Made by a program: the position numbers and the translations under genes. A model generated the notes under the pieces. That model saw only the letters and a list, made by a program, of their open reading frames with translations, was not told where the DNA came from and did no database searches. Positions 1 to 64,000 of a stretch of DNA of 64,000 nt are shown piece by piece. Position 1 is the stretch's first letter, and each line of letters starts with the position of its first letter. The DNA is taken from the NCBI GenBank assembly GCA_037440925.1, contig JBBITF010000006.1, positions 1 to 64,000 of the forward strand. The letters are read 5' to 3'. Origin of the DNA: Chloroflexota bacterium. Its GTDB lineage: Bacteria; Chloroflexota; Anaerolineae; Anaerolineales; Villigracilaceae.

Positions 1-194
1 GATTTGTCGTATTTCGGTTCGTTTTTAAGGTTCAACGCCTTTGGCGAAACTACAGGATGTAAGTTTGGGTAAATGCTTTCGAGCGCTCCGCCAGCAAGGG
101 GCTTGGATTTGGCAATCCAAGCCAGCGGTTTCCAAGCCGCCATTTTTTTGCTCGTGCGGGTTGCCAAATCCGCACATGCCTCCCTTGTGGGCAA

Positions 195-1346
195 TCACCA
201 ATTTAGCAGGATGACGCCCTGCGCCTGCAAAGATTCGATTTCTTGCTGGCTGAGGCCTATTTCCATCAGCAGCGCGCGCGTGTCGGCGCCCAGGGCCGGC
301 GCTGGGGCGCGCTGCGGGCGGGAGAAGACGAAGGGCGAGTTCATGCCGGCCGCACGTCCTTCCACGCACGAGACATGGCCGCGCGCTTGTACCTGCGGGT
401 GCGAAAGCGCCTGTTCGACGGTGTTGAGCGGCTCGATACACACGTCATGCTCTTTGAACGCTGCCAGCCATTCCGCTTGCGTTTTCTGGCGGAAGATGTC
501 TGCCAGCGTCTCGCCCAAATTGGCCTCGAACTGGCGTCCAATCAAGTCGGGGCGCCCTATCGTTTTACAGAAATCTCCCCAAAAGTTCGGTTCCAGGGCT
601 GCCAGGCTGAGGTATTTGTGGTCGGCTGTTTCGTAGATGTTGAAGCAGGCTTGCCCGCCCAGTAAAGGGTGGCTGCCGGCCGTTACTTCCAGCCCGCTGA
701 AATAGGCGCTAAAAGCCAGCGGCGTCATCCAGGAGAGGACGCCATCCAGCAAGGCGATATCGAGGTACAGGCCTCCCCGCCCGCGTTCGCGGCCGAGCAG
801 CGCGCTCAGGATGGCGATGGCCGCCAGCATTGCGCCGCTCAAGTCGGCCACCGGCAGGCCATAGGGAAGGGGCTTTTCGGCGGGGTGGGCGTTCAAAGCA
901 AGCGCCCCGCCAATCGCCATGTAGTTCAAGTCATGTCCGGCGCGCTGACGGTAGGGGCCTTCTTGTCCGTAGCCGGAGAGCGAGCAATAGACAATGTCTT
1001 CTTTAACCTTTCGCACCGCCTGGTAGCCAATTCCATATTTATCGGCCACGCCGGGGCGGAATCCCTCTAGCACCACATCGGCTGTGGCCGCCAATTGCAA
1101 GAACAGGCGGCGTCCGTGCGGATTACGGTAGTTCAGCGCCAGGCTTTTCTTGCCGCGGTTGAGCGTCTCGTACAGGTTGCCCAGTCCCAGTTCGGGAGGC
1201 GCCAGGCGGGCGTAATCGCCGGCCAGCGGCGTTTCGACTTTGATGACCTCTGCGCCCAAATCGGACAACAATTGCGTGAGATACGGTCCCGGCAGCAAGC
1301 GCGACAGGTCGAGGATGCGAAAGCCGGTCAGGGGAAAGGCGGGCAT
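195..1346 (-). CDS. Family-III CoA-transferase (CaiB/BaiF-type)
   Basis: ORF 195..1421. N-terminus has ...FRILDLSRLLPGPY... typical of CaiB/BaiF transferases. Start moved to Met26 (ATG at 1346) so it no longer overlaps the GNAT gene ending at 1355. Confidence 0.75.
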   Translation of the reverse strand: MPAFPLTGFRILDLSRLLPGPYLTQLLSDLGAEVIKVETPLAGDYARLAPPELGLGNLYETLNRGKKSLALNYRNPHGRRLFLQLAATADVVLEGFRPGVADKYGIGYQAVRKVKEDIVYCSLSGYGQEGPYRQRAGHDLNYMAIGGALALNAHPAEKPLPYGLPVADLSGAMLAAIAILSALLGRERGRGGLYLDIALLDGVLSWMTPLAFSAYFSGLEVTAGSHPLLGGQACFNIYETADHKYLSLAALEPNFWGDFCKTIGRPDLIGRQFEANLGETLADIFRQKTQAEWLAAFKEHDVCIEPLNTVEQALSHPQVQARGHVSCVEGRAAGMNSPFVFSRPQRAPAPALGADTRALLMEIGLSQQEIESLQAQGVILLNW

Positions 1347-1354
1347 GTTTGGGC

Positions 1355-1783
1355 TTACATCTCCAGCGGCTGCGACATGGTAATCAATTCTACGCGTTGC
1401 TGCCAACCGAGGCTTTTCCAAAACGCCAGGCCGGGTTGATTATCGCCCAGGACGAACAAATGACAGCGGTGAATGCCCTGACGCATGAGCGCAAACATGC
1501 AGCGACCTACCAGCGATTTGCCAATGCCTTGCCGGCGGTGAGATTTGCGCACTGCCAGGTTGTGGATGTAACCGTGCCGTCCATCGCTGCCGCATAAGGC
1601 CGCGCCGACGATTTCTCCCTTATCCAATGCTACGAAACTCAGGTCGGGGTTATGCTCCAAAAAGCGTTTGACGCTCTCGCGCGAGTCGTCTTCGCTGTTC
1701 AACTTCAGGCCTTCGCTTTCCTTCCAGAGCGCGTAGACAACATCGTAGTCGTGAATGCTCATTTCACGCAATTCGACTTTCAT
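1355..1783 (-). CDS. GNAT family N-acetyltransferase
   Basis: ORF 1355..1840. Acetyl-CoA binding motif (VRKSHRRQGIGKSLV). Start at MKVELREM (ATG 1783). Confidence 0.7.
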   Translation of the reverse strand: MKVELREMSIHDYDVVYALWKESEGLKLNSEDDSRESVKRFLEHNPDLSFVALDKGEIVGAALCGSDGRHGYIHNLAVRKSHRRQGIGKSLVGRCMFALMRQGIHRCHLFVLGDNQPGLAFWKSLGWQQRVELITMSQPLEM

Positions 1784-1937
1784 GCTGCCCTCCTTTAACT
1801 TGAGACGAAAGGTACCTCTCTGCACGCTTGCCCAAAGCACAGCAACAAGTAAGAAGTTTGGCTAACCAAACAGACACAGGGTCCATCCCAAAGGTTGAGA
1901 GCAAAAGCGGCCTTGATTTCCCAGAACCTTCGGGACG

Positions 1938-2786
1938 TTACTGATAGACGTAGAAACCTCTTCCCGATTTCCTGCCCAGATAGCCTGCATCTACCATCTT
2001 TTTCAACAAGTAGGCGGGGCGGTATTTGTCATCGCCCAGGTCGCGCTGCAAGATTTCCATCACGTTCAACACTACGTCTAGCCCAATCAGGTCGGCCAGG
2101 GTGAGGGGACCCATGGGGTGATTCATGCCTAGCTTCATTACCTGGTCAATGGCTTCGGGCGTGCCAATGCCTTCTTGCAAGGCGAAAATGGCTTCATTGA
2201 TCATCGGGCAAAGGATACGGTTAGAGATGAAACCGGGGGCGTCGTTGGCTTCGACGGGCGTCTTCCCCAGGCGTTGACAGACCTGGAAGACGGTATCGCG
2301 CGTTTCATCGCTGGTGGCCAGGCCGCGGATGACCTCTACCAGTTTCATCAGCGGCACCGGGTTCATAAAGTGCATCCCAATCACTTTATCGGGGCGGGCG
2401 GTGGCGGCAGCCAGTTTGGTGATGCTGATGGAGGAGGTATTGCTCGCCAGGATGACCCCTGCGCGCGCCTTTTCGTCCAATTCTCTGAAGAGGCGGAATT
2501 TCAATTCTGGGTTCTCGCTGGCGGCTTCAATGACCAGGTCGGCCTCGCCGACTGTCGCCAGGTCTGAAACGAAGGCGATTTGTTCTGTCGCCGCCTTTTG
2601 CTCTGGGGTCAGGCTGCCTTTTTCGAGCAGTTTAGCGGTGGACTTGGCAATGGCGGCTTTGGCTTTTTCGAGAGCCGCCGGCAAGATGTCCATGCATGTG
2701 ACGCGGTAGCCGCAGGTGGCTGCGGTTTGAGCAATGCCGTTTCCCATCGTACCGGCGCCCACCACGAAGATGTGTTCGATTGTCAT
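1938..2786 (-). CDS. 3-hydroxyacyl-CoA (3-hydroxybutyryl-CoA) dehydrogenase
   Basis: N-terminal Rossmann motif [12 protein letters not shown]. Conserved Hbd/FadB C-terminal region. GGGAGAAG RBS before ATG 2786. Confidence 0.85.
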
Positions 2787-2850
2787 GTCTTCTCCCGTTG
2801 GGTAGTTCAATCGTCCTATGGCCGGAAGAGTCGGATAGCCGCAAGCCTGC

Positions 2851-4050
2851 CTATTCGACTTCTATCGCCATGGCTACGGCCTCTGCCCCGCCCAGGCAGA
2901 GCGAGGCAATGCCGCGCTTCAGGCCGCGGTCTTTGAGCGCATAGATGAGGGTGGTCAGCACGCGCGCGCCGCTGGCCCCGATGGGGTGCCCCAGGGCGAT
3001 TGCGCCGCCATGCACGTTGACCTTGTTCCAGTCCCAGCCCAGGTCTTTCAAGGCGTAACCGTCTGCCAAAACCTGGGCGGCAAAGGCCTCGTTCAGCTCG
3101 ATGAGGTCTACTTCCTTCAGCGTCCAGTTGACCTTTTTCAGCAATTTGGGAATTGCCAGGGCCGGCGCGCGGAACAGATATTTCGGCTCGTCTGCGGCTT
3201 GATCGTAGCCAACGATGCGCGCCAGCGGCTTTAGGTCCTTCTCTTCGGCGTATGCGCGGCTGGCAACGACGAGCGCCGCTGCGCCGTCATTGAGGCCGGG
3301 CGCGTTGCCGGCCGTGACTTTGCCGTCCTTTTGGAAGGCGGGTTTCAGAGCGGCGAGAGTCTCCGGCGTGGTATCGCGGCGAGGCGTCTCATCGGTGTCG
3401 AAGAGGGTCGTCCCTTTCTTGCTGACCAGTTCCACCGGAACGATCTCGGCCTTGAACTTACCACTATCTATGGCGGCAATGGATTTTTGGTGGCTTTGAT
3501 AGGCAAACTGATCCATCGCTTCGCGGGAGACGCTATACTCTTGGGCGATGAATTCCGCCGAGTCACCCATGCTCCAATCTTCGAAGGGGTCCCACAAGCC
3601 ATCGTATTGCAGCGCGTCCACCAGGGTTACGTTGCCAAAACGCAACTCGCCGCTGCGGCCGCGAAGCAGGAAGGGAGCGCGGCTCATGCTTTCCATCCCG
3701 CCTGCCACAAAGAGACGGCCATCCCCCGCGCGGATGGCTTGGGCGGCCAGCATCACCGCTTTCAGCCCCGAGCCGCATACCTTGTTCAAGGTGGTAGCGC
3801 CCACAGAGACCGGCAGGCCGGCAAAAATGGCTGCCTGACGAGCCGGGTTTTGTCCCAAGCCGGCCGAAACCACGTTGCCCATCAGCACTTCATCTATCTC
3901 AGCCGCATTGGGAATGTTTGCTCGTTCGACCGCAGCCTTGACCACAATGGCCCCCAACTTTGGCGCAGTGAGTCCAGACAAACTGCCCTGAAAGCGCCCG
4001 CTGGGCGTGCGCACAGCAGAAAGAATGACGGCTTCCTTCTCTTTACTCAT
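2851..4050 (-). CDS. Acetyl-CoA C-acetyltransferase (thiolase II)
   Basis: Thiolase signatures: N-terminal AVRTPxGRF, active-site NxxCGSGLKA, C-terminal [17 protein letters not shown] and CxG. Start at [10 protein letters not shown] (ATG 4050) rather than the 5'-extended ORF. Confidence 0.85.
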
Positions 4051-4351
4051 GTGTCTCTCCTTGGGAAAATGCTGGATTACATCATTTATTATAGCGTGAA
4101 TTGTGAAAAAAACGTAATTGCTGTGGCTCTCTTCCTTGTAATCTCTCATCACACAAGCCAAAACCCTTGGGTTGCGTCTGTCAGAATCAAAAAGGCTCCA
4201 ACCCCAGAGATGCAAAATCTTTTTAACACAAAGGAACGGCGGAAGAGCCAAAAATTTGCGACTCTGCGTCTCTGGGTGAGCCTAATTTCTTCTTACTTGC
4301 CTGCGCTGTATGCAGGCGCATGTGTGCAAGAAGGTATCTCTGCCTGCCTGA

Positions 4352-4909
4352 TTACTCCTCGCTTCCTTTCGGCACGAAATACACATCCGTTGGCTTCAAC
4401 TTGGAATTACGCAGGAAGCGCGGGCGTACCTCCATGCCGATCCAATCCAGCGAGGGGGCGGCAGGATCCACGCCCATCAAGCGTGTCAGCAGCAGCGTGT
4501 TCACGCCCTCGAATTCGATGAGGGCCAGCACAAACGGCGTCTCGGGCAGGAACTCCTCCGAACCGAAGTAGCAGACGGTGAAGGCGTGAATCTTGGCAGG
4601 CACATTCGTGATGTCAACCCATTTGGTCTCTACACCCGAATACATGTCGTGGCCGCGCGGGTTGGCGTAGGTATAGCCGCTTTGGGGGTCGCGCGAAGCC
4701 AGCAGTCGCTTGTTGGTCAGCGCCGCGAACCAGGGGCTGTCTTGTCCGTAAGAGTGCAAATAGGTAATTTTATATTCCTGCTCGATTTGAATGGGCGCCA
4801 TCTTCTTCAGAAATTCCAGCGCCTCCTCGTCCGTGCTAAGCGGGAACGGTACACCGTGAACGATGTAGCCGCCCAGAGCCTCTTGGCGTTGTGTTGGTAG
4901 TTTAGCCAT
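4352..4909 (-). CDS. OB-fold (DUF35-like) protein paired with SCP-x-type thiolase
   Basis: 185-aa ORF immediately downstream of an SCP-x-type thiolase. This arrangement is typical of DUF35 OB-fold partners. It lacks the usual N-terminal Zn-ribbon cysteines, so assignment is by context and size. Confidence 0.4.
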   Translation of the reverse strand: MAKLPTQRQEALGGYIVHGVPFPLSTDEEALEFLKKMAPIQIEQEYKITYLHSYGQDSPWFAALTNKRLLASRDPQSGYTYANPRGHDMYSGVETKWVDITNVPAKIHAFTVCYFGSEEFLPETPFVLALIEFEGVNTLLLTRLMGVDPAAPSLDWIGMEVRPRFLRNSKLKPTDVYFVPKGSEE

Positions 4910-4976
4910 GTGAGTTTTCTCCTTACGCTTTACCCATTACGTTTTACTGCCATAAAGCGTGAAATGTGAAACGAAA

Positions 4977-6341
4977 CTAACCTTCTCTTTCCAGCACCGA
5001 AACGGTGACATACGTCCCCGTCCCCGCGTGGCTGTGGATCGCGCCCCGCTTCGCGTCCTTGACTTGAAGCGCGTCGTCGTTGAAATGTTTTTTGATTGCC
5101 CCCTGGAGTTGCCAGATGGCGAACACGGCCTGCATCAGTCCCGTCGCGCCGACGGGGTGTCCGCAGGCGATCAACCCACCGGACGGATTCACCGCACACC
5201 GACTCTTCTCTTTCAACTTCAAGCCATAGTCAATGTTCGGGAGGAAGGCTTTACCCGACGCGGCGAACGGTCCGCCCTCACCGTAGCGGCAGAGACCGAG
5301 GTCTTCGTAGGTCTGGATTTCGGACGATGTGTAGGCGTCGTGCAATTCCACGAAGTCGAGTTCGTTCAGCGGGTCTTTGATGCCCGCGTGTTTCCAGGCC
5401 ATGTTGCCCGCCGTGCGCCCCGCGCGGAACGAGTGAACGCCGGGGTAGCGCGTGCCGTGATCCCAAAGTTTTTTGTAGTAGGCGCGCGTTTCGTCCGAGG
5501 ATTTCTCCTGCTCGGTGGCGTAGTCGCGCATGAAGGTGTCGTAGTCCACGTGCGGACGGTCGGCCATGCGCATGGCGTCGGTGCCGCGGCCGATGCCCGT
5601 CACGCGCACGAGCGGACGCGGAATCTTCGCGCCGGCGGCCTCCAGTTTTTTGAGTCCCTCCTCCGAGACGAGAATGGTCGCGGCCGCGCCGTCGGACATC
5701 ACGCAAATGTCGAGGCGGGTGAGCGGCCAGGCCACCATCGGCGCATTGCGGACATCCGCGATAGTGTAGCGATTACGCTTCTGCGCGTATGGGTTATGGA
5801 AGGCGTTGATGTGATTCTTCACGCTGACGTGCGCCATCTGCTCCACAGTGGTGCCAAACTCCTTCATGTGGCGCGTCACCATCATGGCGTAGTAGCCAGA
5901 ATAAAAACCTCCGACGGGATAGTCAAAAGACACGTCGGAGGCAAGCGCGATGAATTCATTTCCTTTCCACGTTTCCACGTGAGACATGGTCTCGAAGCCG
6001 TAGGCCACACACACGTCCATGTGGCCGCTGGCGACCGACTTCCACGCTTCCTGGAAGCACAGACCGCCTGTCGCGCCGCCGCCCTCCACGCGATGACTGG
6101 GTTTCGGGCAAAGACCGAGGTAGTCCTGCGCCATGATGCCAGCCATCAACTGGCGGGCGAAATGATCCGAGAAGTACGAGGCAACCGAACCATCCACGAT
6201 GCGCGTGAAGGTCGGGAAGTCCAGGCCAATGTCGGCGATGGCATAGTCGTATGCCTCCTTGATGATGGCCTGGAAGGTCTTGTCGGGGCGGGCTTTGGCA
6301 AACTTGGATACCCCCCCTGAGATTGCGTATACGGGTCTCAT
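4977..6341 (-). CDS. Thiolase-like protein, SCP-x / nonspecific lipid-transfer-protein type
   Basis: Start MRPVYAISGGVSKF (ATG 6341). Thiolase-fold C-terminal CGHPVGATG. Lacks the classic thiolase II N-terminus. Paired with a small OB-fold ORF. Confidence 0.7.
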   Translation of the reverse strand: MRPVYAISGGVSKFAKARPDKTFQAIIKEAYDYAIADIGLDFPTFTRIVDGSVASYFSDHFARQLMAGIMAQDYLGLCPKPSHRVEGGGATGGLCFQEAWKSVASGHMDVCVAYGFETMSHVETWKGNEFIALASDVSFDYPVGGFYSGYYAMMVTRHMKEFGTTVEQMAHVSVKNHINAFHNPYAQKRNRYTIADVRNAPMVAWPLTRLDICVMSDGAAATILVSEEGLKKLEAAGAKIPRPLVRVTGIGRGTDAMRMADRPHVDYDTFMRDYATEQEKSSDETRAYYKKLWDHGTRYPGVHSFRAGRTAGNMAWKHAGIKDPLNELDFVELHDAYTSSEIQTYEDLGLCRYGEGGPFAASGKAFLPNIDYGLKLKEKSRCAVNPSGGLIACGHPVGATGLMQAVFAIWQLQGAIKKHFNDDALQVKDAKRGAIHSHAGTGTYVTVSVLEREG

Positions 6342-6887
6342 CAGCAAACCTCCTTTGGAATGGGAATGGGGGTATTGTAATAGAAAATAGGGGAGATGCA
6401 ACATAAAAATTGTCGAAGATGATATTATCAAGGATGCAAAAAAACACGAAAGAAGAAAAAATAGGCGCAGGTGTGTTCATGAAATATGCCGAGCGGATTT
6501 TGACGGTTCCTTCTGAGATCACGAACGATCCGATTTCGAAAATGGAAGTCTATCGCCTTGCTCTTTTTGTGGGCGACATTGGCTGGCATGATGTTCTCGT
6601 GGCCTCCAAAGAAATATTTATTCACGATGAGTCGGCAGGGGATAAATCCCTGCCTCAGTACATGGAAGTCGGCTCAAGCCGACTCGCCCATCAGTCCGAA
6701 GGACTTCCATGAACTGAGCAGGGGCTTCAGCCCCGCGAATATCATCACCAACGCAAAAACGCCATCCGCGAAGAACAAGCCGAATATATCACCTCACTAC
6801 CATCAACCTTCGACATCGATTCAGAAGTGCCAATGCCTTAAAACCTTCTTTCGTCTTTCATCTTTCTTCTCATCAACGGAGACTCCC

Positions 6888-8582
6888 ATGCTCTTCAACC
6901 CCAACAGCCCCTCCCGCTTCTACCCCGACGAAACCTCCCGCCAGATCATGCTCAAAACCATCGCCTTCTTTGAGTCAAAGGGCAAGCAAAAAATCAAAGA
7001 AGACGACCGCAAGCGCGTCTGGTACGCGGACTTCCTCAACTTCCAGAAAAAAGAAAAACTCTTCGCCACGCTCCTCACGCCCACGCCCTACGGCGGCGCG
7101 GACGCGCGCTGGGACACCTGGCGCAACTGCGAGTTCAACGAAATCCTCGGCTTCTATGGCTTGGCGTATTGGTACACGTGGCAGGTGTCCATCCTCGGGC
7201 TGGGACCCATCTGGATGTCCAGCAACGAGGCGCTCAAGCGCAAGGCCGCGCAACTGCTCAGCGACGGGGAAGTCTTTGCCTTCGGTCTCTCGGAGCGCGA
7301 ACACGGGGCGGACATCTACGCCACCGAGATGACCCTCACCCCTCAGCCCGACGGCACGTACCTGGCCAACGGCGAAAAATATTACATTGGCAACGGCAAC
7401 GTCGCGCCGATGGTCTCCACCTTCGGCAAGTTCGCCAACACGGGCGAGTACGTTTTCTTCGCGGCCGATTACCGTCACCGCAACTACAACCTGATCAAGA
7501 ACGTCACCGACAGCCAATCCTACGTCGCCAACTTCGCGCTGACCGACTACCCCATCACCGAAGCGGACATCCTCCACCGCGGACAGGACGCCTGGGACGC
7601 GGCGCTGAACACGGTCAACATCGGGAAGTACAACCTGGGCTGGGCCTCGATCGGAATCTGCACCCACGCCTTTTACGAGGCCATCCACCACGCTTCGCAC
7701 CGACGCCTGTACGGGTTCGCCGTCACCGACTTTCCCCACGTCCGCGGCATGTTCACCGACGCCTGGGCGCGTCTCGTGGCGATGAAACTTTTTACCCTGC
7801 GCGCCGCCGACTACATGCGCGCCGCCTCGCCCGATGACCGCCGCTACCTGCTCTACAATCCGACCGTCAAGATGAAGGTGACCACCCAGGGCGAGGAAGT
7901 CATCAACCTGCTGTGGGACGTGATCGCCGCCAAGGGCTTTGAGAAGGACATGTACTTCGAGATGGCCGCGCGTGACATCCGTGCCCTGCCCAAACTCGAA
8001 GGGACGGTACATGTCAACATCGCGCTCATCGTCAAATTCATGGCCAATTACTTTTTCTCCCCTCGCGAGTATCCGCCCGTGCTGACGCGCAGCGAGGCCG
8101 CCAACGACAACTTCCTCTTCCATCAGGGCCCCGCCAAGGGACTCGGCAAGATCCAATTCCACGATTACAACCTGGCCTACGGACTCTACGACCTGCCCAA
8201 CATCCGTCTCTTCCGCGAGCAGATCGAGACGCTGAAACTCTTCCTCGCCACTGCCACGCCCAGCGACGCCCAGCAAAAGGACACGGATTTCCTCCTCGCT
8301 TTGGGCGAACTTTTCACGCTGGTCGTCTACGGTCAACTCATCCTCGAGAACGCGCGTCTCTATCAAATTGACGACGACATCGTTGACCAGATCTTCGACT
8401 TCATGGTGCGCGACTTCTCCAAGTACGCCCTGGGACTCTACAGCAAACCCAGCGCCACGCCTCAACAGATGGACTTGTGCCTCAAGATGATCCACAAGCC
8501 CGTGGTCGCCATGTCCCGCTTCGAACGCGTTTGGCAGAACTCCGTGTTCTCATTGTGCGACGCGTACGAGATGAAATCGTAA
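6888..8582 (+). CDS. Acyl-CoA dehydrogenase family protein (long form)
   Basis: 564 aa from ATG 6888 (GGAG RBS). ACAD-like central and C-terminal region. The N-terminal 110 codons of the six-frame ORF are low-complexity and unlikely to be coding. Confidence 0.6.
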   Translation: MLFNPNSPSRFYPDETSRQIMLKTIAFFESKGKQKIKEDDRKRVWYADFLNFQKKEKLFATLLTPTPYGGADARWDTWRNCEFNEILGFYGLAYWYTWQVSILGLGPIWMSSNEALKRKAAQLLSDGEVFAFGLSEREHGADIYATEMTLTPQPDGTYLANGEKYYIGNGNVAPMVSTFGKFANTGEYVFFAADYRHRNYNLIKNVTDSQSYVANFALTDYPITEADILHRGQDAWDAALNTVNIGKYNLGWASIGICTHAFYEAIHHASHRRLYGFAVTDFPHVRGMFTDAWARLVAMKLFTLRAADYMRAASPDDRRYLLYNPTVKMKVTTQGEEVINLLWDVIAAKGFEKDMYFEMAARDIRALPKLEGTVHVNIALIVKFMANYFFSPREYPPVLTRSEAANDNFLFHQGPAKGLGKIQFHDYNLAYGLYDLPNIRLFREQIETLKLFLATATPSDAQQKDTDFLLALGELFTLVVYGQLILENARLYQIDDDIVDQIFDFMVRDFSKYALGLYSKPSATPQQMDLCLKMIHKPVVAMSRFERVWQNSVFSLCDAYEMKS

Positions 8583-8592
8583 AGGAAACCCT

Positions 8593-9495
8593 ATGCCTAC
8601 CTATCCCCTCTACCAGGTGGATGCCTTCACCACTCGCCCCCTCGGCGGGAACCCCTGCGCGGTAGTCTTCGACTGCGCAGACCTGGACGACGCTACCATG
8701 CTGGCAATCGCCAGGGAGATGAACCTGTCGGAGACGGCTTTCGTCTGGCGCAAAGCGGACGGTCGCTTTCGGGCGCGCTACTTCACCCCGGCCGAGGAGA
8801 TTCCCCTGGCCGGGCATCCCACCATTGCCACCCTCTACGCGCTGGTGGATTCGGGACGCCTGGCGCTGGGCGGCGACTATCTCAAGATGCCGCTCGACTT
8901 GCGGGATGGCCCGATTGACGTGGAAATCTTTGCAAAAGGCGGCAAAGTGGAACGCATCGTCATGTCGCAGCGCAAGCCGCAGTTCCTGTCCACGCATCCT
9001 CCTGCCGATGTTTTGCCTGCTTTTGGCCTTGACGAATCTGACTTGCTGCCCGGCGCCGTCATCCAGACCGTCAGCACCGGCACGCCCCAGATCATGATCC
9101 CGCTCAAAGGACACGCCTCCCTGCGCAAAGCCGTGCTGGATGTCGAGAAGTACACCGCCCTGCGCGCCAGCAGCGACTTCTTCAGCCCCCACCTGTTCTG
9201 CCTGGCAGGTGTGGAGCAGGGCGCAACCTTCGCCCGTCACTTCGGCGTGCCGCCCGACACCCCCGAAGACCCCTTCACCGGCTCGGCCACCGGCGGCATG
9301 GCGGCCTACCTGTGGCGTTACGGCTTGATCGCTTCCCCGACCTTCCTGGCCGAGCAGGGACATTGGATGGGACGCCCCGGCCGGGCGTATGTCGAAGTGA
9401 TTGGTCCGCGCAATGCGATCGAAACGGTCAAGGTTGGCGGCAGCGCCGTCACCGTGTTGCGAGGCGAACTCACGCTTCCCACAGCCAATGCCTGA
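8593..9495 (+). CDS. PhzF-family isomerase
   Basis: 300 aa. N-terminal YQVDAFT..G..NPCAVV motif and overall PhzF/DAP-epimerase-like architecture. Confidence 0.8.
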   Translation: MPTYPLYQVDAFTTRPLGGNPCAVVFDCADLDDATMLAIAREMNLSETAFVWRKADGRFRARYFTPAEEIPLAGHPTIATLYALVDSGRLALGGDYLKMPLDLRDGPIDVEIFAKGGKVERIVMSQRKPQFLSTHPPADVLPAFGLDESDLLPGAVIQTVSTGTPQIMIPLKGHASLRKAVLDVEKYTALRASSDFFSPHLFCLAGVEQGATFARHFGVPPDTPEDPFTGSATGGMAAYLWRYGLIASPTFLAEQGHWMGRPGRAYVEVIGPRNAIETVKVGGSAVTVLRGELTLPTANA

Positions 9496-9563
9496 CGGCC
9501 TCGCGAGGAAAATGGAATGGGTGCTTACACCTGCGCAGATGTATAATTCTGGTAGAGGTGACG

Positions 9564-11207
9564 ATGTCCCAAAGACATAAATACCGCGCCCAGATCCTGC
9601 TCAAGCCGCAGCAACACAAACAACTGGCAAAGATCGCTGCCCGCGAGAAGCGTAGCATCTCCGCCGTGGTGCGCGAGGCGGTGGCGGAATATGTGACGGC
9701 GCAAATGAAGGATGGACTCGCCTCTGATCTGGCCTTTTTGTTGCTTGTACTCATGGGCATGATGCTGCGCCTGTGGCAGTACGCCGCCAACCGCTCGCTG
9801 TGGGCCGACGAGGCCAGCCTGGCCTATAACCTAGTAAACCGCTCCTTCACGGAACTGACCCAATTGTTGGATTATCACCAGGCCGCGCCCATCGGCTTCC
9901 TGTTCATCGAAAAGTTCTTCGTGGTGATATTAGGCAATCACGATTACGTCATGCGCATCTTCCCGTTGTTGGCTGGTTTGCTAGCCACCGTCCTGGTCTA
10001 CCGAATCGCGCGGGAACATTTCGGATGGGCGGGGCTGTTCGCTTTGGCGATGTTCTCAGTGGGGTACTGGCTAGTGTACTACGCTTCGGAGCTCAAGCAA
10101 TATTCTAGCGACGTGATGGCGGCGGTGTTGTTGGTCTACTTGGCAAGCCGGTGTTTGCGGAAAGAAGCGCAAGGGCGGGACTTCTTTTGGCTGGGCATGG
10201 CGGGGACGATTCTTATCTGGATCTCGCATCCGTCCGTGTTCATTCTGGCGGGCGTTGGGCTGGCGCTACTGCTTGAAGTGCTGACCGGCCAGGGACGCGC
10301 GCCTCTGTCCTGGCTGGCAGGCATGGGACTGGCCTGGCTGGCCTCCTTCGGGCTAGAATATCTTGTCTCCCTGCAGCACATAATTGCGGACGAATACCTG
10401 ATTGACTATTGGCGCCGGACGTATATGCCCATGCCGCCCTGGAGCAATCTGGGTTGGTTTCTGAAGACTTACCATTCCTTTTTGTTTATCTGCCTGCATC
10501 GCACCGATTGGGTGATGTCTGGCATTTTTCTCACCCTGGCGGGGATTGGTATAGCCTGCTTGCTTTTGAGGAACCGCAACATGGCGCTGTTGGTCATCTC
10601 ACCGTTTGTGATGGCCCTGGTCGCCTCAGCCTTGCAGCGCTATCCGCTCCAGTATCGTTTCATGCTGTTCTTGATCCCTTTCGCGTTCTTCCTGATGGCG
10701 GCTGGGTTGCAGGGCCTGTACTGGTTGGTTGTAAAACTGAACCGCATGCTGGCGCTGGCTGTGTGCAGCATACTTGCACTGGCAGCCTTCTGGATGATTG
10801 CGCCTCACACGTTCAGCATGGTTGCCAACCCAGAAAAGGACGACATCAAGCCTGCCCTGGAATATATTGCAACCCACAGAATGGAGGGCGATACCCTCTA
10901 CGTTTTCCATGCCGCCGACCCTGTGTTCCGTTACTACGCTCCCTTTTACGGCCTGGAGGTGGGAGAGGTTATCATTGGCTTCGACACCCCCCGGAAAAAA
11001 CGGGCGCTTCAAGGATTCCAAGATGATGTTAAAGCGCTGTGGGGAAAGGACAGGGTCTGGTTCCTGTTTGCCGAAATCGTAGACTGCCCCGGCTGCGAGA
11101 GCGACCAGCAGGCTTTTTACCTGGAATATCTCAATCAGTTTGGCGTAATGTTGGACAGTTTTGATGGGACTGGTGGGAATGCCTACCTGTACGACTTGAA
11201 CCCTTAA
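9564..11207 (+). CDS. Ribbon-helix-helix (CopG/Arc-like) N-domain fused in frame to a GT-C family (ArnT/PMT-like) membrane glycosyltransferase
   Basis: ATG 9564. Residues 1-50 (KYRAQILLKPQQHKQLAKIAAREKRSISAVVREAVAEYV) look like an RHH DNA-binding fold. The rest is a 12+ TM protein with a GT-C-type DE motif (WADEASLAYN) in the first loop. Confidence 0.55.
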   Translation: MSQRHKYRAQILLKPQQHKQLAKIAAREKRSISAVVREAVAEYVTAQMKDGLASDLAFLLLVLMGMMLRLWQYAANRSLWADEASLAYNLVNRSFTELTQLLDYHQAAPIGFLFIEKFFVVILGNHDYVMRIFPLLAGLLATVLVYRIAREHFGWAGLFALAMFSVGYWLVYYASELKQYSSDVMAAVLLVYLASRCLRKEAQGRDFFWLGMAGTILIWISHPSVFILAGVGLALLLEVLTGQGRAPLSWLAGMGLAWLASFGLEYLVSLQHIIADEYLIDYWRRTYMPMPPWSNLGWFLKTYHSFLFICLHRTDWVMSGIFLTLAGIGIACLLLRNRNMALLVISPFVMALVASALQRYPLQYRFMLFLIPFAFFLMAAGLQGLYWLVVKLNRMLALAVCSILALAAFWMIAPHTFSMVANPEKDDIKPALEYIATHRMEGDTLYVFHAADPVFRYYAPFYGLEVGEVIIGFDTPRKKRALQGFQDDVKALWGKDRVWFLFAEIVDCPGCESDQQAFYLEYLNQFGVMLDSFDGTGGNAYLYDLNP

Positions 11208-11347
11208 GCGGCGGCGCCTTTCCCCGCCTTGAAATCGGAGTAAAAGGTCATATTTCCTCTGTGACCTCCATCACTTGCTTTGTCGCAAATCTCACAATAA
11301 AATCACTATAACTGATAAAAATTACCTGCATTGTAAGAGAGGTTGCT

Positions 11348-11761
11348 ATGCAAATCACCCGCCAAGCCGATTATGCTGTCCGCGCTGTGTTATATCTTGC
11401 GCGCATGAAAGGAAATCAGCGCGCCGCTACCAGCGCGATTGCCAAAGAGCAAGACATCCCCCCTTCCTTCTTGGCAAAGATCATTTCGCAACTTTCGATT
11501 GCAGGTCTATTGCATACCTCACGCGGTGCGCGCGGCGGCGTCACTTTGGCGCGTGAGCCGAAAGATATTACGCTTTTGGAAGTCATTGAAGCCATTGATG
11601 GCCCCATTATGCTGAATGAATGTGTGGGCGATAGCGCTACCTGCACGTTCAATGAGAATTGCCCGCTCAAGCCGGTGTGGTGTGATGCGCAGAATGAACT
11701 GGTGACGCGGCTGAAAGGCACCAACTTTGCTCAATTGCTGAACCATAAAGCCGCTGCATGA
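11348..11761 (+). CDS. Rrf2-family transcriptional regulator
   Basis: MQITRQADYAVRAVLYLA... canonical Rrf2 wHTH N-terminus. C-terminal region carries Cys (CVGDSATCTFNENC), possibly an Fe-S ligand set. Confidence 0.85.
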   Translation: MQITRQADYAVRAVLYLARMKGNQRAATSAIAKEQDIPPSFLAKIISQLSIAGLLHTSRGARGGVTLAREPKDITLLEVIEAIDGPIMLNECVGDSATCTFNENCPLKPVWCDAQNELVTRLKGTNFAQLLNHKAAA

Positions 11762-12013
11762 CGATAGAAAGTCGTCCCCATTTTCTTGCCGGCTCTCTGA
11801 GAATGGCAGTGACGCTTGGCTGGATTGACGAATCCAGCCGCCAGAAGGCAGCGCAAGCCAGCGTTCTGCCTGTATTTTCGGGATTGGCAATACCCGTTAC
11901 GGCGGTGAGGGGGAAACAAGGATTTCACTTGTAAGGCACGAATTCTCTTCATCGCGTATAATAGCGGGGAGATGGATGTACAGCCGTTTGAGCGGCTGGA
12001 ATTTCGAGGCGCT

Positions 12014-12745
12014 ATGCACAAGCGAGTCATCTTTCCCTGTCTGGCCTTGACGCTGGCGGCCCTGGCTTGCAGTCTGTCTGATTACCTGCCTGCGCCGGCG
12101 CCGGTCATCGAGCCATCTCCTTTGCCTACCTTTGCGATCCCTAGCGAGACGCCCATCCCAACCGAGACGCCCCTGCCGACGATCACGCCGACGCCGCAAA
12201 AGCCGGTCGCCTGGCCGAAGGACCAAGGCGTCCACTGCCGCTACGGGCCGGGGAAGGAATGGGAAGCGGTTAGCGCCGTGCCGGCCGGCACAACGGTCGA
12301 AATCTTGGGGCGGGTGTCGGAAACGACCTGGTGGTATGTGACAGACCCGCTGCACGAAGGGGACGCTTGCTGGGTAGCCTTCGATGTGATGGATACCGCC
12401 GGGGATTTGAGAATCATCCCCATCGTCGAGCCGCCAACCGCGCGAGTCACGCAGGTTAAGGTGGAAGCAACTGTTTCCTTCGTAACTTGCGGGGGACCCA
12501 ACCCGGTCACGTTCAGCGGGAAGATCACCGCCAACGGGCCGACGACGGCCACCTATCATTGGGAGATAGGCGGCGAAAAGCAGAGCGTCACCGGCGACCA
12601 AACGCTGACGTTTGCCGAAGCCGGCACGCAAAAATTGACCTTCGACGCCTACGACGCCGATTGCGGGAACTATTTCGTCGTCCTGTCGGTCACCAGCCCG
12701 AACGAGATGACGGCGCAGCAGGACTTCTCGATCAAAGCGCCGTAA
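12014..12745 (+). CDS. Secreted lipoprotein with bacterial SH3 (SH3b) domain
   Basis: Signal peptide plus lipobox (LAALAC|S). Pro/Thr-rich linker. SH3_3-like segment (VHCRYGPGKEWEAVSAVPAGTTVEILGRVSETTWWYV). Confidence 0.55.
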   Translation: MHKRVIFPCLALTLAALACSLSDYLPAPAPVIEPSPLPTFAIPSETPIPTETPLPTITPTPQKPVAWPKDQGVHCRYGPGKEWEAVSAVPAGTTVEILGRVSETTWWYVTDPLHEGDACWVAFDVMDTAGDLRIIPIVEPPTARVTQVKVEATVSFVTCGGPNPVTFSGKITANGPTTATYHWEIGGEKQSVTGDQTLTFAEAGTQKLTFDAYDADCGNYFVVLSVTSPNEMTAQQDFSIKAP

Positions 12746-12772
12746 AGCGGCATATCGGGTACAATTCGCCGC

Positions 12773-13393
12773 ATGTCCAAACGCCTTTCCTACTCATTGC
12801 TCTTCCTGGGTGCGTTGGCGGCCATTGCCATTTTGGCCTTCTTCGGGCCGGAGGAACAATCGCTCGGCTCCAACGTGCGCATCGTGTACCTGCACGGCGC
12901 CTGGGTGCTGGCGGCAGAAGCCGCCTTCGCCGCCGCCGCCCTGACCGGGCTGCTGGGCCTGGCCCTGCGCCGCGAAAGATTGCATCACTGGTCTGCGGCG
13001 CTGGGGCGGGCTGGCATCCTCTTCTGGCTGACCTACCTGCCGCTCTCGCTGTGGGCCATGCAGGCCAATTGGAACGGCTTGTTCCTGGCTGAGCCGCGTT
13101 TCCGCCTGGCGTTGACCTTTGCCATCGTGGGCGCGCTGCTGCAAATCGGGCTGTGGCTGACCGGCAAAGCATGGCTGACCTCGCTGGCGAACCTGGCCTT
13201 TTTCATCGTCCTGCGCGTGGCCTTTTCCACCGCCTCCAACGTCATGCACCCGCCGCCTTCTCCCATCTTTTCTTCCGGCTTGTGGGACGTCATCTTGTTC
13301 TTCATCGCCTTGAATGTATTGGCCTGGGCAGCCGCCTACTTTTTGGCAAGAGTTTTTTTGCAGCCCCAGTCGTTCAAGGAAAAAAGCGGCTAA
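12773..13393 (+). CDS. Hypothetical polytopic membrane protein
   Basis: 206 aa with about 6 predicted TM helices. No recognisable family. Confidence 0.4.
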   Translation: MSKRLSYSLLFLGALAAIAILAFFGPEEQSLGSNVRIVYLHGAWVLAAEAAFAAAALTGLLGLALRRERLHHWSAALGRAGILFWLTYLPLSLWAMQANWNGLFLAEPRFRLALTFAIVGALLQIGLWLTGKAWLTSLANLAFFIVLRVAFSTASNVMHPPPSPIFSSGLWDVILFFIALNVLAWAAAYFLARVFLQPQSFKEKSG

Positions 13394-13493
13394 GGCCGCC
13401 ACAAGAGCGGCTAAAGCCGCCACTACCGATTATCCGACTACCGACTATCTGACTCGCCAATCCTTGCCTATCTCCATCCAACTCCTCATCGTC

Positions 13494-14627
13494 ATGGCGC
13501 TGCGCACCGTTCTCAACACGGCGCACCGCATGGTCTACCCCTTCCTGGCGGTCTTTGCGCGCGGGCTGGGCGTGGACATTACCGCCCTGTCGCTGGCGCT
13601 CACGGGACGCTCGGTGGCCGGGGCGTTTGTTCCCTTCGTCTCTTCGGTGGCCGATCAGCGCGGGCGGCGCTTTGGGATGCTGGCGGGGGTTGCCTTGTTC
13701 ACCTTCGGGGTGGCACTGGTCGCGCTTGCGCCCTCGCTGTGGACGATGACGGCGGCCCTCATCCTGGCTATGCTGGGCAAGTACCTGTTCGACCCGGCCA
13801 TGCAGGCTTACTTCGGCGACCGCATCCCCTACCGGCGGCGCGGACTGGCGCTGGCCGTGACCGAGATGAGTTGGTCGCTGGCCTTCATCGTCGGCGTGCC
13901 GCTCATGGGTTTCTTGATTGCGCGCTACGGCTGGTCGGCGCCTTTCCCGCTGCTGGCGCTGCTGGGCGTGGGCATGTTCGCCGTCCTGTGGTGGATGACG
14001 CCGCGCCGCGACCCGAACCACGCGCCCGCAAGCAGTCCCTGGGCGAACTTTGGGATCGTATTGCGCAACGTCCCGGCGCTGGCGGGCATCTCGGTGGCGT
14101 TGTGGGCCAGCGCCGCCAATGAACTGGTTAATCTCATCTTCGGCGTGTGGCTGGAGGATTCGTTTGGCCTGCAAATCGCCGCGCTGGCGGGCGCTTCGGC
14201 GGTCATCGGCCTTTCAGAATTGAGCGGCGAGGGGCTGGTGGCGCTGCTGACCGACCGCCTGGGCAAGCCGCGTGCGCTGGCCTTCGGCTTGACCGGCAAC
14301 GCGCTGGCCTGCCTGCTTCTTCCTTTCATTGGGCGGACACAGGCCGGCGCCCTGCTGGGATTGACGCTGTTCTACATCACCTTCGAGTTCATCATGGTCA
14401 GCCACATCCCGTTGATGACGGAGATCATGCCGGGCGCGCGCGCCACGATGCTCTCCTTCAACCTGACCGGCCATTCGCTGGGACGTGCGCTGGGCGCCTT
14501 CCTGGCGGCTTTCGTTTACCGGCAGTTCGGTTTCTTCGCCGTGACCCTGCTGGCGCTGGTTTTCAATCTCTTTGGACTGTTGGCGCTGCGCAGGCTGGGA
14601 CAGGATGCCCGCTTGCGGGAGGCGTGA
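13494..14627 (+). CDS. MFS transporter
   Basis: 12-TM architecture. MFS loop motif (ADQRGRRFGM) between TM2 and TM3. Start ATG 13494 chosen to limit overlap with the upstream gene. Confidence 0.7.
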   Translation: MALRTVLNTAHRMVYPFLAVFARGLGVDITALSLALTGRSVAGAFVPFVSSVADQRGRRFGMLAGVALFTFGVALVALAPSLWTMTAALILAMLGKYLFDPAMQAYFGDRIPYRRRGLALAVTEMSWSLAFIVGVPLMGFLIARYGWSAPFPLLALLGVGMFAVLWWMTPRRDPNHAPASSPWANFGIVLRNVPALAGISVALWASAANELVNLIFGVWLEDSFGLQIAALAGASAVIGLSELSGEGLVALLTDRLGKPRALAFGLTGNALACLLLPFIGRTQAGALLGLTLFYITFEFIMVSHIPLMTEIMPGARATMLSFNLTGHSLGRALGAFLAAFVYRQFGFFAVTLLALVFNLFGLLALRRLGQDARLREA

Positions 14628-14662
14628 GACGTGCAATGGGGAGGCGTGCAATGGGGAGACGT
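14628..14662 (+). repeat. Short tandem repeat (~2.5 x 14 nt, GCGTGCAATGGGGA) spanning the methyltransferase start
   Basis: gacGTGCAATGGGGAggcGTGCAATGGGGAgacGTGCAAg. Encodes QWGGVQWGDVQ at the protein N-terminus. Confidence 0.6.
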
Positions 14663-15179
14663 GCAAGACATCTCCCTGCTGGTGTTGGCGGCCCTCTTCC
14701 TGCTGGGCAGCGGACTGTGGCTGCTCGTGCCGGCATGGTATGGCGTCCCCTGGGTGCCGGCGCGCAGGGAGCGCATCCGCAGGGCGCTGCAACTGGCGAA
14801 TTTGCGGCCTGGCGAAACGCTCTACGATCTGGGCGCGGGCGATGGGCGCGCGCTGTTGATAGCCGCTGAGGAGTTCGGCGCCCAGGCGGTGGGCATCGAG
14901 ATCGGCCCGATGCAATGCCTGTGGGGGCGGCTGAAATGTCTGTTTAGCGGGAGCAGGCACAGGGTCCGGCTGCGATGCGGGAATTTCTACCGCGCTGACC
15001 TGTCGGCGGCGGATGTCGTTTTCGTGTATCTGCTCTCGGCCCAGACCGCCCGTCTCGCAGGGAAGTTGAAACGCGAACTGCATCCCGGCGCGCGCGTGGT
15101 CAGCCTGGCGGCAGATTTCCCTGCCTGGCAGCCAGCGGCGGTGGATCGGGAGAATCTCATCTTTTTGTATGTGATGTAA
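14631..15179 (+). CDS. Class I SAM-dependent methyltransferase with N-terminal TM anchor
   Basis: Motif I LYDLGAGDGRALL and post-I acidic residue. GTG start at 14631 right after the MFS stop. Confidence 0.65.
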   Translation: MQWGGVQWGDVQDISLLVLAALFLLGSGLWLLVPAWYGVPWVPARRERIRRALQLANLRPGETLYDLGAGDGRALLIAAEEFGAQAVGIEIGPMQCLWGRLKCLFSGSRHRVRLRCGNFYRADLSAADVVFVYLLSAQTARLAGKLKRELHPGARVVSLAADFPAWQPAAVDRENLIFLYVM

Positions 15180-15187
15180 GGAGGATT

Positions 15188-16351
15188 ATGTCGAACACAG
15201 CAGATGTCATCATCATCGGCGCGGGCGTGCATGGCGCAAGTCTGGCCTTCCACCTGGCCGAGCGCGGCGTGAAGGCGCTGGTGCTGGAAAAGAGTTTCGT
15301 GGCGGCCGGCGCGACCGGGCGCTCCAGCGGCCTGGTGCGGATGCACTACGACGTGCGCCAGGACTCGCAACTGGCCTGGATTTCGTTCGGTTATTTCCGA
15401 AACTGGGCCGAAAGGGTGGGCGGGGAATGCGGCTTCACCCGCACGGGCTTCATCCAGATTGTAGCGCGCGAAAGCGAGGCAGCGCTGCGGGCCAATACCG
15501 CCATGCATCAGGAAATCGGTATTCCTGCCTTCCTGGTCTCTGCGGCGGATGTGGGACGGCTGGCGCCCTCCTTCACGACGGGCGACTTCGACCTCGCTTC
15601 TTACGAACCCGAATCCGGCTACGCGGACCCAAGCGCTACTGCCGCCTCGTTCTTTTCCGCCGCCCGCGACAGGGGCGCGCGCCTCATCCAGGATTGCGCC
15701 GTGACGGGCGTGATCGTGCAGGGCGGCCAGGTCAAAGGCGTGCAGACCAGGCAGGGCGATTTTTACGCGCCGGCCGTGGTCAACGCCGCCGGGCCGTGGG
15801 CCGATCAAATCAATGCGATGGTCGGGCTGGACCTGCCCTTCACCACCTGGCGGCACGATACGATGTTCGTAGGGCGTCCCAGGGAAATGGGACCCAGCCA
15901 TCCGGTGGTGATTGATTTCCCCAACGAGATGTACTTCCGCCCGGAGACCGGCGGGTTGACGCTGGTGGGCCTGGAAGACGGCAACCCGCTGGGCGATTCG
16001 CCCGACGGCGACGCCGATCACCCGCTCAAAGGCTTCGTGGAACGCGCCGTGGAACGCATCTGCCGCCGCATCCCGGCCATGGAAAACAGTTACCTGCACA
16101 CCGCGCACGGCGGCTACGACGGCTTGACCCCCGACCAACATCCCCTGCTAGGGCAGGCCGGGCCAGACGGCTTCTACCTGCAATGCGGCATGAGCGGCAC
16201 CGGCTTCAAGATCGCCCCGGCGGTGGGATTGTGCATGTCTGAGTTGATCCTGGACGGCGCAGCCAAGAGCGTGGACATCTCCATTTACCGCCCGCAGCGC
16301 TTTGCCGAAGGGAAGGAAATCAAGGGAAATTACCAGAGCATCTGGCGTTGA
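15188..16351 (+). CDS. FAD-dependent oxidoreductase (DAO/sarcosine-oxidase-beta-like)
   Basis: N-terminal DVIIIGAGVHGASLAFHLA dinucleotide-binding motif. DAO-family length of 387 aa. Confidence 0.75.
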   Translation: MSNTADVIIIGAGVHGASLAFHLAERGVKALVLEKSFVAAGATGRSSGLVRMHYDVRQDSQLAWISFGYFRNWAERVGGECGFTRTGFIQIVARESEAALRANTAMHQEIGIPAFLVSAADVGRLAPSFTTGDFDLASYEPESGYADPSATAASFFSAARDRGARLIQDCAVTGVIVQGGQVKGVQTRQGDFYAPAVVNAAGPWADQINAMVGLDLPFTTWRHDTMFVGRPREMGPSHPVVIDFPNEMYFRPETGGLTLVGLEDGNPLGDSPDGDADHPLKGFVERAVERICRRIPAMENSYLHTAHGGYDGLTPDQHPLLGQAGPDGFYLQCGMSGTGFKIAPAVGLCMSELILDGAAKSVDISIYRPQRFAEGKEIKGNYQSIWR

Positions 16352-16381
16352 TGGATTTGTGATAAAATTGCGCCTGCAATT

Positions 16382-16453
16382 GCCCCCGTAGCTCAGTGGA
16401 TAGAGCGTCGGCCTCCGGAGCCGAAGAGGACAGTTCGAGTCTGTCCGGGGGTA
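16382..16453 (+). tRNA. tRNA-Arg (anticodon CCG)
   Basis: Cloverleaf read by hand: acceptor GCCCCCG/CGGGGGU (G1-U72 wobble), D-arm GCTC-AGTGGATA-GAGC, anticodon arm TCGGC-CTCCGGA-GCCGA, T-arm GACAG-TTCGAGT-CTGTC. No encoded CCA. Followed by hairpin GCCAGCAGtgatcCTGCTGGC. Confidence 0.8.
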
Positions 16454-16591
16454 TTCCCATCACGGGGTTGTCCGCCAGCAGTGATCCTGCTGGCGTAATC
16501 ATTAGACCTTGTCGGAAATAACATGCAAGCATCGTTCCGAAGGCTGATTCATCTGACGGCAACCTTCGAGAGGTTTTTCCCCAGGCTGGCG

Positions 16592-16626
16592 CTTGAAAGA
16601 GAGAAAACCCGGCGCTGTGCTATAAT
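16592..16626 (+). promoter_or_regulatory. Candidate sigma70-type promoter for secA (perfect TATAAT -10)
   Basis: TATAAT at 16621-16626, 18 nt upstream of the secA ATG. TTGAAA at 16594-16599 is a possible -35 but the spacer is long (about 21 nt). Confidence 0.3.
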
Positions 16627-16644
16627 CTCGTCAGAAAGGTAAGT

Positions 16645-19600
16645 ATGCTGCAAAAATTCGTCAAATGGTTTGGGGGCGACCCCAACAAACGCCAAATTGA
16701 GAATTTGAGCGAACTGGTTGAAGTCATCAATGCTTTCGAACCAACGTTGGAAGCGTTGAGCGATGAAGCCTTGCGCGCCAAAACGGAGTCGTTCCGCGCC
16801 AGATTACGTCAGGCTACGGATGGCATCGAAGAGGATGACAAACGCTTCCAGGTGGAACAGGAAGTTTTAGAAGAAATCCTGCCCGAAGCCTACGCTGTAG
16901 TGCGCGAAGCCTCCAAACGCACCATTGGCTTGCGGCACTATGACGTGCAGATGATCGGCGGCATCGTTCTGCATCACAATTCCATCGCCGAGATGCGTAC
17001 CGGCGAGGGCAAAACGTTGGTCGCCACGCTGCCGCTCTATCTGAATGCGCTGGCCGGCCATGGCTGCCACCTGGTCACGGTCAACGATTACCTGGCGCGC
17101 CGCGATGCGCGCTGGATGGCGCCTATTTTCAATTTCCTGGGGCTGTCGGTGGGCGTCTTGCAAATGGCGGTGGTAACCGAAAACGGCAAGAAGGCCTTCC
17201 TGGTGGACCTGGAAAAAGACTCCCCGCATGAAGATCAACACCAGTTGCGTATGGTGGAGCGCGCTGAGGCCTATCGCGCCGACATCACTTATGGTACCAA
17301 CTCTGAATTCGGCTTCGATTACTTGCGCGACAATATGGCCATGCGTCTGGAAGACCGCGTTCAACGCGGTCACCATTACGCCATCGTAGACGAAGTGGAC
17401 AATGTGCTGATTGACGAGGCGCGCACGCCGCTCATCATCTCTGGCCCGGCTTCGGGCGACCTGGAATGGTATGGCAAGATGGCGCAACTCGTCAAGCAGT
17501 TGCAGCCAGAAGACTACGAAGTCAGCGAGAAAGACCGCACCGTTTCTTTGACCGAGATTGGCATTGCGCATGTCGAGCAATTGCTCGGTCAGCCGCTGCA
17601 AGACCCTGACCGCCCCGAAGATGTGACCCCCGAGCAGGCGCGTTTACTTGGCTACCTGGAACAGGCTTTGCGCGCTCAGCACCTTTTTAAGCGCAACAAA
17701 GACTACCTCGTTCAAGGCGGAAAGGTCGTCATCGTAGACGAGTTCACCGGGCGCTTGATGCCCGGCCGCCGCTGGAGCGACGGCTTGCATCAGGCGGTAG
17801 AAGCCAAAGAAGGCGTGCGGGTCGAACCAGAAAGCGTCACGTATGCCACGATTACCCTGCAAAACTACTTCCGCATGTACAGGAAACTGGCCGGCATGAC
17901 CGGCACCGCCCTGACCGAAGCGGAAGAATTCAACAAAATCTACAAACTGGAAGTGACGCCCATCCCTACCAACCTGGAATATCAGGCCTTTGGCAAGGAT
18001 GCGCCGCTGGTCGAGCGGAAGGCAAAAGATGAGGACGGTTACGAATACACCTATTACGTGCGGCGCGATGCGCTCTCTCCCACAGGGCAAGGGCAGGGCG
18101 AAATTGTGCTATGGAAGCGCAAGGATTATCCCGATGTCATCTACCGCACGGTAGAAGCCAAGTTGCGCGCTATCGTCAAGGAGATTGTGCGTTTGCACGT
18201 CATGGGCAGGCCTCAATTGGTAGGCACCACCTCGGTCGAGTCATCCGAGAGGCTATCGGAGCGGCTGAAAGCGGACATGGTACGCCGCTTGATGCAAATC
18301 CTGCTGGTACGCCATCTCTGGCTGAAAGCCAACGACCGTGTGGAGGACGGCCGCCTCATCGAAGAATTTGTCCCCTTCAATGCGCCGTTGGAAAAGATTG
18401 ACATCAGTCAACTGCGCAAGTTTGCCCAGCCTTTAGGAATCTCCAGCCTCAATCCCGATGACGCTTCTAACCTGCCCGTCCTGCTGGAGGTTCTCAACCT
18501 GCCGGACGAATACGCTGACCGCCTGAAGGCGGTGTTACAGGCGGGCGTGCCGCACCAGGTTTTGAACGCTCGCAAGCATACCGAAGAAAGTCAGATTATT
18601 GCCGGGGCGGGGGCGTTTGGCGCTGTGACGATTGCCACCAACATGGCCGGGCGCGGCGTAGACATCAAACTGGGCGGCGAACTGGCCGAGGAAGTCATCG
18701 CTGTCGTCAACCGCGTCTTGCGCCGCCTGGGCATTCCTGACCCTTACGACCTGCCGCTGGAAGAAAAACGCCAGGCGCTGCTCAAAGCCGATCCATCTGC
18801 CTTTGGCATCTACGAGGGCGAGGTCAAATTCTTCCTGACGTACTTTGAAGACAGGGAGCGCGTCAAGGCGCTGGGCGGCCTGCACGTCATCGGTTCTGAG
18901 CGCCACGAGGCCCGCCGTATAGATAATCAGTTGCGTGGACGCGCCGCCCGCCAGGGCGACCCCGGCTCCTCGCGCTTTTACCTCTCGCTCGAAGACGATT
19001 TGATGCGCCTGTTCGCCGGTCAACAGGTAGGCGCGCTGATGGAGCGCCTCAAAGTGGACGATTCGCTCCCGCTCGAAAGCCGCCTGGTGAGCAGCCTGGT
19101 CGAGCAGTCTCAGCACCGCGTCGAAGGCGCTAACTTTGACGTGCGCAAGCACCTGCTCGAATACGACGATGTCCTCAACAGCCAGCGCGAGCGCATCTAT
19201 GGCCAACGCGATCGCGTCTTCACCAAAGAAGACCTGCGCGACGACATCCAGGCCATGCTGCGCACCGAAGTGGAAGCGCGCGTGCCGGCCGGGCTGGAGG
19301 ACGAAGAAGGCCCTTGGAAGTTGATGGCCTGGTTGGAACAGGTCCAGCCGCCTTTTTCCTACGCCGACGAGCGCATCTTTCCCAGTTTTGGCCTACGCCT
19401 GCTCCTCGAGCGTCTCGGCGACCCGCCGGATATCCGCTCTGCTGCCCTGGAGTTGGTGCGCGAGGCGGTCGAAGCCGAACACGCCCACACCCTGCGCGCC
19501 ATCCAGCGCCTGCTCGAACGCAGCGCCGAAAGTCTCGACCAGCAGATCGAAGAACGTTACGATGCGCTGGACGCATTCCTCGAGGGTCTGAGCGACAGCG

Positions 19601-20619
19601 AAGAACAGCGCCGCCCGCAGCAAATCCTGGAAGAATTGCAGGGCGTCGTTCGCTTGTCGCTGAAACTGTCCAACGAGCAGATGCGCAGCCTGGCAAGCGA
19701 CCCGTCCGACCTGGAAGACGACCTCAAACAGGCCATTGCTACGCAATTGACCGCCCTGAGCGCCATGCGCGTTTCTGCCGCCATCGAGAACCGCCTGGGC
19801 GAATCGCTGAACCTGGACAGGGGCGTCTTTCAAACCGACGATTGGGACGGGCTGGCTGCGCTCATCCTGGAGACCACCGAAGTCTTGTTGCAGAAACAGC
19901 GCGAGCGCCTGGTTGGGTCAAACGGTCAAATCCAGCGTGACATCGAGGCCAGCCTCGAGCGCGAGCCTGCGCACGACGAGAGCGCCAAACTGCGTTTGCT
20001 CTTGGCCCTCTCGCAAGGCGTCCGCACTGCCTTCGATGCCAGGACCCACCGACAGGTGAAGCAGGTTTTTAGCCGCTTTAGTTATGTCTTTCTGACGGCG
20101 CGTTACCTGCAAGACCGCCCGGCGGAAGAGGTGGTCGAAGAAGTGTTGGATCACCTGGCGCAAGCCGAAGAGGCCCTCGCGCTGGCCTGGGGGCAGGGAG
20201 AACTTGCGAAACGGGCATCGTCCCCGCAGGAGGGGCGGGCTGAGGTCCAGGACGAAGCGTATGTCCGTCAAATCGGGCGGCAGGTTCTTAATCAAATCTA
20301 TCGCCAGTTGTTGCTGCAAGCCATCACCGAGCAATGGGTGGAATACCTGACGCGCGTCGAAGCCCTGCGCGTGTCCATTGGCCTGGAGGCTTACGCCCAA
20401 CGCGACCCGCTGGTACAATACAAAAGCCAGGCGTCCGAAATGTTCCAGGGATTAATGGCCGACATCCGCGCGCTGGTCGTCAGCCGCATCTTTGCCTATC
20501 GCCCGCGCCAGATCCGCCTCACGATTACCGACATGAGCGAGGCGCGTCCGGTTGCTGGCAGAGAGACAGGCCCGGCGGCGCCCTCCGAAAAAAAGAAAAA
20601 GAAACGCAAGCGGCATTGA
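16645..20619 (+). CDS. secA: Preprotein translocase ATPase SecA (long form, 1324 aa)
   Basis: N-terminal [15 protein letters not shown]..., DEAD-like motor with Walker A (MRTGEGKTL), DEVD box, conserved helical scaffold region. Ends in a polylysine tail KKKKKRKRH. Confidence 0.9.
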
Positions 20620-21665
20620 AATTGGCATCCAACTTAACCATTCCCCTGAACCCGTACAAGGCCTTGCCCAAGGTGGAATTGCACCGCCACCTGGAAGGGT
20701 CGTTGCGCCTGCAAACCATGCTGGATATTGCCCGCGCGCATGGCGTGACCGTGCCGGCCAGCGTTTTACGCTTGAGCGGTATGGTGCAAGTGCAAGACGA
20801 AGACCCGCTAACGTTTCAGAACTTTCTGGCCAAGTTCAATACCCTGCGGCTGTTCTATCGCTCGCCGGAGGTCATTCATCGTGTGACGCGCGAGGCGGTA
20901 GAAGATGCGGCGCACGACAACATCAAGTACCTGGAATTGCGTTTCACCCCAGTTGCCCTCAGCCGCGCTGAGCGTTTTCCCTTACATGATGTGATGGATT
21001 GGGTTTGTTCCAGTGCGGCTCAAGCGGCGCAGGAGTTTGGGATTACGGTGCGACTGATTGCCTCGGTCAACCGCCATGAGAGCGCCGAACTGGCTGAGCA
21101 GGTGGCCTGGCTGGCGGCCTCCCACATCGAGCGCGGCATCGTAGGGATGGATCTGGCCGGGAACGAGGCCGAATTTTCGGCCAAGCCGTTTGCGCCCATC
21201 CTGGCAGAAGCCAGCCAGGCCGGCTTGAAACTCACCATCCATGCCGGCGAATGGGGCGGCGCGGAGAATGTGCGCGAAGCCATCGAAGTCCTCGGCGCCG
21301 ACCGGATCGGTCATGGCGTGCGCGTGATGGAAGACGAGAACGTGGTGGCGCTGGCGCGCGAGCGCGGCACGATTTTTGAGGTCTGCCCTACCAGCAATTA
21401 TCAAAGCGGCGTTGTCCCTGCGCTAGGCGTCCACCCCTTGCCGCGTATGTTGCAGGCCGGCTTGAATGTGACGGTCAACACCGACGACCCCAGCGTCTCG
21501 CGCATTGACTTGAGTCATGAGTACAAACTCGTTTGCGAAGACCTCGGCTTACCGCTCGACATTCTGCACCGCCTCGTTTTGGCGGCAGCCCAGGCAGCGT
21601 TCTTACCGCCGGCTCAGAAGGAGGCGCTGGTTGCCAGGCTGCAAAAAGAACTATCAAGGCGGTAA
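20616..21665 (+). CDS. add: Adenosine deaminase
   Basis: [13 protein letters not shown] signature plus later metal-ligand His/Asp residues. No in-frame ATG after the secA stop, so a TTG start (20616 or 20622) overlapping the secA TGA is proposed. Confidence 0.7.
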
Positions 21666-21691
21666 ACATATTCGACCCGAAGGAGACCAGT

Positions 21692-24430
21692 ATGCAAGAT
21701 TTTTTTGGTGCGCGTGATACCTTGAAAACCAGACATGGGACATACGTTTTCTATCGGCTGGATGCGCTCGAAAAGGCCGCTCTGACCACCCTGAAGCGGC
21801 TTCCGTTTTCGATTCGTATCCTGCTCGAAGCGGCTCTGCGCCAATGCAACGAGCGCGAGATCACGCAAGAAGATGTGAAAAATATTGCTGCATGGATGCC
21901 TGCCCCTCCCTCTCCCGCCGGGAAAGGGGAAGGGGTGAGAGTAGGCATTCCCTTCCTGCCCTCGCGGGTGGTGATGCAAGACTTTACCGGCGTGCCGGCG
22001 GTTGTGGATTTGGCTGCCATGCGCGCGGCAGTGGCCCGCCTGGGCGGCGATCCCAAGAAAATCAATCCGCTCGTGCCGGTAGACCTGGTCATTGACCACT
22101 CGGTGCAGGTGGATTTCTTTGCCACCCCCGATGCCCTCCAGCGCAACGCCGAAGTCGAATTTCAGCGCAATCGCGAGCGTTACGAATTTCTTAAGTGGGG
22201 ACAAAAGGCCTTCTCCAACTTCCGGGTTGTCCCGCCGATGACCGGCATCGTTCATCAGGTCAATCTGGAATATCTTGCCAGCGTAGTGGCTGTCCGAGAG
22301 GTGGAAACGCCGCAATCTGGCTCGGAACGGATAGCCTTTCCCGATACGCTGGTCGGTACCGATTCGCATACCACCATGATCAACGGCCTGGGCGTTCTTG
22401 GCTGGGGCGTGGGCGGCATCGAGGCCGAGGCCGTGATGCTCGGCCAGCCCATGGATATGTTGCTGCCAGAGGTGGTGGGCTTCAAACTGTATGGGAAACT
22501 GTCGGAGGGCGTCACTGCGACCGATTTGGTGCTGACCGTTACCCAAATGCTGCGCCAGAAAGGCGTGGTAGGCAAATTCGTCGAATTCTACGGCCCCGGC
22601 CTGGATGGAATGCCGCTGCCCGACCGCGCTACCATTGCCAACATGGCGCCCGAATATGGCGCTACCATAGGCTTTTTCCCCGTAGACAACGAAACTCTGC
22701 GCTATTTGCGTTTGACCGGCCGCCCGGCCGAACAAGTGGAACTGGTGGAAGCCTATTGCCGCGCCCAGGGCTTGTTCCGCGACGCAGATACCCCCGACCC
22801 GCAATTCACCGACACGCTCGAACTAGACCTGGGGGCTGTTGTCCCCTCCCTGGCGGGGCCCAAGCGCCCTCAGGACCGCGTGCCGCTTGCGGCTATGAAA
22901 GAAACCTTCCGGGCGGCGCTCAAAGCCCCGGTCAAAGAACGCGGTTTCGAGTTGAGTCCTGAAGCGTTGCAGCGTCGAGGCAAGATTGGCGTCAACGGCG
23001 GGTCATACTTCATCGGGCATGGGGCCGTCGTGCTTGCCGCCATCACATCTTGTACCAACACCAGCAACCCATCGGTCTTGATTGCAGCCGGGCTGGTGGC
23101 GAAGAAAGCGGTCGAAAAGGGCCTGAGGGTCAAGCCTCACGTCAAGACTTCGCTGGCGCCCGGCTCGCGCGTGGTGACCGAATATCTGAGTCAGGCCGGC
23201 CTGCTGGAGCCGCTGGGGCAATTGGGATTTAATGTAGTGGCGTATGGTTGCACGACCTGTATCGGCAACTCGGGTCCCCTGCCCGGAGAAGTGGCCAAGG
23301 CCGTTTCCAGCGAGGACCTGGTAGCGGCTGCCGTTATTTCGGGCAATCGCAACTTCGAGGGGCGGGTACATCCATTGGTGAAAGCCAACTACCTGGCCTC
23401 GCCGCCGCTGGTGGTGGCCTACGCTTTGGCTGGGACGGTGGATATTGACTTGCTCCATGAGCCGCTTGGAACAGGCGCAGACGGTCAGCCTGTGTACCTG
23501 AAAGACATCTGGCCGACCACGCAAGAAGTGAGCGAGTCGGTGGCTGCCAACGTCAAAGCAGAAATGTTCCGCCAAAAATATGCCGATGTATTCTCTGGCT
23601 CTGAGATGTGGCAAAACGTGGAAGTGAGCGGCGGCGACCTGTACGAGTGGGATGCAGCCTCGACTTACATTCAGCATCCTCCTTTCTTCCAAGATTTGAC
23701 CCTTGAAACGCCCAAAATCAGCGACATTCGGGGCGCGCGCGTCTTGTGCCTGTTTGGAGATTCGATTACCACCGATCACATCTCGCCGGCCGGCTCAATT
23801 GCTCCCGACAGTCCGGCCGGCAAATTCTTGCTGGCTTATGGCGTGCAACAGCGTGACTTCAACTCGTATGGCTCACGACGCGGCAATGACCGTGTGATGG
23901 CGCGCGGCACGTTCGCCAACATCCGCCTGAAGAATCAACTGGTTGCGCCCAAAGAAGGCAATTGGACCAAACACATGCCGTCGGGCGAGGAAATGGCCAT
24001 CTATGATGCGGCTATGAGGTATAAAGAAGAGGGCGTTCCTTGTATCGTCATTGCCGGTAAGGAGTATGGCACCGGCTCCAGCCGCGATTGGGCCGCCAAG
24101 GGCCCTCTACTGCAAGGGGTGAAAGCCGTCATTGCCGAATCGTTCGAGCGCATTCACCGCTCTAACCTGGTCGGCATGGGAATCCTGCCTTTGCAGTTCG
24201 TGGACGGGCAAAACGCCGAATCGCTTGGCTTGCGAGGCGATGAAGTGTACGATATCGAGTGTCTGCACGACGATATGCCGCCGCGTGCGCGGGTCAATGT
24301 GCGTGTACATCGAGCGAACGGTCGCAAAGATATGTTCGAGGCCGAGGCTTTGCTCAATACTGAAGTGGAGGTCAATTATTACCGCAATGGCGGCATTTTA
24401 CATACGGTTTTGAGGCATTTGGTGAAATGA
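21692..24430 (+). CDS. acnA: Aconitate hydratase A
   Basis: AGGAG RBS and ATG 21692. AcnA/IRP-like throughout, with Fe-S cysteines and SGNRNFEGR substrate motif. Small Pro/Gly-rich insertion near residues 70-85. Confidence 0.9.
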
Positions 24431-24470
24431 ACAGAGACCGGCGGTGAGCCGGTCTCTGTTCATTTATTTC
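24430..24470. terminator. Bidirectional intrinsic terminator between convergent acnA and flotillin
   Basis: AACAGAGACCGGC-ggtga-GCCGGTCTCTGTT is a perfect 13-bp stem, followed by CATTTATTTCTT. Confidence 0.7.
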
Positions 24471-26455
24471 TTCGGTTCGGGTTTCTTTTCCATATCTTTG
24501 CGGATTTGCTGGCGCAGCGTCTCGGCTTGCTCCGAGCGAGGCCTCTGGGCGGCCTCGTTTGCCAGCGCGCCGAAGCGGTCGGAAAGCAGCATGGTGAGCA
24601 GAGCTTCCATGATGCTGCTGTTGGCCGTTCCGCCTTCGCCTTCGCCTTTGCCGCCATTGACGACCACGCGCGGCACCACGTCTACGCCGGATTGCTGGAT
24701 GGCCTCTGCAAAGCGGTTAAGCACCTGCTGCGTCACCTGGAATTGCGGTCCGCCATACGCGCGCACCTGCTCTTCCGTTGCCAGCGCCTGGGCGATACCC
24801 ACGCGGGCAATCTTTTCCGCTTCGGCCTCCGCCAGGGCGCGGATCTGGGCTGCTTGCTGGATGGAACGCTGGTACTCGGCTTTGCCCTGGTCGGCCTGGA
24901 TATTGATGTTCAACTCTGCTTCGGTCATTCTCGTTTGCATCTCGGCGCGCGCTTGAGCCTCGCGCAGTTCACGCTCTTTAATTGCCGCTTGTTGTTGCCG
25001 CGCGTAGGTTTCCACCTGTTCGGTGGCAATTTGGCGAGAGCGCAACTGAGTCAAGATGGTTTCGATTTGGCTGTCATCCTCTGGCGAGGAAGGCGTGCCA
25101 ATCAGCACCTCTTCCAATTCCAAATTGTAGTGCGCAAATTTCTCCTTCATCTCGCTACTGGCCTGTTGTTGGATAGCGCTGCGTTCCTGTAAAAGTTGAA
25201 TTAAGGTGCGCGTCTGTCCAATGTTTTTGAAGTAAGCCGATACCATTGGGTCGAGGGTCTGTTCAACCAGGCGTTTGATATCTCCAAAACGCTGGATCAC
25301 AAGCGGGGCTTTCTGATAGTCAATATGAACAACCACTGAGAGCGGCAGTGACGGCTCAAAGGCGTCTTTGGTGATGAGCGAGACCTCGGTCAGGTTTTCA
25401 TCGAAGCGGTGCGCGCCAACCTCAGTCCGAATCCATTTCAAGATGATGTTGGTAGTGGGGACAGGAATCACTTTGCCAGCATAAGTATTGAAAGCATATT
25501 TACCGGGCAGAAGCGGCTCATTCCAAACACCGCGTTGGCCTTTTGAGACCAGTTCGCCGTGCCGGTATTCTGCCCCTGAAAGATCGGCGCCGGTTTCACC
25601 GGTGTATGATACAACCACGCCTACATTGCCGACTTCGATGACGGTCTTGGGTATCATTTCGACTGTGGCAAACAAGCGGTTGATATAGTAAGTGCCTTCT
25701 ACAAGAACCTGCAACTGACGGCCGCGATAGCCGCCTGCTGCCAAAAAGCGGTCAGCATCTTGGAAGTTGTTATGATAGGTGTCGGGCTTTTCAGGGTCAT
25801 CGCCCACGATGGGGGCAATGATCTCGCCCTGCACCAGGGACGGGCCATCATGCACGGTAACGATCCCCACTGTGTCGTCGGTATCCTTGATCACCACCGG
25901 GCGGAAGCCTCCGCGCTGGGCGATCACCTCGGCCATGTTGCGGATGGTCTCGGCTTCTTCCTTGCTGAGCGAGATGGTGTAGATCCGCTCTTCAGTGATG
26001 ACGATGAACTGCACCAGGTTGATGGCGTACGTACCTTCGCGCAGGATGCGGCGCTGCGGGCCGCGCTGTCCGCCGTTTTTCAGGAAGCCTTCTACATCCT
26101 GGAAATCCTGGACCACCGCATTGGACGCCAGCACCTGGGCCGGTTCCAACTGCTTGCCGTCGCGGGCAAAGACGTAGCCGATCTTGCCCTGGGAGATGGT
26201 CACCAGGGGCATGGTGTGGACGACATATTGGATCGGCATCAAGTAATGCAGGCCGCCGCGCAAAATCCGGGGTTGGTAACCGGCCTCGCCGTTCAGGGCG
26301 ATCAGGCCCGATTTCACCGAGCCCCTGCCGCTGAAGCGTTTCTCGACGATGCCGATACGGTTGTTGGGGATAAAGCGTATCCCGGATAGGATGATGAGGA
26401 ACAGGATTCCCAGCAGCATCACCCAAAACAGTGAGGATAACGTTATTGCAAACAT
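24464..26455 (-). CDS. Flotillin-family protein (SPFH/band-7 domain)
   Basis: N-terminal TM helix, SPFH domain, long Glu/Ala/Gln-rich coiled-coil C-terminal half. 663 aa. Confidence 0.8.
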   Translation of the reverse strand: MFAITLSSLFWVMLLGILFLIILSGIRFIPNNRIGIVEKRFSGRGSVKSGLIALNGEAGYQPRILRGGLHYLMPIQYVVHTMPLVTISQGKIGYVFARDGKQLEPAQVLASNAVVQDFQDVEGFLKNGGQRGPQRRILREGTYAINLVQFIVITEERIYTISLSKEEAETIRNMAEVIAQRGGFRPVVIKDTDDTVGIVTVHDGPSLVQGEIIAPIVGDDPEKPDTYHNNFQDADRFLAAGGYRGRQLQVLVEGTYYINRLFATVEMIPKTVIEVGNVGVVVSYTGETGADLSGAEYRHGELVSKGQRGVWNEPLLPGKYAFNTYAGKVIPVPTTNIILKWIRTEVGAHRFDENLTEVSLITKDAFEPSLPLSVVVHIDYQKAPLVIQRFGDIKRLVEQTLDPMVSAYFKNIGQTRTLIQLLQERSAIQQQASSEMKEKFAHYNLELEEVLIGTPSSPEDDSQIETILTQLRSRQIATEQVETYARQQQAAIKERELREAQARAEMQTRMTEAELNINIQADQGKAEYQRSIQQAAQIRALAEAEAEKIARVGIAQALATEEQVRAYGGPQFQVTQQVLNRFAEAIQQSGVDVVPRVVVNGGKGEGEGGTANSSIMEALLTMLLSDRFGALANEAAQRPRSEQAETLRQQIRKDMEKKPEPKK

Positions 26456-26638
26456 TTTTTCTCCTTTGTTCGTTACATGGGCAATACAACTTTATATACG
26501 TAGATTTCAATCCTGTGTTGCGCAATAGGCCCTGGTGTTCGATTGTATCAGCAGGAGGCGAAAAGGGTATAGGGTTGGCTGGCAATTTGTTACCGAGTTG
26601 GTGGGTTCCTGTTAGCCAAAGTCTTTTCCATCCCGCTG

Positions 26639-26854
26639 TTGGGCGCGTACATGCGCAAAATGCGCCAGATCGAGGTGATTCCCGGAAAAGGGGAGCAGGT
26701 CCTCGGTCAGGCAAAAGAGGCGCTGGAGGCGGGCCGCTCGGTGACCATCTTCCCAGAGGGCGCGATCAGCCCGGCAGATGGCTTTGCTCCCGTCCGATCT
26801 GGCGTGGCGCGTTTGGCGCTGGAAAGCAAGACCAGGATGCAAGTATGTGCTTGA
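26639..26854 (+). pseudogene. Remnant of a lysophospholipid (PlsC-type) acyltransferase, C-terminal fragment only
   Basis: 71-aa ORF with acyltransferase block III/IV (VTIFPEGAIS...PVRSGVARLA). No upstream HxxxxD block in any frame. Lies in the 410-bp flotillin/HEAT intergenic gap. Confidence 0.4.
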
Positions 26855-26866
26855 GTTGAGACAGGG

Positions 26867-27439
26867 TTACGTCCCTTGTGAGTTGGCAGGCTCGGCAGCG
26901 GTTAACTGCTCCAGGCATTGTAAGGCAGTTTCCTTTTCGCCCGGCGACAGGATGGCATTCCCATCGAGCAGGGATTGAATGTGCGGTATGGCTGGGAGCA
27001 TTGCCTGCCGGGCGGTCTGCGCAACCCGGCCAATAGCCCACAGCGTCCCGGCGCGGAAGCGCGGCGCGTCCTCTTCCTCGAGGTCCAACAGGGAGATCAG
27101 CATGGGGAAGAATTGGTCGAATTGCGGGCAATGGTATAGAATTTCCCCAATCAGTTCGGGCGCTCGCCAGCCAATACCGCCCGATTCGTCGTTGACCAGC
27201 CAGAACAAACGCAGCAGGGTATTGCGAATGAATTCTGAGTCGCGCTCGGCAATGATTTTGGCGGCCAGGCCTGCGACCTCAATGGCGCGTTGGCTGACGG
27301 TGGCATCTTCATCATAGGTCAGCGCGGTCAATTGGCTTAGAATGTGCTTTTTGTGTTTGGCAAGGCTCAGGATGGCCTGGTATTGGCCTTCTAGCAGCCA
27401 TTGGCGGATGGTAGGCAGGTTCGCGGCGTGAGGTTCCAT
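26867..27439 (-). CDS. HEAT-repeat protein
   Basis: All-alpha repeat protein with PBS-lyase/HEAT-like spacing. ATG at 27439 (MEPHAANL) preferred over GTG at 27454. Confidence 0.5.
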   Translation of the reverse strand: MEPHAANLPTIRQWLLEGQYQAILSLAKHKKHILSQLTALTYDEDATVSQRAIEVAGLAAKIIAERDSEFIRNTLLRLFWLVNDESGGIGWRAPELIGEILYHCPQFDQFFPMLISLLDLEEEDAPRFRAGTLWAIGRVAQTARQAMLPAIPHIQSLLDGNAILSPGEKETALQCLEQLTAAEPANSQGT

Positions 27440-27558
27440 AGGAGGATGTGGCACTTTCGATTATACTTTGTTTGTAATGCGCGGAGCAATTCCTGGCGTT
27501 AGGCGCTTGAGGGATACTGCACCTGCGCTGTACGATTTCTTGATACGCGGAGTACAAC

Positions 27559-27969
27559 ATGACGAAGAAGATTGCTCAAAAAAGTAAGAAAACAACCTCT
27601 ATGGAGCGCCGTTCCCCGGCTCAGAATGTATTGCTTGCCCTTACTTTGGTGCCGTTGGTGATTGGTATCATCTTGGTTGGCGCCTGGGTGTTAGATTTAG
27701 AAGTGTTGGAGGATTCTCAGTCTCAGGTCATTGTCGGCGTCTTCTTTTTTCTTCTGGCTTTCACGGCATCCAATCTCATTCAAAAGCGTTGGCGGCTAGC
27801 GGCCGGGTGGGGGTTGCTGGCAGTGGCTGACCTTGTTACGCTGGGTTGGCTGAATCTGGCTGCTCAAATCGTGGCGCTGATGGCCGGCTTGTGTGGCGTT
27901 GTTTTGCTGGCTTTGGAGTTCTATCGGCAATATAAGTTGAACCAGGCTGGGCAGAAAAAGAGTAGATAA
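27559..27969 (+). CDS. Small hypothetical membrane protein (3-4 TM)
   Basis: 136 aa, basic N-terminus then hydrophobic helices. No family recognised. Confidence 0.45.
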   Translation: MTKKIAQKSKKTTSMERRSPAQNVLLALTLVPLVIGIILVGAWVLDLEVLEDSQSQVIVGVFFFLLAFTASNLIQKRWRLAAGWGLLAVADLVTLGWLNLAAQIVALMAGLCGVVLLALEFYRQYKLNQAGQKKSR

Positions 27970-27974
27970 GGACT

Positions 27975-28014
27975 CCGAAGTCTCAAGACTTCGGGCGAAA
28001 TCGGGAGATTTCGC
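27975..28014 (+). terminator. Two tandem 8-bp-stem hairpins immediately after the stop at 27969
   Basis: CCGAAGTC-tcaa-GACTTCGG (27975-27994) followed by GCGAAATC-ggga-GATTTCGC (27995-28014). No U-tract, so could also be REP-like. Confidence 0.4.
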
Positions 28015-28496
28015 ACTCCAGAAACGTTATCTAAACAGTATTGGGGCTAAGAGGAAATCCAGCCTTTCTACTTTGTGCTATTTTGCACTAAGACTTTTCT
28101 TAAGGGGATTAAGACTTGTCTTAGATTCCTTTCTTTGCAATTTTCTTATAATGAATTTGGAATTGACTGTTTATATAGTCAATTTATTTGCTCTTACTGT
28201 TTACTGTTTTTTACGGTTGAGAGAAAATTTCTTGTAAAGGAGGTGAAAATCGTCAAGGCTCTGCAAAGCCAAAAAAGGGGAAGGGGTGTTGGCAGGCAGG
28301 CTGTAAGAGAATGCGTTCATCTTGAGTTTGTTTGCTCGTTCATAATACCCTATTCGATTGTGAATGCAAGGAGAGAAACAATGAATGTCAAAATTAATGA
28401 GGATTGGCTTGCAACTATCCTGGCCTTCGTGTTGCTGATTCTGGCCTTAGTCAATGTCATCCAGCCCGGCTGGGTTAAATTCTAGGAGGAATCGAG
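28015..28496 (+). promoter_or_regulatory. AT-rich (~38% GC vs ~62% genome) regulatory island upstream of the dsr operon with several palindromes
   Basis: GTGCtattttGCAC (28075-28088). CTAAGAC...TTAAGggggaTTAAGAC..GTCTTAG cluster (28088-28123). ATTGACTgtttatatAGTCAAT (28162-28183). TTACTGTT x2 (28196-28211). TATAAT at 28146-28151. TTGTAA at 28232. Confidence 0.55.
28381..28485 (+). CDS. Possible 34-aa leader/small membrane peptide (MNVKINEDWLATILAFVLLILALVNVIQPGWVKF)
   Basis: GGAGAG RBS 6 nt before ATG 28381. Single hydrophobic helix. Ends 11 nt before the transporter RBS. Confidence 0.25.
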   Translation: MNVKINEDWLATILAFVLLILALVNVIQPGWVKF

Positions 28497-29612
28497 ATGA
28501 CTACTACTGCTGCAAAACAAGAAAAGGCTGCCGGTTCGGGAGTATTGAACTTCCTGGTCGGTCTCGTGATCGTTGTGGTGCTGTCCTTCCTGGCACGCTG
28601 GTTCAAAGATCAGGTCTATGGAATCAAAGACCTTTTCGGCTGGGGCATTCCGGGTAAAGTGTTGGAATTCCCGCTCTGGGCTGCGCTGTTGGGTTTGATT
28701 TTCAATCCCATTCTGAAAGCGCTCAAGATCTATGAGTATGCCAAATCTGGCTTTCGCACCGAATTGTTCCTGAAGATTGGTCTGGTATTGCTCGGCGCAG
28801 GCATCAGTTTTAAGGTGATTGTCACCGCTGCGGCGGGCGCCATCATTCAGGGCATCATCATGGTCACTGCGGTGTACTTCTTCTCGTGGTGGCTAGGCGG
28901 TAAGTTTGGTCTGTCCGATTCCCTGCGCGCAGTTATGTCCACGGCTATTTCGATCTGCGGCGTCTCGGCTGCGATCGCTGCTGCTGGCTCAGTGTTGGCT
29001 AAGAAGGAAGAGATCACTTACGTGACCGCTCTCGTCATCATCACCGCGCTGCCTCTAATGGTGATTGCTCCGTTACTGGCAGGCGCAATGCACATGCCCG
29101 AGCCGGTAGCAGGCGCCTGGTTTGGCGGCAACGTAGATACGACGGCTGCAGTCGTGGGCGCAGGTACGATCTATGGCGAGACGGCTCAAAAGATCGCCAG
29201 TATCGTCAAGCAGACCCAGAATGCCTTGATTGGTGTGGTGGCCTTCCTGCTGGCGCTGTACTTCTCGACCGTGGTTGAAGGCAAGAAGGAAAAGCCCAGC
29301 GCCGCCATTATTTGGCAGCGCTTCCCCAAATTTGTGTTGGGTTTCATCATCACTTCGTTGCTTTTCACCTTTGCCGTGATCCCCGGACCCGGCAAAGACA
29401 CTCCTACGGCTGGCAACACAATTTCTAGCATGAAGGATTGGGCCTTCTGCCTGGCCTTTGTGTGCATGGGCCTGGAACTGTCGGTGAGCGGCCTCAAGAA
29501 GATGGGCTGGCCGCCGGTCATTGTATATCTCATCGTGACCGTGTTCAACACCCTGTTGGCCCTGGTGGTGTCTTGGCTGATCTTCGGCTGGTTATTCCCT
29601 GCAAGCCTGTAA
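28497..29612 (+). CDS. YeiH/UPF0324-family membrane protein (putative sulfate-exporter-family transporter)
   Basis: 371 aa with 10-11 TM helices. Gly-rich helices (FKVIVTAAAGAIIQGIIMVTAVYF, AAIAAAGSV) typical of PF03601. AGGAGG RBS. First gene before dsrA. Confidence 0.6.
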   Translation: MTTTAAKQEKAAGSGVLNFLVGLVIVVVLSFLARWFKDQVYGIKDLFGWGIPGKVLEFPLWAALLGLIFNPILKALKIYEYAKSGFRTELFLKIGLVLLGAGISFKVIVTAAAGAIIQGIIMVTAVYFFSWWLGGKFGLSDSLRAVMSTAISICGVSAAIAAAGSVLAKKEEITYVTALVIITALPLMVIAPLLAGAMHMPEPVAGAWFGGNVDTTAAVVGAGTIYGETAQKIASIVKQTQNALIGVVAFLLALYFSTVVEGKKEKPSAAIIWQRFPKFVLGFIITSLLFTFAVIPGPGKDTPTAGNTISSMKDWAFCLAFVCMGLELSVSGLKKMGWPPVIVYLIVTVFNTLLALVVSWLIFGWLFPASL

Positions 29613-29740
29613 GAGAATCTGCTCTGAGACGTAAAGAACATTTTCTGTGACCGTCTGAAAAGATAGAGGAGGGGAAAGCAAAGAGCATGCTTTCCCCTCT
29701 GCATAAAAACGGACTTCAGCGGTCGCATGGAGGTAAAAAT

Positions 29741-30928
29741 ATGGCTAAGGACTCCAAAACCCCTATGCTGGATCAACTTGAAACAGGGCCCTGGCCGAGT
29801 TTTGTAAAAGAGATTAAGCGCGCTGCTGCCAAAAAAGACACAGCCAAGGATTTGCTGGGGCAGTTGGAGCGTTCTTATCGTGACAAAATCGGTCACTGGA
29901 AACATGGCGGTATCGTTGGCGTGAAGGGCTACGGCGGCGGCGTGATCGGGCGTTATTCCGACCTGCCAGAGGAATTCCCGTCTGTGGCTGAGTTTCACAC
30001 CTTGCGCGTCAATATGCCGGCCGGGTGGTTCTATACTACCGAGAAATTACGCCAATTATGTGATGTGTGGGACAAACATGGCAGCGGCCTGACCAACATG
30101 CACGGCGCCACCGGCGACATCATCCTGCTCGGCGCGCCCTCGGATGCGTTGCAGCCCTGCTTCGACGACTTGAGCGAAATTGACTTCGATTTGGGCGGTT
30201 CCGGCAGCGATATGCGCACGCCTTCCGCTTGTGTGGGACCTGCCCGCTGCGAGTATGCCTGCATCGATACCCTGGATATCCTTCGTGAGGTTACCCTGGA
30301 ATTCCAGGATGAGTTGCACCGCCCGATGTTCCCCTATAAATCCAAGATCAAGATTTCGGGCTGCCCGAACGATTGCGTGGCTTCGGTAGCGCGCTCGGAT
30401 TTCTCGGTCATTGGTACCTGGCGGGACAAAATCCTGATTGACCCTGCCGAGGTTGTCAATTATGCCAACAGCGGTCTGGATATCCAGGACGAAGTGGTCA
30501 ACCTTTGCCCGACGAACTGCATGAAATGGGATGCAGCCGCGAAGAAACTGAGCATCGATGACGCAGAATGCAACCGCTGTATGCACTGCATCAACCTGAT
30601 GCCTAAGGCGCTGCGCCCCGGCAAAGACAAGGGCGCGACCATCCTGGTCGGCGGCAAGGCCCCCATTGTGCATGGCGCGTTGATGTCTTGGGTGGTTGTT
30701 CCTTTCATGAAAATGGAGCCGCCATACGATGAACTGAAAGAATTCATCCGCAAGGCTTGGGAATGGTGGGACGAGAATGGCAAGATGCGCGAGCGCTTGG
30801 GTGAACTGATTCACCGCATGGGCATGCGTTCGTTCTTGAAAGCCATGGGCCTGCCGCCCGTGCCGCAGATGATTCGCACACCGCGTGCAAACCCCTATTA
30901 CTTCTGGGATCCTGAGGAGGTGAAATAA
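29741..30928 (+). CDS. dsrA: Dissimilatory sulfite reductase alpha subunit
   Basis: [27 protein letters not shown]-terminus. Siroheme/[4Fe-4S] cysteine clusters ([18 protein letters not shown]). Ferredoxin-like insert (CPTNCMKW...CNRCMHC). GGAGGT RBS. Confidence 0.9.
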
Positions 30929-31986
30929 TGGCCCGCACTGACTTTGGCCCTCCGAACTATAAAGACATGCTTCCGCCTGTCATTGCAAAGAACTATGGAC
31001 AGTGGAAGTATCACGAGCGTGTCAAACCAGGCGTTTTGAAGCATGTTGCCGAATCTGGCGATGAGTTGTATACCGTCCGCGTCGGTTCTTGCCGCCTGGT
31101 CAGCACCGACTGGATCCGCGATGTGTGCCAGATTGCCGACAAATATTGCGGCGGCCACCTGCGGTTTACCAGCCGCCACAACCTAGAGTTTCTGGTTTCT
31201 GACAAGAATCAGGTTGAACCTCTGCTGGCTCATCTCAAGCAAGAAGGCTACGCCGTAGGCGGCACCGGCCATGCCATCAGCAACCCGGTGCATACTCAGG
31301 GGTGGATTCACTGCCATACGCCCGCCACCGACGCCTCCGGCATTGTCAAGGCCGTGATGGACGATTTGTTCGAGTATTTCACAGATTGGAAGTTGCCGGC
31401 CTATTGCCGCATTTCTCTGGCTTGTTGTTTGAACATGTGCGGCGCGGTGCATTGCTCCGACATCGCCATCCTGGGTATCCATCGCAAGCCGCCGCACATC
31501 AATCACGATACGGTGCGCGCTAAATGCGAAATCCCCAACGTGATTGCGGCTTGTCCTACTGGCGCCATTCGTCCTGACCCCAAGGAAAAATCGCTGACGG
31601 TCAATGAAGAGAAGTGTATGTACTGTGGCAACTGCTATACCATGTGCCCGGGCATGCCGTTGGCCGATCCAGAGGGCGATGGCGTATCCATTTGGGTGGG
31701 CGGCAAGATTTCGAGCGCGCGCACAGCCCCCAAATTCTCTCGTCTGGTCATCCCTTACTTGCCCAACAATCCGCCGCGCTGGCCCGAAGTGACCGCGGCC
31801 GTGCGCAACATTGTTGAGACTTGGGCAAGCCATGCCCGCAAGCACGAGCGCATGGGCGAGTGGATTGACCGTATTGGTTGGGAACGATTCTTCGATCTGA
31901 CAGGCATTCCGTTCACTGTCCAACTCATTGACGACTTCACTCTGGCTACTGAAACCTTCCGGTCAACGCCTGCCTTCAAGTGGTAA
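30928..31986 (+). CDS. dsrB: Dissimilatory sulfite reductase beta subunit
   Basis: TAATG overlap with dsrA. Cysteine clusters (CHTPATDASG; CCLNMCGAVHC). Ferredoxin domain (CPTGAIRP...CMYCGNCYTMCP). Confidence 0.9.
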   Translation: MARTDFGPPNYKDMLPPVIAKNYGQWKYHERVKPGVLKHVAESGDELYTVRVGSCRLVSTDWIRDVCQIADKYCGGHLRFTSRHNLEFLVSDKNQVEPLLAHLKQEGYAVGGTGHAISNPVHTQGWIHCHTPATDASGIVKAVMDDLFEYFTDWKLPAYCRISLACCLNMCGAVHCSDIAILGIHRKPPHINHDTVRAKCEIPNVIAACPTGAIRPDPKEKSLTVNEEKCMYCGNCYTMCPGMPLADPEGDGVSIWVGGKISSARTAPKFSRLVIPYLPNNPPRWPEVTAAVRNIVETWASHARKHERMGEWIDRIGWERFFDLTGIPFTVQLIDDFTLATETFRSTPAFKW

Positions 31987-31997
31987 AGAGGTGAAGC

Positions 31998-32207
31998 ATG
32001 AGCGACGAAGTGACGGAGGAACTGAAGAATCAAATCGTTGAATTCTTCAAACAAAAAGGGAAGATGATGACCCATCGTGATGTTGCCAAAGGCCTTGACC
32101 TGGATCAAAAACTGGTCAAGAAGGCGCTGACAGAATTAGTCAATGCCGGCACATTGGAATTTACTTCCTTTGGCGGCGCCACGTTCATCAAACTCCCCGG
32201 CACATGA
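31998..32207 (+). CDS. dsrD: DsrD (small winged-helix protein of reductive-type dsr operons)
   Basis: 69 aa directly after dsrB. KKALTELVNAGTLEFTSFGGATFIKL matches the DsrD wH signature (K-K-x-L-x-x-L-V-N-x-x-L-E-(Y/F)-x-S-x-G). Confidence 0.7.
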   Translation: MSDEVTEELKNQIVEFFKQKGKMMTHRDVAKGLDLDQKLVKKALTELVNAGTLEFTSFGGATFIKLPGT

Positions 32208-32251
32208 CAGACCGAAGCGCTTTGTAAGATATTCTTTTTGAGGAGGTAGAT

Positions 32252-32569
32252 ATGCCTGTAGTCGAACTGAATGGGATACAGGTAAGTGTGGACGAGGATG
32301 GTTTCATTGAAGACCCTTCCGTATGGAATGAGGAATTGGCGGCTGCCATTGCCAAAACCGAGGAAGTCAATGAATTGACCGAGGATCATTGGAAGGTAGT
32401 CAAGTATCTGCGGGAATATTACCTGCAATTTGGCATTGCGCCCATGATCCGTAAACTCTGCAAAGAGACCGGTTACGACCTCAAAACCATTTACGAGTTA
32501 TTTCCAAGCGGTCCAGCCAAAGGCGCCTGCAAGATTGCTGGCTTGCCCAAGCCCACTGGCTGCGTCTAG
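32252..32569 (+). CDS. dsrC: DsrC (TusE/DsrC family) with complete C-terminal arm
   Basis: 105 aa ending ...CKIAGLPKPTGCV with both conserved cysteines. GAGGAGG RBS. Confidence 0.9.
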   Translation: MPVVELNGIQVSVDEDGFIEDPSVWNEELAAAIAKTEEVNELTEDHWKVVKYLREYYLQFGIAPMIRKLCKETGYDLKTIYELFPSGPAKGACKIAGLPKPTGCV

Positions 32570-32601
32570 TCCGTTTAGCGCGAGGTTACATTCTCCACAC
32601 T

Positions 32602-32668
32602 GGGGATAGGGGGGAGCAGATGTGCAAATCAGCCGTCTTCCTGCCCCCTATCCCTTGTTGTTTCTTTG
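32602..32668 (+). terminator. Attenuator/partial intrinsic terminator between dsrC and dsrM
   Basis: GGGGATAGGGGGGAGCA ...21-nt loop... CTGCCCCCTATCCC followed by TTGTTGTTTCTTT. Confidence 0.45.
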
Positions 32669-32675
32669 AGGCACT

Positions 32676-33422
32676 ATGAGCACAAGCGATATTTTGTGGA
32701 CCCTGCTTTCCCTCTTTTTCATTGGTCTGGCTTATTTTGCAGCCTTTTCTTTCGTGGCAGGTTTGCTGTGGAAATTCTACGGTTACTTGCGCACTCCCAT
32801 GCCTTTACCTCATGCTGTGACACCTGCTCCTAAGACAGAAGGGGGAGCCGTCTTACGCGTGTTAGGAGATGTCACCCTCTTCTCCAACCTGTTCAAAGCC
32901 GATAAATGGTTGTGGGGAGGTGCGTGGCTCTTCCATGTTGCCTTGGCTGCGGTTTTATTCCGTCACTTGCGTTATTTTACTTACCCCGTGCCTGGACTGG
33001 TCCTATACATGGAATCGGTGGCGCTATTCTTTGGCAGTTTGCTGGGGGCGGCTGCCTTGTTCCTGTTTTGGCGGCGGCTGGCTTTGCCGCGCACACTCTA
33101 TATTTCTAATATCCCCGATTATTTTGCCCTGGCTTTGTTGGGCGTGATTGCCGGCAGTGGCCTGATGGTGAATTACTGGTTGCGCGTCAATATCGTAGAT
33201 GTCAAAGGCTTTATTTTGGGATTGATGACTTTCCATCCTGTCGAAGTACCTCATCATCCCTTGTTCCTCTTGCATTTACTGGCCGTCCTGATTTTGATGA
33301 TTTACTTCCCTTTCAGCAAGTTGCTCCATGCAGGCGGTCTGATTTTCAGCCCCTCGCGTCATCAGCCTTTTCAGGTGCAGGTGCGCGGCAAGCGTTATAT
33401 CAATCCAGTTGACCGTTATTGA
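32676..33422 (+). CDS. dsrM: DsrM (NarI-like diheme b membrane subunit)
   Basis: 248 aa, 5-6 TM. Conserved His in TM helices (FHVALAAVLFRHL; HHPLFLLHLL). Position and size match DsrM/HdrE. Confidence 0.8.
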   Translation: MSTSDILWTLLSLFFIGLAYFAAFSFVAGLLWKFYGYLRTPMPLPHAVTPAPKTEGGAVLRVLGDVTLFSNLFKADKWLWGGAWLFHVALAAVLFRHLRYFTYPVPGLVLYMESVALFFGSLLGAAALFLFWRRLALPRTLYISNIPDYFALALLGVIAGSGLMVNYWLRVNIVDVKGFILGLMTFHPVEVPHHPLFLLHLLAVLILMIYFPFSKLLHAGGLIFSPSRHQPFQVQVRGKRYINPVDRY

Positions 33423-33433
33423 GAGAATAACCT

Positions 33434-34879
33434 ATGTCGAAATTCGATGAGACTCCGATTGTCAAAGACCCGGCAGTAAATGGCGTCTTGCGCCCGCCCA
33501 AACTCCGCGAACACGCTTCGGCAGAGGTGCAGTGTTATCCGAGCAAGCCCAAAGATACTTCGGCCATTGATTTGCCGACCGAATTGGTGCCGGATTGGAA
33601 AGAGCGTGCCATTGCCAGATTGGGCGAGTTGTTGGAAAAGAACCAGGCCTTGCGCGTCTACATGGACATCTGTGTGCGCTGCGGCGCCTGCACCGACAAA
33701 TGCCAGTTCTTCCTGGGGACGGGCGACCCGCAGAACTTCCCGGTGGCGCGCGCGGAACTGCTGCGAAAAGTCTATCGCCGCTACTTTACGCCGGCCGGTC
33801 TCTTCCCAGACCTGGGAGAGGCCGCCGATTTAGACGAAGAGATGCTCCAGAAGTGGTACACCTACTTCTACCAATGCTCCGAATGCCGCCGCTGTTCGGT
33901 CTTTTGCCCGTATGGCATAGATACTGCCGAAATTACCATTGCCGCGCGCGAGATCATGGCCTCGATTGGTGTCTCGACCAAATACATCACGGAAGTTGTG
34001 GCAAAGGTCTATGCTACTGGCAACAATCTGGGCATTCCGCCGGCTGCCTGGAAGGACAACTGCGAATTTCTCGAAGAGGATGTGCAGGCGGATACCGGCC
34101 TGCCTATCCGCTTCCCAGTCGATGAGAAAGGCGCCGAAGTTCTGCTGGTGCCGCCCTCGGCCGATAACTTTGCCAATACTGACACCATGATTGGCTATGG
34201 CAAACTCTTCCATTTCTTGGGCGTCAGTTGGACAACCAGCACCTACTGTAATGAAGGCGGTAACTTTGGCCTGTTCTTGAATTTTGCCAACTTGAAAAAA
34301 GTCAACCGCCGCATTCTGGATGCCGCCCGCGAATTGGGCGTCAAGACCATTATCTGGGGTGAGTGTGGACATGCCTGGCGGGCAGGCATTATGACGCCTT
34401 CGCTCAATGGCCCGATGGATGATTTCGATCCGCCTTATCCGTACCATATTAGCCAGTATATCGTTGACATGCTGCACAAAGGCGCTTTCGAGGGCCACAT
34501 AGACAAGTCGGCCAATGACCAGTATCTTGTCACCTATCATGACCCGTGCAATTCTGCGCGCGCGGGCTACCTCATCGAAGAACCGCGTGAGATCATCCGC
34601 GCCGTTTGTAACCGCTTTGTCGAAATGCCAGAAGGCACCATCCGCGAAAAGACTTTTTGCTGCGGCGCAGGCAACGGCCTGTTGACGGATGAGATTATGC
34701 CCATCCGCATGGCGGGCGGCAAACCGCGCGCCATGGCCGTCAAGCACACCGGCGCCAATTACCTGGCCACTGTATGTGCAATTTGCAAGGCGCAATTGCC
34801 CGAATCCATGCACTATTGGCAGGTGCCGGTCAAGGTGGGTGGCGTGATTGACTTGCTGGCGAACGCTCTCAAATTCTAG
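33434..34879 (+). CDS. dsrK: DsrK (HdrD-like CCG-domain Fe-S protein)
   Basis: Two ferredoxin Cys clusters (CVRCGACTDKC; CSECRRCSVFCP). Two CCG motifs (YHDPC...CCGAGNG). Confidence 0.85.
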   Translation: MSKFDETPIVKDPAVNGVLRPPKLREHASAEVQCYPSKPKDTSAIDLPTELVPDWKERAIARLGELLEKNQALRVYMDICVRCGACTDKCQFFLGTGDPQNFPVARAELLRKVYRRYFTPAGLFPDLGEAADLDEEMLQKWYTYFYQCSECRRCSVFCPYGIDTAEITIAAREIMASIGVSTKYITEVVAKVYATGNNLGIPPAAWKDNCEFLEEDVQADTGLPIRFPVDEKGAEVLLVPPSADNFANTDTMIGYGKLFHFLGVSWTTSTYCNEGGNFGLFLNFANLKKVNRRILDAARELGVKTIIWGECGHAWRAGIMTPSLNGPMDDFDPPYPYHISQYIVDMLHKGAFEGHIDKSANDQYLVTYHDPCNSARAGYLIEEPREIIRAVCNRFVEMPEGTIREKTFCCGAGNGLLTDEIMPIRMAGGKPRAMAVKHTGANYLATVCAICKAQLPESMHYWQVPVKVGGVIDLLANALKF

Positions 34880-34894
34880 CCCTTGGAGACAGCC

Positions 34895-35197
34895 ATGCGC
34901 AAAGTAGCCTTGTCTCTCGTTGTATTCGGAATTCTGCTCTTGACGGTCCTCTTTTATCCGCGCTATGTGGAGAAACCCGTCAAGGACGGTGAAGGGCCGT
35001 TGGCGATTTACCTTGACCCCAGCCTGCCGGCGCCTGAATATCACAGCCCCTTAGACTGGTGGAAACGGAATCACAAGACGATCGTCAATCGCGGCGACCT
35101 GGACAGGCGCGATTGCCTGCAATGCCATGACCCGGCCACCTCTTGCAACAATTGTCACGCTTATGTGGGCGCGGCTGAGATTGTCGTTGCCCCCTAA
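34895..35197 (+). CDS. Membrane-anchored diheme cytochrome c
   Basis: ATG 34895 (GGAGA RBS). N-terminal TM anchor. Two CxxCH motifs (CLQCH, CNNCH). 100 aa. Confidence 0.65.
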   Translation: MRKVALSLVVFGILLLTVLFYPRYVEKPVKDGEGPLAIYLDPSLPAPEYHSPLDWWKRNHKTIVNRGDLDRRDCLQCHDPATSCNNCHAYVGAAEIVVAP

Positions 35198-35659
35198 ATG
35201 GTGAGCGCTATGACGGATACTTCTGTTTCCTCTCCTAAACCTTCCATTTTCTCCCGCCGCCGCCAGTTTATTCAACTGGGCTTCTTGACGGTGGCAGCCG
35301 CCTGGCTGGGAACATGGCTGCAAGCGCGTCTCTTCCCGGCCGCCAGCGCCAGCCAGGAAGCTGCGCCGGTCTCTTTTCCATTGAGCGACTTGCCGGTTGG
35401 CGGAGCCAAAGCCATTACGTATGGCGGCATTCCTGTATTGGTATTGCGCACCCCGCAGAGTCTCCGCGCCTTCTCGTTGATTTGCACGCACCTGGGCTGT
35501 ATTGTGGAATGGCAAGATAACAAGAAGGAATTTTATTGCCCTTGTCACGATGGCCGCTATGATGAATTTGGCGATGTGTTGGCCGGCCCCCCGCCCATTC
35601 CGTTGGAGCAATTTGCCGTGCGCATCGAGGGCGAACAAGTCATCGTCGGCGAGGCTTGA
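35198..35659 (+). CDS. TAT-exported Rieske [2Fe-2S] protein
   Basis: Twin-arginine motif SRRRQFIQ. Rieske boxes CTHLGC and CPCHDG. TAAATG overlap with upstream gene. Confidence 0.8.
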   Translation: MVSAMTDTSVSSPKPSIFSRRRQFIQLGFLTVAAAWLGTWLQARLFPAASASQEAAPVSFPLSDLPVGGAKAITYGGIPVLVLRTPQSLRAFSLICTHLGCIVEWQDNKKEFYCPCHDGRYDEFGDVLAGPPPIPLEQFAVRIEGEQVIVGEA

Positions 35660-35674
35660 GGCAGGAGAATGAAC

Positions 35675-36049
35675 ATGAAACGTTTTCTAATTTTCTTCGG
35701 TTCACTGCTTGTGACTGTGGCGTTGCTGTTGGCCCTCTTGCCCGCTGCTACGGCCCAAGCCCTTCCCGAATATTCAGCGCAGACCGGGGAACCCTGCGCC
35801 TCTTGTCACATCAGCCCCTCGGGCGGCGGCCCCCGCGGCCCGCGCGGGCAGGCCTGGGTAGCCTCCGGCAAACCCGGCGCCGTGCCGGATACGCTCCAGG
35901 CGCTCGAATTGCTGGGCGTCGAATTGAGCGTGGATCCGGCCTATTTTACGGCAACAGGTTTCGAGGTCCAGGAACCGGAAGCGCTGCAGGTCGCTCCGGC
36001 CCAGAGCGTGCGCTTGTACCGTTGGTTGAGTCAATATGATGGCAATTAG
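35675..36049 (+). CDS. Secreted monoheme cytochrome c
   Basis: Signal peptide and a single CASCH motif. ATG 35675 preferred over 35669 because of AGGAGA RBS spacing. Confidence 0.65.
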   Translation: MKRFLIFFGSLLVTVALLLALLPAATAQALPEYSAQTGEPCASCHISPSGGGPRGPRGQAWVASGKPGAVPDTLQALELLGVELSVDPAYFTATGFEVQEPEALQVAPAQSVRLYRWLSQYDGN

Positions 36050-36080
36050 TCGTCGTGCGTTGATCGGTAAAGGATAGCCT

Positions 36081-38450
36081 ATGGAAAACTTCCCCTCTCA
36101 GACTCCTCCCTCAGAACTTTCCCGTCGTGATTTCATCAAATTTGGCGCCGCTGCCGCCATCGCCGGCGTTGGACTGAACGCTTTGCAGCCAGCGCAGCAG
36201 GCTACCTCGGTGCAAGCGGCGGTGGGTGAAGAGACGATTGTTAAAACGACATGCGCCTTGTGCCCCTCAGGCTGCGGCCTGGATGTGCGCGTGGTGAACG
36301 GCAAGGCGGTGAAAGTGGAAGGCAACCCGCTGCACCCGCTCAACCAGGGCGTATGCTGCCTGCGGGGACAGACCTCGTTGGAGGTGCTGTATAGCCCAGA
36401 GCGCATCCAACGCCCGCGCGTCCAGATGGGCGAGCGCGGTTCGGGCGATTGGAAAGAAATCTCGTGGGACGAGGCGCTTGAACTGGCGGCTGGCAAACTC
36501 GGTGAACTGCGCGCCGCTGGAAAGCCTCATAGCGTTGCGCTCATGCATGGCGAACTGCGCGGGCAAATGCGCCAGACGGTGCAGCGTTTCATGCGCGCCT
36601 ATGGCTCGCCGAATGTCATTTCGCGCGAGAGTTTGGGCGAAGGCGCGGCCCGTATGGCTTTATGGCTTTCACAAGGCGTAAACGCGCTGCCGGTCTACGA
36701 CATCAACAACGCCAATTATGTGTTGACCTTTGGGGGCAACCTGCTCGAATCCAGCCGCAACTTGATTGGCTATCTGGGCGCGACGGCTTTCATGCGGCGC
36801 GGACGCCCACAGCGCGGCAAACTGGTGGCCGTCCACCCGCGCCTTTCTCTGACCGGCATCAAGGCCGACGAGTGGGTGCCAATCCGCCCTGGCACGTATG
36901 GCGCGCTGGCTTTGGGCATGGCCAATGTCATCATCAACAGCAAACTATATGACGAAGCCTTCGTGCGCGACTTTACCTTTGGCTTCGAGGATTTCGAGGA
37001 CGCCGAGGGGACGTTGCACAAAGGCTTCAAGTCGCTGGTGTTGGAAACCTATACCCTCGAGCGCGTCTCGGCTATTACGGGCGTCTCTACCGATAAGATT
37101 GCCCGCATTGCGGGCGAATTTGCCACCAACCGCCCGGCGGTCGCCATGCTGCCCACCGAGGCGGGCGAACTCTCTAGCGGCAATGCGCTGTACACGGCGC
37201 TGGCCGTCCATGCCTTGAATGCCCTGGTTGGCTCGATAGACGTCAAGGGCGGCGTCCTCTTGCAGCGCTTCCCTAAATTGGCCGACTGGCCTGACTACAC
37301 CCTCGATGCGACAGCCCGCCTGGGAGAAAGCCGCGAGCGCATAGACGGGGCCGGCTCCCAATTCCCCTTGGCGCTATCGGCCTATCAGAATGTGCCAGAG
37401 CGCATCCTGGAGGGCAAGCCTTACCCCATCGAGGCCCTCTTCTTGCTGAACGCCAACCCGCTCTACGACCTGCCCAATGGCGGGCGTACCCTGGAAGCCT
37501 TGCAAAAAGTACCTTTTGTGGTCAGTTTTGCCTCCACCCTCGACGAAAGCGCGGCCTATGCCGACCTGATTTTGCCGGCCAGCACCTTCCTAGAAGTGTG
37601 GGGCGACGATTACCTGGAAGGCACGGGCTATGCGGGCATCTCCCTGCGCCAGCCGGCTGTTGCGCCGCTCCACGATACGCGCAATCCCGGCGACGTGCTG
37701 CTCGACCTGGCGCACCGCATCGGAGGTAATCTGGCAAAAGCCTTCCCCTGGGAAACCTACCAAGACCTGATCATGCAGCGCCTGTCTACCCTGGATTGGG
37801 AGAAATTGCAGGCCAACGGCAACTGGTCCGAACTGGTCTATTTCAACGCCCAACCCGGCAGCCCCGCCTGGAGCGAGGTGGTCGGACGTGACCGCTTGAA
37901 CGCTCCCAAAGATGGACGCTTCGACTTCTTCTCGCGCGAACTCTTCGCCCTGCTCGCTTCGGACTCGGACTTGGCCTGCTTGCCCCACTTCGAGATTCCC
38001 CCCGCCCTGGCCGACACTGCCGAGGGCGCCCTCGACTATCCTTTCCTGCTGGTCGTACAGCCGCTCATCACCCAGTCGCAGCAATGGCAAGGCATCGTCC
38101 CCACCTTGCAGGAGAGTTACGGCTTGCAAGGGCATGTCAAGTGGGACAGTTGGGTAGAAATCAGCCAGAAGGCAGCCGAAGCCCTCCACCTCGAGGATGG
38201 GCAGCGCGTGTGGGTAGAATCGCCGCTCGACCGCGTGCAGGCCACCGTTAGGGTATATGCTGGCATCTGGCCGAATGCCGTCTTCCTGCCGCCTGGACAG
38301 GGCCATCACACCTTTGTGCGCTGGGGCCGCAAATCTGAGCAGAACATGGTCGTCGGCGCCAACCCGAATGTTCTGAGTTTGTTTACGAGCGAGCCGTTGA
38401 GCGGACTGGCCGTAGCCGGCCCCACCCGCGTCCGTATTTATCCGGTTTGA
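36081..38450 (+). CDS. Molybdopterin (Mo-bisPGD) oxidoreductase catalytic subunit, PsrA/PhsA/TtrA-like, TAT-exported
   Basis: RRDFIKFGAAAA twin-arginine signal. FS0 [4Fe-4S] motif CALCPSGC...GVCCLRG. 789 aa, domain order typical of CISM A subunits. Confidence 0.8.
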   Translation: MENFPSQTPPSELSRRDFIKFGAAAAIAGVGLNALQPAQQATSVQAAVGEETIVKTTCALCPSGCGLDVRVVNGKAVKVEGNPLHPLNQGVCCLRGQTSLEVLYSPERIQRPRVQMGERGSGDWKEISWDEALELAAGKLGELRAAGKPHSVALMHGELRGQMRQTVQRFMRAYGSPNVISRESLGEGAARMALWLSQGVNALPVYDINNANYVLTFGGNLLESSRNLIGYLGATAFMRRGRPQRGKLVAVHPRLSLTGIKADEWVPIRPGTYGALALGMANVIINSKLYDEAFVRDFTFGFEDFEDAEGTLHKGFKSLVLETYTLERVSAITGVSTDKIARIAGEFATNRPAVAMLPTEAGELSSGNALYTALAVHALNALVGSIDVKGGVLLQRFPKLADWPDYTLDATARLGESRERIDGAGSQFPLALSAYQNVPERILEGKPYPIEALFLLNANPLYDLPNGGRTLEALQKVPFVVSFASTLDESAAYADLILPASTFLEVWGDDYLEGTGYAGISLRQPAVAPLHDTRNPGDVLLDLAHRIGGNLAKAFPWETYQDLIMQRLSTLDWEKLQANGNWSELVYFNAQPGSPAWSEVVGRDRLNAPKDGRFDFFSRELFALLASDSDLACLPHFEIPPALADTAEGALDYPFLLVVQPLITQSQQWQGIVPTLQESYGLQGHVKWDSWVEISQKAAEALHLEDGQRVWVESPLDRVQATVRVYAGIWPNAVFLPPGQGHHTFVRWGRKSEQNMVVGANPNVLSLFTSEPLSGLAVAGPTRVRIYPV

Positions 38451-38477
38451 TTGGAATTTTATATTTGGAGGTAGAAC

Positions 38478-39164
38478 ATGCCCCGCTGGGGAATGGTCAT
38501 TGACCTGGACAAATGCTTTGCCTGCCAGAGCTGCACCGCAGCCTGCCGCATGGAAAACAACACGCCTGTGGCCGGAAAGAACCAGGCCGATATGGGGCGC
38601 GCCATCCTGTGGAACGAGGTCTTGCCGTTCATAGAAGGCGAGTATCCCAATATCCACACCACCATGTTGCCGCGCCCGTGTATGCACTGCGACAACCCAC
38701 CCTGCGTTAAAGTCTGCCCGGTGCAGGCGACTTACAAAAACGAAGAAGGCATCGTGCTGGTGAACTACGATCGCTGTATTGGCTGCCGCATGTGCACTGT
38801 GGCTTGCCCTTATGCCGTGCGTTACTTCAACTGGTACCCCCCCGAATGGCCCGAGGAACTGAAAGCGCACTTGAATCCAGAACCGGAAGTGCAGCCTCGT
38901 CCTAAAGGCGTGGTCGAAAAATGTACCTTCTGCTTCCAGCGTTTGCGCAAAGCGCGTGAAGAAGCCGATGCAGAAGGTCGTCCTTTCAACGCCACTGACT
39001 ACACCCCTGCCTGCGTGCAAACCTGCACCGGCCACGCCCGCTACTTTGGCGACCTGGATGACCCGAACAGCCTGGTCTCTAAACTGGCGCATAGCCCGCG
39101 CGCCTTCCGTATGTTCGAAGAACTTGGCACACAGCCCAAAGTCTATTACTTGAAGCAAGGGTGA
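38478..39164 (+). CDS. 4x[4Fe-4S] ferredoxin-type electron-transfer subunit (PsrB/DsrO/NrfC-like)
   Basis: Four Cys clusters (CFACQSCTAAC; CMHCDNPPCVKVCP; CIGCRMCTVACP; CTFCFQR...CVQTC). No own signal peptide, consistent with TAT hitch-hiking on the A subunit. Confidence 0.8.
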   Translation: MPRWGMVIDLDKCFACQSCTAACRMENNTPVAGKNQADMGRAILWNEVLPFIEGEYPNIHTTMLPRPCMHCDNPPCVKVCPVQATYKNEEGIVLVNYDRCIGCRMCTVACPYAVRYFNWYPPEWPEELKAHLNPEPEVQPRPKGVVEKCTFCFQRLRKAREEADAEGRPFNATDYTPACVQTCTGHARYFGDLDDPNSLVSKLAHSPRAFRMFEELGTQPKVYYLKQG

Positions 39165-39168
39165 TGAT

Positions 39169-40497
39169 ATGGAACCCAAGAATCAAAACGTACAGCAAAT
39201 CCTTGCTCCCGTGCGCCGCGTTTCGGCTGGCGATTACCTGCTGTGGGGCGTCTTGCTTGCCTTGTTGTTGACCGGCCTGGGCGCCTGGACGTGGCAATTC
39301 ATCGAGGGCTTGGGCATCACCGGCATGAACCGCCCGGTCTATTGGGGCGTATACATTACCAACTTCGTTTTCTTCATCGGCCTGGCGCATTCCGGCACCT
39401 TCATCTCGGCCATCTTGCGCATCGCCGGGCAGAGTTGGCGCGCCCCGCTCACCCGCGCTGCCGAAGCCATCACGCTTTTCAGCCTGCCCTTCGGTGCTGG
39501 CTCCATCATTATTGATATGGGGCACCCCGAGCGCATCCTCAATGTCATTTTCTATGGACGTTACCAGTCGCCCATCCTGTGGGATGTGACAGCCGTCAGC
39601 CTGTATATGCTCTCCAGCATCATCTTCTTCTACTTCTCGCTCATCCCCGACATTGCGATTTGCCGCGACCGCCTCACCGACGCTCCGCGCTGGCAGCGCC
39701 GCATGTACCAAATCCTGGCTCTGGGTTGGAAGCACCATCCTGAGCAATATCGCCGTCTGGAAAAAGTGCTGGATGGTATGGCCGTTTTCATGACCATGTT
39801 GGTCGTCACCGTTCACACTGTGGTTTCCTGGCTGTTTGGCATGACCGTCCAACCTGGCTGGCATACCGCCTTGATCGGGCCGTTCTTCCTGTTGGGCGCC
39901 ATCCTATCGGGAACGGCGGCGGTGGTGATCACCTTGGCCATCCTGCGCAAGGTCTATCATCTGGAAAATGTCTTGCATGTCGGCCTGTTCAACTCTTTGC
40001 GCAAACTGTTGATTACCTTTGTCCTGGGCTGGCTGTACATGATGATCGCCGAGCATCTCACCATTGGTTATAGCAGCATGACCGAAGAGATGGTCGTCCT
40101 CAACGACAAATTCAGCGGCACCTTCTCGTTGATTTTCTGGAGCATGGCTACCTTCGTGTTTGGTCTTCCTTTGCTCATCTTCCTCTTCAAAGGCAAGAAC
40201 AATATCGGTTGGATGGTGTTTGCCTGTGTCCTCATCAATATTGGCATGTGGCTGGAGCGTTACATTGTCATCATCCCTACCGAGGTTAGCCCGCGCATGT
40301 TGCATGTCATGGGACAGGGACACTACCTCCCCCAACTGCCTGAAATCCTCATCACGATTGCCTGTTTCGCTGGCCTCATCCTGCTCTACGCGGTCTTTAC
40401 TCGTTTCTTCCCCATTGTTCCCATCTGGGAGACGGCTCAGGAACTGCCCGGCCACGCGCATTCTCAGCCGGCTCCGGCAGCCGCAGCCAGCGATTAG
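39169..40497 (+). CDS. NrfD/PsrC-family polytopic membrane quinone-interacting subunit
   Basis: 442 aa with about 10 TM helices, NrfD-like (DsrP/PsrC/ActC) organisation. 4-nt gap after the FeS gene. Confidence 0.75.
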   Translation: MEPKNQNVQQILAPVRRVSAGDYLLWGVLLALLLTGLGAWTWQFIEGLGITGMNRPVYWGVYITNFVFFIGLAHSGTFISAILRIAGQSWRAPLTRAAEAITLFSLPFGAGSIIIDMGHPERILNVIFYGRYQSPILWDVTAVSLYMLSSIIFFYFSLIPDIAICRDRLTDAPRWQRRMYQILALGWKHHPEQYRRLEKVLDGMAVFMTMLVVTVHTVVSWLFGMTVQPGWHTALIGPFFLLGAILSGTAAVVITLAILRKVYHLENVLHVGLFNSLRKLLITFVLGWLYMMIAEHLTIGYSSMTEEMVVLNDKFSGTFSLIFWSMATFVFGLPLLIFLFKGKNNIGWMVFACVLINIGMWLERYIVIIPTEVSPRMLHVMGQGHYLPQLPEILITIACFAGLILLYAVFTRFFPIVPIWETAQELPGHAHSQPAPAAAASD

Positions 40498-40515
40498 CCC
40501 CTTCAGGAGGTTGAC

Positions 40516-40704
40516 ATGAACATTGGCGGTTTGGTTCACGCATATTTCGACAATGCCGGCCCGGGCGGAGTCTTTGTCTTGCTGGTTGTCGGCGTTGCCT
40601 GCACTACCTACTACCTCCTGGCCCGCTGGTTCGTAGCCGGCGGTAGAACAGAGAGCCAGGCAGTTCCTTCTACCGATGAACAACCTGTGAGCATGGACGA
40701 ATGA
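40516..40704 (+). CDS. Small single-TM membrane protein
   Basis: 62 aa. ATGA overlap with the downstream gene. Hydrophobic core GVFVLLVVGVACTTYYLLA. Confidence 0.4.
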   Translation: MNIGGLVHAYFDNAGPGGVFVLLVVGVACTTYYLLARWFVAGGRTESQAVPSTDEQPVSMDE

Positions 40705-42791
40705 AACGACGAATTCTGCTTCCCTCCCTGGTCTTCCTGGCGGTCCTGACGCTGGCCGTCGGCTCCGTCTCCGCTTCCTCCCTCGACTTCAGCCTGCCTG
40801 CCTCGGCCGAAGGAGAGACTCTCGTCTCCGGCAATTACTGCGCCTCCTGTCATCTGACCGATGACCCGCGCCTGGCGTCTGCCACGGCTTGGAAAGGCGG
40901 CATCCAAAGCAAAGTCAACTCGCCCTGCCCGGCAGCCATCAAAATACACGAAGAACTATATTACACCGAACGGTTGCTGCTCATGATCGAACGCGCCGAA
41001 AACGCAGTTGGCCCCTTGCCCGAAAAGAGCCAGGCTCGTTTGGAGGACTATACCCAGCGTTACAGCCGTATGCTCGATACGCCTGTCGGCAGCCTGGACG
41101 CTTTCGTCAGTGAAGCCCAGTCAACTCGTTATCAGTTGAACAAGGCCTATGCTGCGCTCAATCAAATGGCGCAAGACGCCAAACAGCGCACAATCTTGAC
41201 GTATGCGGCGGCGATTACCTTGATTGTGCTTGGCTCATTGGCCTGGGGCGTGTACAACTCCCGCGCGCTGGCCTCTGGAAAGGTGAGCCGATCTTGGGGG
41301 CTATTCTGGCGTGTGCTGTTTATCGTGGCTGTTGTGGCGTTCTTTACCTTGCCTTTCTTCCGTGTGCCGGCCGAAGAGGTGGTGATGACCACTGCCGAAC
41401 AGCAGGAAGCCCAGGCAACCCTCGATGCCGCTCAACGCGCAGCCGACGCTGCCGACCGTTCGCAGGCGCGCGCCTGGATGTTAGCCCGCGTTGCGGCTGC
41501 CTATGCCGAAATGGACGCCGCCCAAGCCCAGGCTATCCTGGATGAAGCGCTGACCTCGCTCGACGTAGCCCGCAAGAACGAAGAAGCCCTGTGGGGGCAA
41601 AGCCTGGTCGTGCAAGAAGTGACGGTTGGCACCAAAATCGAAATGGAATCGGCCGGCCTCATCACCGCCGACCTGAACGCTGCCCGCGCCCGCGCCTGGG
41701 CCTTGCCGCTGGTTGCCCGGCAGTGGAACGCCCTCGATCCAATCAAAGCCGCCGCCCTCTTACAGGCCGAACAGGACGCCCTGATTGGCCAAGAAGGCCT
41801 CTACCGTGATTTACAATTGCGCGCCCTATCGCTGGCCTGGGTCGAAGTGAATCCTTCCAAGGCCGCCCCTGCTGCCGCCCAAATACAGGACGCTTCCCTG
41901 CGCGCCTGGACCTTCCGTGAACTGGCGGACCTGACCCACAACCCCTCACTCTATGACAAAGCCCTCCAGGCTGCGCGTGAAATCACGGACCCTGTCCAGA
42001 AAGCGCGCGCCCTGCGAGAGATTGCCCACTCTTCTGGCAAGAGCGCCCTTTTCGAGGAAGCCCTGACCGCGCTAGATGGCGTGACCGACCCCGCTTTGGC
42101 CTATGCCCTCAGCGACCTGGCCGCTGCCTGGGGCAACGCTTCTCTGGTCGAAAGAATCGCCTACCCCGATGCCCGCGCCAGCGCCTTGCTGCGCATGGGA
42201 GAATACCCCTCCGCTTGGGAGGCGGCGGCAGGCATCGCTGATCCTTACGAACAGGCGCGCGCCCAAGCCGCCATTGCTTCTGCCTGGGGCAATGCCGATG
42301 CCGCCATGCAGATTGCTGTCCCCTTATACCGCGATTTGGCATTGCGCGATGTCATCCGAAAAACGGGAAATACGTCACTGGCAGAGGCAATTACCTCCAA
42401 GTACTATAAAGTCCAGGCTCTAACTGCTCTAGGCGAGACCGAATCTGCCCTCCAAGTAGCCGCCGACCTGGGCGAAACCTACCCCTTGGTTGATTTGGCT
42501 GTCCATTTGTCCGCCTCCAATCCGCAGGCGGCGTTGGCCTTGGTCGAGCAGATGAAGCGCGAAAGCGACAAAGCCATTGCCTTGCAGGCTATTGCTGTTG
42601 CCTCGCAGGACCCGTCGCTCATCGAACAGGCGCAGGGCATGGCACTGGCCGCCCGCGTGCGCGGCGACTCGCTGGCCCCGGCCCAGGCTTTGCTCGATCT
42701 TGCAAATGCCCTTCTGGAAGTAGATGTCAAATACGCAGAAGCAGCCTTTCGTCAGGCGTATGAAGCGGCGCAGCGCATTGCAACCAAATGA
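40701..42791 (+). CDS. Monoheme cytochrome c fused to two TM helices and a ~450-aa Ala-rich alpha-helical repeat domain
   Basis: Signal peptide. CASCH heme motif at residues 48-52. TM helices near residues 175-230. Then about 31-aa repeats (…DP..QKARALREIAHS…; …DPALAYALSDLAAAWGN…; …DPYEQARAQAAIASAWGN…). Confidence 0.6.
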   Translation: MKRRILLPSLVFLAVLTLAVGSVSASSLDFSLPASAEGETLVSGNYCASCHLTDDPRLASATAWKGGIQSKVNSPCPAAIKIHEELYYTERLLLMIERAENAVGPLPEKSQARLEDYTQRYSRMLDTPVGSLDAFVSEAQSTRYQLNKAYAALNQMAQDAKQRTILTYAAAITLIVLGSLAWGVYNSRALASGKVSRSWGLFWRVLFIVAVVAFFTLPFFRVPAEEVVMTTAEQQEAQATLDAAQRAADAADRSQARAWMLARVAAAYAEMDAAQAQAILDEALTSLDVARKNEEALWGQSLVVQEVTVGTKIEMESAGLITADLNAARARAWALPLVARQWNALDPIKAAALLQAEQDALIGQEGLYRDLQLRALSLAWVEVNPSKAAPAAAQIQDASLRAWTFRELADLTHNPSLYDKALQAAREITDPVQKARALREIAHSSGKSALFEEALTALDGVTDPALAYALSDLAAAWGNASLVERIAYPDARASALLRMGEYPSAWEAAAGIADPYEQARAQAAIASAWGNADAAMQIAVPLYRDLALRDVIRKTGNTSLAEAITSKYYKVQALTALGETESALQVAADLGETYPLVDLAVHLSASNPQAALALVEQMKRESDKAIALQAIAVASQDPSLIEQAQGMALAARVRGDSLAPAQALLDLANALLEVDVKYAEAAFRQAYEAAQRIATK

Positions 42792-42812
42792 ACGATTCTG
42801 CGAGGTCATGCG

Positions 42813-43196
42813 ATGTTGAATGAATATACCGGTAAGCGCGTTCTTGTGATTGCCACCTTTGGTTCTGCTAACCCAGAGCGCGGCCCCGGTCCATTTGTCT
42901 TTGCCGGCGAAGCCGCCAGGGGCGGCGCTGAAGTCATGCTCATCTTTGTCTTGCAAGCGCCGCTGCTCCTCAAGCGGGGCGTTGCGGAGAAATTGTATGC
43001 CAAACAAGGCGGGCGTACCATCCGCGAATTCATTGATGATGCCCTGCGGCTTGGGGTAAAATGCTATGTGTGTGATACGGCGTTGCAACTTTGCGACATG
43101 ACGCCCGAAGACTTGATTGAAGAAGTGGACGAACTGGTCGGCCCCAGTTTCTTGATCAAACAAGGATTACAGGCTGATCTGGTTCTCTCTTTCTAA
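42813..43196 (+). CDS. DsrE/DsrF-family (sulfur-relay-like) protein
   Basis: 127 aa, KRVLVIATFGSANPERG N-terminus characteristic of the DsrE/DsrF/TusD fold. Conserved Cys (CYVCD). Confidence 0.55.
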   Translation: MLNEYTGKRVLVIATFGSANPERGPGPFVFAGEAARGGAEVMLIFVLQAPLLLKRGVAEKLYAKQGGRTIREFIDDALRLGVKCYVCDTALQLCDMTPEDLIEEVDELVGPSFLIKQGLQADLVLSF

Positions 43197-43215
43197 AAAA
43201 CCATTTGGAGGTAGT

Positions 43216-43416
43216 ATGTTCATCGTAACCATTGATATCCAAAAATGTAAAGCCTGCGGTGATTGCGTGGAAAATTGCCCTCAACAGGCCATTGCCATCA
43301 CCGAAGAAGGCGGCAAAAAGTATGCCATGTTTACCGGTAGTCCCGATGATTGTATTGGCTGCTTATCCTGCGAATCTTCTTGTGAAGAAGGCGCCATTAC
43401 CGTTACCGAGTACTAA
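43216..43416 (+). CDS. 2x[4Fe-4S] ferredoxin
   Basis: 66 aa. CKACGDCVENCP and CIGCLSCESSCE motifs. Confidence 0.8.
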   Translation: MFIVTIDIQKCKACGDCVENCPQQAIAITEEGGKKYAMFTGSPDDCIGCLSCESSCEEGAITVTEY

Positions 43417-43463
43417 TCGCGCTGTTTTCTCCTCTTACGCTAACGGCTGGATGTATTCCCCTG

Positions 43464-44888
43464 ATGACTGCTCGAACCCGTCATGCGCCTCGTCTGGTCA
43501 TTGCGGCGCCCCAGGGTCGAAGTGGAAAAACCACCCTGACCTTGGGATTGTGCGCCGCATTCAAAGCGCGCGCGCTGACCATCCAGCCCTACAAAAAAGG
43601 ACCCGATTACATTGATCCCTCCTGGCTGAGTGAAGCCGCTGGAACCCTCTGCCGTTCCCTAGACCCTTTCTTTTACGAAAAGCCCGAAGAACTCTTACGG
43701 GCTTTTCTGCGCTCTGCTCCTCAAGATGGGGTGAGCCTGATCGAAGGCAATCACGGCTTGTTTGACTCCTTCGATGAAAGCGGACGAGGTAGCACGGCTG
43801 CGGTTGCGCGCACGTTGCAGGCTCCCCTCCTGTTGGTGATCAATGCCGCCCGCATGGGGCGCAGCGCCGCGGCCATCGTGCATGGCTGTCAAACCTTCGA
43901 GCCAGAAACGAACATCGCCGGCGTGGTTCTGAACAACGTAGCGCAAGGTCGCCACGAGGCCCGTATGCGCCAGGCCATTGAAAGTCGCTGCGGTGTGCCT
44001 GTATTGGGCGCCATTCCACGCGACGAAACCCTGACCATCCCCGACCGTCACCTGGGATTGGTGCCTCGCGCCGAACAAGACGCGCTTCTTCCCGCCATCA
44101 CAGCCTGCCGGCAGACTATCGAGCGCTACCTCGACCTCGATGCTGTCCTGGCTATAGCCCGGGCTGCGCCTGCTTTACCCGCTCCCTCTCCGGCCTCCTC
44201 CGCGGCCCAGCCGGTCTCGCATCGGCCGCTCATCGGCGTCCTGCGCGACCGTGCCTTTACCTTCTACTACCCTGAAAATTTAGAAGCCCTGGAAGAAGCC
44301 GGTGCCGACCTGCTCTTCCTGGACGCTTTGCGTGACGCCGAATTGCCCCCTGTAGACGCCCTCTACATCGGCGGCGGCTTCCCCGAAATATTCATGGACG
44401 AGTTGTCTGCCAACGTTTCTCTGCGCCGCGCCATCCGCGAAGCCATCGAAAACGACTTGCCGGTCTACGCCGAATGCGGCGGCCTGATGTACCTCTCCCA
44501 GCGCATTGTGTGGGGCGAAAAATCGGCCGAGATGGTGGGCGCCTTGCCCTGCGAAATCGAAATGACCTCCAAACCCCAGGGACATGGCTACGTAACTGCC
44601 CAGGTGGAGGCCGAGAATCCTTTTTTCTCGCCGGGCCTGCTCTTGCGTGGACATGAGTTCCACAACTCGCGGCTTGTAATGCTCCCTGGCAACCGCCTTG
44701 CAACGGCTTATCGCCTCTTGCGCGGCAATGGAGTAGGCGATGGCCGCGATGGGCTTCTTTACCGTAACACATTGGCTTCTTACACTCATTTGCATTCTGG
44801 CGGAGCGCCTGACTGGGCCGTTGGCCTGGTTCATCGGGCGCAGGTTTATCGAGAAAACCGCCTACAAGCAGAAATGGATAACAGATGA
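43464..44888 (+). CDS. dsrN: DsrN (cobyrinic acid a,c-diamide synthase homologue; siroheme amidase)
   Basis: CbiA/CobB architecture with N-terminal P-loop (APQGRSGKTT) and C-terminal glutamine amidotransferase domain (YAECGGLMYL). Located in the dsr locus. Confidence 0.75.
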   Translation: MTARTRHAPRLVIAAPQGRSGKTTLTLGLCAAFKARALTIQPYKKGPDYIDPSWLSEAAGTLCRSLDPFFYEKPEELLRAFLRSAPQDGVSLIEGNHGLFDSFDESGRGSTAAVARTLQAPLLLVINAARMGRSAAAIVHGCQTFEPETNIAGVVLNNVAQGRHEARMRQAIESRCGVPVLGAIPRDETLTIPDRHLGLVPRAEQDALLPAITACRQTIERYLDLDAVLAIARAAPALPAPSPASSAAQPVSHRPLIGVLRDRAFTFYYPENLEALEEAGADLLFLDALRDAELPPVDALYIGGGFPEIFMDELSANVSLRRAIREAIENDLPVYAECGGLMYLSQRIVWGEKSAEMVGALPCEIEMTSKPQGHGYVTAQVEAENPFFSPGLLLRGHEFHNSRLVMLPGNRLATAYRLLRGNGVGDGRDGLLYRNTLASYTHLHSGGAPDWAVGLVHRAQVYRENRLQAEMDNR

Positions 44889-46015
44889 GGCTGCCTCTCC
44901 TTTCCAATATTGGTAATTTTTTCCCAAAATTGCGCTCGAAACCGGATGTCCAGGCCTCCAAAAAACGGCCGTTTAACGTCGTGCAAATCGAAATCACCAG
45001 TCGCTGCAGCACCGGCTGTGTCTTCTGCCCGCATGATGCTTTGTCTGACAAATGGATAGACGGGGACCTGTCGCCGCTCATGTATGAAGAATATATCGTC
45101 CCGCATCTGGATTTGTTCGATTTGGTGTACCTGCAAGGCTGGGGCGAACCTATGCTGCACCCCAACCTGTGGGATATGCTGGCCTCGGCTCAAGACAAGG
45201 GTTGCCGCACCGGCTTCACCACCAACGGCGCCTGGCTGCAAAGCGAACAAAATCAGCGTCTGGTAGAGATGGGTGTGGATATGATTTCCGTCTCTTTTGC
45301 CGGGACGGCTGCTCCCATTCACGAATCGCTGCGTACCAATTCTCAGTTTGCCGAACTGTGTAGCAATTTCGAGAGCCTGGCCAACCTCAAGAAACAACGC
45401 GGCGTGACCAAACCCTGGCTCGAATTGCATTTCCTGATGACCCGCGCCAATTTGAAAGAATTCCCTGGCCTGGTCGAACTGGCTGCCTCCCTAGGCGCGG
45501 ATGAAGTAGTCGCCACCAACCTCACCTATTCCCCGAGCCTGGCGCTAGACCGGATGCACATCTTTGGCGAACAGCCTCTGCCTGAAGATGTCGAACTGAT
45601 TCAGCGCGCCCAAGCCAACGCTGAACGGCTGAACATTCCGCTGCGCGTTTACCCGCTCCAAACCGAACCCAATACCCTGGTCTGTGACGCTGACCCGCTC
45701 AATACCGTGTACGTCAACCATCGCGGCGAGGTCTCCCCTTGTGTCTATCTGGGGCTAACAGTGCAGGGAAGGGTTCCGCGCTTCTATCAGGGCGAAGCTC
45801 ACCCATTTGACGCCCTTTCCTTTGGAAATATTCAGACAGGTTTCTTGAAGGCGCTTCATGGAAAAGAGCGCGAGACCTTCCTGTCTGCTTTCAAACAACG
45901 CAATATGACCAGCGGCCCTCTGGCGATGCTTACCTACATGTCCGAACCAGGCCAGGCTGAATTGCCGCCTCCGCCTGTCCCTTGTCAGCATTGCTACAAA
46001 ATGTTGGGCGTGTGA
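44885..46015 (+). CDS. Radical SAM protein with C-terminal SPASM/twitch-like Cys cluster (AhbC/AhbD/NirJ-like)
   Basis: CxxxCxxC (CSTGCVFC). GGE-like GWGEP motif. C-terminal cysteines (CVYLG...CQHCYK). ATGA overlap with dsrN stop. Confidence 0.65.
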   Translation: MRLPLLSNIGNFFPKLRSKPDVQASKKRPFNVVQIEITSRCSTGCVFCPHDALSDKWIDGDLSPLMYEEYIVPHLDLFDLVYLQGWGEPMLHPNLWDMLASAQDKGCRTGFTTNGAWLQSEQNQRLVEMGVDMISVSFAGTAAPIHESLRTNSQFAELCSNFESLANLKKQRGVTKPWLELHFLMTRANLKEFPGLVELAASLGADEVVATNLTYSPSLALDRMHIFGEQPLPEDVELIQRAQANAERLNIPLRVYPLQTEPNTLVCDADPLNTVYVNHRGEVSPCVYLGLTVQGRVPRFYQGEAHPFDALSFGNIQTGFLKALHGKERETFLSAFKQRNMTSGPLAMLTYMSEPGQAELPPPPVPCQHCYKMLGV

Positions 46016-46085
46016 ACGATCATGATCGCTCAACTCCCTACTTTTCTTTTGAGAGGACCTAAAATTTTTGTTGAAGAGGTTTCCA

Positions 46086-48944
46086 ATGCCAAACGATGCA
46101 CAAAATAAGACAGCCAAGAACCAAGAGCAAGCCTGGCACGCGCTGCCTGTCGAGGAAGTGCTTCGCCACCTCGAAGTGCAGGAAAATGGATTGAGCGCCG
46201 AACAGGCTGCCCAACGTTTGAAACAATATGGACCGAACCAATTGCAGGAAGCGCCGCGCCCCACCTTTTGGCACATGCTGTGGGAGCAGTTGAACAACTT
46301 TGTGGTCATCCTGCTCATCGTGGCATCCATTATTTCTGCCCTCTTGGGCGATTACGTGGAAGCCGCTGCCATCATGGCCATCGTCGCGCTGAATGCCGTT
46401 CTCGGCATCATTCAGGAACAGCGCGCCGAAGAAGCCCTGGCGGCATTGAAAAAATTGGCCGCGCCCGATGCCCAGGTGCTGCGCGATGGCCGCCGGCAGA
46501 CCATCCCGGCGCGCGACCTGGTGCCCGGCGACATCGTCTTCCTGGAAGCAGGCAATTTCGTCCCGGCGGATGTGCGCCTGCTCGAGGCGGTCAACCTGCG
46601 CATCGAAGAGGCCTCCCTCACCGGCGAGTCCCTGCCGGTGCAGAAGAGCGCCGTTTCCATCATTGACAAGGATGTGCCGATTGGCGACCGCAAGAACACC
46701 GCCTTCATGGGGACGACCGTTTCCTACGGGCGCGGACGCGGCGTGGTGGTCAGCACCGGGATGCGCACCCAGTTGGGCCTGATCGCCACCATGCTCCAGA
46801 CCGTGGAAACAGAGGAAACCCCGCTCCAGCGTCGCCTCGATCAGTTGGGCAAGACCTTGAGCATCGCCTCGCTCATCCTGGTTGCCATCGTCTTCGTGGT
46901 GGCTTTGCTCGATTACACCAATATCAATTTGCTTTTCAGCGGGCCGCTGGATTACTTCAAATCCTATAGCCGCGAGATTACGGATGTGTTCATCATCGCG
47001 GTCAGTCTGGCGATTGCAGCCGTGCCAGAGGGCCTGCCGGCCGTTGTGACTATCAGCCTGGCGCTGGGTATGCGCGAGATGATCCGCCGTCACGCCCTCA
47101 TCCGCAAACTGGCCTCTGTGGAGACGCTTGGCTCGGCCACCGTCATCTGTTCCGATAAGACCGGCACCCTGACTCAGAACGAGATGACCGTTACGCGCCT
47201 GTGGGCCGACGGCCAGTTCTTGCATGTCACCGGCACGGGCTACGTTCCGCAAGGAGAGTTTCAGGTGGATGGGAAGACAGTGGACATCAAGAACTATCCC
47301 GCCATCCTGACCTCCCTGTGGCTGGGCGTGCTGAACAACGACGCCGACATCGAGATTACCGGCGAGACTGAGGACGAAAAGACCTACCGCATCGTGGGCG
47401 ATCCCACCGAGGGCGCGTTACTTGTGGCGGCGGCCAAAGCAGGCGCCTTCCACGTCGAGGTGAAGCAGGCCTACCCGCGTGAGAACGAAGTGCCGTTCGA
47501 CTCGGAACGCAAGCGTATGATCACCATCCACGATGTAAGCCAACCGCGCCCGGAGGATATTTCCCCCTTTTATGACAACAAGATGAAGGATTGGGAGGTG
47601 ATTGCCGTCAAAGGCGCGCCCGACATCGTGCTGGGATTGTGTTCCCATTACCAGACGATGGATGACAAATCGAAACCGCTGACCGAAGAACAGCGCCAGC
47701 GCATCTTAGCCGCCAACGACGAGATGACGAAAGATGCTCTGCGCGTGCTGGGCGTGGCTTACCGCATCGTAAAAGAAGTGCCACAGACGGCTGACGGCTT
47801 GAAACCCGAAGAACTGGAAAAAGACCTGGTCTTCGTCGGCCTCTTGGGCATGATTGACCCGGCGCGTTTAGAAGTCAAACCTGCGCTCGAACAGGCGCGC
47901 CAGGCCGGCATCCGCACCGTCATGATCACCGGCGACTATCCTAACACCGCGCGCGCCATCGCCGAATCCATCGGCCTGATGAAGCGCCGCACGCGCGTGC
48001 TGACCGGCGCCGAAGTAGACAAAATGTCTGACGATGGGTTGCGCGACGTCATCGAGGAGACGGCCGTCTTTGCGCGCGTCTCGCCGGAACACAAGATGCG
48101 CATCGTGGACGCGCTGCAAGCCAATGGCGAAGTGGTCGCCATGACCGGCGACGGCGTCAACGATGCCCCGGCCATCAAGCGCGCCGACATCGGCGTAGCC
48201 ATGGGCATCACCGGCACCGACGTGGCCAAGGAAACCGCCGACATGGTGTTGACCGACGACAATTACGCCAGCATCGTCTCGGCGGTCGAGCAGGGACGCA
48301 TCATTTACAGCAACATCCGTAAATTTGTATATTATCTGCTTTCCTGCAATGTGGCAGAAATCCTGGTCATCTTCCTGGGTACGCTCATCTCGAAGAGCTC
48401 TCCTCTCACGGCTATCCAATTGCTCTGGCTCAACTTGGTGACCGACGGCGCCCCTGCTTTGGCCCTGGCCACGGAAAAGGGAGATCCAGACATTATGTCT
48501 CGTTTACCCCGTCCAAAGAATGAACCCATTATCAATCGTTTCATGCAATTGGGCATTCTTGTCCAAACGCTTGCCATTACCAGCGTGACGCTGGGGGCCT
48601 ACTTCTTGGGGTTGAAACTTCACCCCGAACAGCCCGAGTTTGCAGAAGCCATGGCGTTCGTTACCTTGTCACTCTCTGAACTGGCGCGCGCTTTTACGGC
48701 TCGCTCGGAATACTACCCCTTGTTCAAAATCGGGGTGTTCACGAACCGCAATATGAACCTGGCGATTCTACTTTCGGCCGCTTTGATCTTTGCGGTCATC
48801 TACATCCCATTCTTCAACCCCATTTTCAATACCGTTCCGCTAGGCTGGCAACAATGGGAAGTGTTGCTGCCTTTGCTCCTGGTGCCATCCCTGGCTGCTG
48901 AGATACTCAAGTATATCCATCAAAAAACTCGGAAACAGGATTGA
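46086..48944 (+). CDS. P-type ATPase, type IIA (Ca2+/Mg2+-transporting, SERCA/PMR1-like)
   Basis: DKTGTLT phosphorylation motif, TGES, GDGVNDAPAIKRADIG hinge, 10 TM. ATG 46086 (alternative TTG 46068). Confidence 0.85.
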   Translation: MPNDAQNKTAKNQEQAWHALPVEEVLRHLEVQENGLSAEQAAQRLKQYGPNQLQEAPRPTFWHMLWEQLNNFVVILLIVASIISALLGDYVEAAAIMAIVALNAVLGIIQEQRAEEALAALKKLAAPDAQVLRDGRRQTIPARDLVPGDIVFLEAGNFVPADVRLLEAVNLRIEEASLTGESLPVQKSAVSIIDKDVPIGDRKNTAFMGTTVSYGRGRGVVVSTGMRTQLGLIATMLQTVETEETPLQRRLDQLGKTLSIASLILVAIVFVVALLDYTNINLLFSGPLDYFKSYSREITDVFIIAVSLAIAAVPEGLPAVVTISLALGMREMIRRHALIRKLASVETLGSATVICSDKTGTLTQNEMTVTRLWADGQFLHVTGTGYVPQGEFQVDGKTVDIKNYPAILTSLWLGVLNNDADIEITGETEDEKTYRIVGDPTEGALLVAAAKAGAFHVEVKQAYPRENEVPFDSERKRMITIHDVSQPRPEDISPFYDNKMKDWEVIAVKGAPDIVLGLCSHYQTMDDKSKPLTEEQRQRILAANDEMTKDALRVLGVAYRIVKEVPQTADGLKPEELEKDLVFVGLLGMIDPARLEVKPALEQARQAGIRTVMITGDYPNTARAIAESIGLMKRRTRVLTGAEVDKMSDDGLRDVIEETAVFARVSPEHKMRIVDALQANGEVVAMTGDGVNDAPAIKRADIGVAMGITGTDVAKETADMVLTDDNYASIVSAVEQGRIIYSNIRKFVYYLLSCNVAEILVIFLGTLISKSSPLTAIQLLWLNLVTDGAPALALATEKGDPDIMSRLPRPKNEPIINRFMQLGILVQTLAITSVTLGAYFLGLKLHPEQPEFAEAMAFVTLSLSELARAFTARSEYYPLFKIGVFTNRNMNLAILLSAALIFAVIYIPFFNPIFNTVPLGWQQWEVLLPLLLVPSLAAEILKYIHQKTRKQD

Positions 48945-48952
48945 CTTAACGA

Positions 48953-48992
48953 ACGTCCCGAAGGTTCCAAAACCTTCGGGACGTTTTATTTT
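48953..48992 (+). terminator. Strong rho-independent terminator (also serves the convergent minus-strand operon)
   Basis: GTCCCGAAGGTT-ccaa-AACCTTCGGGAC followed by GTTTTATTTT. Confidence 0.8.
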
Positions 48993-49014
48993 GTTCGGGA
49001 AATCCCCGGCTATT

Positions 49015-50820
49015 CTACTCGCCCGTCAAACCGGCCAGCGTCCCATTCAGGTCTTCCTGGTAGGTGGTGTGACAGGTGCTGCAAAGCGCCAGTTGGGGCT
49101 TGTTTTGTTCGACGGCTTGCTGTTGGTGGCAGGTCAGGCAGCGGCCGTGCATGGCGTCTTTGTAACCGGGCGCCATGGCTTCAAATACAGTTTGGCCTTC
49201 GGCAGGCGTCATGGTCTCATGGCAATCCTGGCAGATCGCTGACGTTAACCGAATGTGTTCCTGTGCATGGCATTCCTGGCAACTTGCGTTCCCGCCCAGT
49301 TCCTGCTGGTGCAGGCTGTGATCGAAGATCGAAGCCGGGCGATAATAATCGGTGTGACAGGCCGAACATGCCGTCGCTTCATCGTTTGGGCGGTCCAGGT
49401 GATGGCAAACCTGGCAGTTGCTCTCGCCGGTGGCCTTATTCATCAAACGTTCCTGGTGCTCCAGATGGGGAAAATTGACTACATAGCCGCTGCGGTTGCC
49501 GTCTATTTGCAGCGGTTCCCAGCCTCTAGCCTCCATGACCGGCGTGGCAGGCGGCTGCGCTTTGACAATCAACACCGGCACCGCCAGCGCCATGACGAAG
49601 ACGGCCAGACGGCTGCGATGCGCGACGATGGCCCTCAGCCACGAGCCTTGACCGGCCAACCAGGTCGCCCTGGCGGGCGCCGCCGCTTCTTCCTCCGCTT
49701 CGGCCTGCTTGCCGAACAATTGCAGATTCTCGGCGAAGAACAGGTACAGCAAGAACGCCGCCGACGGGATGGCGAAGGCGATGGCCGTTTCGCCCAGCGA
49801 AGGGGTATAGGCTGTACCCGCCGCCCGGTACATGGTGAACATGCTCAGCGACATGCGCTGGCTCATGATGCCCAGAATGCCCAGCACGGCGCCGGTCAGC
49901 AGGCCCTCGCGCCTCTCTCGTGTCTTTTTGATGCTGAACAGGACAATGGGAAGCACCCCGCACAACAGGATTTCGGCCAGGAATAAAATGCTTTGCCAGG
50001 AACCATCCAGCGCGCCGGGCAGCACCCCGCGCAGAACCTGGTCGCCCAGGCGCAGCAGCAAGTACAGTCCCAGCGGCAGGGGCGTCCACTTTCCCAAAGT
50101 GGTCAGGATGTCGAAGTGCATCCCGCGTTTGAACCAGCGCTCGACAAAGAAGCCTTCTACAATTAACGCCATCATGCCGGCTGCAATGGCGCTGGTGAAG
50201 AACAGGTAAGGCAGCCAGGGACTATACCACAGCGGGTGGACGCGATGCGGCATGATGAGGAACAGCGATCCCAGCGAGGACTGGTGCAAAGTAGATAGAA
50301 CGATGCCGGCAATCACCAGCGGCAGGGTGAACTTGTGAAGCCAGTGCAGCAGGGTCTTGAAGAGCGGGTGGCGGAACCAGGGATGTTCCAGGATGACCGG
50401 AGAAAACTCCAGCACCAGCACCGAGAAATACAGCATCACACACCAGGCAATCTCGAACATGACCGAGTGATGCTGCCAACTGATGATGGGCATGTAAATG
50501 TGCCAGGGCAGGCCCAGGTCGAAAATCAGGGAGACGATGAATGAGCCGTAGCCCAGCAGAGCCACCAAAATCGCCCGCCGCAAGATGGGGCGGAAGAATT
50601 CCAGGTGGAAAATGTACACCAGTGCCGCCAGGGTGAAGCCGCCGCCGGCGATGGCGACGAACACCAGTTTGAAAGCGATCCACAGCCCCCAGGGGGCAGA
50701 GTCATTGAGTCCGGTAGCGGCCCCAAGTCCGGCAGCGAAGCGAATGATAGAGGCCACCAGGCCCGCCAGGGCGATGGCCCACAATCCATCTTTGATCCAA
50801 GTGCGCGTAGTCGTGTTCAC
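49015..50820 (-). CDS. NrfD-family membrane subunit fused to a C-terminal hexaheme cytochrome c domain
   Basis: About 400-aa NrfD/HmcC/DsrP-like N-terminal part (≥8 TM). Then six CxxCH motifs (CQVCH, CSACH, CQECH, CQDCH, CLTCH, CSTCH) in the last ~160 aa. Confidence 0.7.
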   Translation of the reverse strand: MNTTTRTWIKDGLWAIALAGLVASIIRFAAGLGAATGLNDSAPWGLWIAFKLVFVAIAGGGFTLAALVYIFHLEFFRPILRRAILVALLGYGSFIVSLIFDLGLPWHIYMPIISWQHHSVMFEIAWCVMLYFSVLVLEFSPVILEHPWFRHPLFKTLLHWLHKFTLPLVIAGIVLSTLHQSSLGSLFLIMPHRVHPLWYSPWLPYLFFTSAIAAGMMALIVEGFFVERWFKRGMHFDILTTLGKWTPLPLGLYLLLRLGDQVLRGVLPGALDGSWQSILFLAEILLCGVLPIVLFSIKKTRERREGLLTGAVLGILGIMSQRMSLSMFTMYRAAGTAYTPSLGETAIAFAIPSAAFLLYLFFAENLQLFGKQAEAEEEAAAPARATWLAGQGSWLRAIVAHRSRLAVFVMALAVPVLIVKAQPPATPVMEARGWEPLQIDGNRSGYVVNFPHLEHQERLMNKATGESNCQVCHHLDRPNDEATACSACHTDYYRPASIFDHSLHQQELGGNASCQECHAQEHIRLTSAICQDCHETMTPAEGQTVFEAMAPGYKDAMHGRCLTCHQQQAVEQNKPQLALCSTCHTTYQEDLNGTLAGLTGE

Positions 50821-50821
50821 G

Positions 50822-51613
50822 TTATTGCTCCTCGGTGGGTTGACTCTGGCGCGCTTTTTGCGCCGCCTGTGCCTGCATACGCCGTTCGATAATCCAGAAC
50901 AGTCCGGTCATCAAACCCGCGGTGCCAATGGTAATGGCGGGTACCTTGCTTAGCCACTCCCAGGTCAGTTCTGGCATGGGCTTCTGGATAGGAGCGCCGT
51001 GATAGCCCAGGAAATCTAACGGAACGTGGGAAATGTACATTACGGCTGTGCCGCCGACTTCCTGCGCGCCATAGACGATGGGCAGATATTTGTGCGGGGC
51101 TTCCTGGATGCGCTGGTTGGCGATTTCGAGCAGTTCGCTCCTTTCGCCAAAGGTCAGCACCTTTTCAGGGCAGGTTTCTACACAGGCGGGCAGTTGTCCC
51201 TGTTGGATGCGGCCATAGCATAACGTACATTTCTGCACCAACGGCGCGGGGGAGTCCCATTCGTAGCGCGGAATGCCAAAGGGACAGGCCATCATGCAAT
51301 AGCGGCAGCCCATACACTTTTGGCTATCGTAGATCACTGCCCCTTCGGGCGTGCGGTACATGGCGCCGACCGGGCAGGCCGAGACGCAGGCCGGTTCCAG
51401 ACAGTGGCGACAGAATTTTCGCACGAAGCCGCCTTCGGGGCTTTCGACAATGGACGACCAGCGGCGCGCCGACAAGCCATCGGGAGATTGCTGCGGCAGG
51501 TATTCGAGCGCGCCCAGGTGGTTGACTTCGGCGCAGGCCTCCACGCATTGATTACAACCCGTACAGCGGGTGACATCCACTAAAATACCAACTTGTTTTA
51601 TCGTGCCGCTCAT
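50822..51613 (-). CDS. 4x[4Fe-4S] ferredoxin-type subunit with C-terminal TM anchor (HmcB/DsrO-like)
   Basis: Cys clusters CTGCNQCVEAC; CRHCLEPACVSACP; CMGCRYCMMACP; CTLC...CVETCP. C-terminal helix VPAITIGTAGLMTGLFWII. Confidence 0.75.
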   Translation of the reverse strand: MSGTIKQVGILVDVTRCTGCNQCVEACAEVNHLGALEYLPQQSPDGLSARRWSSIVESPEGGFVRKFCRHCLEPACVSACPVGAMYRTPEGAVIYDSQKCMGCRYCMMACPFGIPRYEWDSPAPLVQKCTLCYGRIQQGQLPACVETCPEKVLTFGERSELLEIANQRIQEAPHKYLPIVYGAQEVGGTAVMYISHVPLDFLGYHGAPIQKPMPELTWEWLSKVPAITIGTAGLMTGLFWIIERRMQAQAAQKARQSQPTEEQ

Positions 51614-52314
51614 ATTTTCCTCCCTTCGGGGCCATGAAGCGCTTGCACGGCTTTGCTGCCGGCTTGTGGGACGAAGTGCCAGGCAATTTCTGTGCTGAGG
51701 CGGATGAGGGGGAAGAGGACACAGTGGGCGATTTTGGTGAATGGCGTGACGAGCAGAAGAGCCATTCCATTCAGCGTGTGGAACAGCATTAGGCCGTTGT
51801 AAGGGATGGGGTTCCAGGGCTGCCCGGCAATGTAGCCGGAGAGGAAGATGTTGAAAATGAGTAACAACAGCACATAGTCGGCTGTCTTGCTCAAACGCCG
51901 CGAGGCCGGAACATACAGCCTGAACAGCAGCAACAGGCTGACCCCGACGATGCTGATGAGGGTCAGCACGTCTAGCACCGGCTTCGAGATGGCAAACCAG
52001 GCAATCCCGATGTTGTCCTTCAGAATGTCCAGGTGATTACGCAGGAAGAGGGACACAACCAGGATGCCGACGTGTAAGCCAAAAGAGGCAAAACTATAAG
52101 CGGCGCGGTTACGGTGCAGGCGGTTGAAGGGGAACAGCCATGAGAATGTCTGCACGACGATCTGCCGCATAGGAAGGCGGCGATCGCCGGCGCGGCGGAT
52201 GGCTGTAACCATATCCCAAACGGTCAAGGCAACCAGCCGCAGCAATGCCAGCGCGACCAGCGTCGCTACAAAGAAAAAGGCAGGGCCTTTGGCAAGCATC
52301 AACCAGGTTGGCAT
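51610..52314 (-). CDS. NarI/HdrE-like diheme b membrane protein (DsrM paralogue)
   Basis: 234 aa, 5 TM. Conserved His in helices. 4-nt overlap with the downstream FeS gene. Confidence 0.65.
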   Translation of the reverse strand: MPTWLMLAKGPAFFFVATLVALALLRLVALTVWDMVTAIRRAGDRRLPMRQIVVQTFSWLFPFNRLHRNRAAYSFASFGLHVGILVVSLFLRNHLDILKDNIGIAWFAISKPVLDVLTLISIVGVSLLLLFRLYVPASRRLSKTADYVLLLLIFNIFLSGYIAGQPWNPIPYNGLMLFHTLNGMALLLVTPFTKIAHCVLFPLIRLSTEIAWHFVPQAGSKAVQALHGPEGRKI

Positions 52315-52349
52315 ATCGAAAAGAGCCTCCTACTCATTAAAGTTGGATA

Positions 52350-53726
52350 TCAGGAAAGGTCAATGGCGCGCAACACCAGGTCATGCACGCCGACGATTTG
52401 AACGGGCAGTTTGTGATAATCTACCAATTCTCGCAGTTGTTTCTTGCAGTTGGCGCAGGGCGAGGCCACGATCTGCGCCCCGCTGGCGCGGATTTGTTCG
52501 GCTTTGGTTTTTCCTGAGACTTGCATACGGAAGTCGAAAGTTTCATCCAGTGAGACCAGGCCGCCGCCTCCGCCGCAGCAATAGTTTTCGCGGCCACGAG
52601 GCGTCATTTCGACAAAGTCGGAAACGAAACTGCGCAACAATTGGCGCGGCTGTTCGATGATCCAGCCCGAGCGGGCAATGTTGCAGGGGTCATGATAAGT
52701 GACGCGCTCGGTAATCACATCCTTTTTCAGCCGCAATTTTCCTTCTTGCGCCGCCTGCGCAGTCAATTCCAGAATGCTGACTACCGGCAACGCGCGTTCC
52801 CCGGCAAAGGCAGGGACGAATTGACGCGCCGAACGGGCGGCGTGACCGCACTCCCCGATCAAAATTTTTTGCGCTTTCAAGCGATGCGCTTCTTCGACCA
52901 GTTTTTCGATGATGCGTTCCAGCACCCAATCGTTGTAGAACAAGCCGTAGTTGATGCCATCGAAGTATTTCGAGCCAATCGTCCAGGAGACGCCGGCTGC
53001 ATAGAGTGCAGCGGCATTGCCCATGAGCGTGTCCGCTTCCATGAGGTAGTCGCTGACGGCCGGGAAGAAGATGTACTCGGCGCCTTCCTGGTCAACCGGG
53101 AATTTGATTTCTTTGCCGGTGGTGTCTTTCAATTCCTCTTCCAGGAACTCGATGTTGTCCATCAAGGCTGGTAGCGGAATGGCCGAGGTGTTGGCGGTTG
53201 CGCCTTCCAATTGTTCGCGTACTGAAACAACCAGGCCTTTGGGCGCGATGCCCGCTTCACTGAGAACATAGCGCCCCAGATGGGCAATCAGGCCGTGATC
53301 AATGCCCAGCGGGCAATCCAGCGTGCAGCGCCGGCAGGCGTTACAGCGATAGAAGAATTCGGCCATTTCGTCTATTTTTGCGTTGCTCAGACTATCTTTG
53401 GGAGTAGCCCAACCCAGCCAATTTCTATCGTCCGAAAAGTATTGCTTATATACGTCCAGCAGCAAATTGGTGCGATAGCAGGGTACATCATAAGGGTCAT
53501 TTGTAGTCTGGTAGACCTGGCAACTAGACGCACAGCGCCCGCATTTGGCGCTGGTTTTGGCATACAGTTCGATTAGAAAACGGTAGTTGCTGTTACGCAA
53601 AATGGCTTCAAAAGCCGCCAGAAAGCGTTCTGCCCGCTTGTCTAGTTCAGGCAGCGTGCTGGATTCGAGATGGTAAAAATAAGGTTGGGATAAAGCGTCG
53701 GTCTTCTTTTCGGCGGGAGTCGTCAT
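52350..53726 (-). CDS. HdrD/DsrK-like CCG-domain Fe-S protein (DsrK paralogue)
   Basis: Ferredoxin clusters (CGRCASSCQ; CNACRRCTLDCP). CCG motifs (YHDPC...CCGGGGG). Long identical stretches shared with dsrK at 33434 (e.g. FPVDQEGAE / FPVDEKGAE; VTYHDPCN). Confidence 0.8.
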   Translation of the reverse strand: MTTPAEKKTDALSQPYFYHLESSTLPELDKRAERFLAAFEAILRNSNYRFLIELYAKTSAKCGRCASSCQVYQTTNDPYDVPCYRTNLLLDVYKQYFSDDRNWLGWATPKDSLSNAKIDEMAEFFYRCNACRRCTLDCPLGIDHGLIAHLGRYVLSEAGIAPKGLVVSVREQLEGATANTSAIPLPALMDNIEFLEEELKDTTGKEIKFPVDQEGAEYIFFPAVSDYLMEADTLMGNAAALYAAGVSWTIGSKYFDGINYGLFYNDWVLERIIEKLVEEAHRLKAQKILIGECGHAARSARQFVPAFAGERALPVVSILELTAQAAQEGKLRLKKDVITERVTYHDPCNIARSGWIIEQPRQLLRSFVSDFVEMTPRGRENYCCGGGGGLVSLDETFDFRMQVSGKTKAEQIRASGAQIVASPCANCKKQLRELVDYHKLPVQIVGVHDLVLRAIDLS

Positions 53727-53738
53727 ATCATCACCTCG

Positions 53739-54296
53739 TTAAAGATTTTGAGAATGGGATGGAGGAAGCATCAATACTGCGATGCCGGTCGAGTCGCCGG
53801 TGTTGCGCCAGCGGTGGTAAGCGTCGCTGTTGAAAGCCAGGCTGTCGCCGGGGTTCAGGGTATAGGTTTGTCCGTCCAGTTCCAGTTCAACCTGGCCACA
53901 CAGGCATAAAATCGAGTGCCGGCGAGACGCCAGCGTTTCAGAGGGCGCAGCCGCTTTGGGCGCCGCAATCATACAGCCTGTGGTTTGAGGGGCGGTGGCC
54001 AGCAGTTGGAATGTCTGCCCGGCAATGTCGGCTTTGGCGGTGGCCTCATCTGCCCGCTGTAAGACCACAGCCGGCTTGCAAATTTCCAAAAATAGGGAAC
54101 TGGGCGTTACGCCCAGGGCGTGCGCAATTTTGCACAGGGTTTCGATACTTGGGGACACCTCGCTTCGCTCTACCATGCTGATGGTATTTGCAGACAGGTC
54201 GCACCCCCGCGCCAGTTGTTTGAGCGTCAGGCCATTTGCCTTGCGCAAGTAGCGGATCTTGTTACCTACATTGAGCCAGGTTTCGTGCGTTTTCAT
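53739..54296 (-). CDS. XRE-family HTH transcriptional regulator with C-terminal cupin domain
   Basis: HTH (LTLKQLARGCDLSANTISMVERSEVSPSIETLCKIAHALGV). Cupin-like C-terminus. ATG 54296. Confidence 0.7.
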   Translation of the reverse strand: MKTHETWLNVGNKIRYLRKANGLTLKQLARGCDLSANTISMVERSEVSPSIETLCKIAHALGVTPSSLFLEICKPAVVLQRADEATAKADIAGQTFQLLATAPQTTGCMIAAPKAAAPSETLASRRHSILCLCGQVELELDGQTYTLNPGDSLAFNSDAYHRWRNTGDSTGIAVLMLPPSHSQNL

Positions 54297-54474
54297 CGTT
54301 AAGACCTGAAAGAACAAGAACAATTTTCTTCTGTATCTTCTCGAAAGAGGCAGAACAGCCCTCTCGCTATTGAGAGGATACTTCTTCGACCTTTTCGGGA
54401 GCAAATTCGACTAAAGGGAGGCCTCGAAAAGAGCGTATTGTGCAAAAAAACACTATCTTTAATCTACCAAATTG

Positions 54475-54497
54475 TTGACAGGTCGTCAAGTATTTTG
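54475..54497 (+). promoter_or_regulatory. Palindromic operator-like site TTGAC-N6-GTCAA overlapping a TTGACA -35-like hexamer, in the regulator-proximal intergenic region
   Basis: aTTGTTGACaggtcgTCAAgtatttt. A second TGACAaTGTCA palindrome lies at 54617-54627. Confidence 0.3.
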
Positions 54498-54652
54498 TGT
54501 ATTTTGGTTGAAATTAAGTGACAAACAACAAAAAAATTGGTTATTTTTATCCCCCCTCCTCGGCAAACTCTACAGCCGCCAGATCAGGCGCTGTTTGCAA
54601 TGGTTTGTAACTATCTTGACAATGTCACATTAAACATTTGTTCTGGTAAATC

Positions 54653-54770
54653 GCCCTCACCCGGCCCTCTCCCGGCGGGAGAGGGGGCAAATCACTTGAA
54701 TTTTCGCGTTATTGCCTCTCCCTTTGGTGGTCGAGCTTGTCGAGACCTAGGAGAGGGTTAGGGTGAGGGC
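54653..54770. repeat. Long-range GC-rich inverted repeat (about 21 bp arms, about 75-bp spacer) with an internal 10-bp-stem hairpin
   Basis: Left arm GCCCTCACCCGGCCCTCTCCC (54653-54673). Right arm GGAGAGGGTTAGGGTGAGGGC (54750-54770). Internal hairpin CCCTCTCCCG-g-CGGGAGAGGG (54665-54685). Confidence 0.6.
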
Positions 54771-54862
54771 CAAACTACCTACCCGTTGATGAAGGATTGC
54801 TAAGCAAAACGCCAAATTTATCCACAGATGATGCAGATTTCGCCGATTTTTTTCTTCAATTG

Positions 54863-55042
54863 TAACTGCCTACCTCTAACATCGGTTTGGTTTTTGGGTG
54901 AGAAAACCATCCACGAATAAACCACGAATGCTCGAATGACGGCGTGATTCGTGTATTCGTGCAGTATTCGTGGACGGTTTGCGCTCGAATATAGGCAGGG
55001 TACGACATCTGCGGATGGTTTCCGAAGCCAGGTAGGCAGTTA
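54863..55042. repeat. MITE-like element: perfect 13-bp terminal inverted repeats flanking about 154 bp that contain a CACGAAT/ATTCGTG repeat hairpin
   Basis: TAACTGCCTACCT (54863-54875) and AGGTAGGCAGTTA (55030-55042) are exact reverse complements. Interior 54911-54973 has CCACGAATA / CCACGAATG / CTCGAATG on one arm and GATTCGTG / TATTCGTG / TATTCGTGG on the other. Confidence 0.55.
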
Positions 55043-55206
55043 CCCGCTTTTTGTGTTTCGGCGGTTGATTGCACAAAAGTCAGGCTAGCAGTCTGTCGGA
55101 GAATACTTGAAAATCGCCCCAGGGGAAGTGCAGGCGCCCGACAGTGTTACTATCGGACAACGAACCGCATGGGGGTTGCGGTGAGCAAGCAGGCGTTCTG
55201 GCGCCG

Positions 55207-55926
55207 TTAGTTTGCTAAATCGAATGTAAATTCCCAGGGGCCGCTCACCGTAAAGAATTCATCGCTGAACACGATTTGCTCGGCCTCTTCCTGACTCATT
55301 GTCTCTGGCTTAGATACGATTTGCATACTTTCAGCGCCATTCACTGTTTGACATTCCAGGGTAATGGCAATGCCGCGTTCGAGAAGCGCCTGTTGAATTT
55401 TGGGCATGTAAATCGAGCAATCTTCCTCTTCGCGTGGATAGGCGGCCAACGCCTGGATGCTGACGGCGACGACGTCGAGGTTGGCGTCTGGCGGGACGTA
55501 GAATTCCAGCATGTCACAGCGCAAACCGGGTTGCCCGTCTGCGCCTGGCTCTTGCAGGCTGATGAGTGTAGTGCCATATTCTTGCACCGTCTGATCGGCA
55601 TATTTCAGGCTGGCTTTCCAAATCGTCCAATCGGAGGCGTCGGGCAGGGTGAAACACACCTCGGCATAGACTTGTTTACCTTCCTGCCAGGCGCGCGTGA
55701 TGTTGACCTGAATGCCTCCTACCGCCTGCGGGGGCGAAATCTCGGCCGCCTCGGCAGTAGGATAGGAGGCTGCAATGAATGGGGTGGCCGAAGGTTGCAT
55801 GACGATGGCCGGTAGGAGGGTCGGGGAGGGTACAGGGGCAGCCGTTTGGGATGCAGCAGTCAACGGCCCGCAGGCCAATGCGGTCAGCAGAATGCCTGCC
55901 GCAGCCAGGAAGAGTTTTTTTTCCAT
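55207..55926 (-). CDS. Hypothetical lipoprotein
   Basis: Signal peptide with lipobox LTALAC|G. 239 aa. No recognised domain. Confidence 0.5.
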   Translation of the reverse strand: MEKKLFLAAAGILLTALACGPLTAASQTAAPVPSPTLLPAIVMQPSATPFIAASYPTAEAAEISPPQAVGGIQVNITRAWQEGKQVYAEVCFTLPDASDWTIWKASLKYADQTVQEYGTTLISLQEPGADGQPGLRCDMLEFYVPPDANLDVVAVSIQALAAYPREEEDCSIYMPKIQQALLERGIAITLECQTVNGAESMQIVSKPETMSQEEAEQIVFSDEFFTVSGPWEFTFDLAN

Positions 55927-56004
55927 GTTCTACTCCTAAAAATATTTTCTCGAAAGGTGGGGGGAGAGGTAGATGAACGCGACGCGCCTCACCCTCGCCC
56001 CAAT

Positions 56005-56913
56005 TTATTGAGGTGCGACCTTGAAAATATCTTGCAAGGCTTCTGGAAGGGTTGGGAAGCGGAAAGTATAGCCTAGTTCGAGCAGGCGGCGGGGATGGGC
56101 AAAACGCCCCTCCAGCACCAGGTTGCTCATCTCTCCCAGGGCCAGCCGCATCAAGAAGGCCGGCGCAGGCAGCCAGTAAGGACGGTGTAGGGTTTGCGCC
56201 AGTGTGCGCATGAATTCGGCGTTGGAGGTGGGCTGGGGCGCAATGAGATTGTAGGCGCCGCTGGCCTGGGGGTTGTCCATTAGGAAGCGAATAGCGCCAA
56301 TCTGGTCTGCAATGTGAATCCAGGGCAGGGCTTGCTTTCCGCTGCCCAGCGGGCCGCCTGCAAACAGGCGTACCGGCAGGGCCATCAATCGCATCAGGCT
56401 GGCATCCTGGGCCAGCACTACCGCCGTGCGGCAGATGACGCGCCGTACCCCCCATTCTTCGACGCTGCGGGTGGAATCTTCCCAGGCAACGGTCAGTTGC
56501 GCCAGATAATCGTCCGCTGCGGGCGTCGTTTCGTCGGCCGGCTGGCCGCGCAGGCCGTAATGGTTGATACCGGAGATTTGCACGAACACGCCCGGGCGGC
56601 GGTCAGCGCTGGCGATAGCGGAAGCAAGCGCCCGTCCGGGAATGACGCGCGAGTCCAGGAAGCGTTGTTTGTTGGCCTTTGTCCAGGGCCAATGATTCAA
56701 ACTGAAGCCGGTCAAATTGATTACGGCGTCCATTTCTCCTAGCAGGCGGCTCCAATCGCCCGTCGAGCGTCCATCCCAAGGGACTATTTGGGGACCCGCA
56801 GGCGTTTGTTGCGGCCGGCGCGATAGGATCCAAATTTGGTGATGATCGGTCAGTAAGGATTGGGTAAGGTGGCGGCCCAAAAAGCCGTTGCCGCCAGCAA
56901 GCAGTACTTTCAT
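56005..56913 (-). CDS. TIGR01777/YfcH-family NAD-dependent epimerase/dehydratase-like protein (DUF1731 C-terminus)
   Basis: N-terminal MKVLLAGGNGFLGRHL Rossmann motif. About 300 aa with a YfcH-like C-terminal extension. Confidence 0.65.
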   Translation of the reverse strand: MKVLLAGGNGFLGRHLTQSLLTDHHQIWILSRRPQQTPAGPQIVPWDGRSTGDWSRLLGEMDAVINLTGFSLNHWPWTKANKQRFLDSRVIPGRALASAIASADRRPGVFVQISGINHYGLRGQPADETTPAADDYLAQLTVAWEDSTRSVEEWGVRRVICRTAVVLAQDASLMRLMALPVRLFAGGPLGSGKQALPWIHIADQIGAIRFLMDNPQASGAYNLIAPQPTSNAEFMRTLAQTLHRPYWLPAPAFLMRLALGEMSNLVLEGRFAHPRRLLELGYTFRFPTLPEALQDIFKVAPQ

Positions 56914-56967
56914 CGCAGAGTCTCCTGAATTCGAGTGTGCTATAATGAGCGCTATTGTGGAGTCGCC

Positions 56968-57471
56968 ATGCAAGAGCCGGTGCTGGTCTTGAATGCCAAT
57001 TTCGAGCCAATCAACGTGTGTTCCACGCGGCGGGCCATTGGCCTGATCCTTTCGGGGAAGGCCGATATGGTCGTCAATGGCCGCGGCTCTATTCGCACGG
57101 TGCGACAGGTTTTACCGCGCCCTTCGGTCATACGGCTGGAGCAGATGGTGCATCGTCCGCGCCCGCGCGTCAAGTTGACGCGCCGCGAGGTCTTTCGGCG
57201 CGATAATTATACCTGCCAGTATTGCGGACGCCGCGACCTTCCCTTGACGGTTGATCATGTGCTGCCCAAGCATTTGGGCGGGGAACATACCTGGACGAAT
57301 GTCGTAACGGCTTGCCCGGCTTGCAATCACCGCAAAGGGGGGCGCAGGTTGGAAGAAGCGCACATGACACTATTGCGCGCGCCTGAAGAACCGCCCGCCA
57401 GCGCCGCTTATTTGTATGGGCGGCATTTGACCGAGAACCTCGAATGGGCGACTTATATTTCCGGCTGGTAA
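56968..57471 (+). CDS. HNH endonuclease
   Basis: CQYCGRR...DHVLPKHLGGEHTWTNVVTACPACNHRK is a complete HNH/zinc-finger motif. TATAAT at 56941-56946 upstream. Confidence 0.75.
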   Translation: MQEPVLVLNANFEPINVCSTRRAIGLILSGKADMVVNGRGSIRTVRQVLPRPSVIRLEQMVHRPRPRVKLTRREVFRRDNYTCQYCGRRDLPLTVDHVLPKHLGGEHTWTNVVTACPACNHRKGGRRLEEAHMTLLRAPEEPPASAAYLYGRHLTENLEWATYISGW

Positions 57472-57496
57472 TAGGCAGGCTAGATCACCGCCAGCC

Positions 57497-58351
57497 TCAA
57501 GCCTTTTTCAGCACGGCCGCCGCTGCATAGCCTACTACCGCGGCGTAATCGCCGGTGACGTCGCCAGAGGTAGCATGGCGTAGTATTTGCACTGTATCTG
57601 CGCCCAGTTCACGCGCCGCCCACAACACCGCCGCCATGGCGGCATGACCGCAAGCAAAGCCTTTGCCGCTGCGCTCGGCCTGGAAAATGCCTTCTGGAGA
57701 AAAGGCCTCCACCTCTGCCAACATGGTTCGATCGAGGTGCAGGGCTGCCTTCTGGTCGTAGAAGTGGGAAAGGTCAGTGCTGGCGACCAGCATGGCATTC
57801 TTGCCACGCAATATTGCGGCCAACGCCTTCCCCAATGCCTGCGAGACGTCCTGTTGTTGAGAACGCACCATCACCGGCAGTAAGCGGAAATTTCCGCTCA
57901 GCGCGCGCTGTAAGAACGGCAGTTCGATTTCCAGCGAATGCTCCGGGTCATTCGACACGGCGCTCAGGCCAAAGCCTACGCTGACTTGTAAGGTTTGATT
58001 CAATTGTTCCACCGCTTCTCTGTCCACCGGTACAAGGCCTAACGGCGTGGCGTAGGCGGCGTGAGCGGTGGTGAGCAACGGCTCTCGGTAGGGGTGGTGC
58101 ATGGGCGCAATCACGGCAACCACGTCGAAGGAGCGGCCGCGCAGGGCGGCAAAGGCATAGCCCGCTACGGGGCCAGAATAGCGGTGACCGGCATGAGGCG
58201 CAATGACAGCCACCACTTCGCCGGGTAAATCTGGCAGGTGGGCTTCGTCCATGTAAGTATCCACGCTGTGCGCCAGGGACTGAGGGTCGCCCTCATACCA
58301 GGTCCCGGCAATGGGCGAGGGGCGCGCACTAGAAATAACTTGCATAGACAT
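57497..58351 (-). CDS. MEMO1-family protein (AmmeMemoRadiSam system protein B)
   Basis: RPSPIAGTWY N-terminal motif. Conserved His/Asp/Cys residues (HAGHRYSG, GFACGH). Start at Met6 (58351) has best GGAGG spacing. The ORF as given runs 5' to 58366. Confidence 0.75.
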   Translation of the reverse strand: MSMQVISSARPSPIAGTWYEGDPQSLAHSVDTYMDEAHLPDLPGEVVAVIAPHAGHRYSGPVAGYAFAALRGRSFDVVAVIAPMHHPYREPLLTTAHAAYATPLGLVPVDREAVEQLNQTLQVSVGFGLSAVSNDPEHSLEIELPFLQRALSGNFRLLPVMVRSQQQDVSQALGKALAAILRGKNAMLVASTDLSHFYDQKAALHLDRTMLAEVEAFSPEGIFQAERSGKGFACGHAAMAAVLWAARELGADTVQILRHATSGDVTGDYAAVVGYAAAAVLKKA

Positions 58352-58583
58352 TTCTAAAGCCTCCATCTCTATTATACGACTGCGGGGCTTATTTTAGATT
58401 GGCAATTGACGAGGTTTTCGAGCCATGCTATCATGCAGGCATTATTCTCTCTCATTATATTCGGTTCTTTACCAAAGCGATCTTCTCAAAGAGAATGGGC
58501 GAAGCAGAATTTTTGGGTGTGCCAGGCGCGCCGAAAACATCTGCACCCCAATTGATTGAGAGGATCCCCAAAGGAGTTATTCT

Positions 58584-59657
58584 ATGAGTATTGAATTTGT
58601 TTTACGTATTATCGGAATGATTGTCTTTGCAATCATGGGCGGCTACGGAGGAGACATCCTAGGGCGCGTTGATCCTCGCCAGAGATTATTCTACATTGTA
58701 CTACTTGGGTTAGTAGGGGCGCTGGCCGGTCTCATCTTAACTCCCTATCTTACCACGCGCCCGGCGCGCGCCATGCGCGCTCGGCTGGGACGCCTGGCCG
58801 CAGAGACCTTGTTTGCCGGCTTGATTGGGTTGGTGGTCGGTTTGTTGATCGCGGCGCTGCTGGCCTTTCCGCTTTCGCTCCTGCCTGACCCTTTTGGCAG
58901 TATCCTGCCTTTTGTGGGGGTGGTTGTCTTTGGCTACCTGTCGGTGTCCCTGTTTATCATGCGCCAAGGCGACATCATGAGCCTGATCAGCGCCCTGGGG
59001 GGGCGCAACGAAGGCGGCGGCTCTTCTGCCTGGACAAACTTGAACCGCACCATCCTGCTCGATACCAGCGTTATCATTGATGGGCGCGTAGCCGATATTG
59101 TCAAATCGGGTTTCCTGCCTGGCACCTTGTTGATTCCCCGCTTTGTGCTGAACGAATTGCAATATATCGCCGACTCGCCCGACGGCCTGCGTCGTCAGCG
59201 TGGACGGCGCGGCATGGAAGTGTTGGCCGAATTGCAAAAACAGCCCAACATCCTGACGCGCGTCAGCGACATAGACGTGGAAGGGATGCGCGAGGTGGAC
59301 GACAAACTGGTCGTTTTGGCGCGCCAGTTGAAATGTCCCATCCTGACCAATGACTACAACCTGAACCGTATTGCCGAATTGCAGGGCGTCACCATTTTGA
59401 ACATCAACGAACTGGCCAATGCCGTCAAATCGGTGGTGCTGCCTGGCGAGATTTTGCGCATCAACGTCATCCAGGAAGGCAAAGAACGCGACCAGGGCGT
59501 TGGCTACATGGACGACGGCACAATGGTGGTGGTCGAGAATGGCCGCGATTGTATCGGCGAATACTGCGAAGTCAGCGTCACCAAGGTCTTGCAGACCGCC
59601 GCCGGCCGCATGATCTTTGCCAGGGTGGAGGAAGAAAAGAACAACAAGAAGAAATAA
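58584..59657 (+). CDS. PIN/TRAM-domain membrane protein (YacL-like)
   Basis: N-terminal TM helices. PIN-like core ([11 protein letters not shown]...). C-terminal TRAM-like beta domain. Located immediately upstream of cysS. Confidence 0.6.
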
Positions 59658-59661
59658 TCCT

Positions 59662-61059
59662 ATGATCCGTGTCTACAACACCCTCACCCGTCAAAAAGAA
59701 GACTTTGTGACTATTGAACCGGGCAAGGTCCGCATGTACGTATGCGGACCCACCGTCTACAGCGACGCGCACGTCGGCCATGCTATGTCGGCGTTGGTGT
59801 TCGACATCATTCGCCGCTACCTCGAATATCGCGGCTACCAGGTCAAGCACGTCATGAACTATACCGACGTGGACGATAAAATCATCAAACGCGCCAACGA
59901 AATGGGCGTTGACCCTTTCCAACTCTCCCAAAAATACATCCAAGATTTCGACCGCAGCCTCGAAGACCTCAACATCCTGCCTCCCAGCGCCAAGCCGCAG
60001 GTCAGCAAGACCATGCCGCAAATCATCGCCTTTGTGCAGGGCCTCATCGAAAAAGGCTATGCCTATGCGGCTCCCAATGGCGATGTGTACTTCCATGTCA
60101 CGCGCGACGAAGACTATGGCAAATTGTCGGGCCGCAAATTAGACCAAATGCAGGCCGGCGCGCGTATCGAAATCGGCGAACAAAAAGAACACCCGATGGA
60201 CTTTGCCCTGTGGAAAGCCGCCAAACCCGGCGAACCGGCCTGGGATTCACCCTGGGGTAAAGGCCGCCCCGGCTGGCACATCGAATGCTCCGCCATGAAC
60301 CTGGCCGAACTGGGCGAACAAATTGACATTCACGGCGGCGGCAACGACCTCATCTTCCCACACCACGAAAACGAAATCGCCCAGACCGAATGCTACACCG
60401 GCAAACCCTTTGCCCGCTATTGGATACACAACGGCATGTTACAACTGGGCGGCGAGAAAATGTCCAAATCACTTGGCAACATCATCAGCATCCAAGAATT
60501 CCTCCGCCAGCGAGACGCAGATGTGATGCGGATGCTGGTGTTGAATGGCGCCTACCGCGCCCCGCTTCTGTTCACGGACGAGACGCTGGACGCTGCCGAA
60601 AACGGCCTCGCCCGCCTCAAAACCGGACTTCGACCCGCTCTGCCCAACTCAAAGGGAATCTCCGCCGCAAGCGCCGCTGAACTTGCCTCCCAGGCCGAAT
60701 CTGCAAAAGCAGCCTTCATCGCCGCTATGGACGACGACTTCAACACTGCCGGCGCCCTGGCCCCGCTGTATGAACTGGTCAAAGCCATCAACACCGCCCG
60801 CGATGCCGGCGCCGCGCCTGAACAACTTGCCCCCGCCCAAACCATCTTGCGCGAACTCACTGCTGTACTCGGCCTGCGCCTCACCCAAAAGACCGCTGCC
60901 GGCGAGGCCGACAAATTCATCGAACTGTTGCTCGAAGTGCGCAGCGAAGCGCGCAAACAAAAACTATGGGCTTTGTCAGATATGATTCGCGATAGGCTCA
61001 AAGACCTGGGCGTGATCGTCGAGGACGGCAAAGAAGGAACGATATGGAGATGGGGATAA
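59662..61059 (+). CDS. cysS: Cysteine--tRNA ligase
   Basis: HIGH (HVGHA) and KMSKS motifs. Zinc-ligand cysteines (CGPT...; ECS). 465 aa from ATG 59662. Confidence 0.9.
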
Positions 61060-61070
61060 CTGACTCCACC

Positions 61071-61814
61071 ATGAAAAAACAACGAGAATTTCTCAAAGCC
61101 TATCGCTGGGACAGGTTTGCAAGCGAGCAAACCCCTCAGCGCCAGAACGTGCCTCCGCCTCCACTCCAAAAGCCCTACCCTAAGGATGCAGAACGCATTG
61201 ATCTGGTGACACCGGACGATTTTCAGGTAGGAAAAGCGCCCCTGCTGGAGGTCATCCGCTCCCGCAAGAGCCACAGGGCCTACACAGACGATCCCCTCTC
61301 ACTGGAAGAATTGTCGTTCTTGCTGTGGGCCACCCAAGGCATACGGGAGGTATCACAAGACGGCAAATATACCAGGCGGACGGTGCCATCGGGCGGAGCG
61401 CGCCATTCGTTCGAAACGTACCTGCTGGTGAGTCGCGTAGAACGCCTGGCGCCCGGCTTGTATCGCTACCTGCCTATCGAGCATAAGTTACTTTTTCTCC
61501 ATCCTGTGAACAACCTGGCTGAACAAGTTAGCGCAGGCTGCCGCGACCAGAAGTTTGTTGGCAATGCAGCGGTGGTATTCGTGTGGACAACCCTCCCTTA
61601 CCGGGCAGAGTGGCGCTATGGTCTGGTTGCGCACAAGATGATTGCCATGGATGCCGGCCATGTATGCCAAAACCTGTACCTGGCTTGCGGCGCAATTGGG
61701 GCTGGCGCCTGCGCCGTGGATGCCTATAACCAGGACAAAATGGACGCCCTGGTAGATGTGGATGGAGAAGATGAATTTGTAGTCTACGTTGCGCCGGTAG
61801 GGAAGGTCAGGTGA
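61071..61814 (+). CDS. SagB/ThcOx-type (nitroreductase-superfamily) dehydrogenase
   Basis: RSRKSHRAY...PSGGARH...AGHVCQNLYLA are the SagB-type dehydrogenase signatures. Start at MKKQ (61071) just after the cysS stop. ORF is open from 61044. Confidence 0.65.
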   Translation: MKKQREFLKAYRWDRFASEQTPQRQNVPPPPLQKPYPKDAERIDLVTPDDFQVGKAPLLEVIRSRKSHRAYTDDPLSLEELSFLLWATQGIREVSQDGKYTRRTVPSGGARHSFETYLLVSRVERLAPGLYRYLPIEHKLLFLHPVNNLAEQVSAGCRDQKFVGNAAVVFVWTTLPYRAEWRYGLVAHKMIAMDAGHVCQNLYLACGAIGAGACAVDAYNQDKMDALVDVDGEDEFVVYVAPVGKVR

Positions 61815-61820
61815 ACGGCG

Positions 61821-62309
61821 ATGAACGCTACGCACGGCACATACATCCTCTTGCTGCACAACCAGGCGCAAATCAAAGTTCAAGTGGGCCGTTTGCGAGA
61901 GATTGTGTTCGAACCAGGCTACTACCTTTATGTGGGCAGCGCATTCGGGCCGGGGGGCGTGCGTGCGCGGGTGCTGCGTCATTGCCGCCGTCATAAGCCC
62001 CTTCACTGGCACATAGATTACCTGAGCGCAGTGACTACTCCTTTGGGCGCATGGTACTGTCATGCAGCGACGCCGCTCGAACATGACTGGGCTGGCGCCT
62101 TACAGAAAATGGACGGTTTTTTGCCCATTTTGGGGTTTGGATGCAGCGATTGCAAGTGCGCTTCACATCTCTTTCATACACTTACCCCACCAGACCTGGC
62201 GCAATTTCCAGGCGTTGCAGGGCAAGAAGACCCTAAAGGTTTGCCTTACTATCGCAACCTCTATCTGCCCGCCTCTCCCTTTGGGAGAGTGTTGGTACCT
62301 TACAACTGA
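61821..62309 (+). CDS. DUF123 (GIY-YIG-like nuclease superfamily) protein
   Basis: GTYILLLHNQ...YLYVGSA...HWHIDYL pattern typical of DUF123 proteins. 162 aa. Confidence 0.55.
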   Translation: MNATHGTYILLLHNQAQIKVQVGRLREIVFEPGYYLYVGSAFGPGGVRARVLRHCRRHKPLHWHIDYLSAVTTPLGAWYCHAATPLEHDWAGALQKMDGFLPILGFGCSDCKCASHLFHTLTPPDLAQFPGVAGQEDPKGLPYYRNLYLPASPFGRVLVPYN

Positions 62310-62369
62310 AATTCTTGTTTTTTGGTCACTGCCTACCCTCGCGCCTATTTTGATGTTGAGAAGAGGCAA

Positions 62370-62457
62370 CGGTTGTAGGACGGTTGTAGGACAGACCTTT
62401 GGTCTGTCCAGGACAGGTCGGAGACCTGTCCTACGGTTGGTTGCGGCTGGAAGCCGC
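62370..62457. repeat. Cluster of a 12-nt tandem direct repeat and three consecutive hairpins
   Basis: CGGTTGTAGGAC x2 (62370-62392). GGACAGACC-ttt-GGTCTGTCC (62389-62409). GGACAGGTC-gga-GACCTGTCC (62411-62431). GCGGCT-gga-AGCCGC (62443-62457). GTAGGAC/GTCCTAC can close the first two hairpins. Confidence 0.6.
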
Positions 62458-62559
62458 GCTATGGTGAGGCTAGGCAGTTATCATTAACCTGAATTTGCTA
62501 TGCATAGGAGGGTGGGGCATCAGAGTATAATTTACATATCCTATTGCCTGGAGGATGAG

Positions 62560-63729
62560 ATGAGCGATCTTGCCTTGTTTCCTTTGACCGATGAACACAA
62601 GATGATTCGCGACACAGCGCGCGATTTTGCCCAAAAAGAAATTGCTCCCATTGCAGCAGAATTCGATGAGAGCGGAGAGTTTCCCAATAAGACCATCCAA
62701 AAGATGGGCGCCATGGGCTTCATGGGCATCGAAGTCCCTGAAGCCTACGGCGGCGCGGGCATGGACACCTTGTCTTATGTGCTGGCGCTGGAGGAAATCT
62801 CCAAAGTGGATGCAGCGCATGGCGTCATCATGTCTGTCAATAATTCTCTCTACTGTCACGGCATTCTCAAATTTGGGACAGAAGAACAGAAGAAGAAATA
62901 TCTACCGCCTGTCGCCTCTGGCCGCAGTATCGGCGCGTATTCGCTCACCGAGCCGATGTCGGGTTCGGATGCCGGCTCGATGCGTACCCGCGCTGTGCGG
63001 GATGGCGATTTTTACATCTTGAATGGACGCAAGTCCTGGGTCACGAGCGGACCGGTGGCCGACTATGTAGTTGTCTTTATGATGACCGATCCGGCCAAGA
63101 AACAAAAGGGCATTAGCGCCTTCATCGTCGAAGCCAATACGCCCGGCTTTGTGCGCGGCAAGAAAGAGCCTAAACTCGGCATCCGCGCCTCGGCTACCAG
63201 CGAATTGGTCTTCGAGGATTGCCGCGTGCCAGTCGAAAACCGCTTGGGCGAGGAAGGCGAAGGCTTCAAAATTGCGATGACGGTGTTGGATGTGGGGCGC
63301 ATTGGCATTGCGGCGCAAGCGTTGGGCATTGCCGAGGCCGCGTATGAGGCTGCCCTGGCTTACGCCCGCGAGCGCGAGGCTTTTGGTCAGAAGATCGGCG
63401 AATTTCAGGGTATTTCTTTCAAATTAGCCGATATGAAGACGCGCATCGAGGCCTCCCGCCTGCTGATTTACAATGCCGCCATGGCTAAAGAGAGGTCCAA
63501 GACAAGCGGTGAACGCTTCACACTTCAATCCTCGACGGCAAAATTGTTTGCCTCCGAGACGGCCATGTTCTGCGCCCATGCCGCCGTCCAGATTCACGGC
63601 GGCATCGGCTACAGCAAGGAATACCCCGTCGAACGCTACTTCCGCGACGCTAAGATTACCGAAATCTACGAAGGCACCAGCGAGATTCAACGCCTGGTCA
63701 TCAGCCGCAGCGAATTGGGATTGAAATAG
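62560..63729 (+). CDS. Acyl-CoA dehydrogenase (short/butyryl-CoA type)
   Basis: GGAGGA RBS and ATG 62560. Canonical ACAD N-terminal, middle and C-terminal domains, with catalytic Glu in YEGTSEIQ. Confidence 0.9.
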   Translation: MSDLALFPLTDEHKMIRDTARDFAQKEIAPIAAEFDESGEFPNKTIQKMGAMGFMGIEVPEAYGGAGMDTLSYVLALEEISKVDAAHGVIMSVNNSLYCHGILKFGTEEQKKKYLPPVASGRSIGAYSLTEPMSGSDAGSMRTRAVRDGDFYILNGRKSWVTSGPVADYVVVFMMTDPAKKQKGISAFIVEANTPGFVRGKKEPKLGIRASATSELVFEDCRVPVENRLGEEGEGFKIAMTVLDVGRIGIAAQALGIAEAAYEAALAYAREREAFGQKIGEFQGISFKLADMKTRIEASRLLIYNAAMAKERSKTSGERFTLQSSTAKLFASETAMFCAHAAVQIHGGIGYSKEYPVERYFRDAKITEIYEGTSEIQRLVISRSELGLK

Positions 63730-63754
63730 AGAAAAGCCGCCACACTGAAACTGT

Positions 63755-64000
63755 ATGACCAAACCGATGCGCACACAGCAGATGACCTGGCTCAAACACC
63801 GCTGGTTGGCCGGGGTGATTGGCCTGGTTTTGATGGTCAGCGGGCAGGCTTGGGTGAGTCTCGATACGCTGCCGCCTCGTCCCCCGCTCAAGTTGGGCAT
63901 CTGGCTGACCGAAGAAATCCATCTTGCCATTCCCAGTATAGACAATGTCTTGTATGGCCTGCCGTTGTTGCTGATGGGGGGCGCGCTGTTGGCGTGGACG
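63755..64000 (+). CDS. Hypothetical membrane protein, 5' fragment (runs off window end)
   Basis: ATG 63755. MTKPMRTQQMTWLKHRWLAGVIGLVLMV... hydrophobic helices. No stop before the window end. Confidence 0.35.
   Translation, partial: MTKPMRTQQMTWLKHRWLAGVIGLVLMVSGQAWVSLDTLPPRPPLKLGIWLTEEIHLAIPSIDNVLYGLPLLLMGGALLAWT

Follow-up and report, generated by a model that had tools for sequence, protein, structure and literature searches.

In sulfate and sulfite reducers, Hmc, Tmc and DsrMKJOP pass electrons between the membrane exterior, the quinone pool and the DsrC cycle in the cytoplasm. With which partners they work, and how they are coupled to energy conservation, is still under debate. DsrMKJOP is composed of a cytochrome b, a CCG protein, a cytochrome c, an FeS protein and an NrfD protein, with the small cytochrome DsrJ being triheme. 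The Hmc complex of Desulfovibrio (HmcABCDEF) has an equal set of five redox modules, among them the separate 16-haem cytochrome HmcA and the Tat-signal-bearing HmcB, together with the small hydrophobic protein HmcD, all encoded in the order A-B-C-D-E-F. Both are treated as one complex (PMC10924467, PMC10504309), and for Hmc there is as yet no agreement on its physiological partner in Desulfovibrio (PMC4215793). In D. vulgaris, hmc is regulated by rrf1 and rrf2 (PMC10924467). Tmc (TmcABCD) has CCG and cytochrome b subunits and a small outward-facing c3-type cytochrome and lacks the FeS/NrfD pair, whereas Nhc, Qrc, alternative complex III (ACIII) and groups 4 and 5 of the Methanoperedenaceae possess an FeS, NrfD and multihaem c triad. 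Such NrfD-FeS-multihaem clusters have been described as stand-alone menaquinone:cytochrome c oxidoreductases (PMC7327174). The FeS and NrfD proteins are also related to HybA and HybB of E. coli hydrogenase-2.

Five redox modules in one operon

The operon described here comes from a 64,000-nucleotide stretch of DNA of a Chloroflexota bacterium of the Anaerolineae (the window), in which a minus-strand set of five closely packed genes fills positions 49015-54296 exactly. They encode, in this order, an XRE-cupin regulator, an HdrD/DsrK-like CCG protein, a NarI-like dihaem b protein, a 16-Cys FeS protein and a fusion of NrfD with a hexahaem cytochrome. Gene positions and protein types had already been given in a first-pass annotation of this DNA, and both are confirmed by the Pfam and NCBIfam assignments (HTH_3 and Cupin_2; Fer4 and CCG; NarI-like; 4x[4Fe-4S]; NrfD and class III cytochrome c). 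The intergenic gaps of 12, 35, -4 and 1 nt imply a single transcript for the five genes and leave no room for an hmcD gene, HmcD having no counterpart here. The module set of multihaem c, FeS, NrfD, cytochrome b and CCG protein is complete in this one operon and equivalent to HmcA, B, C, E and F. Judged by its sequence, the operon encodes a complex of the Hmc type with its genes arranged F-E-B-C::A', without HmcD and with 6 haems instead of 16; the cytochrome is not a separate protein as in Hmc but is joined to the HmcC-like protein via an extra transmembrane (TM) helix. In contrast to the NrfD-FeS-multihaem systems, in which the cytochrome is not covalently fused to NrfD, the triad is also combined with a CCG and cytochrome b pair. 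Full-text searches of the literature brought up no account of either an NrfD::multihaem fusion or an F-E-B-C::A cassette, though one may exist elsewhere.

The convergent gene beside the operon encodes a P-type cation ATPase (46068-48944). In the 70-nt gap ahead of it, between the ATPase gene and the fusion gene, lies a 16-bp GC-rich hairpin (48951-48986, no strand assigned), likely a terminator, with a T-run that is clear on the plus strand and weaker on the minus strand. The operon had been described as separated from the dsr locus only by a shared terminator; the hairpin is present, but the neighbour is the ATPase gene and not a dsr gene. The dsrK gene of the window (33434-34879) ends 14 kb from the operon. 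Of the genes associated with dsr, DsrN (43464-44888) and a radical-SAM gene lie closest to it, and one 25-kb region holds both the operon and dsrABDC-MK.

CCG and cytochrome b subunits

The affinities of the subunits were judged by curated NCBIfam profile scores, and no subunit reaches any curated cut-off of the Hmc, Tmc or Dsr equivalog models, the Hmc scores lying far below theirs. The first redox gene (52350..53726, minus strand; Pfam CCG and Fer4_8) encodes a cytoplasmic HdrD/DsrK/HmcF-type FeS protein of 458 aa in which hydropathy reveals no hydrophobic segment. It contains two [4Fe-4S] motifs and one CCG domain with the catalytic motif CXnCCGXmCXXC, whose residues C348, C383-C384-G and C424xxC427 are invariant in 31/31 family members, as are all 14 Cys of the protein. 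Among the profiles it scores best on DsrK (290.7 bits against a cut-off of 400, NF045796), ahead of TmcB (213.6; cut-off 735) and HmcF (192.6; cut-off 750, NF045711), so that it remains under the cut-off of each. The HmcF model gives 196-207 bits on other family members. The sole match among solved structures is 9ojn (9e-12), and no chain comes as close as a homologue of DsrK, HmcF or TmcB should.

The relationship to the genuine DsrK of the window, which scores 526.5 bits on the DsrK model and thus exceeds its cut-off, is a distant one. The two proteins align end to end (E 2e-84) with 34% identity over 451 residues. Their longest identical run is 8 residues (VTYHDPCN), which does not fit the long identical blocks reported in the first-pass annotation, and in the comparison of the two genes at the DNA level only one stretch of 157 nt aligns, at 73% identity.

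The next gene (51610..52314, minus strand) encodes a NarI/HmcE/TmcC-type membrane cytochrome b of 234 aa, assigned by NCBIfam and hydropathy, with five hydrophobic segments and four His residues (H81, H94, H179 and H197) conserved in 31/31 members. Its top model is HmcE (104.2 bits; cut-off 275, NF045716), followed by TmcC (91.5; cut-off 240), a model that reaches up to 122 bits in distant family members, while DsrM gives 19.1 bits (cut-off 300); all three cut-offs are missed. The DsrM of the window itself scores 142 bits on the DsrM model, and its pairwise similarity to this subunit is not significant (E 0.056), so the proposal of a DsrM paralogue cannot be upheld. Both subunits have relatives in Tmc, the CCG protein in TmcB (214 bits) and the cytochrome b in TmcC (91 bits), at scores that fall far short of 735 and 240. 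An affiliation with HmcEF-type rather than DsrMK proteins is accordingly found in full for the M-like subunit and by half for the K-like one.

An NrfD subunit with a fused cytochrome

The NrfD (HmcC/HybB-type) domain comprises residues 1-372 of the fusion protein (49705..50820, minus strand) and scores 74.4 bits on Pfam PF03916, exceeding the gathering score of 25.8. In the AF2 model it forms ten TM helices with the N-terminus inside, in keeping with the two-bundle fold of 8-10 TM helices typical of the family, and the loops carry 10 K/R inside vs 3 outside. Its closest solved folds are the 10-TM subunits ActC/ActF of ACIII (Foldseek probability 1.0, TM-score about 0.56). HmcC is the top model (243.2 bits; cut-off 550, NF045714), HybB gives 232.2 bits (cut-off 450) and DsrP 17.6 (cut-off 350), and all of these cut-offs are missed. 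E. coli HybB is 31% identical to the domain. Of the residues proposed to form the quinone-binding site and the two proton half-channels of HybB, 18/25 are identical, including R81, Y91, E138 and H179, and R193 and D260 are conservative replacements. The four E. coli HybB residues that have been tested experimentally (R89, Y99, E148 and H184; PMC8076601) are all identical in the NrfD domain.

An acidic linker and an 11th TM helix follow (residues 373-426; 49543..49704, minus strand; AF2 and hydropathy). The helix is located at about 397-420 (AF2 helix 387-417), is signal-peptide-like (RSR-hydrophobic-VKA) and is needed, as the C-terminal domain must pass from the inside to the outside. Residues 427-601 (49015..49542 with the stop codon, minus strand) make up an extracytoplasmic hexahaem cytochrome c domain of class III (c3/HmcA/NhcA-like), so that the predicted topology of the fusion is 10 TM plus TM11 with the cytochrome outside. 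The hexahaem domain named in the first-pass annotation is indeed found at the NrfD C-terminus: six CXXCH motifs at residues 469-584 are all invariant in 50 homologues, together with seven further invariant His, enough for bis-His ligation of the predicted haems, and the domain scores 50.4 bits on PF02085 (Cytochrom_CIII; gathering score 22.9). As the AF2 pLDDT of this domain is below 50, its relatives were sought by PDB sequence search instead of by fold, which retrieved cytochrome c3 (3cao, 1e-7), 16-haem HmcA (1z1n, 1e-7) and a nine-haem cytochrome (1duw, 3e-6). The match to HmcA covers the C-terminal part of that protein. In its small, outward-facing c3-type cytochrome the cassette resembles Tmc, while it differs from DsrMKJOP, where a small DsrJ-type cytochrome takes the place of a hexahaem c3-type domain with six standard CXXCH.

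An FeS subunit without a Tat signal

The FeS subunit (50822..51613, minus strand; NCBIfam) is an HmcB/HybA-type tail-anchored ferredoxin of 263 aa with 16 Cys for 4x[4Fe-4S], all of them invariant, and a C-terminal TM helix at 224-242. Scores of 243.5 bits for HmcB (cut-off 420, NF045715), 180.1 for HybA (263) and 122.4 for DsrO (200) again fall under the respective cut-offs. E. coli HybA is 40% identical to the subunit, but its N-terminal extension, the bearer of the Tat signal, is missing here, and the alignment to the HmcB model begins at model position 32. Another difference from the HybA/HybB module is that neither the operon nor its conserved neighbourhood contains a hydrogenase gene. 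The Tat signal is absent in 37/37 cassettes, and RRxFL signals are found in 6/8 unfused relatives. A hidden Tat signal in an upstream in-frame extension was considered and rejected, as the FeS ORF of the window cannot be extended and the extensions in seven loci are products of ORF calling which overlap the preceding gene and have no hydrophobic region.

The charge bias at the tail anchor places the tail inside with the FeS domain pointing outward. Since none of the 37 cassettes has a Tat signal and no gene of the operon is able to carry the FeS subunit across the membrane, this outward location is a presumption, and so is the route of electrons on the outer side that depends on it.

Spread of the cassette

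The F-E-B-C::A cassette was found in 30 Anaerolineae species genomes, and lineages at only 36-42% identity carry the same cassette. Neither the order nor the tight spacing of the four genes changes across these 30 genomes and three distant lineages, and distant family members give the same NCBIfam score pattern as the cassette of the window. Fusions of NrfD with a multihaem cytochrome account for 51 of the best 150 clusters at 50% identity, and unfused triads of FeS, NrfD and multihaem proteins occur in related loci (L036, L038, L040 and L041). The B-C::A pair is also found alone or without F (L044, L045, L048 and L050), in some lineages without F or E (L048 and L050). The cassette is a widespread variant of a known machine and not a recent copy of DsrMK.

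Its positional link with dsr genes is a loose one. In 12/30 related loci, DsrN or the radical-SAM gene next to it is at most 8 kb from the cassette, no dsr-associated gene is present within 8 kb in 18/30 Anaerolineae loci, and homologues of DsrC, DsrA and DsrB are found in none of the related loci. In the distant locus L043, a DsrMK-like pair is located 5 kb from the cassette.

Proposed electron flow and competing explanations

We infer, with moderate confidence, that the four polypeptides (HmcF-like, HmcE-like, HmcB-like and the HmcC-like::cytochrome fusion) form one Hmc-type transmembrane redox complex. In such a complex the six-haem c3-like domain would be situated outside the membrane, tethered by the extra helix to the 10-TM NrfD/HybB-type subunit, with the tail-anchored 4x[4Fe-4S] ferredoxin beside it on the outer face. 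Cytochrome and ferredoxin would pass electrons to or from an outside partner as well as menaquinone at the NrfD site, a reaction probably coupled to proton movement. The NarI-type dihaem b subunit would move electrons across the membrane to the cytoplasmic HdrD/DsrK-like subunit, where a thiol/disulfide carrier would be reduced or oxidised at the CCG site. The likeliest carrier would be DsrC, in its trisulfide/disulfide form, from the adjacent dsrABDC-MK system, and both redox cysteines are kept in the DsrC of the window. The single complex of four proteins, the direction of electron flow, the proton coupling and the DsrC partner are all part of this proposal, which builds on the domains, invariant cofactor ligands, predicted topology, operon layout and cross-lineage conservation seen in the sequences, and a functional specialisation of the cassette versus the neighbouring DsrMK is plausible.

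The first-pass annotation had spoken of two DsrMK sets and of a rearranged DsrMKJOP/Hmc-type complex. A recently duplicated and rearranged second DsrMKJOP, which would carry out the same DsrC-trisulfide reduction as the neighbouring DsrMK, could account for the equal module composition, the location in the same region as dsrABDC-MK, and a CCG subunit that keeps the CCG motif, has its best score on the DsrK profile and aligns end to end with the DsrK of the window. The M-, O- and P-like subunits, at 19, 122 and 18 bits, are under their cut-offs and under the corresponding Hmc scores; even the DsrK score (291 against 400) does not make a second set next to the bona fide DsrMK (526 and 142 bits). 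The Hmc half of the description stands, with HmcE, HmcB and HmcC as best models for three subunits. The short DNA similarity, the 8-residue run and the hexahaem c3-type cytochrome also speak against a copy. A recent event is excluded by the 34% identity and by the age and spread of the cassette, shared by 30 Anaerolineae species genomes with lineages that are only 36-42% identical, which leaves the reading as a whole largely refuted and highly improbable.

Because some lineages carry a B-C::A pair without F or E, the halves do not have to belong to one complex. They could be separate quinone-linked modules that are merely co-expressed, a Tmc/DsrMK-like menaquinol:disulfide reductase (CCG and cytochrome b) and an Nhc/ACIII-like menaquinone:cytochrome c oxidoreductase (FeS and NrfD::cytochrome), forming a redox loop in which the menaquinone pool, and no direct wire, connects them. 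This is consistent with CCG and cytochrome b pairs that stand alone, such as the DsrMK of the window and Tmc (PMC4215793), and with the stand-alone clusters mentioned above. The constant gene order and spacing across 30 genomes and three distant lineages, and the treatment of the five-module Hmc and DsrMKJOP equivalents as one complex, argue for a physical unit, so that two independent modules seem rather unlikely. Alternatively, the FeS protein and the NrfD::cytochrome could serve as the membrane part of a periplasmic enzyme that is encoded elsewhere and exported by Tat, such as a [NiFe]/[FeFe] hydrogenase or a formate dehydrogenase, on which the FeS protein hitch-hikes; the complex would then be an H2- or formate-oxidising entry feeding menaquinone and the CCG site. 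Signal-less tail-anchored FeS proteins riding on a hydrogenase are documented (PMC10924467), and such a route would suit an outward-oriented FeS domain without a Tat signal, the 40% identity to HybA and the largely kept HybB residues. A signal-less FeS homologue adjoins a Tat-signal molybdoenzyme in locus L033, and the pair comes after a protein with a Tat-type N-terminus in L037. However, the L033 partner is encoded right beside the FeS gene, there is no conserved Tat-signal gene beside the cassette in about 37 loci, and with the fused cytochrome electrons already have a way in or out on the outer side. We therefore regard hitch-hiking as improbable.

It is similarly a long shot that the absent Tat signal reflects an assembly or orientation that is new among known NrfD complexes, with the FeS subunit either placed at the cytoplasmic side or exported by a novel route, and that in Chloroflexota the cassette rather than DsrMK alone could connect the recycling of DsrC with a haem wire leading outward. 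If true, the cassette would be a self-contained 'DsrJOP substitute' able to swap electrons with extracellular partners. Chloroflexota are widely held to be single-membrane bacteria. As an Hmc-type complex, the cassette is a compact four-protein version whose fused cytochrome cannot diffuse away, abundant in uncultured Anaerolineae and present in other lineages. It offers a simpler and very widespread system for asking what the cytoplasmic CCG subunit reduces, whether the NrfD module pumps protons, and how a Tat-less FeS subunit gets to the outer face of the membrane. The current annotation as 'polysulfide reductase NrfD' or 'HybB-like' masks a probable link to dissimilatory sulfur metabolism.

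Regulator and promoter

The first gene of the operon (53739..54296, minus strand; Pfam) encodes a transcriptional regulator of 185 aa with an XRE-type HTH (HTH_3, 1.3e-15) and a cupin domain (Cupin_2, 1.9e-10), in agreement with the regulator proposed earlier for this position. Its ATG at 54296 agrees with the starts of homologues and with the end coordinate given before. About 165 nt 5' of this ATG, a consensus scan predicts a sigma-70-like promoter (54461..54489, minus strand; TTGACG, 17 nt, TG-n-TAGATT), whose -35 and extended -10 blocks are kept upstream in 8 related loci. A candidate palindromic operator across the -35 box (TTGAC-N5-GTCAA) was dropped, as it is found only in the window and is absent from 24 relatives. 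The operon would be controlled by an XRE-cupin repressor or activator encoded in the same transcript, in contrast to rrf1/rrf2 of hmc. The XRE-cupin gene is immediately upstream of the cassette in 25/30 complete Anaerolineae loci, and in other lineages two-component or sigma-54/Rrf2 regulators are found in its place.

Gene content and family assignment

Five minus-strand genes fill positions 49015-54296, with intergenic gaps of 12, 35, -4 and 1 nt. As the first-pass annotation had proposed, the operon is headed by a regulator combining an XRE-type HTH with a cupin domain (53739-54296; Pfam HTH_3 1.3e-15, Cupin_2 1.9e-10), whose ATG at 54296 can be read straight off the sequence. It is followed by a soluble CCG protein of 458 aa with two [4Fe-4S] motifs and one CCG domain (52350-53726), a NarI-like membrane protein of 234 aa (51610-52314), a ferredoxin of 263 aa with 16 cysteines and a single C-terminal hydrophobic helix (50822-51613), and a fusion protein of 601 aa (49015-50820). 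The last consists of an NrfD domain (residues 1-372, approximately), a linker, an extra helix and a C-terminal domain with six CXXCH motifs, so that the fusion of a hexahaem domain to the C-terminus of NrfD, noticed at first reading, is real.

Family membership was assessed by NCBIfam bit scores against curated profiles, each of which has an equivalog cut-off. The NarI-like subunit scores 104 bits against HmcE (cut-off 275), 91 against TmcC and 19 against DsrM; the FeS subunit 243 against HmcB (cut-off 420), 180 against HybA and 122 against DsrO; and the NrfD domain 243 against HmcC (cut-off 550), 232 against HybB, 128 against QrcD and 18 against DsrP. The CCG protein is closest to DsrK (291 bits, cut-off 400), followed by TmcB (214) and HmcF (193); the genuine DsrK and DsrM of the window reach 526 and 142 bits against their own models. 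The pattern is unchanged in family members from other lineages. The cytochrome domain matches class III cytochromes of known structure, namely c3 (3cao, 1e-7), the C-terminal part of the 16-haem HmcA (1z1n, 1e-7) and the nine-haem NhcA (1duw, 3e-6). On these profile scores and cytochrome matches, the cassette is best described as an Hmc-type complex of the order F-E-B-C::A', in which HmcF-, HmcE- and HmcB-like proteins precede an HmcC-like protein fused to the cytochrome. It differs from Hmc in the absence of HmcD and in its six-haem cytochrome, and judged by the cut-offs its subunits are not equivalogs of any curated Hmc, Tmc or Dsr subunit. Of the earlier description as a rearranged DsrMKJOP/Hmc-type complex, the Hmc part therefore stands for the subunits resembling HmcE, HmcB and HmcC, and the Dsr part survives only in the sub-cut-off DsrK score of the CCG protein.

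Predicted topology and cofactor sites of the fusion protein and its partners

Among solved folds, the NrfD domain is best matched by ActC and ActF, two 10-TM subunits of alternative complex III. AlphaFold2 predicts ten helices and then an eleventh at residues 387-417, with low confidence for the cytochrome domain, as expected without haem. The loops carry 10 K/R in 55 "inside" residues versus 3 in 71 "outside" residues. Helix count and loop charges together place the predicted N-terminus inside and the cytochrome outside, which fits since c-type haem attachment requires that side. In this model the quinone-site residues would lie near the outer face, where the quinone site of other NrfD proteins is also found (PMC8076601). 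Helix 11, composed of RSR, a hydrophobic stretch and VKA, looks like a retained signal peptide. At L040, a related locus with unfused genes, the NrfD gene overlaps a downstream cytochrome gene bearing its own signal peptide, which suggests how the fusion may have originated.

The putative cofactor ligands are invariant throughout the family: 14 cysteines in the CCG protein (including C348...C383-C384-G...C424xxC427), His81, His94, His179 and His197 in the cytochrome b, 16 cysteines in the ferredoxin, and the six CXXCH motifs plus seven further histidines in the cytochrome domain. In an alignment with E. coli HybB, the NrfD domain keeps five of the six proposed quinone-site residues; across quinone site and half-channels, 18 of 25 residues are identical and 2 more are conservative replacements. 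R81, Y91, E138 and H179 are the counterparts of HybB R89, Y99, E148 and H184, residues at which replacements impair hydrogen oxidation according to PMC8076601.

Proposed mechanism and alternatives

On balance, albeit with considerable doubt, we read the cassette as a transmembrane redox machine of the Hmc type. On the outside, the haem c domain, together with the FeS subunit, would pass electrons to and from both an external partner and menaquinone bound by NrfD, a step probably coupled to proton movement as the NrfD half-channels are intact. The haems b would take electrons across the membrane, and the CCG site would act on a cytoplasmic thiol/disulfide carrier, the best candidate here being DsrC; the DsrC of the window has both redox-active cysteines. 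Desulfovibrio Hmc has been implicated both in electron flow from hydrogen to sulfate and in electron export during syntrophy (PMC4215793).

A duplicated DsrMKJOP, as the presumed DsrK and DsrM paralogues would imply, is very improbable. The two K-type proteins are related (34% identity, E 2e-84), but the long identical blocks reported earlier shrink to a longest run of eight residues, and at the DNA level the alignment is limited to 157 nt at 73% identity. Pairwise comparison of the M-type proteins gave no significant similarity, and with 19 bits against the DsrM model the NarI-like subunit is no DsrM paralogue. That the operon encodes two co-expressed, quinone-coupled modules is unlikely, yet carries some weight. 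The subunits do occur in smaller sets: L048 has E-B-C::A without F, and B-C::A stands alone in L050, whose bin bears the label Polyangiaceae, as well as in L044 and L045, two more distant fusions. The complete F-E-B-C::A is found in 30 Anaerolineae loci from species-representative genomes and recurs in L043, L047 and L049, which represent clusters 42%, 39% and 36-38% identical, respectively.

The remaining alternative, a membrane module serving an unlinked Tat-exported hydrogenase or formate dehydrogenase, seems rather doubtful and touches on the FeS subunit. Both HmcB and HybA are exported by Tat and anchored by their tails (PMC10924467). The FeS proteins of all 37 hexahaem-clade cassettes (window 50822-51613 and the genes of L001-L032, L039, L043 and L047-L050) lack a Tat signal and start a few residues before the first cluster motif; those of L044 and L045 have one. 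Clear RRxFL signals are present in six of the eight unfused FeS relatives among the loci compared, the exceptions being L033, which has no signal and adjoins a molybdoenzyme with a Tat signal, and L040, in which a signal could not be called. Tail-anchor charges (in 32 sequences taken together, 133 K/R follow the helix and 36 precede it) and the topology of NrfD place the FeS subunit, by prediction, outside. No product of the operon or the conserved neighbourhood carries a Tat signal, and the signal-less subunit either hitch-hikes on an unlinked Tat substrate or is placed in some novel manner.

The modules and logic of the Hmc-type reading are known. The features without precedent in the literature found are a cytochrome joined covalently to NrfD, a gene order F-E-B-C that lacks HmcD, an FeS subunit with no signal, regulation by an XRE-cupin protein, and how widely the family extends within Anaerolineae and outside them; a full-text literature search found no description of an NrfD::multihaem fusion or of the cassette.

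Distribution, regulation and neighbouring genes

At 55% identity or above, the fusion protein has over 120 full-length clusters (clustered at 90% identity); where organism names are given, which is seldom, the label is Chloroflexota or Anaerolineales. A wider search covered 1.84 billion cluster representatives. Among its top 150, full-length NrfD proteins carrying 3-14 CXXCH motifs number 51, with exactly six motifs in 31 of these; contexts were sampled from among these fusions.

An XRE-cupin gene lies directly upstream in 25 of the 30 complete Anaerolineae loci. Regulators vary by lineage, with two-component systems in some and a sigma-54 activator plus Rrf2 in L047. In the window, a sigma-70-like promoter is predicted at 54489-54461 (minus strand) and is kept in relatives, and a 16-bp hairpin (48951-48986) marks the operon's 3' end. 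Upstream of the cassettes in L002, L003, L005 and L006, two inverted copies of a TTTAACCAAT-like element flank the -35 box and are a candidate operator for the XRE regulator; the aligned window region (54490-54560) has a diverged TTTAACCAAT-like version and a private TTGAC-N5-GTCAA palindrome. About 20 Anaerolineae loci have a second, divergent XRE-cupin gene, some 30% identical to the first, just upstream of the cassette regulator (for example L002 3660-4178 and L003 3760-4287); the window has one copy only.

A USP-like protein of about 180 aa, without a Pfam match at E<=0.01, is encoded alongside the cassette in some 22 Anaerolineae loci, after the fusion gene (L002 approximately 9850-10404, L019 9891-10442), as well as in L049 (4033-4596) and near L047 (2373-2918). 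It is 34% identical to the L047 and 32% to the L049 copy (E about 1e-28 to 5e-30), which sit by cassettes 36-39% identical. The gene has been lost from the window and from L001, L017 and L025, the loci most closely related to it.

The dsr region

The operon had been thought to be parted from the dsr locus by a shared terminator alone; its convergent neighbour is in fact a P-type cation ATPase (46068-48944). The dsr genes proper (dsrA, dsrB, a DsrD-like ORF, dsrC, dsrM and dsrK) occupy 29687-34879 with further genes after them, so the operon lies on the margin of an extended sulfur island rather than next to dsrMK. dsrK is followed at once by genes for a dihaem cytochrome c of 104 aa (34883-35197), a Rieske protein (35198-35659), an unassigned product of 126 aa, a PhsA/QrcB-like molybdopterin protein with a Tat signal (36081-38450), a DsrO/QrcC-like FeS protein (38478-39164; QrcC 267 bits, DsrO 192, cut-off 200) and an NrfD protein resembling DsrP (39169-40497; 108 bits against DsrP). 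As a Qrc/ACIII-like unit joined to DsrMK, this stretch (34883-40497) could be the organism's DsrJOP equivalent; the window would then contain two distinct modules of the cytochrome c/FeS/NrfD kind. A 696-aa ORF (40701-42791) without Pfam or NCBIfam match precedes a DsrE-family gene (42813-43196), downstream of which lie DsrN and a radical-SAM gene.

DsrD is commonly regarded as marking the reductive type, and the DsrE family is commoner in sulfur oxidisers. The co-occurrence of a DsrE-family protein with the DsrD-like ORF (31998-32207; 69 aa, between dsrB and dsrC, recognised by eye only) fits the Dsr system of Chloroflexi that PMC10504309 mentions as "chimeric".

Of the 30 Anaerolineae loci, 12 have DsrN or the adjoining radical-SAM gene no more than 8 kb from the cassette, one of them (L018) arranged differently; in the other 18, no dsr-associated gene was found within that distance. 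L043, whose cassette is the one 42% identical to the window's, has a DsrMK-like pair 5 kb downstream (14314-15908; DsrM 50 bits, DsrK 240 bits for a truncated protein), with histidine kinase and response regulator genes in between. Elsewhere in the window, a SecA ORF of 1324 aa (16645-20619) matches the DEAD-like motor profile of 290 positions over residues 11-430, a span that suggests a large insertion in the motor domain.

What the first reader, a model, noticed from the sequence alone, without database searches (positions are those of the whole stretch)
54863..55042. 180-bp element with perfect 13-bp terminal inverted repeats enclosing a CACGAAT/ATTCGTG repeat hairpin (MITE-like or structured ncRNA)
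TAACTGCCTACCT and its exact reverse complement lie 154 bp apart. The interior holds three direct CACGAAT-type repeats spaced about 10-11 nt, mirrored by three ATTCGTG repeats. Together these form a long imperfect hairpin (54911-54973). No protein-coding potential. It lies between the XRE-cupin regulator of the second DsrMK-like operon and a lipoprotein gene. It could be a miniature inverted-repeat element, an operator array, or a small RNA.
Basis: seen in the sequence. Interest (0 to 1): 0.55.

Follow-up and report, generated by a model that had tools for sequence, protein, structure and literature searches.

The report
Miniature transposon carrying a widespread hairpin
The 182-bp palindromic element is a diverged copy of a small non-coding transposon (MITE) found in Anaerolineales bacteria; this is an ordinary kind of selfish DNA, but its central hairpin belongs to a little-known class of repeat hairpins found in many bacterial phyla.

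Summary
A perfect 14-bp inverted repeat (GTAACTGCCTACCT, 54862-54875 / 55030-55043) encloses a 77-nt imperfect hairpin (54904-54980) built of CACGAAT and ATTCGTG units.

It is not a conserved regulator site or a known RNA. The closest syntenic relatives lack it, Rfam has no match, and its relatives show no covariation.

It belongs to a family of about 150-nt elements in Anaerolineales and Chloroflexota metagenomes. These share the ends GTAAYTRCCTACC...GGTAGGYWGTTAC, the hairpin and the right arm. Similarity stops exactly at the inverted repeats. Of 26 candidate end pairings, 17 are flanked by 8-bp target-site duplications (14 perfect). Nested and tandem insertions occur, and several contigs carry two copies. 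A second element with the same type of ends lies in the window at 62325-62481.

Ends starting GTAACT plus 8-bp duplications point to an IS66-family (ISBst12-like) transposase acting in trans. No such gene was found. The window copy has no duplication and looks old or rearranged.

The hairpin core is separately a member of a very widespread class of heptamer-repeat hairpins in Bacteroidota, Chloroflexota, Planctomycetota, Acidobacteriota and others. The same heptamers flank GxxExxY nuclease genes. I found no published description of this class.

The parts
54862..55043 (-). The whole 182-bp MITE copy. The minus strand corresponds to the consensus orientation of the family (hairpin followed by GGTTTTCTCA).
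   Evidence: Alignment A3 with 17 family members; alignment of 24 copies; blastn.
54862..54875 (.). Terminal inverted repeat GTAACTGCCTACCT. The family consensus is GTAAYTRCCTACC.
55030..55043 (.). Terminal inverted repeat AGGTAGGCAGTTAC, the exact complement of 54862-54875.
54904..54980 (.). Central imperfect hairpin: 38-nt arms, 82% complementary, 1-nt gap. It is a member of the widespread CACGAAT/ATTCGTG heptamer-repeat hairpin class.
   Evidence: class defined.
54912..54937 (+). 5' arm units CACGAAT (54912), CACGAAT (54923) and CTCGAAT (54931).
54947..54972 (+). 3' arm units ATTCGTG, three copies (54947, 54955, 54966).
54991..55003 (.). Internal degenerate copy of the end sequence (ATAGGCAGGGTAC, compare GGTAGGCAGTTAC). 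Together with the next 26 nt it makes the extra roughly 32 nt that this copy has over the family consensus.
   Evidence: sequence; I19; extra block in A3.
54771..54783 (.). External degenerate end-like sequence CAAACTACCTACC, 78 nt outside the left end. It may be the remnant of another copy.
   Evidence: D3, I8.
54823..54847 (+). Array of three heptamer units (CACAGAT, TGCAGAT, CGCCGAT) just outside the element. It is complementary to 55003-55016 inside it.
   Evidence: (I9, I13).
62325..62481 (.). Second 157-bp element with the same type of ends (GTCACTGCCTACC ... GGCTAGGCAGTTAT) but a different interior (GGTTGTAGGAC repeats and two small hairpins). No target duplication.

Best explanation
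The element is a non-autonomous DNA transposon (MITE) of a family that lives in Anaerolineales and other Chloroflexota.

Shown: the family has 13-14-bp terminal inverted repeats starting GTAA, a length of about 150 nt, no coding capacity and sharp boundaries. Insertion duplicates 8 bp of target.

Inferred: a DDE transposase made elsewhere in the genome binds the two ends, excises or copies the element and inserts it with staggered cuts 8 bp apart. This enzyme is most likely of the IS66 family (ISBst12-like).

The window copy is a diverged member. Its ends are perfect. It carries about 32 extra nt, an extra internal end-like sequence and no target duplication. It has probably been rearranged since insertion, by recombination between copies or by neighbouring insertions, and may no longer be mobile.

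It sits in a 910-bp intergenic region that collects repeats. It lies well outside the conserved promoter block of the regulator operon, so a regulatory role is not indicated.

Its central hairpin is a module that also exists on its own in many phyla. The MITE family carries it as cargo.
For: - **Family and boundaries.** blastn and MAFFT recover 24 near-full-length relatives. Similarity begins and ends exactly at the inverted repeats. The window copy aligns over its whole length in A3.
- **Target duplications.** Of 26 candidate end pairings, 14 have perfect and 3 have 7/8 8-bp flanking duplications of unrelated sequence. The offset control gives at most 4/8.
- **Transposition signatures.** A nested insertion (L136) and tandem insertions (L243) occur. 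L222, L172, L135, L206 and L005 each carry two copies.
- **Independent insertion nearby.** L005, a genus-level relative, has a copy with ends GTAACTACCTACC and duplication CAGGCTGT. It lies 9 nt downstream of the orthologous lipoprotein gene, at another position in the same intergenic region.
- **Second window element.** It has related ends, at 62325-62481.
- **Absence at the orthologous site.** The syntenic loci L001-L003 lack it, although the promoter block is conserved.
- **Genomic setting.** Copies are intergenic and lie in both orientations.
- **Transposase family.** ISDge4 (IS66 family, ISBst12 group) has ends GTAACTGCTCAGCA and an 8-bp duplication (PMC12898284). Its first 8 nt are identical to the window end. 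Other IS66 ends start GTAA (PMC12888890). ISGka4 has ends starting GTAACTAT.
Against: - The window copy has no target duplication (4/8).
- The exact pair of ends with 139-169 nt between them was not found in 596 Gb of genomes or in the JGI metagenomes. The source genome itself is not in any collection, so copy number in this genome is unknown beyond the two elements in the window.
- No autonomous element was found. There is no pair of GTAA ends with a duplication 1-3.6 kb apart in 1.67 Mb of fetched loci, and no tblastn hit to an IS66-like transposase there.
- The left arm of the window copy resembles the family only at the end sequence.
- ISLre2-type elements have similar ends, so the transposase family is not settled.
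Confidence: 0.8

Rival explanations
1. The mobile or functional unit is the heptamer-repeat hairpin itself. On this view it is a stand-alone palindromic repeat spread by another mechanism, possibly linked to GxxExxY nuclease cassettes, and the inverted-repeat shell is secondary.
For: - Most of the 201 hairpins found share nothing beyond the hairpin with any other.
- The class occurs in many phyla without these ends.
- Elements with the same ends can have other interiors: L005, L243b and window 62325-62481.
- GxxExxY genes are flanked by the same heptamers.
Against: In the Anaerolineales family the target duplications lie outside the inverted repeats, not around the hairpin. That unit therefore moved as a whole. 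No boundary or duplication has been defined for solo hairpins, and no mechanism is known.
Confidence: 0.12
2. The hairpin has been co-opted as a transcription terminator, insulator or mRNA-stabilising 3' structure for the lipoprotein-like gene upstream. This is compatible with a MITE origin.
For: - It lies 163 nt downstream of that gene's stop codon and on the path to the regulator operon.
- Hairpins of the class lie nearer to the upstream gene's 3' end than to the next start (median 46 versus 111 nt; 43 versus 26 cases).
- They are about twice as frequent between convergent genes as between divergent genes.
Against: - No U-tract follows the full hairpin on either strand. Only a partial sub-hairpin was flagged.
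- G-U versus A-C asymmetry shows no preference for the transcribed strand (36 versus 33).
- The closest relatives do without it.
Confidence: 0.1
3. It is a structured non-coding RNA, either an sRNA or a cis-regulatory leader of the XRE-cupin/DsrMK-like operon.
For: Folding is strong (z about -7). In the family orientation several conserved G-U pairs exist that would be A-C mismatches on the other strand.
Against: - No Rfam match at gathering score or at E-value up to 10.
- RNAalifold gives a covariation term of +0.32, with only 5 of 42 pairs showing any compensatory change.
- Copies lie in both orientations next to unrelated genes.
- Target-site duplications flank the copies.
- The element is absent from syntenic relatives.
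Confidence: 0.04
4. It is an operator array: tandem CACGAAT sites on one face of the helix, bound by the neighbouring XRE-cupin regulator.
For: Repeats spaced 8-11 bp in inverted arrangement, in the intergenic region upstream of a regulator gene.
Against: - It lies 565 bp from the start codon and beyond other repeats.
- L001-L003 have the same regulator, the same operon and a strongly conserved 250-bp promoter block, but not the element.
- The same heptamer hairpin occurs in hundreds of unrelated contexts and phyla.
Confidence: 0.02

Closest known systems
Bacterial MITEs (for example the Correia element of Neisseria, ERIC/IRU, RUP, MITEAba12 (PMC6382973) and the Coxiella MITEs (PMC5896051))
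   Same: Short, non-coding and intergenic. Terminal inverted repeats, target-site duplications, many dispersed copies, a highly palindromic interior, and mobilisation in trans by an IS transposase.
   Different: The ends and interior are unrelated in sequence to those families. This family is in Chloroflexota. Its core is a hairpin of tandem heptamers that also exists independently in other phyla. No partner IS has been identified.
IS66 family, ISBst12 group (for example ISDge4 of Deinococcus geothermalis, PMC12898284)
   Same: Ends begin GTAA. That IS66 ends generally begin GTAA and give 8-9-bp duplications is my recollection of ISfinder. ISDge4's end GTAACTGCTCAGCA shares its first 8 nt with the window end GTAACTGCCTACCT. 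ISDge4 gives an 8-bp direct repeat.
   Different: The element has no transposase gene, and none with matching ends was found. Beyond position 8 the ends differ. ISLre2-type ISGka4 also has GTAACTAT ends but makes 9-bp repeats.
REP / REPIN elements mobilised by RAYT transposases
   Same: Short intergenic palindromes that are very abundant, often lie near gene 3' ends, and occur singly, in inverted pairs and in clusters.
   Different: REPs are species-specific and carry a 5' GTAG. The heptamer hairpins share the same unit across phyla and are built of 2-4 tandem units per arm. No RAYT-like gene recurred near them. The Anaerolineales family has DDE-type inverted repeats and target duplications, which REPINs lack.
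23S rRNA intervening sequences with an ORF in the loop (for example the Coxiella IVS, PMC4990558)
   Same: A small selfish ORF bracketed by inverted repeats that form a long stem. This resembles GxxExxY genes bracketed by heptamer arrays.
   Different: IVSs sit in rRNA helices and encode S23p-type proteins. The cassettes seen here are intergenic and encode a PD-(D/E)XK-fold GxxExxY protein. The window element has no ORF.

Membership tests
MITE (miniature inverted-repeat transposable element) | Short (under about 500 bp) with no coding capacity | tested here: met
   182 bp. The ORFs of 72, 66 and 45 aa look spurious, and the 72-aa one has no homologue in 5.8 billion proteins.
MITE (miniature inverted-repeat transposable element) | Terminal inverted repeats that mark the limits of similarity between copies | tested here: met
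   Perfect 14-bp repeats. In 24 relatives the similarity starts and stops at GTAAYTRCCTACC / GGTAGGYWGTTAC.
MITE (miniature inverted-repeat transposable element) | Target-site duplication flanking the copy | tested here: inconclusive
   The family meets it: 14 perfect and 3 7/8 8-bp duplications among 26 candidate end pairings, against a control maximum of 4/8. The window copy does not: CTTCAATT versus CCGCTTTT, 4/8.
MITE (miniature inverted-repeat transposable element) | Multiple dispersed copies in one genome | tested here: inconclusive
   There are two elements with related ends within this 64-kb window. Relatives carry two copies per contig (L222, L172, L135, L206, L005, L136, L243). The rest of the source genome is not available.
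MITE (miniature inverted-repeat transposable element) | Presence/absence polymorphism at orthologous sites | tested here: inconclusive
   The element is absent from syntenic L001-L003, and it is inserted at a different position in L005. The surrounding distal intergenic DNA is too diverged to show a clean empty site.
MITE (miniature inverted-repeat transposable element) | Cognate autonomous IS with the same ends | tested here: not met
   None in the window or in 1.67 Mb of fetched loci. A genome-wide search was not possible.
IS66 family / ISBst12 group derivative | Ends begin 5'-GTAA | tested here: met
   GTAACTGCCTACCT in the window and GTAAYTRCCTACC in the family. Compare IS66 ends GTAAGCG.., GTAACCG.. 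and GTAACTGC...
IS66 family / ISBst12 group derivative | 8-bp target duplication | tested here: met
   8 bp in the family and not 9, for example L086 GGTTTATT. ISDge4 gives 8 bp. ISLre2-type ISGka4 gives 9 bp.
IS66 family / ISBst12 group derivative | Mobilised by a DDE_Tnp_IS66 transposase that recognises these ends | not testable with these tools
   No such gene is in the window or the fetched loci. This needs the whole genome or an experiment.
Rfam RNA families | Match to a covariance model at the gathering score | tested here: not met
   No match in the window at gathering score, and none at E-value up to 10 beyond chance-level hits. No family covers the hairpins in 18 other loci.
Intrinsic terminator | GC-rich hairpin followed directly by a U-tract on the transcribed strand | tested here: not met
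   Only a 9-pair sub-hairpin followed by GTTTTCTC was flagged on the minus strand. The Ts are part of the full stem.
REP/REPIN-RAYT | Conserved 5' GTAG and an associated RAYT (Y1 transposase) gene | tested here: not met
   There is no GTAG motif at the hairpin base. No recurrent transposase-like protein cluster appears among 1233 ORFs from 240 loci.
Heptamer-repeat hairpin class (defined here) | Two to four tandem CACGAAT-type units (period 8-11) on the 5' arm, mirrored by ATTCGTG units on the 3' arm | tested here: met
   The window hairpin at 54904-54980 has 3 + 3 units.

The most novel reading that the evidence does not exclude
The CACGAAT/ATTCGTG hairpin at the core of the element may be the ORF-less form, or the landing structure, of a pan-bacterial selfish cassette. 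The full form of that cassette encodes the uncharacterised GxxExxY PD-(D/E)XK-fold protein (TIGR04256 / PF13366). On this reading, hairpins made of tandem heptamers are what that nuclease recognises or uses to spread. Solo hairpins in Bacteroidota, Chloroflexota, Planctomycetota, Acidobacteriota, Verrucomicrobiota and others are its non-autonomous derivatives. The Anaerolineales MITE has captured one. The evidence shows co-location only. It shows neither mobility of the hairpins nor any activity of the protein.
Probability: 0.25. Interest if true: 0.7.

Novelty: new member of a known kind. Interest (0 to 1): 0.35.

Why it matters
For this window the result is mainly a clean-up. The palindrome is selfish DNA, not a regulator site or RNA gene of the DsrMK-like operon, and should be annotated as a repeat.

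The MITE family itself appears to be undescribed. It is a useful marker of transposon activity and insertion polymorphism in Anaerolineales genomes, which are mostly known as MAGs. Such repeats break assemblies and create spurious ORFs.

The wider lead is the hairpin class. The same heptamer unit builds hairpins in many phyla and brackets GxxExxY genes, whose function is unknown. If that link is causal, it would give a first handle on a very large protein family and on an unrecognised type of mobile hairpin.

Tried and rejected
- **Exact end-pair scan.** ACTGCCTACCT N139-169 AGGTAGGCAGT gave no hit in genome contigs or metagenome contigs. This also showed that the source genome is not in those collections.
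- **Source contig look-up.** Three window proteins were not on record.
- **Spurious-ORF search.** The 72-aa ORF across the element was searched for other copies that might have been called as genes. Nothing was found.
- **Rfam.** Searched at gathering score and at permissive E-value on the window, and at gathering score on 18 hairpin loci. Nothing relevant.
- **Plasmid and phage records.** blastn of the element gave no match.
- **Autonomous IS.** I looked for ends 1-3.6 kb apart with a duplication and ran tblastn with an IS66-like transposase. Nothing was found.
- **RNA-level selection.** Covariation was nil. G-U strand asymmetry relative to gene direction was 36 versus 33.
- **Nested-insertion model for the window copy.** An inner element at 54862-55003 inside an outer one at 54771-55043 would explain the extra end-like sequences. 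Neither pairing has a target duplication, so the history stays unresolved.
- **Rejected resemblances (from memory and by inspection of the sequence; no tool was run for these).** DnaA-box, parS, attC and tRNA T-loop similarities to the heptamer were considered and rejected as superficial.
- **Literature.** Searches for the heptamer, for peptide-like translations of it, and for GxxExxY found no description of the hairpin class.

Full report
**1. The observation**

The sequence is as described, with small corrections. GTAACTGCCTACCT (54862-54875) and its exact reverse complement (55030-55043) are 14 bp long and 154 nt apart. The 14-mer with up to two mismatches occurs three times in the window against 0.08 expected.

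Between the repeats lies an imperfect hairpin with 38-nt arms (54904-54941 and 54943-54980, 82% complementary). The 5' arm holds CACGAAT, CACGAAT and CTCGAAT. The 3' arm holds three ATTCGTG. Spacings are 11 and 8 nt, then 8 and 11 nt. Both strands fold far better than shuffled controls (z = -7.5 and -7.1).

**2. Context**

All neighbouring genes are on the minus strand:
- a lipoprotein-like gene (55207-55926, no Pfam domain);
- a 910-bp intergenic region;
- an XRE-cupin regulator (53739-54296);
- a CCG/Fer4 protein and a NarI-like membrane protein.

Protein homologues place the window in Anaerolineales (Chloroflexota). The window's own proteins are not on record in the large assembly collection.

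**3. The orthologous site**

Three loci whose lipoprotein homologue is 90% identical are fully syntenic (L001-L003). In the alignment, the roughly 250 bp next to the regulator (window 54297 to about 54552) are almost invariant. This block includes a promoter-like TTGACG-17-TAGATT.

The distal part, including the element, has no counterpart. The relatives carry a different repeat there. A conserved operator or leader RNA is therefore unlikely. This stretch appears to be a dump for repeats. In the window it also holds CCCTCTCCC/GGGAGAGGG palindromes.

**4. Looking for copies**

No further copy of the whole element is in the window. The exact end pair was not found in 596 Gb of genomes or in the JGI metagenomes. 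The spurious 72-aa ORF has no homologue.

By my own estimate, about 50 chance matches would be expected over the whole 596-Gb collection. The limit was reached part-way through the scan, so the true total is higher. About 40% of the listed loci match on both strands at the same place, which requires 28 specified bases and is far beyond chance.

A stricter 26-base pattern (GTCCACGAAT..CACGAAT..ATTCGTGGA) again hit the limit of 120 loci in the metagenomes.

**5. The family and its transposon signatures**

Among the metagenome hits and one Anaerolineales MAG (L086), 24 near-full-length relatives of one ~150-nt element were found. The consensus is:

GTAATTACCTACC - AWAGGCTCTAYTTGGCAGGGCAGACC - [hairpin] - GGTTTTCTCAGCAAATYATCAACACGACTTGTGATGGTAGGTTGTTAC

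In the alignment, similarity begins and ends exactly at the inverted repeats, and the flanks are unrelated. The minus strand of the window element aligns over its whole length: ends, hairpin, GGTTTTCTCA and right arm. It has about 32 extra nt in the left arm.

Of 26 candidate end pairings, 14 have perfect and 3 have 7/8 8-bp direct duplications of arbitrary sequence immediately outside the ends. Examples are GGTTTATT, GCTACGTT, GTATTTTT, GAATAAGC (L183, read on the strand of the family consensus) and CAGGCTGT. An offset control never exceeds 4/8. Several of the pairings without a duplication are mis-pairs inside nested or tandem copies.

Other signatures of DDE transposition are present:
- one copy is inserted into another (L136);
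- L243 holds a tandem pair;
- five contigs hold two copies.

L005 is a relative whose lipoprotein homologue is 77% identical. It carries a copy with ends GTAACTACCTACC and duplication CAGGCTGT only 9 nt after that gene. This is an independent insertion into the same intergenic region.

The window has a second 157-bp element with related ends at 62325-62481 (GTCACTGCCTACC ... GGCTAGGCAGTTAT). Its interior is different. Elements with these ends but other interiors also exist in L005 and L243. The ends define the family, and the hairpin is cargo.

**6. Which transposase**

Ends beginning GTAA with 8-9-bp duplications are the ISfinder signature of the IS66 family. That general statement is from my own knowledge.

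Evidence seen here:
- ISDge4 (IS66 family, ISBst12 group) has ends GTAACTGCTCAGCA / GTGACTACTCAGCA and an 8-bp repeat (PMC12898284). Its first eight bases equal the window's.
- Other IS66 ends read GTAAGCG.. and GTAACCG.. (PMC12888890).
- The ISGka4 copy on pHTA426 has GTAACTATTCAGCCC but makes 9-bp repeats (PMC8024623).

No full-length partner was found in the window or in 1.67 Mb of fetched loci. I therefore put the IS66/ISBst12 assignment at about 0.5, and the MITE call at about 0.8-0.85.

**7. The RNA alternative**

Rfam has nothing for the window or for 18 other hairpin loci.

RNAalifold on the family gives a covariation term of +0.32 kcal/mol. Only 5 of 42 pairs show any double change, and most columns are invariant. 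This is what a recently amplified repeat looks like.

Copies are intergenic but lie in both orientations next to unrelated genes.

**8. The hairpin as a separate, widespread module**

In 201 hairpins located in the fetched loci, most share nothing beyond the hairpin with any other. Only a few groups share flanks: the MITE family, a tandem array (L209 and L182), and some small groups with other inverted repeats such as GGTGATTACCCATA...TGTGGGTAATCACC.

The hosts include Flavobacterium, Aequorivita, Ferruginibacter, Bacteroidales, Caldilineaceae, Chloroflexia, Phycisphaerae, Tepidisphaerales, Verrucomicrobiota, Pyrinomonadaceae, Blastocatellia and Hydrogenedentota. Some are isolates with complete genomes.

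Each arm has 2-4 units with period 8-11. Variant units such as CACTAAT, CACAAAT and CACGGAT occur.

The hairpins are overwhelmingly intergenic. They lie closer to the upstream gene's 3' end than to the next start (median 46 versus 111 nt). They are about twice as common between convergent genes as between divergent genes. G-U asymmetry shows no preference for the transcribed strand (36 versus 33).

**9. Link to GxxExxY genes**

The only protein family that recurs right next to the hairpins is GxxExxY (TIGR04256, PF13366).

In the hairpin-seeded loci, the gene is bracketed in two ways:
- by two complete hairpins (L193, L056, L103);
- by inverted arrays, including arrays of other heptamers that the search pattern could not have selected (L084 with CGCAGAT, L133 with CACAGAC).

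In loci found from the protein alone:
- Three of eight plasmid or chromid loci have inverted flanks: multi-unit heptamer arrays in L252 and L253, and a single CACGGAT/ATCCGTG unit in L249. Others have arrays on one side only or direct repeats.
- All of the metagenome or MAG loci examined, from Chloroflexota, Lentisphaeria, Sumerlaeia, Spirochaetota and Hydrogenedentota, have CNCGAAT arrays directly before the conserved ORF core. Most also have a complete hairpin after it.
- Units are three times denser in the 150-nt flanks than in the rest of these loci (14.8 versus 4.9 per kb).

The searchable literature calls the family 'unknown' (PMC3424549), and I found no description of the hairpins. The window has no GxxExxY gene.

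This is co-location, not proof of mechanism. It is the basis of the 'novel case'.

**10. Peculiarities of the window copy**

It has perfect ends but no duplication (CTTCAATT versus CCGCTTTT). An extra end-like sequence lies inside it (54991-55003) and another lies 78 nt outside (54771-54783). A short array of CACAGAT-type units outside the element (54823-54847) pairs with 55003-55016 inside it.

This suggests a composite history: adjacent or nested insertions, or recombination between copies. No pairing of ends restores a duplication, so the history is unresolved.

**11. Mechanism**

Shown: the family has inverted repeats, sharp limits, 8-bp duplications, nested and multiple copies, and no coding capacity.

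Inferred: a DDE transposase supplied in trans binds the ends and inserts the element with 8-bp staggered cuts. The window copy is an old or rearranged insertion with no demonstrated effect on its neighbours. A secondary role of the hairpin as a 3' structure cannot be excluded, but the sequence does not support it: no U-tract follows the hairpin.

**12. Verdict**

The operator and sRNA options are not.

The element is a new member of a known kind. Interest for the finding itself is modest. The hairpin class and its link to GxxExxY genes deserve a separate look.

Noticed in passing
window 62325-62481: A second 157-bp element with ends of the same family (GTCACTGCCTACC ... GGCTAGGCAGTTAT). Its interior is different (two GGTTGTAGGAC repeats and two small hairpins) and it has no target duplication. 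It lies upstream of ORF 62500-63729.
   Followed up: partly
window 54650-54770 and 21908-21947: REP-like palindromes built of CCCTCACCC/CCCTCTCCC and GGGAGAGGG/GGGTGAGGG. They form another dispersed repeat family in the same intergenic region, with a related copy 33 kb away.
   Followed up: no
window 54771-54783, 54823-54847, 54991-55003: Two degenerate extra copies of the end sequence, plus a CACAGAT/TGCAGAT/CGCCGAT heptamer array outside the element that is complementary to 55003-55016 inside it. Together they suggest a composite or rearranged insertion history.
   Followed up: partly
L193 3124-3650; L056 3046-3577; L084 870-1321; L252, L253, L257-L263: GxxExxY genes (TIGR04256 / PF13366, function unknown) are bracketed by hairpins or inverted arrays of CACGAAT-type heptamers in at least five phyla. 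Units are three times denser in their 150-nt flanks than elsewhere in the loci.
   Followed up: partly
L257, L259, L263-L265: Closely related GxxExxY genes (70-76% identity across Chloroflexota, Sumerlaeia and Hydrogenedentota) sit between an ORF with an MmeI_Mtase domain and an ORF with an Eco57I domain. They look as if they were inserted into, or carried within, a type IIG/IIL restriction-modification gene.
   Followed up: no
L209 1-790 (also L182 1079-1230): A tandem array of at least eight CACGAAT hairpins with a period of about 95 nt, each separated by a conserved 24-nt linker. It is a satellite-like form of the hairpin.
   Followed up: no
L139, L140, L204, L211: One subfamily of the hairpin starts directly after AAGGAGAGTTGTGATG, which looks like a ribosome-binding site plus a start codon. 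An open frame runs through the hairpin. It could be a 5' leader or an N-terminal extension of a conserved gene.
   Followed up: no
L001 4780-5470 (also L002, L003): At the position orthologous to the window element, the closest relatives carry a different repeat (..TGTCATTGCGAGC...GCAATCCCC..). Gene callers have called it as a 110-159-aa ORF.
   Followed up: no
L208, L228, L236, L244, L138; L068, L150: Other hairpin-bearing elements have different outer inverted repeats (GGTGATTACCCATA...TGTGGGTAATCACC; ACAGCGCAAGGTT...ACTTTGCGCTGT). They may be further MITE families built around the same hairpin.
   Followed up: no
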